From positions 7,812,001 through 7,876,000 of the forward strand of contig CM102289.1 in the NCBI GenBank assembly GCA_046563655.1: DNA of 64,000 nucleotides, read 5' to 3'. Of the stretch, positions 1-64,000 are shown piece after piece. The translations under genes were made by a program, and so were the position numbers. The notes beneath the pieces are model-generated. The model did not search any database, had not been told where the DNA came from, and saw only the letters and a program-made list of their open reading frames with translations. Numbering within the stretch: position 1 is the first letter of the stretch; every line of letters starts with the position of its first letter. Source of the DNA: Yuukianura sp. NJ FZ-2021. Taxonomy: Eukaryota.

Positions 1-1
1 C

Positions 2-49
2 TTTGCCGAAGAAGTAGAAAAACTTGTCCAGCAACTTGAGGAATTTTAA
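2..49 (+). CDS. 3' end of a gene entering from the left (FAEEVEKLVQQLEEF*), possibly a paralog of the acyltransferase at 3701-5414
   Basis: Open frame from base 2 to TAA at 47-49, followed by AT-rich UTR-like sequence. The peptide resembles the acyltransferase C-terminus YYLEELETLLDEV. Only 15 codons are visible. Confidence 0.3.
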   Translation, partial: FAEEVEKLVQQLEEF

Positions 50-1612
50 GTACTGAAGTTTCAAATTTATACAAAAACGAACCTCAAGTTTCAAAATTTC
101 ACAAAAAAAGAACCTCCTTTTTTCTACAAAACCTGAAAAAATCAACTTGAAAGCACTAAATTCTTAACTGATTGGAAGAAAATAAAATTCGAAGCTTTTT
201 TATGTCTTGCGTGTTTCAGGCATCTTCTTCAAACACGTTTTTTCGATCGATCACTTTAAAACCAAGGTAAAAGCTAATTAAACCAAGGTTAATTAAACTT
301 AGTTTAATTTTTTGAAAAAACCACAACGGAAGGTCTTTTGTATTAAAACTTATTTGATTTCATCAATTAACCGCAATACGTTTTTTGAATCAGCATGACT
401 CTGCATTTGGCACACTTATTAAAAACCTCAAAATGTGTCACACCGCTTGCCGTAATACGCCAAGAAATAAAGAAAAAACGATACGGAAAAGTTTGAGAAG
501 ACGCAATTTCGTTTTCAAAAGCTCCGTCTTTCATCTATAGCTTTTTAATTGCTCAGCAGCGTTTGTGTGTTACAGAAGCAAACTTAAGTCACAGTCTGGT
601 GTCCATTTACTTTAATTTCTTTTGTCCTGATAAGATACAAAAGAGTAACTTCAAACCGCCCTTAACTACTTTGTAGTTAACTACTTACTAGTTCATCAAT
701 GGCCAACACTACAACTACTCCTAATTTATTTCATAGCATGGAACTAAACCTAAAGTTTGCTTAAATTTAAAATTTAGTTTCCATCTAATTAGCAATTAGC
801 ATCTGAATAAGCAGCAGGCACCTTTGTTTGTTCTTGGTTTTTGACATTCAGCAAAACCTAAAGTACGAAATTAGTCGTTAACTTCAAACTCACCGCTAGC
901 AACTGCGCCTGTTTTGAAAAACTTGATTTTCAGGATTTTATGCAAATTTTGAAAAATTCTAAAGAAGTTTTTCGGAAAACCTCCAGTGACACCCATTTTG
1001 TGTCAAAAAAGTGTGATTGAAAGTAATGAAAGAACAATTGCACATTGAACAGGTTTTTTGGAAAAGATAGTACCAGGATATCTCATGTCGGTATTCGACG
1101 CTTTCCTGACGCATCCTGTACATTATATACACTGTGGTCCATGTGCTATGGAGTATCACTTTGGCAGTAGAAGTTCAACAGAATACATCATTGTGTACCG
1201 TTGTGTACAGGCCAAGTTTTAGCCTAACTTTTGTGAATTGAAAAGCAGACCTAACTGGATCTCAGGTAGGAAGTAGGCGGGAAGCATTGTGTTCTAATTA
1301 TATAAGTGTCAAGTGGTTATCAATTTGAACTCAACCACAAACACGCCTTGAATTTCAAATTTTATTTCCTGTCTAACCTTCACCTTGGACTAGAACTTCA
1401 AAAGTTACGAGCCTATAAGCTCCTCCTAACGAAAATTTTCCAATCGCCAAATTTTGGTCAAAGCGAAAACCGAGGACACCGAAAAGTTCAAAATTTATCT
1501 AGTGCGGTAGTGGTTGTGACCGAAAAAAAAAGTTATAAAAAAGAAGAACCGCTTTAAACAAGATTTTTCATTTTTGCCTGCATTGTATTTGGAACAAGTT
1601 GATTTCTTGAAC

Positions 1613-2745
1613 ATGGGGAGCTTAGACAAGAGTGAAGGAAACACTAAAAGCAGGTAGGTTTTTTAAAAAACGAGTTTTTCTTGTTTTTCTAAAACATGAT
1701 TTTAAAACAACTTTTTTTAATAGCATCAACCTGTTCCGGATGGAACTGGAACGACGACTGAAGGAAGTTCAAGATGACTTGATCATTGGCAACAGCGTGA
1801 CGATGACCAATGGGAAAAGTATTTCAGAAAACTTGGGCAGCAGCATGCCTTCTACAGCAAATAAGAAAAAGAATGACAAGCATTCCAAGTTGAAACTGCG
1901 TGATTTGGTGTCAACTTTCAAATATCTTCAGCCATGCTGTTTTCCGACAGTTTCACCTTCAAAATTTTCAAAAAATCCGTCCAGAAGGAGTTCTACTGTG
2001 GCAAAGCCTCGGGCAGCTTCTATATCAGCAGCAACGTACAAAGTAAGGTCAAAGACCTTCAAAATTTTGATTTGGACAGATATCATTTTTTGAAATTTTG
2101 AACTTTTTATAGATTATAACTTCCTGTGGGCGACTTTCTCCGGTGAAAGATGTGGACATGGAAGTAGTTGACGTATTTTTGCCAGTTAGAGATGAGATAC
2201 TGGCAAGATTATTGGAGGAAGTTGGACTGGACAATTGGGGTGAAGGAGCTGCTTGGGACGTTAGCCTTACTGTGATTTCATACAAAACTCAAGTGGTTGT
2301 TGGCATGAACTATTTTGTTAAGGTAAGCTGACTACACAAAATGACTTCAAAATTTCGAAATTAGATGAAGTTATTCAGGAATTGGATTTTGCATTTCTAT
2401 TTCCAATTTTGCTGAATTGAAAAGTTAGAGTTGAATCAGATTTCAAAAATTAAAAATAAAGTATCGTAAACAACTTTGGACGTCATTAAAAGAGTTGGAG
2501 AGACAAGAGCGGTATATTGACAAAAGATTGTTGTGCAGTGTACTCAGAACATAATAGATAATTTTTACTACTCCAGACGTAACAAGTAGCGTTTGACCTC
2601 ATTTGACCTTTGACCTTTCCAGATGCGACTCAATGACGGGCCAATTTGTCTCCACTGCAGGATATACCAGCCTATTGATGGAGAGCCGTTCCTAACTGAC
2701 ATGATCTGCAACAAGAAAGTTGAAGATGAAATTGAATATTTTTGA
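1613..2745 (+). CDS. Stefin (type 1 cystatin, cystatin A/B-like) domain protein with ~120-aa N-terminal extension, ~230 aa
   Basis: Exons 1613-1653, 1724-2042, 2113-2322, 2623-2745, all GT-AG and phase-consistent. Contains TSCGRLSP (N-terminal Gly), SYKTQVVVGMNYFVK (QxVxG), LHCRIYQP and the C-terminus NKKVEDEIEYF*, matching stefin hallmarks. Confidence 0.85.
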
Positions 2746-2784
2746 TACACAAAATTCCGACGAGTTGTACTTTCCGTGGATCTT

Positions 2785-2920
2785 GCACAGAATTCTTCTT
2801 TGGGGTTCTACAAAATTCCTGCTGGGGCTCTACAGAATTCCTGTTGGGAATCTACAGAATTCCTGTTGGGGTTCTACAGAATTCCTTCCAGAGTTCTTCA
2901 GAAGTCCTGGTAGAATTCCT
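2785..2920 (+). repeat. Minisatellite, ~22-bp unit (ctacagaattcctgttggggtt), about 5-6 degenerate copies
   Basis: Repeated (t)acagaattcc(t)g(t)tgggg units directly after the stefin stop codon; explains ORFs 2720-2956 and 2742-2948. Confidence 0.85.
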
Positions 2921-3700
2921 CCTTTCACAATCCAGTGTCCCAATGTGACTACCTAATTCTGCTCAAGTCAAATGCAGCAATTCTTATGGTTATTGCAAAT
3001 GTTGAGACAAAAATTTATATTGACTAAACGGTTATGGCTCAATCGCTACAAAAATAAAAAAACCTAATAAAAATTTAAAATATACCAAAAGCCAATTTTA
3101 GCAGCAAGCAAATTTTGACGCAAGTTGCACCTCACTTGCAGTAATTTCAAGATGCTAATTATTACAAAAGGTATTAATTTGCGGACAGTTTTTTTTGTCA
3201 TGCATTTCTCGCACTAGGTTCTGCTCATCCAGAAAATTAACACTAATTTATTTCGAGGTCATCCGCTACTTCTGACTCATTCAAAATTTTGAGTGCAGGG
3301 TTGAAAAGTTGTTGCAGAAAAAATTTTTGAAGAAGATTTGAATTTGGCTTCCTTGCTAGCCAAACAGCGAAGTAAAAAAAGTAAGTAAAAAACGTGATTA
3401 ACAAAATACAGACGAATATTCATCTAACCACCAAGAAAACCTGTTTTCAGTAAGAAATTTTTTGGACTTTTTTTTCAAACTTGCACGTAAACTGTTAAGC
3501 CTTGGACCTTTGCAACCTATAGTCAGTATATTGAAATTTTATAGCAAAGTTGCACGTCATCGGCGAAACAGCAGTGTTAATGACGAACATTGTTTTTTTT
3601 TTGTTGATCAAACAGAAAAGTAAACAAAAGTCAGTCTAGTCATAATTTGGCTGTTGAAAATAGTAGAAATTGTTCAAATCTTTCTTTTAACATTCAAAAA

Positions 3701-5414
3701 ATGTCAGTTTTTGGCAAAATTTGTACAGTTGTGCTGGACATATTTCTAAGCCTCTTAATTTATCCAATTCTGTTCATATTTTTGTCTCCGCTGTTCTTGT
3801 ATCGATGGATGGTGATCTTATGTGTCAAAATTTGTTACCCATCGTACATTCCAGGTAGTTATTTGGACCAAGCTGTACAATTTGACTACTTTGCAACCAA
3901 AGGTGATCCACTAATATTCAGTTCCGGTGCAATGGTGACTGTCCTTGGTCCAGTATCAGTGTCCAGATTGAAAGAACGCTGGAAAAAACAGTTTCTAGAT
4001 GCAGTGGACTCTAATGGAAGACTAATTTATCCAAAACTGAGTGTCTCGCTGGTGAGAATTGGAGGTCACATTTTCTTCAAGCCACTAAAACAACTAAATG
4101 CTCAGGATATTTTTCATGAAGAGGAACTAGATCCCTCGGATTTAGAGAATTTCAAAACCGAATTTTTGTGTCGAGAGTACAAAAAAGACGCGCCACTTTG
4201 GGAAGTAGTTATAGTCAAAATGGGCGAAGAAACTAAAATGTTTTATAGATTTCATCATGTAATTGCTGATGGATACACGCAACTATATTTGCTCAATCAA
4301 TCAATGAAGAAAAGTGGTACACAACTTCCCACGGAACGAGATCCAGAGTATTCTTTTAGTGAATTTGTAAGTCAGATTAAAAATTCTGACTTTTTTAGAT
4401 CAAAATTTTAAAATTCACCAAAAATTTTTACTTTTTGACAGGTTCGAGCTGCAATATCGCTTCCGCGGGTGGGCTATCTTTACGTAACAGAAGTCTTGAG
4501 TTCGAGAAACGGCATTCCACTGACAGCATCATCCGAAGACGCCGTTCGTATTGCGTCGACGCACATTTATTTCTCAGATCTCAAAACAATTTACAGAAAA
4601 ACTGGGTCCAATTTCCTATCAATCAATCTTGCTCTCTACGCCGCCGTTTTGCGCCGAATCCTAAAAGACAAAGGACATGGAGACTTCATTTCTGTTCAAA
4701 CAGCACTTCCTTGGCCTAACCATCCTGCAAAAGAAGGAAAGATGGGAAATCACTTGTAAGTTTGCGCACAATTCATTCAGTTTTAAAGTGCACCGCTAAA
4801 CCATTTTGAAATAGTAATTTTGTTTTTGTTTTTGAATGTTTTGTTTGCCGCCATCAGTTCTGCTGCAATTTTGAAACTTCCTATGACAGAAATGACTGCG
4901 TTGCAGCGTGTCAAGGAGGTGGATGACTGTATTAAGCTATTTTACAAAAGGAGACTGGACAGACTACTGTGGTGGTTCTGGATACCCATGACAGGGGTAT
5001 TTCCGTCGGAGGTCGCTGGACATCTTATGAACTGGGTTCAGCGATCTCTGGGACTCAAACTCATGAGTTCAACGCTTTTGAGCTTTGAAGAATTTGAGTA
5101 CGAAACGGACGGGTCACCGGTCATGGCTGTCAAGCCACTAATTGCAAGATGCAGTTACACAACTGGTAGCCAATAAATTGGCCATTGTTCAAAAAATGTC
5201 TGAAAACTTTTTGAAAACTGAAAAACTGTTTTTTTGTGAAATAGTGTTGATAGCATCTACGGTCATCTACAATGAGCGATGCGAAGTAACTTTTGTTGGA
5301 ACTCCGGCAGTTGCCGAAAATCAGGAAATGATGAACAGGATAGTCGACGAGTACTATTTGGAAGAACTGGAAACTTTGTTGGATGAAGTCAGGCAAACAG
5401 ACTTGCCTGTTTAA
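3701..5414 (+). CDS. WS/DGAT-like (condensation-fold, CoA-dependent) O-acyltransferase, ~485 aa
   Basis: Exons 3701-4366, 4442-4755, 4858-5165, 5245-5414 (1458 nt, in frame). N-terminal hydrophobic segment, PLWEV...YRFHHVIADG catalytic HHxxxDG motif, GNHF motif and LP..(x)..LQRVKEV, typical of WS/DGAT-type proteins. Confidence 0.8.
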
Positions 5415-5685
5415 ACTTTTTGAAAACTTGAAAAATAGTTTTTAAAATGTCTTGTTTAATTTTTCGAGATTGTCAAACAGACAGAATTGTGAAGATCTTA
5501 AGAAATAATTTAGCCACTGGTCGGAATTTTCCACACGCATGTTTAAAAAAAGTCGTCGCTCATCGTTTGTCTATGATTAAAATTAAAATTAAGTCTAACT
5601 TAAACTCTAAGTTAAAAATGTGGACTACAAAAGTTTAAGATGGAAAGAAATTTTTTGTTGGAAATACAATTTTTTTGAATTGTAA

Positions 5686-7339
5686 CTAATGGTAATTTTG
5701 AACTACGACTCTCTTCATCTGTTCGTAAGTGATCCACATGAAGATGTTCCAAGAAACAAGGCGAGAGAATGACGGAAAGAAGCCTTTGTAGAAGGCAGTG
5801 GCGCCCTCTAGCTGAAATGTTTTCACGGCGCAGTCAAAGGCTCCACGATACTTTCCTGTTGCAGAATTCATGTAACGTGTTTTGATCACGTCCACCGGAG
5901 AAGCACAAAGCGTTGCGCAGAAGCCTGAAAAGCACAACTCAAAATTAGTTTTAGTGTTTTCAAAAATTTTTCATAAAATCTTTGAATTTTGAATTTTAGT
6001 CATACCAGCAATAATAGCAGAGGTGAAATGACACGGGATGTTGTCCGTCATGAGTCCGCGGGTAATTATAGACTCCTTAACGAGGTCATAACAGACAATT
6101 TCAGAGACGTTGACGATAGCATTTCTGCCGATGTTCGGAAGACAACCACGCCACAGTCCAGCGACTCCGTCGGCCATGAAAATAGTTCTGTATGCTTGCC
6201 AAGTTCCAGTATAAGCAGTACCAGATCCTGATTTCAGCAAAGATTTTGCCTGCGCCTGGAATCGAACCTTGACCACATCAGTTGGTTGGGCTAAGCATAC
6301 TGCCATGCCTCCTGTTGTAAGTCCAGCCATTATGCGTGCCATAACGTCTAGGACGCCACCGTGCTGACTTTTCTCCACTGAAAGTATAATTTTTTTTTGA
6401 AAAACTCAGCATTTCAAAAAAACTAAGTTGCCGTCTTCTAGAAATAGTCAAATTTTGGAAATACAGTCGCTTTTTCTAATTTTCTGAACATACGTTTCAG
6501 TATTTTCTGGTAGTAGCCTTTGACTGGTTCGTACATTCCGAGTCGGACGGAGGCAAAACACATTTGACGTTGAAGGCCAGCGTTGAGTCCATTGTACAGA
6601 CTCCTTCAAATTTGAAACTCAAGTTGATATTTTGTGTTTTTTGAAATTTTGAAAAACGGCCTTTTTTGAAAAATCCTTCAACTGACCTGAAACCCTCTTC
6701 CCTTGAAATTGTAGCTATGGTGCCCATAATGCCTCTGTAGTGTACAGCAGTAGCTGCATTCGAAGGAAGGCCAATGACAACGCCATGACCTATTCCACCA
6801 ATAGGGACTTTCACCTCACCTTGGATCTGAAATTTTAAAAGTTATTTTTAGAAAATGCTCATCTCAAATCACAAGATTTCATGACATGGCAAATAGTCAT
6901 TGCACATTCGAGTTTATTTTGGAACTGAATCATTTTGGCATATGAATGAAATGACTTTTGTGCTTCTGTGAAAAAGTGGGCGATAAGGTGGCCAGACGAA
7001 ACGGATTCAATGTATTTAGCGTACAACTGAAGTGTCGGGTGATCAAAACCTAAATTGGACTCTGTGACCATTGGAAATTTCAAAGTCCAAAGCTCAGTGT
7101 CCAGTTTGACCTTTGTCTCTTCCTAACCAGGATCCAGTTTAAACTGGAGCTAAGATCGAATGCTGATTGTTGAATCAGTAATTTCCATTTATTTGACTTA
7201 CTTGTAAGCGGACCTTGGCGGTGTCCAATGGAAAAGAAGCGAAATCGGCAAAACATGCTGCTGTTCCAGCCGTTAGCAATTTAACTGGAACTGGAAGTTG
7301 CTCAAAAGCTTGAGTTAGGGTGGCGTCTGACGTCGGCAT
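5686..7339 (-). CDS. UCP2: Mitochondrial uncoupling protein, UCP2/UCP3-like (SLC25 family), ~332 aa
   Basis: Exons 7339-7202, 6826-6687, 6603-6494, 6377-6006, 5924-5686. Three carrier signatures ([41 protein letters not shown]) plus [24 protein letters not shown] and [17 protein letters not shown] probable 5' UTR intron has its acceptor near 7414 and donor near 8068. Confidence 0.93.
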
Positions 7340-8576
7340 TTTCAAATTTTCGAGTTTTCAGATTATAAATTTTTGAAGTTAAACAAAATGTTTCCCTCGA
7401 AGCGTCGCGAAATCTGAAAGAGAAATAAAAAAATTATTTTCTGCGAAAATTTAAACTCCAAAAATTTCGAGAAATTTTTAAAAATTGCAACAAAAATGGA
7501 AAATTGCAAGGAACCTTATAGTTAACAGACCACTGAAAGGCAAATGGACGTTCAAAGTGAAAATGCAGTCGTTAATTTAGAATTTTTCGCTATTATTTCA
7601 TTGATTTTTTCACCAAAAACATCGTTTCCCGTCAATAAGTTTTTCCGCCAATCTTTCCTTTTCACACGAAACACTCAATTTTGGGGAAAAAAGATTGCAT
7701 TTTCCATTGTAGCCAAATTTCCCTTGGGTGTTGTGACGTTAGTCGCAAATTGATTTTCATTGCGTCCTTGAAATGTCTAAGCTCAAGCTCGAATGCATTC
7801 AGTCAAAAAGTAGTCTAGCCAATGTAACTGTTTAAAACGTTACTAGCTTTCTGAACAGGAATGTAAAATTTCCATTACTAATCATGTCAAAATCATAAGC
7901 GTTGGCTTTAGAACTTTGTTCTCTAGAAGTTTAGTAGCACCAACAAAATTTTGAAACTCAAACTCAAATTTTCAATGTCAAAAGCAGAATTAGTGCCAAG
8001 AAACTTTTCAACTTAATGCTATAAGCGTCAGCAAAATATTGGAAAAAGCAGGATATAAAATTTCTCACCGTCTGTTTGGAGCTTCTTTGTTGGAAGACTT
8101 TTTAAGCGTAGTTTTTGTAGCTGCCGTTGTATCTTATCACAGATTTGTTGTAAATATGAGAATTGGAATTGGAATCACAGAAATATGGAAGTAAATTGGT
8201 TGCGTAAGGTCAGTTGAGCAGTCTACCTGGCAGGCAATGGTAAAATGTGATATTGTTTAAAAAATATTATTAAACTGTGCAATTCAAAAGTTTTGCACAT
8301 TATAACCATGAAATTTTGGTTTAGAGGTTGATGTTACTGTTAAACTTTTTCAATAACAACTTGATTCAAATTTCAAGTAAGGTTCTCGGAAGACGTAAAA
8401 TTGGTTTCTGGAACTGTTAGGCCAAAATTTACCGAAAATAAATAGTTTTGCCAAAGACATTTTTTGTATAGCGTTAGTGGGGATTTCTGTGCGTTAGGAC
8501 TTGGGAAGTGGAACTTTGTCAGGGTTTTAAAGGGAAGGGAGGTGGAAAGAGACGCTTGTAAAATAAAACAAAGTTT

Positions 8577-8605
8577 TGGACTTTGGACTCACGCTTCAAA
8601 GTCCA
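8577..8605. promoter_or_regulatory. Candidate HNF4-type binding sites upstream of UCP
   Basis: TGGACTTTGGACT (rc AGTCCAAAGTCCA, DR1) at 8577-8589 and CAAAGTCCA at 8597-8605; another CAAAGTCCA lies at 7081-7089 in a UCP intron. Confidence 0.35.
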
Positions 8606-10569
8606 ATGTCTTCTGTTTGGGAAATGAAAAGTGTATTTACCTGTCAAGTTCCATTTTCATTGTTATCCAGAATGACGGAATCTGTGAGCAAGGTTCAACA
8701 TTTTCAAAAACATGCGATCTTTTAAAACATACCGTCAGCAACCTCTCAAAATTTGTAAAAATATGCTTCAAAGGTTTCTCAGATTAGACATAGAGTGGTA
8801 CATGTTATGAAATATTGTTCCAAAATAACATTTTTGACTTATTAATGAAAATTTTACTATGTATAATGTTTTGATTTGTCAAGTTACACTAACTTTTTAA
8901 TTGGACAATTCACACCAATGGTATAAATATATATCGAATGTTTATTTTTGCGTCGCAAGTTGAAATGGCGTGTTGGGAAGAAGATTGTTGTTGTTGCTGA
9001 AGATGCTGGACTTGATAACCTTAAGCCTCTGTAGTAAGATGCGGAAATTATGGAGAGTATTAACCCTAACCATAAATTTATCTATAGTTACAAGTAAACT
9101 TATTGAGAAGGTTCTGTTGCAGTGGAATTTTACTATGTCAACAGGATTTGGTTTTGTGGTTGAAATCGTCACACGATTTTAGCTCTTTTTATACTAAACT
9201 GAGATTACGTAACTTATTCATCTACAGGTGAATCTAACGTACCAGAATGTCCTTGGTTGGAGCATAAACGTGTGCTCTAAATTGGTTCATTTAGGAAATT
9301 AATTTCGGTTACGAAGATGAACTTAAGCTATCAATGACGTTGTCCATTGGTTAAAATTGCTAGAAGAAAGCAATAACCGGTTAAGACTTAATTTTAAACT
9401 GCTAATAATTGCAACTGCGAATTATTTTAGTTGCGTTTCAAAAATTTCCGACCATTTTCTTCCATTAGCGTCATCAAGATCGTTGCCACTTAAGAAGCGT
9501 TCCTCTTCATTTGAGATTTCGGAAATGAAATGATAAGGATTTAATGAACTTCAAATCCACTTCCAGGGCGAAGGTTAATGTCAACAAACGTTTGCAAAAA
9601 ATAGGCAGTTTGTTGAACTATGAACTTGACTTTGATACAAAATAGTATGAGATGAATTCTGGAATTTGTTAAAAGTTGTTAACTGTTGCATTGAAGGAAT
9701 CTGAGATAAAAAAAAAAGAAATTCCAAAAGATTCTCGACAAAATTTATTAAAGTTTGTTTCGAAAGATTTTGGCATGCAGTTACTATAATTTATTAAAGC
9801 AAATTTTGCATTGCATATTTACAAATAAGCGTCAACACTCTTAAACGATGTACAAAGTGTCTCTTTGCATTTGCTCAGGAACATTCATAAGCTGTATCTA
9901 AACGTCTAAAATATGAAATTGTAGAATACTTCAAACAAATTTCTCTTTTTGCAAGGTTAGTTGCGTAACGCGGAAGTTGTTTCACTGACTTAAATTTTTG
10001 GATAACTTTCCAATGTTAAAAAATTAAAACACAAACCGTCTGACTATGGTGTTTTTAAAGTATCACACATTATATCTGCACTATCACATTTTTCCAGAAC
10101 AAATCCTGCAGCTACAAGATATTTACATACGTATAGTAGGTCTCAGATTGACCTCAAATTGACAAATACGATTCAAGTTAACTTAAAAATATGCGCCGTA
10201 AAGCTAAGAGTCTTAACGGTGACCCCAATTTTACAAAAGTAAAACAAAACGATACAGTACGAACCACTAAAAAAATTTAGTGGTAAACTCTTCAGATCTT
10301 GCAGATCTTCAAATCATAAATACTGTCCAAAATTTTTCACAGGGACATGGGCATTGTAAGTACAGCTTTCAGTTTCAAAAGTTTAAACTAAAAACGTCAT
10401 GCATAATACATAGTATTACAACTATTTGAAATACGTCAAAGTTTTGGAAATTTAAACAAAGTGTATTGATTTTGCGCTTAAAGTGTCAGAAAATTTTCAA
10501 TTTAGAATTGAATTGTCAACAACTGTCGTTATAAATTTTGTGTTAGATGCGACTTTTTGAAAATTGAAA

Positions 10570-11744
10570 TTAAATCATATGCGGTTTTAAAGTGTTTAAA
10601 TGAAATCCAACGTAGGGAACTCCAAGGAATTCAATTTTGTCTGTTGGCCAGTACTTCAATTCAGGTTCTTGTTCTGGAACCTAAATCACAAATTCAAAGT
10701 AAATTTTTGAATTTTTTTGGAAAAACAGTTATGTATTGATATTTTCTAAAACGCACCGTATTGATTGCATCAAAGTATGCAAAGAGCACGCATCCAGTGT
10801 AAGCAGCCAGAAATATCAAAATGTGCCAAACTGCATGCAAGTATGGGAAATTGAGCGATGACCAAGTTTCACAAAAAAGTCTGTCATTGACCCAGCATGT
10901 AATGGCCAACACCCACATGAAACCACATCGGGCTCCCAACCGAAAAACACGCAAATTTGTTGACCTAAACCAAAAATATACTTTTAGCATGTCCAATTTT
11001 TCCAAATTTAGCTTTTCAAAAAACTTCTTTTTCATTTTATGTTATACCGTTTGAGTTCATAGGTTAACAAGTAAGCTGCCGGGAGTCCAAGACACATGAG
11101 TACAAATGCATTGACGATGGGATTCAGAAAGGCTAGGGCAGTCGTGAGCAGTGAAATTCCGAGAACAACCAACTGAAAAACGCTCCTGTTGAACAAAAAA
11201 AGTTTTTAGAATGAGTTGTGTCCAAAATTGGACTAAATAATTCAGATAAATTGATTCATCGGCTAATGTTGTGTCTAGCTTTACCTGTTTTGCTTGAGAA
11301 AGAATGGCAAAAGTCGATCAGGGTACCAAAGGGCAAATGCAGCAGCTACAACCCACAGAATTGCAATTTCATCCAGCAGTTGACCTAGCAAGCTCAACGT
11401 AGCATGAAAGTAGGCTGAGCACATTCCGACAATGATGAGCATGGCCCAGATAACATGAATTCCACGATGGAAACTCCGTCCGTAGGGTACAAACAGATGA
11501 ATCAGCAGCGGCGGAAGGGCAAAGAACAAAACGTTGCTTAACTAAAACAAAACCAAACTCAAAATTTAGAAACAAAATTTCAAAAATTGTCATAAAAAAG
11601 AATTTAGAGTGAGGTACTTCATACCGTATTGGCAAATTCAGCAATCCATTGTGATTGGCGGTAGTTGTCTTCACACCAGTCAACTGGACTGCTACCGGGT
11701 CGAATCAATTCAAAATGAAAATCTGCTAGCGTTTTGATCGACAT
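10570..11744 (-). CDS. ACER: Alkaline ceramidase (CREST superfamily), ~277 aa
   Basis: Exons 11744-11625, 11541-11285, 11185-11048, 10964-10757, 10680-10570. Motifs [54 protein letters not shown] and YWP...GVPYV. Confidence 0.95.
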
Positions 11745-12404
11745 GTTGGCCGTTTCAATTTGAGCGGTGACCTCAGGTCAAAAAACTCTTCAGAAAAAAC
11801 TTTGCAGTCAAAAAGCGTTTCTGAAATGAAAAAAAGATAAAATGGAAATTCGTAACAGGGAAAATTTTTAAACAGCGGAATTTGACTTTTACATTGTCAA
11901 AGACCACGTTGCCAATAAATTACTTTCAAAGAGTACTATCAAAAGGGGAAATTTTTAATGACGTACGTGGTATCCCACTTGAAATTTTTAGTACAAAACT
12001 TTTTGCTCAAAATTTAAATTTTCAAATCTGTCACTCACTTGTCCAAAATAGCGGAAATCGTGACACAATTTTAGGTCATTTGGGATAAAGACGCTTACAA
12101 AATAATCTTACTCGTCGGAAATTCTGGTCGAAAGCAAAACAAGGTTATCCGCTTTCCTCCAGCACAAAAAATGACAAGTGGAGCTAAACTTCAGAGGAAA
12201 TTTTTATAAAGCTGTGTTGTTGATTGCGCTCTTTGTGGATGCATCATGTTTTTGCACTGACTGTAACACTTTCAAGAAAAAAATATTGGTTTTCTACGTT
12301 AAAGTACTTTTGCACTTAAGGTTTCAGGTTTATGATTAATAACCACAAACATGCGCTTGGGCCTGGCCTCCTACCATCCAGAGACCTACACAAGTTAATT
12401 GTTA

Positions 12405-12557
12405 CCGTAAATTTCCAAATTGTGCCCTATGTATACTAATTTTCTTGAGATGTTGAGGGTTTGTGTACTGTTTAATTTCTGGCAAACGTGGAAGGAGTTA
12501 TGCTATGAGAATGGCGGTGTATTATTTGAGAGTGGTGCACTATTTGGAATTTTACGG
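12405..12557. mobile_element. MITE, Tc1/mariner-pogo/Tigger-type, 153 bp with TA target-site duplication
   Basis: Left end TA|CCGTAAATTTCCAAATTGTGCCC; right end GTGCACTATTTGGAATTTTACGG|TA. About 23-bp terminal inverted repeats with ~3 mismatches; no ORF. Confidence 0.7.
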
Positions 12558-14712
12558 TACTCAACCTTCAACTAGCAACATCCTGTCATCTCTGAAACTG
12601 CTAATTTTCATACACCACACTAAATTAGTTTAAATTCTGCCAAAATTTAAAATCCAGACGTAAAAAGTGTCCGAATTAGCAATTTGGAACTACGCAGATG
12701 GAAAATTTTTAAAATTTTCATCCTCTCTTGTTTGAAGATGCGATGACTCATTGTTGCAAAGTGCAACAAAAGTTCATTCCTACTTTGCCTTAGGGAATGA
12801 CTTTTGCAAATTTTTGGTTCAAGTAAATTTTTTAGCCTGAGGCTACTAAAGTGGAGGAGTTTTGAAAACGAATTGTTGTTTTTGGCCTCTGAAGTTGAAC
12901 AAGGTCAAGTGACATTGACACGCGGCAAGGTTTGCACAACAACAGCGGAAGCAGATCGTTTCTTAGCCGTTATGTGGTTAGATAGGATCAATTAGCAGTA
13001 GAATTACACAAATTAGTTTTAGTGTTACAGTGGATGTTAAAAGCACATTTTTAAATGCTAGCGTTACTTTTAAAAGTGTGACGTAAAATAACTGTAGCCT
13101 TGAATTTTTATCTTTTTATGGTTAGATGAACTTCAATGTCAAAGTATCATGGAATTTAGTAGGAATTGGCAACACAATTTTGCCACTAAATTTCTTTTTG
13201 TTACAAAGTTTGATTCCATCAAGAAAAAATTAAACTAAATTGGAAAAATTAGAATTGAAAATTTTAGTTAAGTGAACAGAATCATTCAAAAAAATTGTCA
13301 AAGTTAAACACTTTTGCGAAAAAATTTCATAGTTTTTTTTGTCAATTCTTTAAAACGAGCTTACGCTTTTAAATTTTCTTAACACTACCAAAAATTGAAA
13401 AATTTCACTAACCAAAATTTTGATGACGTCTTGAAATTAATTTTGGTTTGCTGACGCCGTACGTATAATTTCTTTGTTCAAGTTCAACTGATTTTGGCAA
13501 ATGAGAAAAACGAAGAGCTCGAGCTTAAGGCCAATTTGGAACTGGAATTTGGCAACTTGCTGTCACTTTGGCTTAAGGTCTTAACTGCGTACAAATCAGC
13601 TGAGTTTGCAACGCACGCGGACTTGCGACTTCTAGTTCTTGCTACTAAAATTCACAAAGTACTTCTGCACTGACTTGATATCGCTTGGTGCCAAATGGAA
13701 ACTGTTCTATAGCCACCACCTTCTGCTGACTCTTCGTTTTTTGTTTTGCAAGGGGAACATAATGTATGTGGTGGGTAGTACAGTAAAGCGGGAATTGCGC
13801 CATAGCATATTTTGTTTTGTTAGGGAGAGAGTTGGATGCTCAAGCTTAACAAAAGTTTTTAGGCTTGGAGCAAAAGTTTTATTCTGGATGGCACGAAATG
13901 GAACTTTCTGTCGTGGCATAAATTAATAGTTTTAGAAGTAAATTTTAGGCTTCGCTGGCAGTTTTTTGCTGCAAAGGATTTTAAATTACTTTGAATGAGA
14001 GTCTGAATTTTTAAAAGTAGAGCAGATCGAATTCCAAATTGAAATCGATTCAACGGAATATTGACCAGATTCATAAATTTATAAAAGAAAACGACTGGGT
14101 TTCACAAAGAATATTTTTGGGGATTTTATGCACAATCAAAATTCTAATCTCGGAAAACGTGACGCTAATTTTTTCAAGGCGAACTTTTTACTACAGACGC
14201 AAAATTGCGCAGCTAAATTTAGTCTTCTGCGCAACAACTTCGTTCCTGTTTTTATGATTTTGTCCTAAGAGGATGAAATCACATGGTTTCAAATCTGCGT
14301 CTTTTCTCGTGTAATTTCAAAATCTGTCGAAATTATTGCAACTTCTGCTGTCATCCGTAACTTTTATTTTCTTCATTTGAGACAATTTGTAAGTTGGTCA
14401 CAGCGCGGAGGTAATCTTGTCAAGTTGACAAAATCTCCTTTGCAAAAACAAAAGCTTACATGAATTTTTTTTTAGAATGTAAAACATTAAAACTTTGATG
14501 CCATCACGTTGAAAACGAAGCTTATGTCAGAAGTGGGTGGAGGTCGTTCGTGACACCTCGACAAGAATTTTTATTGAGCACACAAATGAATGGCGAAAGT
14601 TTGTAAATCAAGGAAAACAAAAAAGATAGACAAATTTAGGTTAGGTTAGAATTTTTTTTAAAGTTATACAAGTTTGGAGTGTTCTCCGAAAGAAGTTGGA
14701 ATGAACCGATGC

Positions 14713-16083
14713 TTAACGCTTTGGAGATGAAAACGTTTTATATCTAGAGAGGTCGTCCATGTCACCCGGAACGCGGAAAAACATCTTCGGATCGGATCTG
14801 GACGTCAGATCGGTTTTAACTGCCTGTTTTGGTTTCGATTCTGGTTTGGCTGCAGCAGGATCATCCGGTTCCTGTTCTTCCCAATCCTCCGATTCGGTGC
14901 TTTTCTTATGAGTGAATTCGGGGTGAAACGTTTTCATATTTTCCAAAGCAAATGTATGGAGTGGCCCAAGCGGAGCTCCTTTGATGGACCGTCGATTCCA
15001 AAGTACTTGGTCTGGATAAATGTCAATCGTCTGATTGGCTGTAATGATGAGCTTGTCCAGAAGCCACGCTGCGGCTGCGCGGAGACCTCCTTTGGATTTC
15101 CTGTTGACAGGTTGAATCAAGTAGCCTCGGCATTTGGGATCATCCAGATTTAAGTAGTCTTGCAACTCATCCACGTTCATGGCTCCACGCATGGACTGTG
15201 TAAGTAAAAAGTGTGAGCCAAAAATTATAAATTATGAAAATATAATTATATAAAGCAAGCATTAATTGACAGAATTTTAATGCTAATTTACTTGTTAGTT
15301 GAAAATTTACGCACAGCTTTGTTTAGAAAAATGACGAGAAAGTAGCGCGGAAACGGAACTGGGCGTTTCATTTCAAAAAAGTGTTGAAGTTCAGTTTTGG
15401 CTAAATGCAGGAGCTTTTGGTCCGTGGCATCAATGGTGTAGAAAAACGCCTAAAAGTAAAAACCATCAAAAATTTTTTAGAAAAAGCATTCTTCAATAAA
15501 TGGAATACTAAATCCAACGTTTTTAAATTTTTTTTTAAATTTCGTACTGCAATATTAGAGAAACATCTTCGCCAAAGTAAGCGCGGGTTGGTTGCTGAAA
15601 AGAAGTTTAAGAAATTGTCAAGAAACTGAAAAAGAAAATATTTTTCTTTACAAATTTTACTTTTTGACAATTTTTTTACTTACTCTCGTTCCATACAGAG
15701 TAGGAAAGTGTCCAAGTTGGACAGCGTTCTGAAGGTGGGTAGCGCAATACTTCGAAAATGTATCCTATAAGAAGAGACAGTTTTCAAAATTTGGTTCAAA
15801 TTTCCAAATTGGTTTACATTTTTTGAAAAAGTGAGACACCTAATCCCATGACTACTTCTCCGATGTCAACACACGCAATGGACATGTCATAGGCGTTGTG
15901 AATAGCGTTATGCGTGAGATGGACAGTGGCCAATTCGTCCTGATTCACGATGTCATTGGCTCCGTGTCGGTACGGAAAGCCTTTGACATACTCCTTCCGT
16001 TGTGACTTTTTCTTGTCTGAGCAACAGCATATGAACTCTTGTAATCGACGCATCCTCCTCCGGAAATGAATCAATTTACACAT
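14713..16083 (-). CDS. Divergent Arf/Arl-fold protein with degenerate G-motifs (putative pseudoGTPase), ~329 aa
   Basis: Exons 16083-15840 (alternative ATG at 16053), 15764-15684, 15594-15548, 15449-15315, 15195-14713, totalling 990 nt in frame. The spliced product aligns colinearly by eye with Arf1: [96 protein letters not shown]. Confidence 0.75.
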
Positions 16084-16996
16084 TTATACGGCTTAGAACA
16101 AAAATGTCCAACACTGTCAAAAATTTTGCTAAAATTCAAATTTTGTCAAGAAAAAACAGACCAATCCAATTTCTTGAATTTTTTACTTACAAACTACAAG
16201 ACGCGTTGTTTATTAATTATTTATTAAAATCTTGAACATGTTACCATAGGTTATACTTAAGACTTTTCATAAACATATTTTTGACATTGCCGATTTCGTG
16301 GCTAAATTGGATATGATTATCTTTGTGTAGAAGAATGCGATTCTAATTAGCAAGTTTCCTGTACATCTAATATCTCGTGCTGATTTGCCAAATGTAATCC
16401 AAGAGCTCACCACTTAAGGGAAGTAACTATTTTTGCACTCAGAGAAAACAGTTTTCTCCTTCACGTAACCTTATGGAACAACGGAAGCTCATTCGGAGTG
16501 TAGATTGCATTGGTTAAGCACATCTTAAACAACGGCTTTCCATCACTCCGTCAAGCGTTTCAGTTTCATTTTATTTGTGACCCAAGTATCACTGCAAAAG
16601 GTATGTTGAATTTTGTAAAAACAGCAGTTTGAAATTTTGATAAAAGTTTTTTTTTAATTTCATAATCCCAGTTTACATAATTTTTAATGTTCCAGCGTAA
16701 ATTTTCTGGCAAAATTGTTTTCTTCTAACACATCTACGGTGCAACTGTGTGCATTGAAGTCACATAAAATCAAAATTTTGTCTTTTTCTTTTGCAATAGT
16801 ATGATAGTAGTTTCCGACTTGAATCTAGTGTATTCTAAATAAAAATTGAATTTGAATTTTCAAAAATTGAGGTGTGGCTTTGTGATTAACACCATGATTG
16901 TAACTTATGTTTATGTTTGGAGTGATTCCAAGTCCAAAAATATCTTCCTTTTAGCTATCTTGTTCTATTTTTTTTTTTTTGAAATTTTGCAGAAGG

Positions 16997-18420
16997 ATGA
17001 GTAAAACCGGAAAGACCAAGAAAAGTGCCAAGAAGCAAGAGGCTGGAGTGCTTCATCCCAAGAAAGATGATTTCGAATGTGAACTTGAAGAACAAGCAGT
17101 CACTGTGCAAAACAATGGCAAAGTTTATGAGGTCGCTGTTTTAAACAAACTTGATTAATTTAGAGGATTAGAATAAATTAGAATAGTAGATTAGAAATTA
17201 CTAAAACTTAGCATTTTGTAGATGTCCATGGATGCTTTTGGGTTTAACCCGGAGGACATCAAGGTCAAAATCACCGCCACAAGCGTTGTGCTGGAAGGAC
17301 TCCATGAAACGGAAGAAGAAGTGGACGAATTCTACGAAGAAGTTGAATTGCCTGACCGCGTCATTGCATCTACCATTGAAGTTCTGATGAACAAAAACGG
17401 CGTTCTGCGAATTCGCGCGTCAATTCAACCGAAAGTCGAAGAAATGCGGACCGTGATTGTCCGAGAAGAGACGCGAACCGAAGTTATCAAGACGACTACC
17501 CGCACATATACTTGCGACACTGAGATTAAAGTAACAAAGATCTCAAATGCTGAAGGGACAAAGATTCTGGGGGATACTAAGTTTGTAGACGCTTCTGACG
17601 ACTTGAAGATCAAGGACAACAAACTCGAAGTAACTTTTTGCAAAATTACCCGCCTTTGGTTCAAATCCAACGTAATCGAAATCTGTTTGATTCTAGCTCA
17701 ACCTGGACATGAGTGGCCACCGACCAGAGGACATCAAAGTCAGCGTCTCTGAGAAAGTGATGGCAATTCAAGCCATGGCTCACTACGACATAGAAAATCC
17801 GCCTAAAGAGATCCACAAGAAGTACTTGATTCCGGATGGTGTGGATCCGGCAAGCTTCCGCGCACTTTTGAAGAAGAACGGACAGTTGGCAGTTACGGCA
17901 ATTCAAAAAGAACCGGAAGTCAAAGCAACCGCGGTCGAACCGAAACCGAAAGTGGAAGCGCCGGTACCGGCTAAGCCGACTCCCACTCTTCCACCAGGAG
18001 CCGCTAATGAGCCAATTACTTACTGTTGGATCAAGGCCCAAATCATTGAAGATCTGAAGGAAATTGAGGAATTGACGGCAAAATGTGAAGATATCACGGA
18101 ACAAGTTGCGAAAGTTGAGAACATGAAGTTTGAGGTAACTTTACGTGGCATTCCAATTCAAAAATTTGAAATTACTGCATTGCTGAACATTGTTTTTGGA
18201 TTTTTGCTAGGCTCATATTGACGTAGGCGACTTCAAAGCTGAAGAACTTCGGCTGAAAATCACCAAGGATTTTGTTTTGATTGTCTCAGAAACGCGAACG
18301 CCAAAACGTCAATTTCACAAGAAAGTTTTATTGCCTAATGGCGTCAAACCGCAAGCCGTCAAGAACAAGATGACGCCCAAATACCATTTGCTTTCAATAC
18401 TTGCTAAAGTTACTCCCTAA
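16997..18420 (+). CDS. Small heat shock protein (HSP20 family) with three tandem alpha-crystallin domains, ~396 aa
   Basis: Exons 16997-17131, 17222-17629, 17697-18134, 18211-18420, all joined by phase-0 introns. Three repeats: MDAFGFNPEDIKVK..ELPD..NKNGVLRIRA; LDMSGHRPEDIKVS..LIPDGVD..KKNGQLAVTA; IDVGDFKAEELRLK..LLPNGVK..HLLSILA. A probable 5' UTR exon runs from an Inr-like TCAGTT near 16560 to a donor at 16601. Confidence 0.88.
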
Positions 18421-19108
18421 ACTGTTTGTAAACCATCAGTATTAAGTAAAGAACCGATGGAATTTTTATTAATATCAATTTTTAGTCTGGAATTTTTGGT
18501 ATTCGCAATTTTTTCGAATTATAATTTAGTATAATTAACGTTTCATAAGTAGGGAATGTAAAAGGAATGTACCGAGAATTCATTTTTACCGCTCTCGCTC
18601 TCGGATTCTGCTAACACTAAACAGGTTTGGGCAAAAGTCGTAGTCTATTGCTTGAAATATGGAAAATAATTATTCCGGAGCCCAATTAATTTAGAAATGA
18701 AAACTATTAGGGTTAAATAATATAATATATAATATAATTAAAGCATTTAGATTAAGTAATTATCTACTATGGTGTAATGTTAATTGTTTGTAGTGGTGTG
18801 CTTTTCAGCACACAACTGGACTTTTTGAATTCTATGAAAAAATTAAAGCGGGAGTTTTAAACCAGATTCACACGAGAAAGTGAAATCGCGAATTGAATTA
18901 AAAAATTCCAGAGAATCGTGATTGGCATGCTAATTTCATGGCAAGTTGTAAATAACTGTAGTAAATCTGTCAAAATTACAACCGGCTTTTACTTAAAGGT
19001 AGGAATAAGGCATAATTTATTTCAGTTTAATTAGAAGTTGATGTCATTTGGACTTGATTTATTTCTAGTTGCCGTATATCTGCGTTCGACGATAATAAAG
19101 GAATCGCA

Positions 19109-20363
19109 ATGAGTTCAGATTCTCGCGGCCAGTTGAACGATACCGCAACGACATCAAACGAAAATGGAGGCTCAACTAGCAGTAGCATGTACAAAATGAA
19201 ACCGGCATTTGATTTACCTGCGACAATTGAACTTCCGCATGGGATGTATCGTGTCAGCCCAGTGTCCATCATCTCTGGGAGTAATTCACTTCAATCTGTT
19301 ACGGCCTTGTAAGTTACTTAAAACTATTGCATATTTAATCACGTTACATAATTGGGAAAAGACGACTAACGTATCTATGCAATTTCAGATCTTCGTCTTC
19401 GTCAAAGAAGTCACTCGGGTCAAAGGCTGATCTTATTCCACAGGAAAAAATTTCAGTGATTGAGAAACGGCAGATCGAAATTCTGGATAAGCTGAACAAT
19501 TTGCGTGAAATCATTGTCGGTATCCAAGAGAAGTTTGTCTCTGATGAAGAGAGTGCTGAGAAGGACTCGCAACTGATAGAAAACTTTGTGGTAAGTAACA
19601 GAGTCTGTGTCAGAAACCAGAAACACTGAAAATACATTACTTTAATTATAACTGTTGGTTGTTAGGACATTGTTGTCAATGCAAATCCCAGCAAGCCACC
19701 TTTCTCACTACTTTTTCTGCATAAACTATTGCGCCAGTACTACGGAACTTCCGTCAAGATCAGCAACCACCTCCATTCATCAGTCACCGGGCCTCTCCAC
19801 GAGTATTTATCCATTTTCAGCAAACTTGAAACCAGAAACGAGTCAGCCCCAGTGCTTATCAAGATTACGTTGATTTGGAAAAACTGTAAGCATTCCAGCA
19901 TAGACAATTCAATTATTTGATCAAAACGATTATTTTTTCCCTTCTTGTCTTTTCAGCTGAAGACGTCGAGTTGATGGTGAATCCTATCAACGAGTCCTTA
20001 GTCTTTGGAGAAGGAAATCTCGCAAGGTTTCTGTCCAGATTAATTCCAAACGTCTTCCCTCTAAACTACGACGCACTTGACTGGAATACAATGTCACTCG
20101 TGGACGGATTCATTATGCAAGCATTGAATGAAACAACATTCAACATACAAATGGTGGAAGGATATCTGAAAGGAAGAAAACAAAGTACTGACGGTCCATT
20201 TCTTCTCGGTGAAATTAGCATTGCAGATTTCATCACCTTCTCTGCTGTTGCGCGTGAGTTGCTCAAAAACGTGAAGGCAATTAGTTTAGCCAAATATCCA
20301 AACGTCCGCAACTGGATGGACTGTTGTCAACAGTACGGTGAGTTCGAACTATTCGGCTATTAG
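19109..20363 (+). CDS. AIMP2: Aminoacyl-tRNA synthetase complex-interacting multifunctional protein 2 (p38/JTV-1)
   Basis: Exons 19109 (or ATG 19187)-19308, 19389-19590, 19666-19885, 19957-20363. N-terminal MYKMKP..LP..MY motif, leucine-zipper EKRQIEILDKLNNL, DIVVNANPSKPP, HLHSSV, GEGNLARFL and a GST-C-like tail (SIAD..NVRNW). Confidence 0.88.
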
Positions 20364-20615
20364 TCAACAAATGTCGATCGTGCAAATGCAAGGAAAGTAT
20401 TATAATTTATCAGGACTCACGTTCTGTTCAAATCAGAAATAAATTTGAAATCTGCTCAGGTTTTCGTTTTACGAGTAATACGGTACGCGAGCAATGTTTT
20501 ATTTGCATTTAAAATTGTTACTTCGAGGAATTGCTACCCCAATTTTTTGAAAATCTTGAATCAATTTGAATTGAATTCGATTTTGTCGACAAATTGTTTT
20601 CCATTTTGACAGTTC

Positions 20616-29349
<8,734 letters not shown>

Positions 29350-31321
29350 TTTGAAATTTTTCCTTCAAAATCTGGCCTTTGTGTTTTTGAACGAAGACGA
29401 AGATGAACTGATTAATTCTAAATCTCCTAAGGTTGTGTGAATTACTACATCAAAAATGAAATCAGACGCACGAGGCACTTGAGATTTAGGACAGACAAAT
29501 TTAAACTGAAACTAAAAGGAACATTAATCTCTGTAAATTTTTCAAAACTTTGAAAGTTGTTGCTGGTTTTGTTGACACAGATACGGAAATAGCCACTTCT
29601 GTGTTCCCGATTCGAAAGTTAGTAAAACTGTCACTTGTTGAATTTCTTCTGCTTTATGCGGTTTTAGCTTTTTCCCTGTTTTTGCACACTGTTGATTTTG
29701 CAAAAACTTTCAATAAATCGGGAGGAAACTTTTGATATAATTTTTTTGTATGGAGGTGAGTGAATGGGTAAGCCACAGATAGGATTCGCAAGGCCAAGCT
29801 TATCACGGTTAAATAAGCTTCACGGCTTTATCTATTAGGTATCAAACACTATAGAAAAACCACAAGAAGGCTGTGCCAATTTCAGAAATTTGCAAATTTA
29901 GGCAGAACTGCTCCTACTCATGCTTGGAGTGTTATTGGGTTGCAAATTTTGCGAATTTTGAGCGAGCGAATCACTGCTGGAAAAATTCCTGTGCACAATC
30001 ACAAACCAAACTAAAAACTGTTTCAAAAATATGAAAAAAGTAAGATTCGCACACTTTGACTTTGCAAGAATGAGTCACAGAGGATGACGATGATGTTGGG
30101 GGCGCAGGGAAAAATTACTTTTTGCACATGCAAACCTTGACTAAGAGTTGCCAAATTTTGCAATTGGAAATTGTGTGTAGTGTGTTTAACTTAGCACTTA
30201 AATGTTGACGAATAGTCCTATCCGTTTCAGTGCAAGAAGATTTCTGAGGTGACTCACACTAACTTTTTTGGCTTTTGTTTTTGGTGAATCATTACTCCCA
30301 AAGTGTCTTCCAGTACACCACCACCCTTAAACTCCCACAGAACTTTGGAAATTGTTGTAGGTGGAACAATGACTCTTGGAGTCACAACAATGGAACTACA
30401 GTTGAACAATGCCATTGAACCAAATTGAGGCAGACGGTGTAGGTAAGGTTGTTGTTGTAGGAGGATGTTCACGGGGGCAAGTAAAGCGTTAAGTTTAAGG
30501 GTAATTGTACACCGGATGCCATTATTCTATTCTTGACATTTTGTCAATAGGGAGACTTTGAAGTTTCTTGGGCATTTGTGCATGACTGGGTTCATTCTGT
30601 GGGCGTTGTGTTTTTGTGCCTTAAGAAGAAGAGGAAGCGACAGGTGAATTTGTCGCTGAACAGGTTGTTCATCTGAGCGGCATGGATTCATTGTCGTAGA
30701 ACCACATTTAGAACATAAAACAACAAAAAAACTCAGAACTACAAAGAAAGCTCAAGAAAATACACAGAGTTTTACAAAACAAAGAATGCTGAGACAAAAG
30801 ACTTGCTGCTACACGCTCCAATTTTTGACATGTTTTACCCTACATGCAGAAACGGATACACTTTAAAAAAAGTAAATTAAATAGTAGGGTGAATTAAGTT
30901 GTGTGGTTATTACAAAGTAGTGGCAGGATTAAAAAAAGAAGAAGTTCGAATTTATAAAATTTTGTTAAAGTCGAATAGTTCATTTTTTCCGTTTTGAAAT
31001 TTAGGAGAAACAAAAGAAACGTAAGAATAAGTCGTATTATTTTTGCATGTATCGACACTTTCTGGTACATGTAAAACAAATTCATTCATAGGTTTTGACA
31101 AGTATTGAAAATGTTCAGCGCAGTAGCCAATTTTAGAATTAAACAGAAATTCTAAAAATAGCCTAGTACTAATCCTGTAGTGCTTCGCCTTACATCCTAG
31201 TAGTAGAAAGAACGGTTTGCATACTTACAGCTAGTTTGCAAAAGAGATGTGGTTAGTCCGGAATCAGCTGCAGAACAGGTTTTCATATTGAAATTTTTCT
31301 TTTAAGATTCGAGAATTCGTA

Positions 31322-31932
31322 ATGGCAGAGTCTGAGCATGCGTCAACCGTGAAAATTTACGGGAACACGCCATTGTCTGAACGTTTGGGTGCATATAAAA
31401 AGAAGGCAGAAGGAGATAACAGCAATTCAGCAAACTCCGATTCAACTTCAGATGGAAAATGTCGGATGGATGATCCAGAGTAAGTGAGAAAATATAAAAA
31501 TTTGAAAAAAAAAGTTACATAATGAGTTGTTACGATAAAATATTAACCAAAAGTTGAAATTCTGTGTTGATGTTTAGTTATGGCCGACCTGTTGCTGGCA
31601 GTAAGACGGACAGGCGTGGAAAAGAAGCTGCAGCACATGTTGGACATGAAGTGATGGAACTGTGTCGATTAATCCAAGAATATGGACAGCCCCAGGATGA
31701 CGGTACAGTGGAAATTACTTTTAAGGAACTTTTTGACATGTACCAAGTCATCTCCAACAAGGTCGTTGGTGTCCTCCTGCGTGCAAGGAAGCACGGTCTA
31801 GTTACATTTGAAGGTGAAATGCTATTTCAGCGCCGAGATGACCATGTCATCGTGACCTTGCTTGTTGACCCTGACAAAGTTCAGAAAAGTACGGACTCCA
31901 CAGCATGCGTCAACTTGAAAAGCAGTCACTGA
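31322..31932 (+). CDS. ABRA: Actin-binding Rho-activating protein (ABRA/STARS-like, Costars domain), ~170 aa
   Basis: Exons 31322-31479 and 31578-31932. DYGRPVAGSKTDRRG followed by the Costars domain (ITFKELF..ISNKVVGVLLRARKHGLVTFEGEMLFQRRDDHVIVTL). Confidence 0.9.
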
Positions 31933-32411
31933 TCTTACGCAACACATTTTCTGCTACTCTCTCTACGGTGCTTACTTGTAAAAAAAATTGAAAAAGTTAA
32001 ATTTATTTACATTTTCCTTACAAATGATAATAAAATTTTCAGGAATTTTCTTTCTCTAAATTCGAGATGAGTTGATTTTTTTTGAAAAAACATTTATTTC
32101 GAGGACTTTACAGCTTTGAGGGGAGATGGGTTAACAAAATACAGTTACTTGACATATGTTTTTTTCACATAATGAGGTAAAACGTTTTATACAATTTAAT
32201 GTTCACAGTCATTAAAGGTATAATTTCCATTTGGTTTTTACAAATTAAAAAGTTAACGAATATCACCTTGGAGCAGGATATAACTTTTGTAGATTTAAGT
32301 TGAGGAAGGTTAAGTATTTTTTAGTGCTTAAATTTTTAACAGCTCATTTTATTTCATCCATTTCAGTTTGTGTTTAAAGAGGTATTGGCACACTGGATAT
32401 GAGTTGGAGGG

Positions 32412-35400
32412 TCAAATGCTGGAAGAGGTGGATGACCCCTCCCCATTCAACTGCCGTAAGTAAGCATTCACTTGACCAGCAGAGTGAATCCCTTGACTCT
32501 CCAAGTCCTTCCAGAAATTGTAGTTGAAGTTCAAGTGCTCACTCACTTCTGGAAGATCCAAGAAAGCTAGACAAATGAAAACAAGGTTTTACTATTTAAA
32601 GTAAAGTTAGGTTAAAGTTTAAATTAGGCTAACCAATGTTAGGTTAGGATAGACAAACAATGTTTCGTTTCACTTACTATCCCAAGCATCAAACATGTCT
32701 GCCACAAAGTAGTCTACAAAACCCGTCTGAGACTTTGGGATTGAACAAGTTTCGCGTTCAAACATTGGCATCACCGGTGGAAGTCCTCGAGCAATTTCTT
32801 CTTCTGTTTGTCGAAAGTACTCTTCTGCAATCCGATTGGCCCAGGCGATACAGAGCTAAACAAAATTTAAGTTTCAGTTTACTTTTCTATTTAATTATAC
32901 AAATATTTTAGTAAATTATAGAATGATTCAGCTTAATAGGGAGTTTGTGTTTCAAATATTAGTTATAGAATTTATAGAAAGTATAGAATTTAGCAATTAT
33001 CCCGCCTCGTTTCACCGCGTGCCACCCGTTTTGTTACGGCTCTCGCGATTTCAAATCTTTGACGTTCAAATAAAATTTGGAAATTCGAAAAGTTTGAAAA
33101 GTGACGTCACTACCCGCAGTAAATTCTATAAGTTTCTATAAATTCTATAAATGATTTATAACGCAAACTGCCTAATACCTTCAGTGGACGCGTAGGGTTA
33201 GCCACGTCAGCACATTTGATGAGCATGCGCTTGATGAGAATGATGTTGTCAGGAGTGACTAAAGTTGAAATGTCAGGTTCCGTTGGTGTCACTACTGGAG
33301 ACGGATTGACGTCAGTGCTGAGACTCGTTTGATGCAAAATCGTGGCTGTCTGAGTCGATTCTGACAGCATGAGTTCATCTTTTTTCTGGAGCGGTTTAGT
33401 AAAGACGTTGATAAATTTGGACAAGTGCTCAAAGTGCTTGGTCATCTCAGTGGCCAGAACCATGTCAATGATGCTCTTGCGAACGGCTTTGTACGTATCA
33501 GTGTCTAAATTTTTAAAAATGTTGACCCGTGGGTCACTCAAGGTCAACTTGAATGCAAAAGCTGCATGATGAGATTCCAATATTGACAAGTCATTGTAGA
33601 GAAGAGAAAGTTCGTTTCCCGTGTTTGTCAAGTAGTGACTACAAAAAAAAATCAAATGTCAGTTTTATTCAAAATTGAACCTTCACCTTTCAGTTTTCAA
33701 ATATTTTTGATTTTAAAACACTTTTGGAAAGCTGAAAGTTTGAAAACCGGAAAACCATTTTAAAAATGAAAACAGGAGAACATTTCAAAAATGCTTTCAA
33801 TCCAAAATGGGCTTTCGAAAAAGCTTTCACCAAAAATGGATTTCAAGAGCAAAGCGGTGCTTGAAATCCACCGATTTTTGTACAGCGTCATTGAAAAATT
33901 CTGGAGTTTGCTATCGCCGTGATGACTTTTACACCGGTTTAGAAATTTTGAAAAAGTTTTGCAAAAGTGAAAACATTTGACAACAGTTATTATCGTCAAT
34001 CGCGTTAAAATTTAGTAAACTAATGGAAAGAAGAAGTAAAAGCGGCGCAAATCAAAAAACTAAACATCGATGCATAAAAGTCAAAAATTGAAAATAAAAA
34101 TTATCTCAGAATTTAAAAATTAGAGTGATATTTACAATCCATTTGAAATTTGAAAAGCGTTAAAATGCCTCAAGTTCTTTTCCATTTCCCGCTCTTTCTC
34201 TCCGTTTCAAAAACACACCATTTGCTTCGAAAATAACACAAACAAACCAAATTTCAAAAATTTTATGCCAGAGAACAATATATCACCTTTCTCTACTCTT
34301 TCTCCTGAGAGAAAATAAACACACAAGACAAAACATATGCTCAAAGCAGAAGCATTTGAAGTTATGGATGTACTAGAAACGTTTTTTTTAAACAGCCGAA
34401 AGTGTTAAATACGCTTCGCCTCAAGAATAGTTTTTTGAAAGAAAGCTTTCCAACCACCCCACCGCCACCGCTATGATTGTTTCTGAGCAAAAGTTTGTTT
34501 GAAAAGTTTTGGTAACAACGGACAGGAAGGCTGGTTTGGGAGAATGTTTACCTAGTTTTGCCAGGATGGTCGACGTCATGGACGATGGCTGCAATGAGGC
34601 TGATGACCTCATCGAGTGGTTCCAGAAATGTCTTGAGTCTCTCTGTTGACATAAAGTAAGCTGTGGCCTGAAAAGAGACAAAAAACAGAGACTCAGTACG
34701 GGTAACTTCAGAACTTTTAGACAAAAGTTGACTCTGATGGACCAGGAGCGTAAAAAGTAAATGTACAGAGTGGCCCAAAATGTTTGGGCAACTTTTGTAG
34801 GAAATAAAAATTCATTAGTAACCAAAACATTTTTCGGTTTTTTTTTGAAATGTTGGTGGACCGCTGTGTACATGCAAGGTTTCGGGGCGTGATGCTTCCC
34901 GGGAGTCCAAGGCTTTAGTACCTTGTTGACTCTTCTGAAAAAGCCTTTACCACTCACTCCCCCCTCCTCCTCCTCCCTCCTCCTCCTCCTCCTCCCCACC
35001 CCTCCTCATTAAGTAATGACAAGCGAGGGGGCTTAACTTTCTCTGTCTAAGCAGACAGTGAAAGCATCTTCGTCCTACGGCTTCCCGGAACCACTTCACT
35101 TTAACAGAGTAAAGTACACACAAGACTCAATTGACAAACTTGACTTTTAAGATTCACTTTTTGAAAATTACTTCTATTTTTTTCAAAATCCTTTTTATGA
35201 AAAATTGAAGCCTCTTAAGCCGCTTTTCACATTATGGTGTAAGTCTCATAAAGTTTAGTTTGGCCTAAGGTGAAACAGTAACGGCTTGGCCAAAAAACTG
35301 ATGTCGCAGGCGCCGGAAATTCGCTAGGAATTTTTACTTAAGACATAAGAGACGGTTTGATGTGTCTCAAATTTCCAATTACGTAAACTTTAATGCTTAA

Positions 35401-38400
35401 AGTCAACTTTACCTTCATAAGATATAGCTTTAATTATTTTGAACACTACTCCTCATGTTCACATTTACTTTGATGTTTGTACTGAAACATTGTCACAAGA
35501 ATTTGAACTCAAAAGTGCATTAAAGTTTACATTACTGAAACTTAAGTCTAGATGAAACAAAAAAAAAGTGTGCTACACATTACTGAATTACTGTGTGCAG
35601 CACAATTTCATAAAAAGTTGTACAAAAAACTACAAAAGTGAAACAAAAAAAGTGCTAAAGAAACAAAAACTTTTGTTGTGAATTTCATTTTCAGCGAGTA
35701 ATTGAAACCCGCAGAGAAAGTCCGGATTTCAAAACTATTCTTGTCAAATACGGTAAAAACTGAAAAAAGTTTGGCGGGAAAATGTTAACAATCCGGGGGC
35801 AAATTTAGGCAACTCGAAATTGTAAATTTGAATAAGATGTGGGCTTTTAAAGCTTCTCATTTTCGTAAATTCCCGCTCTTCATTGACTAATGATAACCGT
35901 CATTGTGGAAATGGAGAAAGCCATGGTGAAAGCCATTTTGAGAGCATTGTGTAGCAGATAGAGAACACACAATGAAAGTAACATTAATCAAGGAACCTAT
36001 TGTAATCGAAATCCATTCTCTCCTACCTTGAGGGTCAGAGTTCAACAATGAAATGAACTGAATCTGTAGTACTGCATCACATTAACCTACTATGTTAGTG
36101 TAGTCTAATCTTATATGCTGCCCATTGACAAGAACAGTACAAAATACTTTGTTAGAAGATTAGTGTTTTACAAATTCGTGAAAATGAGAATCTGTACAAG
36201 TTTTCATTTAAATTCAACCAAACTATTGTTAAAACCTTCTCAGAAAGGCTTAACAGCACGTTCCTGTTCTAAATAAAAGTTAATTAGAAAGTCGGTGGTT
36301 CTAGAGGCTCCTTACTAACTTTTACAAAAGATGGATTACTTTTCTACCATTCTCCTTCAATTTGACTTTCTCTCGTCTTCAACTTCTAAACTCCCGGGTA
36401 TTAATCCTCTTCCACCGCCTCAAGTTTCTCAGAAGTCGGAATAAATCCGAATTTCGGATGTGGGATCACAAAGGGCTAAACTCCCCTGGAGCTTATTGCA
36501 TCATCACGTTATGTCAGGTGAAAACCTAACTTAAACATAACCTAATGTTAACTTACTTGTAAAACGTCAGCGGCATGAGTAGAGTTGTGATATGCATTTG
36601 GCGAGTGGTAATTTGCTTCAATGAGGGTAAGCCAATTCCGTAATGTCGTTTCATCCGTGCCCAGCGTCTGAGCGACGCCGAATCGCGAAAAAATTGCCAT
36701 TCCAGTCCAGACGAGCGGTCTAAAAACAGAAGCACAATTTTTTAAATTAAAAATTAAAGCGTTAATTGAGTAATTAAAATTTGTTAAACTCTGTGAAACT
36801 TCGTAATTAAAAAAAGAATAATTTGTGTCTAAAATTTTGTGTTAAACTTAGTAGTTAAAATCGTGATTCCCAAAATGGTTACAAAAACAAAGTAATTCAA
36901 TTTGGACAAAAAATTGTTTCCGAAAATGAGTTTGTCCTTAATTTTAGAAGATTGCTTAGAAAAGTGAATTTGAAAATCTCACCGTTTTTCAGTAATTTCT
37001 TCTAATAGAATCACATCAAAGTCCCATCTTGCCTCAGTTTCTAGGAGACGCTGAAGTCGGCCCGGAGCTTCTACAAAATATCAAAGTTAAGTTTCTACCA
37101 AAAACAAAATCTCCAATTCTACTAAATGTTGAAAAACCAAATCTGTAACCAGCAAAATGGTAACTACAAAACTGTAAATCTTAATAAAAATAAAGAGAAT
37201 GGAAAAATAAAAAAAAGGAAAACTGAAATAGGAAAACTTGCTAAAACAAAGAAATTTTGGATTCCAAATTTGCCGGTACAGATTTGTATTTTCGAAATTG
37301 GATTTACAAAAATGTCCAACCAGTGAAACGGCGTGGAATTGTCGTACCAGCAATGTCAGGCAGAGATGGCCGTGGAGCTAAGCGTGAGGCCGTGTTCTCA
37401 TTAGACGAACGACGCACTGTTTGCAGAGACTTTGGCCCTTGCTGTTTTCAAACAAAAACAAACGAAAGTTCAACAAAATTTAATGAAATGATTTCTAAAT
37501 TAATCAAGCCAATAGAGAAATACACACAGCTAGAAATGGACAAGGAGAAGTTAGGGGTGAAGTGAAAGCCAAAATAGAAAAAAACAGCCTTTAAAAATGA
37601 AAAGTAGAAATGTCAAGCTTAATTTCAAAATTTCAGAAAATGACTTACAGAAAGTAGAGCCCCGAGGAGATCAGTAGTGAGGGGATCATCAGTTCGCGGT
37701 CGATTTCCTTCAAAAAACTGCGGAGAGTAGAGTTCCGTTGTCCGCAGAATTTCCAGAACTTTGTCCAGGGAATGAGCGATGTAGATGGGACAACTCTGTT
37801 GAGCTGCAGTGATGATGTTGATCACTTTTGTAATCGGAGCTTCAATTGTCAACGAGTGCAATTTGGCTAAAACGAAAACCACAAACGCTCAATTTCAAAA
37901 TTCTAAAGAAGACTTCATCGCTAGTACAAAAAAAAAGTTTCGGAAAATATAAGATTAATGGTCCTCTTTTCCATTTTTTTAATTTTTCCAACAGCCTTGG
38001 TGAAACTTTAAATCCTCCAAATTTATGCCAAGCGAAGTTCCCTTAAATTTTTTGGACAGTTTTTCGTTAATTTTGAAAATTTTGAAATAAATAACCTTAT
38101 GTTAAAGGGCGTGTAAGACCATAGGGGACAACCTTAATCAAAATTCCAGCCTTACGTTAGTACTTACCCAAACTTTGTCTCCGTAGAATTGAGCCTTCGT
38201 CATCAGCACCAAAGTTGGGCAATTCGGATGGGAAAAGTTCCGGCGGAGGATCATTTGGAGGTGGTCCAATTTGAGTTGAAGGGGATGAGGGTCATGTCAA
38301 GGAAAAAAGAGAAAGTAGGAAGCGGCAAGTATGAAAAGATTTAAGATTTTGAGGCAAAAGGAGGCATTAGAAAGAAGAGGTTTCGGGGGAATTAGGTTTT

Positions 38401-41400
38401 GGGTTAGACACATTACGGGCATGGGTAAAAGTTAGGACACGGAGAAAGTTTGGGTTAATGATAAAAAGAAACGGTGAAAAGAGGGAGAAAAAAGAGAACA
38501 AGAAAATTTCTCATGAGAATTTGCAGCAATAATTTCCGAAAATAAGAAGATATGAAAGAGATGTTTAAACGAGAGTGAAAGCCAAAGATCCATCTGTGTA
38601 CAGAGCGAATTTCGAAAAACCCAGTTCATTTTTTGCAAACTTTTAACTTTTTTTTTGAAAACTAACATTCTGGTCACGCTTGCGCTTTGTGCCAAGTTCG
38701 TCCCTGCACAATTATCTCTTAAGAGAGAAAAAAAATGAATTTTGCGGGAGTAAATTTTCAAAAAATCGCACAGTACATAATCCTTCATAGAAAAAAAACG
38801 GAAAAGTTTCTGTATTTTGTGAGCTTTTGGCTGGAAGTGAAAGTGAGACTTTGGATTTGTACCCGGAAGAACTCTTTGATCAAATCTGTTTGGAAAACTA
38901 ATTATTGGATGGCGTGAGGTGCGTGTAGGATCTTTGGCTTCTCACTTCTGCCTCTTCCACCTCCAGGAGGCGTCAGAGGTCAAAGGTCAAAGAACTAAAA
39001 GAAACAGGAGCTTACTGCTGTCATTGCTGATGGATTTGATGTCATAGGAGGCCTTGCGCAGGGATTTGAGACTTCCGCGAGGCATTGGATTGTAGCCACC
39101 ACCTCCAGCTGCCTCCGTCGTCGTGAGATCACTCGACAAACTTTTCTCTCGGTAAGCTGACGGAACTTCAGAGAGGTAGATGTAATGCGTCGTCCCACCG
39201 CCATCCGCCACCACTCTCCTAAATTAACCAAACTTCGGATTAGAATAAGTGCCAAACCGCAATTACCAAAAAGGCTACACGTCTCAATAAAGCCCATTCT
39301 CAAAAAGTTGTCAATTTGACTCAAATTCTGACAAAAGTTTATCCTCAAACTTGAAAACTGAGGTTTTGGAATTGACTGTTCCCCAGCAACATTTCAGTTT
39401 TGAATGACGTTAGAGCAACACGTTGCGAACTTTGCTTTAAAGGCGTCTAGCCAATTCAAAAATGTTCTATTCAAAAAACTTCAAAACACGACAAAACTCA
39501 GGCTTTGACTTTTTGAAAATGCTTTACATTTTTTTCGAAATTCAAAGTTATAAAAGTCAAAGTTGAAAATTGAGTTTTCAAAAAACACGAAGGAGTTTTT
39601 GGGACAAAGGAAACGGATGCAGATGAGGAAACGCTACGGAATCGCTGAAAATTTTATTTCCGTTTTTTACATTTATTTTTTTTAAATTGGGATTTGGAAA
39701 ATTCAGCGATTCAGAGCGGAAGTTTAAGCAAGAAAAACGGCTGTTTTGAATAGCTACGAAAAAATGAAAATTCTAAGGAAAAACGAAAAAAATGTATAAG
39801 ATCTTCTAATTTATCGGAAACGGTTTTACGACTTAGAAGGCAAATCGGAAATAGCAAAAACCGGAGTAACTAAGGAAAAGCATCATCTACAGTCAAACGG
39901 AGTCACCCAAGTATGACTTATTGGAAAGAAGTAATTCAATCGTTAAATCGTTTCAGGTCAAAATGCCATTTCGAAAAACTGGAAAAAGACATTTCAGAAA
40001 AAACTCAACCGTTCTTCCCATTCCAGTTTCAAAATTCAATCTAATTTGGCTTGGAGGGAAAGATTCATAGTGATGGTTTTGAAAATACAATTTTCAAATA
40101 TGATTTAACATTTCGAATAAATTGGAAATGTTCTAAATTGACAAAATCCTGGATCAACTATGATTCCAATCGCAGATTGTGCAAAATTGGGTAAACTGAT
40201 TTTCGAGAACTTAAAAATTTTGAGAAAATTTTCATAAATTTTTGAATGATTTTGTACAAACTTGGTTTTTTCTTGTTCTGACGTTGGTGGTGGAGGTTCC
40301 TGATCTGTTCGACTCGCTCTGCGAGCGAAATCGTGAAGCGTAGAGAATGGAAGAAGTCTTGAATTTAGAAAAAGCGGTTCGCCTGTCTTTTTGTTAAAAA
40401 TGTAATTGCCCTCCCACTGCCTTCCAGAAGTCAGTTCGTCCAGAATGTGGTCATGGAAGGTTTGGTGGGCCTTGGAAGGTGGTGGGGCTGACAAGGCAGA
40501 AGTGGCAGGAGTTTGAAGTGGGGCCAAAGCAGTTGTTGGAGACGTGCTGTCTTGAAGGTTGGTGGGTGGGTTTGTGCCGCCACCACCAGCAACAACATTT
40601 GATCGATTTGGATTATTATCACTTGTTGAAGGAACTGGAGACTGACGCGTAGCTGCCCAACTCTGTTCAATCCGATTTTGAATTTCTAAGAAATCCAGTC
40701 CTAGAAGCTCTTCGGAACTGAATCCAAGTAACTTCTCATAAGCACGATTTACAAACTGAAAAAAGAAAACGAAAATTTCAGATTCTTTTCTTGAAATCTA
40801 AAAATATTTTCCCGGAACAAAATTGGACATTCCACTTCCATCATTCAGATGTTTTGAGACAGCTTAGGGAATTATTTTCAGAACATTTTCAAACAGCTTT
40901 TGAAAACTTTTTTTTTTGGAAAATGCTAAACTTCATAACATTTGAGCGCATTTTCATTCTCATCCATGAATTCCCACAGTTATGTGTCTGATCTCGTGTT
41001 ACATCAAAGGAGAATAACCGTTTTTGAAGTTGAAATTTTATTAGGCTAATGCCACTAGGCAGAGGAGCTAAAGCTGGAACTTTTAAACGTCCATTTCAAT
41101 TTTGTTGCCAAAAGAAGACGGATTTTGAAAAACGGGCATAAGCTTTATTCACCTCAACGATTTTTTAGCCTTGCTTTCTTATAGAAATGCGCTGGGAATG
41201 AATCGAACGTTCTTAGACTAAATTGAATTACTTTATTGAGAAATTCCAACTGAACTTTTTTTTTCATTTCTATTTGTTCGGTTTCCAATATAAAAGAAAA
41301 AATGGACTCGATCTTTGCTAACAAAAGAAAAAGAAATCGATTTCTTATGATTAACCGTTTTCCAATTTCTAACAAATAGAGTGAAGCCCTAACTTAAAAA

Positions 41401-44400
41401 GAAAGTTGTTTTTCAAATTGAGGGCCAAATTTAAGAAATCACGGGGGTGCGGTCACCTAAAAAATTGAAAGCTATAGAGGCAGAAGATCTTCTATCACTG
41501 ATTGCTCGGATGTCAAAATAAATTGGATCCTACGAAGATAATAAAATTCACTAGAAAAGTGACTTTGGCGGGAACACTGAACTTCTGAACTTTAGAACCC
41601 CCCATGTCCGGCCCAATTTACTTTTTGACCTCTCCAAAATTGACTCCCAGCGTCTCAATCTTGACACTTTAATTCCAAAGTGTTTGAGAGCGAAGCGTGT
41701 CGTAGAAAAAAGAAAAAGCCGGACAATCCGACAAGTCAGACTTTTAGAAAGGCTTTACCTGGATTCTGTTGTGGGAGTCTGTGATTTGGATGAGGTCACG
41801 ACAATGGTCGAGAGCAGTGATGAGAGCTTCCGTCGATCCCAATTTGTAGGCTGAGTCAACGACTTTCTCCAGTTGAGTAAATTCGTAGATCCAGTAGACG
41901 CTGGACGTAATCCCCTGGTCCACTTCCACCTACAAAATCATAAGTTCAAAAAAATGAAAAAGTTCAAAAGGAGCATGACATTTGACCTGCCCACAAATTG
42001 AGCAAAAAAAAAACGCTCCAATCAAAACCTAATTTAGACTCTTCTGACCTAAAGCACAGACGTTGTTAAAAAAAAATACTTTCTATTTTATCCAACTTTC
42101 ACCATTGTTTTTTCTTTCAAAAAACTGCACAATTTCTCTAATACTTTAACTTTTAGGTATCTTAAACGAGGTTTTAATGAAAATATATACATTAGGTTTA
42201 TAAAGTTTAGCATTGAATAAGAGAAACTCACCCTGTCAATTCCAGCTTCAAGAAGAAGACTTATCATGTCAGCCTTGTCAAAGAAACTGAAATTGCGTAG
42301 ACAAAAGATATCCAAATTAGAATCCGAATTTGAATTGGAAAGAACAAAAGACTGGATTTCTCATTAAGTTTTCCCCACTAAAACTACACTTGACGCTGCA
42401 CATTGTAGGAACAAAAGAGAAAGCTTTAGAGAAAGCCTCAATCTTCTCAAATTTAAACACACTTTCTCTTGTGTACGTTTTTCTAACCCTGTTTAGAACA
42501 GAGGAGGATTTTCTAAACAAATGGTAAAGGCCCCTTGGCCCTGTTTCCAATTTCTTAAATTGGTTCTTCCACTTACACTTTTTGAGCCCAAAGTGTTGCT
42601 TTTTGTGTAAAGTGTAAGTGTTACTGTTTAGAAAAGTAGAACCTGAAGTAGGATTTTCTGTTTAGAAAATGTAAAACATGGAATAAGGTAGAGTTCGGAA
42701 AGAAATGCTAGCTAAATGTAAAAGGTTGTTTAGAAAAACGAAAGTCATCGTTGTAACCATTTCCAAATAGCTTTTTAATGAAACTTTGTTGTTTGAAATT
42801 TGGAACTTTATGCAACGTGTTTGTGTTTCCGATGGCTTGTTTTAAAAAGGAAACATCTAATTTGTACATTAGCTTATGACATGTACTGGGTAAAAGTTTG
42901 TTTTAAAAAGTTAGAAAAATGGAAACTACTATGCGTGTCTTACCACTTGCGTACAAAAGCAACCACAGTCAAAATGGCTCTCTCCGACTTCAAAGTCCTG
43001 GAAAAGTAAATTATACGCTCAGATGCATTCATACTTTTTCTTTTCCAAAAATTCAACTTTTCCTTCGTAATTTTTTCTTCTTTTTTGAAATGTTTTCCGC
43101 ACAATATGTTTCTAATTTAATGAGCTAGTTGTTGCACAAAACCTTAAAGAAATTTTCCTTTTAAACTCTCTTTTCAATGCTGAAATTTTGAGTTCACTTT
43201 CTTAGCGTTAAAATTATTGAAACGACTAATTTTTTCTAAGGCTCAAAAAATTTGAGCAAGTTTTTTGAAAATGCAGCAAAGTTCCAGACAGAACTTGAAC
43301 AAAAACAGGAACACAAAGAAGTTTGGTATAATTTTTTTCAAAATATGGAAAATGTCAGTGAAAGTCAGAGATTGATCTGTTACATAAAGCAGGAAATTAA
43401 AATTTTCGACTTTTCAAAAAAAGTTGAATCCAAAATTCTACCGCAGTTTTTCCAGCTTGTCTTTTAAGTTTAAGAGAAAGTTGAACTATCAAGTTAAAAA
43501 TTTTCGTTTTTAGCAATATTGAGCGGTTAGAGTTGGTTACCCACGTAGTTGGTGGGTTTTGGTGGTTTTAGAATTGAATTTATGTACTACCTGATAATGT
43601 CGAGGCTCTGGGTAGGGAGGGTTTTGATTTGGCGGTAGTCCAGAACCAGGATATCCAAGGGTGATAATGGAGTGAAGTGTGTCAGTTCATCCATCAGAGG
43701 CTTCCAAGACATACTTCCTGGATTGGGAGACTCTGCTGAAGTACCCGGATGCGGAGAACTAGATGAGGTAGGAGGGTTGGATGCTGTGATACAGTTGGAA
43801 CAATTGTTTCCACAACACTTGATCCAAGAGAAACGCCATTTCAACTTATGAACAACATTCTGGATACAGGACAAGAGGCTGTCTTCCTTCGAAAAGGCTG
43901 CAACCACCTACAATCACAAAATTTGCACCAATTAGTCAAAATTTCAAAAAATTTGCAACTACAAATGTGTTTTCTTTTACTGTTGAAGCTAACAAACTTA
44001 AATCAACTTCAAAGTCAACCTTGGACCAAAACATTTTAAAAGCAACCGTCAGTTAATATTATTCCGGCGTCAGCTCCAGCACATGCTGCGGAATGCACAA
44101 GCGTCCTGACGCATAATCGTGCAGTGAGAATTTGTGTTGAAAGTTTTACAAATTCTGAACTTAAATTTTTTCCCAGAGGAGTTGACTATGATTTGCGTTC
44201 CTGCGGGAGTAACTATATCAGCGCCTGTGCAATATTTCCTCCTACGTTTCTACCAGTATTCTATGAATATTGTAAATTGAAGTGTACAATTCCCGTTCTA
44301 AAAGTGGATGAAATCTTGTTAATTTTGACTGTTTATTGAAGGTTTCTGGTTGGTTGAATCCCACTTCTGGTGGGTCTTCCGTGTTCATAAGGGACAAGAG

Positions 44401-47400
44401 ACTCTCATCTCCATTGACGTCATTCTCATCTACTTCTCCCTCTTCTCAATCAAATCTTCTTGATGAGACTCTCAGGCAACGCATTAATGGGAAAGTCAAC
44501 TTAGCCAAATTCAGGCTAAAACTGTAGTGAGCTAGGCTCACTACAAATTCTACAAACTTTTGCTCGTAGAAAAGCTAGAAATTTTGTTTCTACAGAGTAA
44601 AACTGAAGATTTCAGGTTTCTTAGGCGCGGAAACCTTAAATTTGTAAGTTTTAAATTTCCTAAGGTCAAAAGGTTATCAGATCCACTTTTTTATCTTTTT
44701 TTATAACTCCAAGATTCGGCTAGGAGCAAAATAGAAAAACTTTAATTTAAATATTGAAATTCCAAACAAAAAAAGTGAGGTTTGCTCTAATGAAATTTTT
44801 TAGAACTTCAAAGTGATTTAAAAAGTGTAAATACCTAAGCGCGGGAAAATTAAAACTGAAAGTCAAATGACTACAAAAATTTTCCGCCACTGAAACCTAA
44901 ATAGCAGAAACAACAAAAATGGCAGCATATGGCTTTAAGCGTGCTACGTACTTTGAATTATAGGTGAATAGAAAACACTTCCTGGCAAACAAAAAACTTT
45001 GGCGACAGGATGAGAAAAAGTTTTGAAAACTTTAGGTTTAGGCTTTTCGAACTAAAACTTTTGCTTAAACTTTTCATTTTGAAAAAAAATGCGCGCAAAA
45101 CTCTAAAGACCGAGGCTTACATAGCAATGTCATTCATCACGTGCATAATACGGCTAAATGGATTCCCGATTTTTCCGTAAATATGTCTCAGAAATGTGCT
45201 TCATTTTGAACTATTTTTGGCATAAATATTGTTAGAAAAGTGAATTTTCAAATTTCAATCAAAATTTCGATTTTGCGACACACAAATTACATTTCCCGCT
45301 AGCGTTCTATGTATATTGGTTAGAATTGAGTTGAATACTTACTTTGAGTTGTCTCGGTCTGTAGATGGACACTGGACCCATGTGAATCAGCGTTTCTTCT
45401 CCGGACAAAGACACTTGTCGATCCTGTCCAAAAAAATTGAGGAATGAAATTGAGTTTCCAAATTTGTGCAAAATGGAGCTCCAATTTTCCCCACTTTTCA
45501 CCATTTCAAATACGAAAATACTGATGCTCAAACAAATTGAAAACTGACTGCACGTTACCCAGTTACGAGCAGAACAAGACTCTTGTGATCTGTAGCTCCT
45601 TGTTCTTTGGAATATTCTCTTTCCTTGTTTAGTGATGCACATCGTCTCACTTTCAAACCAAATTTACTCAACTACGAAGTAAACCTTATTTACTCAAGGT
45701 ACTGCAAAGACTGATTGGAATTGTTAAGTGCTCATTGGGAGGCATACGACTAGCCTATTTACGCAAATAATTTGCAAAATATAGTTTGGTGGACACGTCA
45801 CAAAGTGGAGCACCACATTGTCTACACAAAATCAAAGACTAGACTGACCTTCAACTCAAATCCTATGACTTCGTCTTACAAACTGAAACTGTTTCATGTG
45901 GCTTGAGTTTTCCACTTCTAAAATTATTGTGAAAGTTTTCACCACGAAAAGTGTTACATATTTAAACGAAAAAGCCGCGACCTGTTTTTTATTTCAAACG
46001 CAAACCAGGAAAAAATGTGGTTTCAAAATATGACTAAAAATGCGGCAGAACAAACAAGATGAGTGTGTCGTGTGACATTGACGCTTCCCGATGCGTCATT
46101 TTGTGTTATTGCCCTGTCAAAAAATTGTCGTATGTTGAGAAATTGCTTGTCGCAAAAATGTCGCAAAATGTCCTGTCAACTTTCTTACAAAACAGAACCC
46201 ATCTGCCTGTCATATTAATGTTGTCACTTTCACAAATTTCAGTTTTTCAAAAAAACTCTGTGTAAAAAAATTTTCTAACTGTAACTGTATCTTACCGCTG
46301 CATGTCTTGTGTTATGAAAGATTGTTTTCAAAAACATATAGTTCTCAAAATTTTTGGTTTTTTTGTGAAAAAAAAAGTGTGAGTGAGTTTACCTTGTCTG
46401 TCATGGTGAGAGATCGTTTGGCGTTTCCGAATTGTACAGAAGGAGTCTGCGACACTTTACGACAATTTGACGTCGTCTCTGGATTCTGTTGTTGTTGATC
46501 TGCTGCCTTTTCACCTGAAAAGTAACAAGAATCAACTTAAAAATCATAATTTTTGTTCAACTTCAGATTTGCAACCAAAGTTAACGAAGAAGTTGGCTAA
46601 CTGAGTGGGAAATTGTAAATAAATTGGTGTTAATCTGCGGTTAGTTGCCTCAATTGCTACTCCAATACACTAAATAGTTCAAGTACTTTGTATACGTCAA
46701 CATCCTCTGCCAAAATGAAAAGTGTGTGTAGACTAACACCAATTTGACAAATGTACTCAACACCGCAATCAATTCACCAACCATAACCACCCAAAAGTTC
46801 ATTTATGTATGCCTAAACGCCGTTCCTTGTTTTTTAAATTTAGCGGTCGGGATTTTTTTTTTAGATAAGCAAAATCTCCAACACGAAACGTAAGCCACAC
46901 GCAGAAACTTTTCTAATAATTTTAGCATTTCGAATTTGTAAACTTGAAAACAAAAATTCAATTGTAATGGCTAACTTAAACAAGATCATACCAGTATGGT
47001 GGTGGTGGTGGTTTAACATCGATTTTTGAACATGACAAAATTGCGAAAGTGACAAATGACGAAATGGCGAAAATGACGAAATGGAATGACCTGCTGGAAA
47101 ATTCGAATTTCGTTTTGAAGTAGCTTGACCACACAAAATCTGGGTCAGAGCTCACAAGGTCAATCACAAAAGAAAATATGACTACTTTTTTTTATTTTAT
47201 AGAAGTGATTGAAATCATGTGCTTTGCATTTTGAAGTGTTTGATTTCGAGATTGTTTATATTTTGAGTAAAGAGTGCGTGGGCGCTTTACAGAGTATGTT
47301 TCCATAACAATTTCCCAGATCATAAATAATACTTAAGAATGAAGTTTTCTTTCTGCTTAGTTGGTGGTGGTGGAGCCATGGATGATTTTACGTAGGAGAA

Positions 47401-49352
47401 ACAATGATAGGTTTATGTCTTTTCCATAGTCGAAGATTACAGTTACCATAACGTAAACGAATAACAGTATACTCTTATTAAGCAGTCTAACCTCATTTGC
47501 AGCCCCGTTTGCCAAAAGTATTAAATTTCCACCTTCGCATATGTTGACAAAATTCCAATATTTTGGAAATGGGAATTCATGGTTAGTGTTAAAGTGCCTG
47601 TTTCTTGCCAAGAAGTGGTGGAAATGTGTCGTCTCTGAATATTTTTCGTATCAAAATCTAAAGTTTTTTGTATTCAAATGGTTTCTACTTCAATGCAGCA
47701 CTACGTTGCAGTTAGCCTAGGAATTTGTCAGAACAAAATGTTCAGCTACAGTAGTTCAGTAGTCCCTAGGTTACAATAGAAAAAAGGCACTTCACGAAAA
47801 GTACTTGCAAGTGTACTGGTTGGGTACGTGGGGCCACAAAAAAGCAATGCATAAAAAATTTACGTTATTTTTTTTAGTGAAACTTTCAAAAAGTGTGAAC
47901 TTTTTTCAACTTTTTTTTTGTTCTAATTTTTTTTATTTAAACTGTGTGCTGAAAACTAGGCTTCTATTTTAGGTGTTTTGAAGGTTCCAGGTCATTAGTA
48001 CGAAAACAATACGCTGAATTCCACAAGTTGGCAACACTGAACGTGCATTACCATTGAAATCTAACCCACCCTGTTTTAATCGCCTAACTTAATACCACAA
48101 TGAAATTCAGTTCCACTGTTGCCACATTGCGGAATTCGCTCTTATTGTTTTCGTAATAGTGGCCTTCTACGGTTTTGAACAAGTTGTGAAAAAAATATTT
48201 TAATACATTATTTTAAATGTTTTGCCGCGTCAATTACTGGATTTGAGTAATCCGGTGTTTTTCCTAGTGTAAAATGATTATGATTTTTTTCATGGAATTG
48301 CGGGATTACCCGATAAACCAAATCCCTAACACCTACAACACGCTTAACTGGAGTTACAGCTTCTGAGTGATGCAAGATTGTTATCAAGTGTTGTAAATTA
48401 CAAAAACTACAAAAAAAAATCAGACAATTTCTAGTTTTTCAAATAACAAATTAAAAACTAAATAGCCCTTTTAATTATAAATTCAAATTAATATACTAGC
48501 GGGAAATTCTAGTGATTACGAGTTTTCTAACTAAAAAAATACCCAACATTTCCTGCTTTTAGTACTTTCTAATTATAGTTAAATATGCAATGCCACAACC
48601 ACTTTGTAGTTCAAGGATAACTTGTCGTAAACTATAAACCTTTAAGTGTTTCAAGCCCATGTTTTAAAAACTTTCAAGTGTGTAAAGTTTTCAAGTGTTT
48701 TCAAACTTTTTAAAATTCCCCTTTGGCTCAAAACTTTTTTTCCACAGATTTTTTCAACAGGTTAAAAAAAGCAATGGCTCATTAGCACCTATTTCAAAAA
48801 CTTTAAAAACTTTGAGCCTATGAGGTTAAAAACTAAACAACCAAAATCTTAATGACGCCAAAAAAATTCTACACATTATAGACACACACACTTCGTAATG
48901 AATTTTTCTTACAAGCTCAAAAGTGGTTCAAATCTTGAACTAATTGAGTTGAAACCACAAATGAACGAGAAAAAATCAAAGCCTAACTTTTGCTAAACTA
49001 AACTAACTCGTTTCTGTGTAAAGCAAGAACTTAGACTAAACGAAACTTAACAATTGCTTTCAATTAATTCCTGTTTGGCCAACTTTTACTACCTTAAACC
49101 TAAACTAAACAAGTTTGTGACGTAAGAATCATTGGAGTTAACCTTGGATTTTTAACTAAACCAGAAAAACAATTTGACACTGACAAGGTTACTACTTTTA
49201 GGTTGAAAATTTATGTGAGAGTGGATTTAAATCCCACATGGACGTCAGAATTGACAATGACTTTTTATCAATTACTAAAATCTGAAATGAAAAAATGATC
49301 CAGTTTTCTCACCTTCATCTTTTTTGGAGTTTTTACTTGGGGAGCAGCCCAT
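32412..49352 (-). CDS. PDE8: High-affinity cAMP-specific phosphodiesterase 8 (REC-like, PAS and catalytic domains), ~18 exons
   Basis: First exon [13 protein letters not shown] (49352-49313). Further exons near 46514-46393, 45424-45343, 43907-43591, ~43000, ~42260, 41929-41758, 40755-40262, 39218-39016, a microexon ~38195-38169, 37866-37649 ([17 protein letters not shown]), ~37400, ~37030, 36719-36557 ([10 protein letters not shown]), 34667-34552 (HDVDHPG), 33638-33179 ([17 protein letters not shown]), ~32855-32678, and a last exon ending at TGA 32412. Confidence 0.93.
32963..33150. mobile_element. MITE-like inverted-repeat element in a PDE8 intron
   Basis: ttatagaatttatagaaagtatagaattta (32963-32992) is the near-perfect reverse complement of taaattctataagtttctataaattctataa (33120-33150). 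The arms are built of TATAGAA subrepeats around a GC-richer core. Confidence 0.55.
34958..35007 (+). repeat. (CCT)n polypyrimidine microsatellite
   Basis: cccctcctcctcctccctcctcctcctcctcctccccacccctcctc in a PDE8 intron; source of the spurious Arg/Glu-rich ORF 34421-34999. Confidence 0.9.
47989..48165. mobile_element. MITE-like element with ~55-bp imperfect terminal inverted repeats
   Basis: Left arm aggtcattagtacgaaaacaatacgctgaattccacaagttggcaaca matches the reverse complement of the right arm, aggccactattacgaaaacaataagagcgaattccgcaatgtggcaaca. Confidence 0.7.
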
Positions 49353-52300
49353 CGCCTTTTAAAATGGCAGTGGAAGCACAAAATAAGAAGAACAAATGAC
49401 ACTGAACAATTGGAAAAAGAGCTTCCACGCGCTCTGAATTTTGATTTTGTTTATGATCCTGAACAAAAGTCAGCACGAAGCACTCACTGACTGGCGTCGT
49501 CGTTGGTGTTCCTACTAAAACTGTTTATTGTACAACTTTGAGAAGTCTAAACATCATTTGGCACATTTCAAAATGGAAATTGTTCACAATAAATCTTTGT
49601 CTTAATTACAGTAGACACACCACAATAGCTTGAAAACACACTGACTCTCTTGATTAGTCCACCATTAACCCTGTTTATCCTGCCGTTTCCATTGTAAGTT
49701 CACGAGCTATTAGATTTGAGTACGGAAGCACTTTGACCTTTGACCTTTCGCCACTTTTGCATCAGTAAGATTTCCGGTGTCGGTGAACTCTAAAATTTCA
49801 TGGTCAAACCAGATTCAAAACTTAAGAAAAACTCTTTTCAAAGAAAAACTGAAATGTTCCAAGCGCGGGAAACCTTGAAATTGACGTGTTTGAAAATTGG
49901 GGCTGGTTTGGCTCATGATGTAACAGTGGTTGTGGCCAATGTTTCAAAAGTGACTTGTTTACAAAGTTTGTTTATAAAATTGTAGGGTTTGGTTTTAGAC
50001 TTGTAAGGGAGTCGAAATTTGTTAAATTGTTGGGGAGCACAATTGCCAATTGATTTGCGTCAAGGGCGCGACTATGGCCCTGGGCAGGGTTGAAATTAGG
50101 CTTGTTGCTGCTCAAGTAATCACTCACACTAGTAATCAACATCACAATAAATGTCAGGGGGAGGCCTTAACTTGGCACGAAAGTGTCTTACGACACTGAA
50201 ACAATCGAGTTAACACAAAATCCAAAGAAGTCGGAGAGCCTCGTGTGTTCAAATGGCTTGGTTGTCACTTTCAGCCACTGTTTTTAGCAACAGGGTGTCA
50301 CAACCATGCGGAGTTTTCGACGAAGAAAGTTGTCACTCCTACTTTTGTTCATGTCGCGAACATTATTAGGCTAACGGCACAAATACACAATCGGTCCAGT
50401 GACCAACAAACCATGGACCACTGAACTCCGTTCCGCGTCTAAAACTTTTGTGTCCACTTGAAAACTTTGTGTTCAGAATGACATGAGGACACGAGGGTTA
50501 CCTAATGTTATGTTGGCCTATCTTATCAAAAATGTTCTAGTTTTTAGATAGGATTTGATTGTACAAGGTAACTGCAGGCTTCAATGACGCTTTCCTAAGC
50601 GTCACACTCCAAATCCAGGTGAGTTGGATACGAAAATGTAATCAAATATTTAAAATCACAGTCACAGAGATTCTGGAAGTTTGGGATAAGAACTTGTATC
50701 CACTACAGGCAAGAAAACGTGGAGATTTTTTGCGTTTTTTTGTAAGAAGGAAGTTGCGCTTAATGGAAAGTGCTTTCACTCCAGCCTTCACTTTCTCTAG
50801 TCTAAAACATAACGTCTCCAGAGGTCGACTGGAAAGGGTTTAGACTTCACTATGTGGTTAAATAGAGATGAAGTTGGACTACTTTTTTAGAATTCAGCCT
50901 ATTGTAATGTGTTCTAAACTAGAAGCTTAGAGGAGCTTCTACCGCTAAGCTTAAACCTAGCTCATGTAAGTCTAGAAAGAGGAGAGAGCTAGTGTGGGAT
51001 GAGCGTCAGAGGCAAAGGATAGTTGGTGACTGAAATGGATTTGAAGATTTCTGAACCAACATCTTTTGTGAGAATGAGAAGAGGTTGGACTTACTATTAC
51101 GACGCTTTCAAGGCGTATAGAAAAGCTGCTTCAGCCGTACGAAGCTTCAAAGAGAGTCGGTCGCACAAGGAGAAAGTCTTCTCCCTCCGTCCTAACAATC
51201 TCTCAAATGCTTTCTGCTTTCTAGAGCGTCTCACAACCGAAAAAGAAAATCTAACCACACGAGATCCTTAAAGATTCACATTTCACTTGACTAGAGAAAA
51301 AAGTAGCGTCTTTTTTATGTATTTGCAAAAAAGGAAAAAAAAAATGGTTTTGATATCCAGCCGCCTCGAATTTGAATTTTTACTGATTTTTTTTTACTGA
51401 AGTAAAAACCACGTTCGTTGTTGGTTCGATATGCTTTTCGGGCTTTCTCTTCAGACTTTGTAGTGCAGATTGACATAAAAACAGTTTTATATTCCAATCT
51501 TAAATTTGAATTTTTTTGGTAAAGTTATCTCCAACATTTCAAAAAAAAAATGCACAAAATAAAAATTTATAATCAGAAAAGTTTTGAAGAAAGCACAAAC
51601 CCCTAATTGTAAATTCGCACTTGAAAATCCAATTCGGAGTTTTTCAAAAATTCTTCCAAAACTTAGAAACTTTGAATTGAAAAGTTTAGACTTTTTTTCA
51701 ATAGTTTAAAGGGAGAATTCTATAATTTCAAAAATTGAAAAGTTTGTATTACAGGAATTTTTATGCCAATGCGTTTCGTTTTTGAATAATTTCCATTTTT
51801 TTTTTTGCATTTCTCTTTTCAAAAAGCAGGCGCTCGAGGGTGTAAGAAGAGACGCAAGTTCTGAAATGTCTCCGTTTGAGATCAATACACAAAAGCTATG
51901 GTGTGTTAGCCCATGGCATTGCAAAACCGTATCCAGAACGAGCAGAATTGAGTCTCACTGGAGTCTATAGCAGTCTATGAGTTTACCAAAAAAGTTCCCG
52001 GGTTTTCTAGAAAAGCGTAACCGAGAATAACGTTCCAGAGGATTTCGAAGGGGTGCTTATTTCTTGCTCGTTGGATTTTCGATATCAAAAAAGAAGTGTG
52101 GAGAAAGTTGGGCTAACCTGACATAAACGAGAGTTCCCGCCCTGGGTTCTCACCTTTTAACCTTTAATAACATTTCCGCTTTTTCGGTTTTGGTAAACCA
52201 GGCTCAAAAAAATGGAAAACCGTGAAAACCACCGTGTTTGAAGAAAGTGCTGGGGAGAAAGGGGGAACACCGTGAAAAACAATTTGTTAAGCGTGTACGT

Positions 52301-55300
52301 GTGTGCTAAGCTGGTCATATTCAAAAACATAAGGTTCCTTGAAACTAACGAGGAGTAATCTGGAAACTAACAAGGAACAAGTCTAGTACGAAAGTCTCAC
52401 AGGATTTGGAAAATTATGAATGACGGGGGAAAAACCCTGCACTAAAAAGTCAAATGCAGGAAAAAAACCCCTCGTACGTAAAAAATGAAACGAAAACGCA
52501 GAAATAGCAGTTTAATTTAAATTTGGCAAAGTGAGGACTGTATAGTCTCATTTTTTTAAAAAAAATGAAAAATGATTATCTAAATCTTTCAACAGGAAGT
52601 AGAAAAATTAGCTCATAAAAATCTGTCTTAGCAAGTTTATAACTCAGAACTCATAATAATTTCTTAAAAAAATTCTTTTCAATTTTGTTTTCATATTTTT
52701 CTAAACATAGGCTAATGACTACAATGCCACATGGGAATAAATGTTAAACTGGTCAAACTATTTTGCACTTTGCAACTTTCTGAAACAAAAAAATTACAAA
52801 AATTAGTACAAATTTGTATGTCATCATAGTGGAAAAAGCAAACAAACTTTTCAGTTGGTGGAGAAAGTAATCAAAATGGCGGGAGAATCGAGAACAGCAC
52901 GTTTTACAAGTGTGAAAGTAACGGATCAATTAAGTTGATTACTTTGTGGGAAACATTCATTGAAGACGTTGCATAAACCTCACACGCCAGTCATCACATA
53001 ACCTGTTGCTGTTGCATGGAGCCGCCAAATTTGAAATGAAAAGACTTTCTCTTAGGAAAACTCTGTTCTGTAACAGAAAGTCCAAAAAGAACAGAAAAAA
53101 GCACAAAGCGTGTTTCGTTAGTGACAGGAGGATTGAGCACAATGAGTATATTGGGTTTAATGCCCAGCTCAATTAAATTCTGCCCTCCAGAAGTTAGTTA
53201 TTTCGTCTTTGGTGAAAGCATGAAAGATGAAATGTGTGACGTTTGTTCATAAATCAATAGAACTACGTTCATGGTGACCTATTATTCTAGCCTATGGGTT
53301 TTGGCTAACCAACTAATTTGGCTTACCTTTTAATAGAAACGCAGTACCACTGGATTTTCCTTTTCATCGAACACTACTATTTAGTTTTCCTTTGAACTCA
53401 AAAAGCAAAGCCTAAGGCCAATTCAACGCATTGGAAAATAAGAGTTGATTAAAGTGAAAGTAGGGGGGCAATTAAAGCCTTATAATTTCACGTGGTACGT
53501 AGCATTTAGGAAAGCGCTACAATAATAACATCGGGAATGACGCTCATATCATGCGCAATTCCACAAAATTTTCTCCTTTTTCGTCGAAAGTTCTTATTTT
53601 CCAGGCTCATTTTGCAAGAAAGTTCTTTGTTCGTTAGAAAGCATAATGAATAAGAATCAGAGCAGAGGCAACTTTCTTCCGTCTTTTGAAAATTGAGCTT
53701 AATAGTAAAATCGGCTTATGAAAACTTAATGACATGAAGAATAGAATATTAGTAAGAAGAGCGGAAAAGATTTAAAAGACGTCAGTCAGATCCAGAACAA
53801 GCTCGTCAACGTTTCATTTCCTGTTAAGCGTATTACCAATCTCCAGTAAAAACTTAACTCGGCTTTTACTTTAGTAGGCATACGCATCACGAAATAAGAT
53901 GATGAGAGTGGCGGCTGAGAGGAATAAGCTTACGAAGATGTTTGAATAGAAATGAAGTAAGAGCGTCATCTTCTTTTCAACTTCATCTTCAAGGTCCTGG
54001 AACAAACTGAAACTAGACCATTATGATGAATTCTGGATGTTCCCAAATTGAGCCAAACCCAACAAGTTGAAATTTTGTACCACGGAGCTTTTGATGTCAT
54101 TTCCATTTCAGGGAACAGACAATGTCACTTGTGTAATCTCCATGTCAATTCGTCCAAGTGATGGATCCTTCCCTGTTATACTTGGAATACGTCATCTCAA
54201 GCGTTTTGAATATCTTGGAGTGAAATACAAGGTTCGGCGATGATCTTCTTGTGTCTGTTTTCAGAATTTGAGCACGCGTTGAGCAATTTTTGCGTAAACC
54301 ATGGTCATGCATACTCCATGATCCGTCAAATTGTAAAGTCACGAGACCAACAACAGATCCAGCCCAAACCTCATCTTTTATGCATGGCTCCTAATGGCTC
54401 TCCTAATTCCTTCCTACAATCATTATATTCTGTTAACGTCCAAAGACCAAAAGCATCCTGACTTATGCAAGGACAGCCGACGCTTCGATCCCAGCCACTG
54501 GAACTGAAGAAAAAAAATAAATAGAGACCATATTTTGCTAATCTTGGATTTAGGAAATCCTCCAACTAAAAAATTGTGCAACTCAAAATCAGGTTTTAAA
54601 AGAAACTTTTCAGATCAGATAGCAGTTGTTGTTGTAAAATCAAAATATGTTTTGTGTACTGGATCAAACAGGTCACTATTGAATGAAAAGTTTTCATTAC
54701 GTTTCATATTGGAAATCAATTGATTCTGAAAAAAAGTCGAAATGCGGAAATCTTCACATGTAAGAAAAAGTTTTCAACGTTTAGCGCAAAACAAAAATTT
54801 GAATTTCGACTCACGCTTTTTGTCGAATTGAAAGGAATGCTGTATGGAGAAAATTTTCAGCGCTACTACTACGGCCGATAAAAATTATTTGCAAGAGTTG
54901 AGTGAAAGCCAATGATAGCAGCGTCGCCGTCAGCAGCGTTTCAGCGTTTACAACAAAAGTGCATTTCCGAATAATGAAGTTCTCAAGAATGTGATTTTGT
55001 TCATATTTTCGTCACGAAACATCAGTGGGTAAGGCCAGGCAAACTGGTGCCCTTTGACCTGTGATCTTTAAAAAAAAGTTGTCAGCATCCAGCATCGCTT
55101 TTCAACCAGCATTTCTTGCCCATTTGTGCCCAGAATTCTTGGCATACTAAAATGAAATACGAAAATAAAGTTATTCACTATGAGCACGTACGGAAGTAAA
55201 CCTTAGCCTGAACTCCAAAAATTCAAGGAAAATGGTAAACTAAGGACATTTGAAAAGTGCTTGGCGGACGACGGCAGTGGTTTTGCCATCCAGCTTTTGA

Positions 55301-56173
55301 GTTCGGATATGTTCTGGTCCAAAGCAGATTTTAAATGGAGTTTCACATTGACTTGCGTTGGTGACAAGATCTTTAGCATTTCCTGAAGATCCTTATGCAT
55401 TAGTATTCTGTGGATTAATCTGATCCTCCAGACTTTGGAAGATGACGACGTCGACGTTCAAAGTCCTTCATCTTCACAACTTCTTAAAAAATGAACTTGA
55501 TCCTCCTCTTACTTCAATTCCAGAGTGATGCTGCTCCATGTCTTGAACCAATGTTATTAACCCTATTTCCAATTTACTTTGAACCCTGAGATCCTTCGAA
55601 GCAAAAACATTGGCAGTTACTTTGATGGATTCTGAGAAATGGAGGAGCCTCTTTCAAAGATCCATTAAAAATAAACGTGTATAAAAGTAGCGAAAGGTAG
55701 CGCAACATTGGCGTGGGATGCTTACACCGGCTCAGGTGAACCAACATTCACTATAGTTATGAACGGTAAAATAAAAGAAGTTGACCTTTGACCTGGAAAA
55801 AAGTCACTTTGGATCAAATAATATGCAAAAAAAAAGTTGTTGATCTCTTAGGATCAGCCTGGCAGACAGACAAGAAGGTAAATAAATGAAGTAGCTTTTT
55901 TCGCTACTTATAACTAAAAGTAATGTGGGTAGGCTAACCTCTACAAAATTAATGAGAAAACATACAATTTATTAAAATATTTGAGTAACGTGATACTAGA
56001 ATGTGGTAACAAGTATAAAATTGCAAGGAGCGAGTATTCTTTTGAATGAAGTATTATTTTGTACCCTGATTTTTGCATTTGCTCGCTTACGTGTGGTCTA
56101 CCATTAGTAAACACATACAATGTTAAGTTTTTAGATTTACACAGTAACTTGTTGCTTTTCTCGAACGATCAGA

Positions 56174-56971
56174 TCAGGAGATAACAATCAGGTGTGACAG
56201 TTGGATCAACTCATCCTTGGCCACGACGAAGTAACTCAATGAACCTCTTGCGTTATTTGGGCTCGATTGGAAATCAAATTTCTTGATGCTCGGATCATCG
56301 ACGACTTCGCAAATTGCTACACAGCGTATATTTGATCCGATTTCGGAATGCTTCCATCCTATCTTAGCGTCGGCGTAAGCAAGTGAAACGTCGAAACCAG
56401 TGCTCAAGTAGGTTCCAAATCCATAAGCGCTTCGCTTGTTCAGAGCTGCAATCAGTCCTCGGTGAACCACGGAGTGGAAATTGTCCAAACCAGAGCCATG
56501 AAATGCGAACTTGGTACCGTACTTGGCCTTGCCTTCAAGAAATCCCTGTTTCGGTGTAGGATTGACCACGGTGTACAGGAAGCAGCGCCGTGGACTCACT
56601 CTGTCTAACCAAAGTCCTGTTTGAGCAGTCCAAGCCGTGAGGGTTTCCTGTGTCGCTGGAACTGGTTGAATAGTTAGAGGATTCGTAAATACCCAGTACA
56701 GAAGTTCCCATACTTCATCGTCCATTGGGGTATATTCGGTTATCTTGGACAGTTTCGGAATCTGTTGAATTTTTTCCTGGAGATCTTCAATTCGTTTCCT
56801 CTTGTTGACTCGGTCATAGAAGCAGGCTGGAAACGGCATAAGACAATTCTCTGCATTTTCAGAAGCAGCAGCCACCATGAACAATTCCGTTCTCAAATTG
56901 CACATTTGCCTCCTGGATGCGTTGCTTAAAATTTCTAGGACTTGCATGCGACACTCTTCAGTTTCGTACAT
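56174..56971 (-). CDS. PARP16: PARP16-like mono-ADP-ribosyltransferase, ~265 aa, no C-terminal TM segment
   Basis: AFHGSGLDNFHSVVHRGL, NKRSAYGFGTYLS, GWKHSEIG..CVAICEVVDDP and YFVV..ELIQLSHLIV match the PARP16 H-Y-Y catalytic domain. N-terminal PFP helical domain present. ATG at 56971 follows a splice acceptor at 56983. Confidence 0.85.
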   Translation of the reverse strand: MYETEECRMQVLEILSNASRRQMCNLRTELFMVAAASENAENCLMPFPACFYDRVNKRKRIEDLQEKIQQIPKLSKITEYTPMDDEVWELLYWVFTNPLTIQPVPATQETLTAWTAQTGLWLDRVSPRRCFLYTVVNPTPKQGFLEGKAKYGTKFAFHGSGLDNFHSVVHRGLIAALNKRSAYGFGTYLSTGFDVSLAYADAKIGWKHSEIGSNIRCVAICEVVDDPSIKKFDFQSSPNNARGSLSYFVVAKDELIQLSHLIVIS

Positions 56972-57089
56972 TTTGCTATCTCCTGAAACAGTTTGAAAAA
57001 TTAGTAATCCCAACTCCTACTAACCTTTGTAGCACCACCAGTATTAAGTATTACCTGTTCGCTTATTCTCGATTACAGGCAAGAGTTGG

Positions 57090-57619
57090 TTAGGTGTACG
57101 TTTTTGATACGTCAAACGTCACTGTGGCTAGCGCTGAAGATTCGTCCACCAGAATACTAAGAATGGTCAGTTTTTCAGCCGATTCTACCGATTGATGAGT
57201 TACACCAAAAGCTAACCGAATCAAACAGTCTTTCCTCGGCAGATCTTTTCTTACTCCCAGTCGTTTCAAGGGACCCTTCTAAAGAGTAAAGAAAATACTT
57301 TAGCATTGGAACATCCGATACCCCTTTGAGTACCACCGGTCGATCAGGAATTATTTATAGAACACAGGAGGTTGGACTTCAAGTCTTACCCTACTATATG
57401 ATGGACCACGGCCAGGCCAGCCAAGCCAGACTTCTTGTTCCCTCAGCGACTTGTGAATACTTTTACTTACTACAGTATAGTAGCAACAGCTAGAAAGTTG
57501 ACAGACATTGACTTAAGTTGAAAATTTATTGACCATTGCTCTGGCCCAATTTCAAATTTGATCTTACGTTGTCCTGTCGCCGGTGATCCTTCCGTAATGA
57601 CTTTTGATAATTGCCGCAT
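57090..57619 (-). CDS. Putative spliced upstream ORF (106 aa, unknown) on the PARP16-like transcript
   Basis: Exons 57619-57568, 57469-57390, 57278-57090 with GT-AG introns of 98 and 111 nt keep an open frame. A donor at 57054 links the same exon to the PARP acceptor. Confidence 0.3.
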
Positions 57620-60559
57620 CAAATCATTTGACTCAAATCACACTGAATTTCAAACGAGTAGAAAAAAACAATGAAGGATGACCAAAAAATGAAAACCGAG
57701 GGTCATGCTAAAGATCGGATGTCGGACTCCTCGGATTCCTTGGATTTGTGAGGGGTGCACACTTTCAGTTTCAATACAAGAAATTTATTACGGAACACGA
57801 TAGGTTAAATGCGCAGTTTAGGCGCAGATTAGAAACGATTTTCAATTTTATCTGGTTTGTTTTTTTCCTTTATGTTACGCATGTCGCCAAATGTCAATAC
57901 GATTGTATCGAAATCTCAATCCCGCCAAACAATGCAAAATTGTGTTTCAAAGTTTCACAAATACATATGAGAACAATAGCTACCTTTTAAAACAATAATT
58001 TATATAATTAATCAAAATAATAATAAAACGTAATTTTTAGAAAATCTTTTTCATTTGCATGGGACGAAAGCGTTCACTGTAAAAAAAAATTCTTGTTAAC
58101 AAATGATTTATTTTATTTGTTTTGAAAAAAATGCCATCTGCCGAAGATTTACCGAATTAGGCTTACAAGGAAAGAAAAACAATAATTCAAAGGTATTATT
58201 GACCTCTGTTGACCTCTTGTTTTGTTTTGTATCATCTCAGAAGAAATGTTGTGTAACAAATAAGGTTGCTCTTGCTCAACTCTTGTTGAAGTGATTTCCA
58301 AACTTGATAATTCAAATATCCGTAAATATGTTGCACAACATGTCCATAATTCCTGTTTATTGACCTGAAAGGTCAATACATACTTAGACACTTAGGTCAA
58401 AAGGTCAATTGAATTCTAAGTTTCGCTTTTTGTCATGTTTGTCCAATATCCAGTTATGCGCCATCGAGTGAAGACAAAGCAGAAAACAAACCAAGGACGC
58501 CAGAAGTTTTTCAAACTCCATAGATGGCGCTTCAGTTTTCAGAGAAAGTTGTTTACTAACCATAATTAACTCATTATTTTATTATTAACATTTTTATTAT
58601 ATTAACAGAAATGGATAAAACAAGAACTCTGCCGTATCCAACTTTCCCACTGTAAACAATTACGGGAAACCAAACACATGACTGTTTACATGTAACAAAG
58701 TTAAAGTGAAAGTTAGACAAGCTGGGAAAGTTTTGCCTTAAAAACGAGCCCGGCAGGTCACACTAGGGAAAGTCTTAGGCAAGTATCAAGGAAAGGCTTG
58801 ATTGAGTTATATTGCCAGAGACAGTGAAATTCCATTAGGATAAATTTCTCATCTGCCACGCCGTAATTTGATCATGAATTATTTTTAGTAGCATATGGAT
58901 CCCACACGCCTAAACTTGTTTCGACTTTTCAAAGTTCCAAAAGCCGAAAAGTCTAAAAAACCAAAGTTGTATAAAGTCAAAGCCAACTTTGCGGAAATTA
59001 GAATTATTCTCCCGGGAGGGATACGTCTATTGTATTGTAGTACAAATGTTGTTTGTTTGTTTTTATTTACTCTCCATGTCCTGTTCATGAACATAAAACA
59101 TAAAAGGAGAAACTCAGAAGTAAAAAAAAACAGCGGGAAAAGATGAAATGTCGACAGTTCCTGTGACATGTCTCTGGAAGGCCTAGTGTGTAATTGAATT
59201 GATGTTTTCCGTGTGGAGTATAAAAGTACAAAGGAAAGTGAAAATCCCAGCTTCACTTTTCCCTGTCAACGTTTCAACTTTCAAAAAGAAGAAATAATGG
59301 AAAGCGAAAGGCCGTACTGAAGATGAGTGGTTCGAGGAAGACGAAGATTTGATGGGCACATGAAAGTGTAACTTGATGAGATCATAACGTGATACGTGTT
59401 CGTGTCTTCCATGTCTTCTTCAGGTTGGAGATGAGAAGATGCGGGTATTTGTCAGGGCCGGGTACTTGGATTAATTAATGAGAGTAGTAGGGCTTGTTTG
59501 AAATGACAAATGATGTAATCTTGTTCCAAGGGACTCTCATCTCTGGTCCTTGAACTACTTTATTTTTTCCTTTTACGAACTTCCCGCTGTGCAAAAATTT
59601 TGCATTTGCGAAATTTTTGAATTATTAAATCCTATTACCCTTATTCTTTGAGGCTTAATAGAAGAGGAAGCGCCGAAGCGGAGGTTTTCTTTCATTTTGC
59701 AATATAAATTACAATTGAGACCAGCCTAAGCTTCAAAAATTTAAGCTTATCATAACCCGCCCGCCAAAATTCAAAATATGCAAATTTCTCTCAGTCACTC
59801 ACTGTTAAGCTGAGAAAAAAGAGAATCTTGTAAAAAATTAAGTCATGTTGAACGAAATGCGACGACAAAAATGTCAATTTCCGGTGAAAATTTCAAAACC
59901 AAAAACGCTCAAATTGCAATTTTTAACGTTTTAATTTAAAGAGATTAGTTTAAGATTTTTTATGACTTAGGCCCAAGTTGAGGTCGATCCGGCCCTGCCG
60001 GTGAAAGTCAAATCTTGCCGTGGGAATGAAATGGAAGTGAGACGAAGGTTGAAGCTGAAACCCCGAAACGTTCCACATCTCGAGCAGTGGAGATGGAAGC
60101 GCAGAAAATCGATTCCAGTTTTTAAGGTTGGAAATTGTTAGTTCCAGCCAAACCATATAACCCGCCTTTCCAATGTTCCCTCCAGCTCCAAATTTAGTCG
60201 CTGGTCTTTGAAGTCGCTGCTCTCGGGGTCTCCTGGATGGTGGTACTTTGGATCCACTCGTTCTTCGGGAGAACTTTCTTGTCTAGAATAGCTGGGAACT
60301 TGGAAAGTTACTACACGAGGGCATTCGAACTTCGCGCAGCACACTTCCTTTCCCTACTGAAAATCATTGCTGAACCAACAAACACAGCACGAGCACAGAG
60401 AACCTTTGCTCAACGGGTGAAAGCAAGGTTGAAGTAAGGCCGTGCGCTTCTATAAGACACTCTGGCCCGGATTGTTTTCTTTCCATTCCAGACTCAGCCT
60501 CCAATCGAGTGAGAATGATCTGCATCGCACCTCAACTGTCTCCACCAACACTTCAAAAC

Positions 60560-60650
60560 CTTTCTTAACCTGTCACTTACTCTAACGTACACTTTCCTTG
60601 ACCTGTCATCCAACTTTAACTGTACTGTACATTCCTTAACCTGTCACATA
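60560..60650 (+). repeat. Three dispersed copies of (t/c)cttaacctgtca at ~33-36 bp spacing
   Basis: ttcttaacctgtcac, tccttgacctgtcat, tccttaacctgtcac. Confidence 0.5.
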
Positions 60651-60773
60651 ACCACATCCATCAGGCCGCCTTGACCTTGGCTGGTTAGCATAATCTTAAC
60701 TTGGAGGTGTGAAAAGTGAAAGTTCTGGTAAATATTATCTTAGGTGCAAAGAAAAGCAAACAATAAGTTGAAT

Positions 60774-63069
60774 ATGACGACGCCACTTCATGGACCAAAG
60801 GCTGCCACCGCTGTTGTCCCTCCCACGCCAACCAAGCTTGGGTGGAGAGCTTCTTCATACAATACAGAAATTGAAGTGTGTATTGTCCTCAGGTGAGTTA
60901 AAAAATTTCGACTTTCTTCAAAGAAATTTTTTTTGTGAAAATTTTTGGAGTTTTCATCTTCCATTCCCCGGATGGATAGTGAAAGAACTTTCACCATGAA
61001 AACATCCGGAGATTTTTGACATTCCACATTTTGTCAAAAATTTTTGGCAGTAGAAGCAACAAGCTTGTGCACGTTATGCTCCCGCTCACCTATACAATCC
61101 GTGGAATGAAGTTTACTTTTTTCAAAACAAAATTTTTGAAATTTTTGACACGCATAGTTTTGCACTAGCAGTGAATCCAAGGTTATACTAAACTCAAACA
61201 GTTTGCATACAAAGTTGAGGATTTTAGGGTAAAAAAAAGATTAAAAGTTTGTAAAATGAAGTGGATGCGCAAGTTTACAAAGTTTTTGAACATATAATTA
61301 AAAACTAAAGTTGGAAACTTTGCGAACTAAAGTTTGGCGTTGCTAGGTTATGTCAGAACTATTCTAGATTTCCAGATTCCAGCATATCTCTTAATCCTAA
61401 TGAAGGATAAACGTGACTCAACTCTCTAAATCTCTTCCAAAATTACTTCTCTTAAGGTCACGTCGAAAAGCATTATTCATCTCCTTTTGTTTTTGGACTT
61501 CACAATGCTTTTGGTCAGAGTATCTCACTTTGGCATGTTGCAGCCAGTGACTTATCACTAGGTTCGGTTAGGCTTAAGTTAGGATAGATTGAAAACTATC
61601 GAGACTTATTAGTGGTGAAAGTCGCTTTTGAGGTTTCAGTTGTGCGGAAAGACGATAAGCCTCCTAAAGTCGGATCGATTGAGCCAAAGTTCTTACCATT
61701 TCAAGTCAACTTTTGAAAGATTTCTTCAAATCCTTTTCTAAATCTTTCAAAATTAACATGAACCTCCAATTCTTCAGGATTTAAAGAAACATCTTCCTGC
61801 GCAGACTCATTTTATCACGTCCCAGTGGGATTCCGACGTTGGAGTGAAAAACTTATGAAGTTTTTGTGCACCAAATTCATTAATTTGGTTGGCCAATTTT
61901 CTCTTGCAGGAAAAATTTAATAAGGAAGAGGATTTTTTTTGGTTTTCTCTCTCAAATTTTAACGAAGTTAATGGAACACGTCTGACAAGCAATTTTTTGC
62001 CTGTCTGTCAGAAAAATAAACTACGTTACGTCATTTTCACTTTTTTTTTATATAAAATGTGAAAACCATGAAATGGATTTTGGTTACATGCAGACCGGAC
62101 GTGCATGAAGTGTAGCAGAAAACGGGGGTAATGAAGCTTCCTGTGCTAATGACTTGTTTTCATCAAGTTCCACGCTAACAAATACTCAAATGCCAACTTT
62201 CTCCACAACCTTGGTTTTCGCTTCCACTCTAACTAACTTTTGATCGATACGATACAAACTTAGAAAAGTTATGGACTACTTTAGTTTCCTTTATTTTCAG
62301 GCCGAACATTTTTCAAAAATTCCATTTTCAAAAACAAAAAAGTTACAAATTTTGATTTTGAGTGCACTTGGTGCCGATCTAACATATTTTGTGGTTACGG
62401 AAGTTTGTAGACATTGTTTTCTAAAAGTAGAGATCGATGAGATTTTTTTTAAACTCCGAAAGTTTTGTTGTTTTTTTTGGAAGTATTGAAGAATATTTTG
62501 GAACAAAATCAAAGTTATTCTTTTGTATTTTTTGTTTTTCTGAAATTCCGAAGGAGGAAAACGATTTGTCGGGTGCTAAAACCGCTTTTGATTCATTGCC
62601 AAATGTTGATATTGATAAACTCTTAACCGAATTTCGATGATTCTAAGAAGTTGATTAATGGAGCGGTTATTTTTAGAACCGAGATCTCTATAAGGAACAT
62701 AATCGATTAAGACAGGCGCGCTGTTTCATAACTAGAGAGGCGTTCGATTTGTCTTTCTTTGTTCTGTAGAAGAAGTGGTCCTTATACATAAGATGTTGTG
62801 CTCAACCAATACTTGGAATTAAATCTGCTCGAAAAGGTTTTGCCGCCGTTTGTTCTGGACAGATTTATGATCGTCTTTTTCGTTTTTGGTATTTTTTGTG
62901 ATGTTGTAGGGATTTGGACTACTACTTTCGTCAAGAAGCAATCAGAGGATTGAAAAAAGACACAGCCCTCAAGGTCTACGCTTACTGGAAACCTCCAGGA
63001 GCACTTCAGTGGATCCAGAAATGTGTTACCGAGACTGTCTATTACCTCAACTGTCCATTTGTCACCAAG
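60774..63069 (+). CDS. 5' part of a C2-domain protein (copine/INPP4-like C2), continuing beyond the window
   Basis: Exon 60774-60892 (AG|gtgagt, phase 2) joins exon 62910-63069 (ends AAG|gtaacg) in frame, giving TEIEVCIVLRDL...KVYAYWKPPGALQWIQKCVTETVYYLNCPFVTK, which resembles the copine/INPP4 C2 pattern (W....TE.i....nP.F). The frame is also open from an acceptor at 60743, so the true start may lie upstream. Confidence 0.5.
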
Positions 63070-64000
63070 GTAACGAGCTTATTTTTTGCACAAAAGAAGT
63101 GAAAAGTACACACAAATGGATTATATGCCAAAACAAACAACTTATCAAACCGCAGCAGCAGCGCGCTGCGAAAACATAAGCATTTTTCTCAAAAAAAAAT
63201 ATTTCGTAAACTGAAAGCATTTCCACCAAATCGCTTTCTATCCTTTGTGATTTTCAGTATTTTTTGTCTTTTCTCCAAATTGCTACTTTTTTCTTGCGTA
63301 AAAAGCAAGATGATCCGGTTGAATGCTTTTTTATGTGGCTGAGTGGATGCTGAAACTGCAGTTTCGCCAATAGAATGCGAAAAACGAGTCAAAATTCTAA
63401 GAAGGTCGAACGTCAGCTGTATCCATTAAAAAAACAAAAGAAACATTGCTGATGTCTCAAAAACGACAGAAAAGAACAAAGAGAAAGTTTAAACAAAAGA
63501 TAAAATTTCAAATTTTGGTGGAACATACAAAGAAAAGAGTTTGATTCAACAGTTAAAATTTTAATTAAAATTTTGTCACTGCCGATCAAAATTTTCTGAG
63601 CGGATGGAGTATCCTATCAAAAATCAGAAACAAAAGCAACCAAAAATTAAATTAAACTGAGCTATTTTTAGTTTGAATAGTTTAAAAACTTGAGAAAGCA
63701 TAGTTAAAAACTTTTTTTTGAACATTTCTTTCTTGTGAGGAATTTGCAAGCAATCTAGTGAGCATTGGAGATTTTGAAATCGAAATTTTCATTTTAGCAA
63801 TTTCGAAAATCGTCCAATATCAGTTTCATTTTATTTGATATTCAAAGCGTGTCGTCGATTACCTCACAAATGGTACAAATGTTTACACGACAAATTGCAC
63901 TTTTTGCAAACTTTCTCTTTTCTTCTCTCTTATAACATTCGTGACCCAATAACAAAAGTTTTTTGAGTGTAAACAAAAACGCTGTCGATTCCTTTTGCCC

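Follow-up and report, generated by a model that had tools for sequence, protein, structure and literature searches.

An intact five-exon animal gene for a probable membrane-held pseudoGTPase of the Arf family

The window analysed here, a stretch of 64,000 nucleotides of DNA, carries on its minus strand an intact gene for an Arf-like protein, whose five exons join into 990 nt and read as a single frame of 329 codons plus the stop (Table 1). An in-frame TAA stands immediately upstream of the ATG, all four introns begin with GT and end with AG, and two short exons of 47 and 81 nt are both required for the frame to stay open. An earlier reading of the letters, hereafter the sequence-only reading, had proposed this structure, and our reconstruction confirms it with exactly the same coordinates; the peptide stretches it quoted are all found in the spliced protein, several of them crossing exon junctions. 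In the neighbourhood lie AIMP2, a PARP16-type ARTD15_N gene, Costars, a PAS-plus-PDEase gene and a class I myosin, and since these neighbours are of animal type they indicate that the host genome is that of an animal. An Rfam search of the whole window returned no match.

Table 1. Features of the Arf-like gene in the window and exons of its ortholog on metagenome contig L001 (numbered along that contig)
Feature	Position	Strand	Description
Arf-like gene	14713-16083	(-)	five exons, four introns
Exon 1	15840..16083	(-)	244 nt; aa 1-81 + 1 nt; ATG at 16081-16083
Intron 1	15765..15839	(-)	75 nt, GT..AG
Exon 2	15684..15764	(-)	81 nt; switch I/interswitch equivalent, best-conserved block
Intron 2	15595..15683	(-)	89 nt, GT..AG
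Exon 3	15548..15594	(-)	47 nt; switch II equivalent; frame depends on it
Intron 3	15450..15547	(-)	98 nt, GT..AG
Exon 4	15315..15449	(-)	135 nt; aa 125-169; beta4-alpha3-beta5 equivalent
Intron 4	15196..15314	(-)	119 nt, GT..AG
Exon 5	14713..15195	(-)	483 nt including the stop; aa 170-329; TAA at 14713-14715
Cys19-Cys20-Cys21 codons	16021..16029	(-)	followed by Lys/Arg-rich run; candidate S-acylation site
Arf-homologous region	15034..15876	(-)	aa 70-223 by hhalign; split by four introns
G3 equivalent	15587..15693	(-)	aa 106-111 by hhalign, for WDxGGQ; split by intron 2; WNDNFQ in L001
G4 equivalent	15193..15323	(-)	aa 167-170 by hhalign, for NKxD; split by intron 4; NRPN in L001
G5 equivalent	15097..15108	(-)	aa 199-202 by hhalign, against C/S-A-x in giant-virus Arfs; IRGR in L001
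Conserved extension after Arf-like domain	14944..15042	(-)	aa 221-253; 14/33 identical (42%) to L001
Divergent mixed-charge, Pro-containing tail	14716..14943	(-)	aa 254-329; 13% identity to L001
L001 ortholog exon 1	2477-2696		phase same as window exon 1
L001 ortholog exon 2	2783-2863		81 nt
L001 ortholog exon 3	2945-2991		47 nt
L001 ortholog exon 4	3065-3199		135 nt; 49% identity to window exon 4

The protein is significantly related to the Arf family. We built an Arf profile from 33 giant-virus Arf proteins, one of the 34 distinct ORFs (L164) being left out for a P-loop region unlike that of Arfs, and set beside it a comparison profile of 113 Rab/Ras-type sequences. The window protein scores 45.1 bits with the Arf HMM (E 4.4e-16 for one sequence, domain at aa 110-218) against -0.4 bits with the Rab/Ras-type HMM, and the ortholog described below scores 27.8 bits (9.3e-11) against -3.4 bits. 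Among 1000 shuffles of each protein run with the Arf HMM, of which HMMER gave a score to only 470 and 342, the maximum was 11.5 bits for the window protein and 2.1 bits for the ortholog. By hhalign the probability is 97.9% against Arf (E 6.1e-13, 143 columns, aa 70-223) and 0.7% against Rab, and a reciprocal search at E <= 1e-3 gave 31/33 Arf proteins versus 3/113 of the Rab type, with the best Rab at rank 32 and ordinary Arf-like giant-virus proteins at the top. By hhalign, two stretches of the window protein that the ortholog also keeps, V-W-N and R-L-L-W-R, stand opposite W-D-x-G-G-Q and R-x-L-W, and the Arf-type signature is present, with its Trp ahead of G3 and its R-x-x-W within switch II. 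The Arf/Arl relationship that had been proposed by eye is thus well founded, and from homology over the 143 aligned columns we infer an Arf fold; the by-eye alignment along the whole G domain holds from the end of alpha1 through the C-terminal helix (aa 70-223), while aa 37-69 allow no confident alignment.

Single exons are less informative. The Pfam check suggested by the sequence-only reading gave, as the only family match of any exon, PF00025 Arf on exon 4 (13.3 bits, E 0.06, profile positions 86-124 of 174), which goes in the proposed direction but lies under the 22.3-bit cut-off; Pfam matched neither window exon 1 nor window exon 5, nor any of the three exon pieces of the ortholog. The top three ESM Atlas matches of exon 5 are Arf-family fragments (0.86, 0.84 and 0.84), taken here as a lead only, and exon 1 had no usable match there. 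In the PDB, a sequence search with exon 5 alone gave no match, exon-level profile searches gave nothing significant (ARL6 at E 0.93 and a Leishmania ARF at E 1.2, both below chance IP3-receptor matches), and those with exons 5 and 1 returned weak unrelated matches only. AlphaFold2 models of exon fragments, made from 2-row alignments, are of low confidence (mean pLDDT 44.3 for exon 5 and 47.8 for exon 1).

The ortholog lies on L001, a metagenome contig of 5958 bp, and has an intact 306-codon frame in five exons of 220, 81, 47, 135 and 438 nt with GT..AG introns. Exons 2-4 have the same lengths as in the window gene, all intron positions and phases match, and 115/302 aligned residues (38%) are identical. 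A tblastx comparison of contig and window gave eight plus-strand pieces under one shared E-value, the strongest four and a weaker fifth falling on the five exons and the other three being short (21.7-26.3 bits, at 6332-6385, 21494-21541 and 44810-44887), together with two antisense pieces over exons 1-2. Exon 5 of the ortholog corresponds to P0001, a single-member cluster with 42% identity to window exon 5 (E 2.1e-11) and the only match of an exhaustive representative protein search with that exon. At the 'longer' lengths, exon 5 matched 0/350 candidates at E <= 0.001 in the protein search and 0/2782 at E <= 1 in the alignment search, and at the 'near' lengths the alignment search with exon 1 matched 0/4, which leaves the contig's ortholog as the sole relative recovered by these exon searches. 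Another contig, L002, was rejected as a spurious second relative (tblastn, 23.9 bits, E 0.064, one short stretch). Shared synteny could not be established, since none of the ortholog's neighbours on L001 was matched in the window, despite a PDEase on both, namely a PDEase exon on the contig and the PAS-plus-PDEase gene in the window.

Between the two genes pS is 0.74, a saturated value, and pN is 0.43 overall, falling to 0.36 within the core; because synonymous sites are saturated, no reliable dN/dS can be derived from the pair. An ortholog search with dN/dS had been suggested as a check, and what it yields is an intact ortholog without disabling mutations in its frame, but no ratio. That two species keep the frame and the same junctions while synonymous sites are saturated argues for a functional gene, a conclusion which, taken jointly with the reading as an Arf-family pseudoGTPase, we regard as rather probable.

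In respect of the nucleotide-binding motifs, a regex search for GxxxxGK[ST], GK[ST], DxxG[QHTA], [NT]KxD and [SC]A[KLT] found none in the window protein or the ortholog, and neither has an intact G1-G5 set. At the positions of G3, G4 and G5 given by hhalign the window protein reads WNETTN, NKAS and VNRK, the replacements already described from the letters. As for G1, said earlier to be absent, no P-loop was found anywhere in either ortholog, but its loss cannot be mapped: since aa 37-69 are not confidently alignable, 'absent' means that no recognisable P-loop exists anywhere and not that a deletion was located. In this segment (beta1/G1/alpha1, the expected P-loop site) MAFFT and ungapped extrapolation disagree on the register, and no other part of the domain is conserved so poorly (15% identity to the ortholog), whereas aa 70-107 (switch I/interswitch) are the best conserved with 66%. 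Missing canonical motifs do not by themselves prove missing nucleotide binding. Judged by motif, the window protein is an Arf-family homolog yet not a GTPase, and the joint loss of P-loop, switch I Thr, DxxGQ, NKxD and G5 forms part of the explanation favoured below.

Both ends of the protein extend beyond the Arf-like domain. The N-terminal cluster of three Cys, noted before, is kept in the ortholog at the aligned place as Cys-Cys and a run of Arg, and may be a site of S-acylation. Residue 2 is Cys or Leu in the two orthologs, never Gly, in agreement with the sequence-only reading, and N-myristoylation is not expected because Gly2 is missing. The basic N-terminal segment reaches a maximum hydrophobic moment of 0.76 and 0.74 in the two orthologs, and a helix at aa 2-15 appears in the exon 1 fragment model only (low confidence, mean pLDDT 47.8). 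About 110 residues follow the domain, as had been described, but an acidic/Pro-Lys tail is not the right name for all of them: the first 33 are conserved, and the divergent mixed-charge tail is confined to the last 76 (K+R 14, D+E 16, P 8). The conserved extension found no family match in Pfam on the exon or in the PDB profile search.

Putting these observations together, we favour with some confidence the explanation that this is a functional animal gene of restricted lineage, coding for a pseudoGTPase of the Arf family with a membrane-held docking role. The protein would derive from an Arf/Arl GTPase whose core was kept from the end of alpha1 through the C-terminal helix. Because P-loop, switch I Thr, DxxGQ, NKxD and G5 are lost, it most likely binds no guanine nucleotide, and it would belong to class i of the pseudoGTPase classification reportedly set up by Stiegler and Boggon in 2020 (cited in PMC12722892). 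Its hold on the membrane is probably permanent, with a basic amphipathic helix, the Cys cluster and the polybasic run acting through S-acylation and charge. In true Arfs the surface of switch I, interswitch and switch II is the effector face; because its equivalent here is the best-conserved part, this face is probably used as a docking surface, fixed and independent of nucleotide, to which a partner would bind. The domain would be followed by the conserved 33-residue extension and then by a disordered tail. The proposal of a membrane-anchored pseudoGTPase scaffold or decoy with an Arf fold is in this way partly supported. A bolder version, which we put forward only tentatively, is that the gene represents a new family of class i pseudoGTPases in an animal lineage, lipid-anchored, derived from an Arf and independent in origin of ArlEM, Arl13, Arl15 and Arl16. 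Its frozen switch/interswitch face would then be a constitutive receptor or decoy at the membrane that needs no nucleotide, and the partner would be one that normally reads an Arf-GTP surface.

The gene might instead be an extremely diverged ortholog of a named S-acylated ARL paralog working in the same pathway, most likely Arl15 and otherwise Arl13 or Arl16; an Arl15 would bind the CBS-pair domains of CNNM magnesium transporters. Comparison by eye, the only one made, with the sequences in the supplement of PMC8358228 gives this idea some substance, for human and Nematostella Arl15 show Cys-Cys, a basic/Pro stretch, an R-P-E-Y-type motif and the first strand in the same order, and R-K-E-Y in the window protein and R-P-A-Y in the ortholog resemble that motif. 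Arl15 is moreover described there as typically having several N-terminal Cys predicted to be S-palmitoylated, and the names DmeArl15, CelArl15, AvaArl15, DpuArl15 and IscArl15, with guessed species codes, are absent from the supplement. ARL15 is itself already partway to a pseudoGTPase, since it is reported to purify nucleotide-free, to have micromolar affinity for GTP and to miss the catalytic Gln (PMC10348743, PMC12722892). What tells against an Arl15 origin is that ARL15 is reported to carry a Lys where all ARFs and many ARLs carry the interswitch Trp (PMC10348743), as both the human and the Nematostella sequence of the PMC8358228 supplement do, whereas both of our orthologs keep the Trp. 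Moreover, no chain of ARL15, ARL13 or ARL16 is among the exon-level PDB search results, and ordinary Arf-like proteins from giant viruses head the reciprocal search. Neither an 8-residue nor a 5-residue motif shared by both orthologs occurs in the FASTA supplement of PMC8358228, a result that excludes exact matches only. On balance we consider a disguised Arl15, Arl13 or Arl16 unlikely.

Much less room is left for a switch that is still regulated by GTP, GDP or another nucleotide bound through non-canonical residues. Several ARLs are described as having aberrant, very weak nucleotide binding, possibly stabilised by partners or membranes (PMC12722892), and a short I-H-N motif is kept in both orthologs inside the variable aa 37-69; but both species lack all five G motifs, and with them the P-loop Lys/Ser-Thr and the Asp that specifies guanine, and the expected phosphate-binding loop region is the very part of the domain conserved least, which makes such a switch highly improbable. 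A decaying pseudogene or an over-read gene model, whose frame is open by coincidence, could explain why the protein collections searched with exons 1 and 5 gave no annotated ortholog and why single-exon Pfam searches gave nothing above cut-off. It would hardly explain an intact frame over five exons with the same junctions in two species at 38% identity, conserved blocks that persist though synonymous sites are saturated, and strong tblastx similarity between contig and window that falls on exons, and we give it almost no credence. The favoured explanation thus remains a functional gene for an Arf-family pseudoGTPase held at a membrane.

PseudoGTPases within the Arf family have been recognised only recently. 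The status of several ARLs in this respect is treated as open in PMC12722892, and ArlEM, the Arl specific for Eumicrosporea (Microsporidia) published in 2026, is the earliest clear example in the Arf family of a protein in which every motif is degenerate (PMC13393502). If our explanation is true, an animal protein combining an Arf core, the loss of all G motifs and an N-terminal Cys anchor would mean that this solution evolved more than once, and it would offer a natural 'frozen' Arf surface on which Arf-type effector faces may be studied without a nucleotide cycle. Within reach of these searches, genes with short exons of 47 and 81 nt like the present one are absent from public protein sets.

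Compared with canonical Arf/Arl proteins (PF00025; the 33 giant-virus Arfs), the window protein shares the Trp before G3, R-x-L-W of switch II, the hydrophobic beta4/beta5 and W-L of the last helix, and its basic N-terminal segment may form an amphipathic helix as theirs does. It differs in having neither Gly2 nor G1-G5, a switch I shorter by 3 residues, an interswitch longer by 8, and extra N- and C-terminal regions. With ARL15 it has in common the N-terminal Cys cluster, palmitoylated in human ARL15, and the R-P-E-Y-like motif before the first strand (PMC10348743, PMC8358228). However, the Arl15 sequences seen in PMC8358228 keep the P-loop and a G4 of NxxD type, and Arl15 has about 200 residues, carries Lys for the interswitch Trp and has no long tail, whereas the window protein is without both motifs, keeps the Trp and has a long tail; judged by eye, the Cys cluster is present, and the Lys and the retained P-loop are not. 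ARL13B/Arl13 is similar in its N-terminal Cys-Cys, palmitoylated experimentally in C. elegans and mammals, and in its long low-complexity C-terminal extension, but it keeps G1 and G4 in the sequences seen and has Phe, not Trp, before G3 (PMC8358228). Its tail is described there as including a long coiled-coil and Pro-rich region, and its detected similarity to the window protein does not go beyond the general Arf-family level.

The mode proposed for the window protein, a GTPase-derived domain that would neither bind nor hydrolyse nucleotide and would work as an interaction module, is that of class i pseudoGTPases, although RHOBTB1/2, named as such in PMC12722892, come from other branches of the Ras superfamily and are built differently. 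The closest published analogue is ArlEM, which according to PMC13393502 belongs to the Arf family, has disrupted G1-G5 and 1-3 N-terminal Cys predicted to be S-palmitoylated, and is conserved throughout the clade; the paralog from which it arose is left open by the authors, who propose a class i pseudoGTPase of unknown function. Arf ancestry, degenerate G motifs and N-terminal Cys are all shared by the window protein. ArlEM is reported in PMC13393502 from Eumicrosporea only, whereas the window gene has four spliceosomal introns and animal-type neighbours, by which it falls outside that group. Its protein also differs from ArlEM, known here by description, in having 8 residues inserted into the interswitch hairpin and a tail of about 110 residues, and the two would have arisen independently.

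The Arf-like gene lies on the minus strand and is composed of five exons (Table), which when joined by coordinates give a frame of 990 nt, that is, 329 codons and a stop. Its introns of 75, 89, 98 and 119 nt are bounded by GT..AG in all four cases, an in-frame TAA stands immediately 5' of the ATG, and shifting three exon boundaries by 1-2 nt breaks the frame, which thus depends on the exact junctions. The sequence-only reading had proposed that five exons at 14713..16083 splice into an intact 329-aa frame; minus-strand splicing at the same coordinates reproduces this, and all the peptide stretches it quoted are found in the spliced product. No paralog of the gene was detected within the window.

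Table. Features in the window and on the metagenome contig L001, and regions of the Arf-like protein
Feature	Position	Strand	Detail
Mitochondrial carrier	5689-6405	-	two exons; Pfam
Alkaline-ceramidase-type gene	10697-11541	-	Pfam
Arf-like gene, exon 1	16083-15840	-	244 nt
Arf-like gene, exon 2	15764-15684	-	81 nt
Arf-like gene, exon 3	15594-15548	-	47 nt
Arf-like gene, exon 4	15449-15315	-	135 nt
Arf-like gene, exon 5	15195-14713	-	483 nt incl. TAA
HSP20/alpha-crystallin ORF	17222-17749	+	E 3.2e-7
HSP20/alpha-crystallin ORF	17697-18218	+	E 5.8e-8
AIMP2	19058-20360	+	LysRS-binding and thioredoxin-like domains; Pfam
Class I myosin	20619-27923	-	TH1 and SH3; Pfam
Gly-rich open frame	25395-26090	+	232 codons
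Costars	31558-31929	+	Pfam
PAS-plus-PDEase (PDE8-like) gene	33113-40797	-	Pfam
PARP16-type gene	56177-57016	-	ARTD15_N plus PARP; Pfam
PDEase_I exon	L001 5335-5628	-	1.6 kb from ortholog
Acceptor-like stretch	L001 2460-2476		pyrimidine-rich, ending TAG
Protein region	aa 1-36		33% identity, window vs L001
Protein region	aa 37-69		15% identity
Switch I/interswitch	aa 70-107		66% identity
Protein region	aa 108-134		48% identity
Protein region	aa 135-169		46% identity
Protein region	aa 170-220		39% identity
Protein region	aa 221-253		42% identity
Protein region	aa 254-329		13% identity

When exon 5 was searched exhaustively with phmmer in a set of 1.84 billion cluster representatives (E <= 0.001), the sole match was P0001 (140 aa, E 2.1e-11, 42% identity), which forms a single-member cluster and comes from the 5958-bp contig L001. 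With the spliced window protein as the tblastn query all five exons are recovered there, as a gene with exons of 220, 81, 47, 135 and 438 nt, GT..AG introns and 306 codons free of internal stops; exons 2-4 have identical lengths in the window and L001, every intron phase matches, and 115 of the 302 globally aligned protein positions (38%) are identical. Eight plus-strand pieces were given by tblastx of the window against L001, of which the four strongest and one weaker fall on the five exons and three short ones (21.7-26.3 bits) map to other parts of the window, together with two antisense pieces over exons 1-2. A second contig match, L002, was dismissed as chance by tblastn with the spliced protein, and no annotated relative was found in the protein collections searched with exon 1 and exon 5. 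The acceptor-like stretch on L001 is placed 4 nt 5' of the ortholog's ATG and resembles a 3' splice acceptor; an intron in the 5'-UTR or a site of trans-splicing may be present there.

Searches with single exons gave few signals of Arf homology. In Pfam, exon 4 matched PF00025 (Arf) alone, at E 0.06 over profile positions 86-124 of 174, where its 13.3 bits stay below the cut-off of 22.3, while window exons 1 and 5 and three L001 exon pieces had no match. Neither exon 5 nor the exon alignments A1-A3 used as profiles gave a significant match in PDB sequence searches; exon 4 reached ARL6 (E 0.93) and a Leishmania ARF (E 1.2) at the expected positions, ranked under chance IP3-receptor matches. The nearest ESM Atlas entries of exon 5 are Arf-family fragments (0.86, 0.84, 0.84), to be taken as a lead only.

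Reference Arfs were collected by scanning viral contigs with degenerate DNA patterns of consensus motifs, which yielded 34 distinct giant-virus ORFs; 33 entered the Arf profile, L164 being left out for a P-loop region that is not Arf-like, and 113 Rab/Ras-type ORFs found by a similar pattern formed the control profile. With the Arf HMM the window protein reaches 45.1 bits (domain aa 110-218, single-sequence E 4.4e-16) and its L001 ortholog 27.8 bits (E 9.3e-11), whereas the Rab/Ras-type HMM gives -0.4 and -3.4 bits. Shuffle maxima were 11.5 bits (window) and 2.1 bits (L001) over 1000 shuffles each, of which HMMER scored only 470 and 342. True members cross-match, with medians of 64.2 bits when the 33 Arf proteins are scored by the Rab/Ras-type HMM and 49.7 bits when the 113 Rab-type proteins are scored by the Arf HMM, presumably by way of common nucleotide-binding motifs that are absent from the Arf-like protein. 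The alignment of the two orthologs was matched by hhalign to the Arf alignment with 97.9% probability (E 6.1e-13, 143 columns, aa 70-223) and to the Rab alignment with 0.7%; a smaller four-sequence Arf profile gave 36.5 and 21.0 bits, and 96.2%. Reciprocally, the two-ortholog profile found 31 of 33 Arf proteins but 3 of 113 Rab-type ones at E <= 1e-3, the best Rab ranking 32nd. These forward profile, hhalign and reciprocal results establish Arf-family homology for the stretch that begins where helix alpha1 ends and runs to the C-terminal helix. The giant-virus ORFs, used here as reference profiles, are also worth noting in themselves: on the IMG/VR contigs (L003-L008, L129-L166) there are at least 33 different full-length ORFs of the Arf family, with Gly2 and intact G motifs, and the Rab/Ras-type pattern matched more than 113 different ORFs.

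Both orthologs lack GxxxxGK[ST], GK[ST], DxxG[QHTA], [NT]KxD and [SC]A[KLT], and neither has Gly as its second residue. At the aligned places the window and L001 proteins have WNETTN and WNDNFQ for G3, NKAS and NRPN for G4, and VNRK and IRGR for G5. Compared with Arf, hhalign leaves switch I 3 residues shorter, a gap by which the G2 Thr is lost, and places an 8-residue insertion in the interswitch hairpin. The strand beta1/G1/alpha1 region (aa 37-69) has no confident alignment to Arf and its register differs by method: MAFFT puts a conserved Y-[VI]-K-G-F at strand beta1 followed by an insertion, while ungapped extrapolation from the hhalign block brings a conserved I-H-N to the P-loop place. 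Under either register there is no recognisable P-loop. Judged by identity between the orthologs, the phosphate-binding region drifts freely, and the counterpart of the effector face of true Arfs is the most constrained. At the N-terminus of both orthologs a basic segment (hydrophobic moment 0.76 in the window protein, 0.74 in L001) precedes a cluster of Cys residues (Cys-Cys-Cys in the window protein, Cys-Cys in L001) and a run of Lys/Arg; beyond the Arf-like domain, 33 conserved residues lead into a tail that is divergent and of mixed charge (K+R 14, D+E 16, P 8 of 76 residues). Fragments modelled by AlphaFold2 have mean pLDDT too low for use (44.3 for exon 5, 47.8 for exon 1). The sequence-only reading had aligned the protein by eye with Arf1 along the whole G domain, of which hhalign recovers aa 70-223, had taken G1-G5 as all degenerate and had noted the N-terminal Cys cluster; the motif loss and the cluster hold, the latter being kept in the L001 ortholog.

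The best-supported interpretation is that the gene encodes an Arf-family pseudoGTPase of class i, that is, one without nucleotide binding. The comparisons show a conserved gene for an Arf-family homolog with every G motif gone and a retained Cys cluster; predicted N-terminal S-acylation and charge would keep the protein at a membrane, where it would retain the Arf fold without binding nucleotide and would offer a fixed switch/interswitch surface to a putative partner protein. An unlikely alternative is a pseudogene. Synonymous sites are saturated (pS 0.74, with pN 0.43 over the whole alignment and 0.36 within aa 60-253), and hence give no usable dN/dS, while the intact frame, the conserved junctions and the conserved blocks at such a distance show purifying selection. 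Also unlikely is a non-canonical nucleotide binder, against which the missing motifs and the drifting phosphate-binding region speak.

Another rival is a hyper-diverged Arl15 (or Arl13 or Arl16). By eye, human and Nematostella Arl15, among the sequences seen in the PMC8358228 supplement, have a like order of Cys-Cys, basic stretch, R-P-E-Y-type motif and first strand, and purified ARL15 is described as already nucleotide-free in PMC10348743. However, the interswitch Trp is changed to Lys in ARL15 (PMC10348743; sequences in the PMC8358228 supplement) and is kept in both orthologs here.

Around the Arf-like gene (window GC 36.8%), the neighbour genes together indicate an animal genome. The two overlapping HSP20 ORFs, in different frames, lie ~1.1 kb from it and are divergently transcribed, and could be either one tandem-domain small heat-shock gene or two adjoining genes. 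The Gly-rich frame, which contains repeats of the G-G-F-G type and matches nothing in Pfam, is antisense to the myosin in the ~3.2-kb gap between myosin-head exons 23269-23523 and 26702-27061, and may be a gene nested in a myosin intron. The PAS-plus-PDEase gene is 17 kb from the Arf-like gene, and the PDEase_I exon on L001 differs in orientation from the window; no direct match was found between the two PDEase sequences, and conserved linkage is unproven.

As for known proteins, pseudoGTPase classes are set out in PMC12722892, where ARL14 and ARL15 are atypical, and the N-terminal Cys of Arl15, Arl13 and Arl16 are predicted to be S-palmitoylated in PMC8358228. Among the papers found on ARF-family and Arf-like pseudoGTPases, none was seen to describe an animal member of the family that has lost every motif. 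An 8-residue and a 5-residue motif common to the orthologs have no exact match in the PMC8358228 supplementary FASTA. The closest published analogue is ArlEM of Eumicrosporea (Microsporidia), which has in common with the Arf-like protein the Arf family, N-terminal Cys and disrupted G motifs; PMC13393502 puts it forward as a new pseudoGTPase of class i whose origin and function are unknown. Membership of the microsporidian ArlEM group is excluded because of the four introns and animal-type neighbour genes. Predicted lipid-anchored Arf-family pseudoGTPases, so far those of microsporidia, would here be met in an animal lineage.
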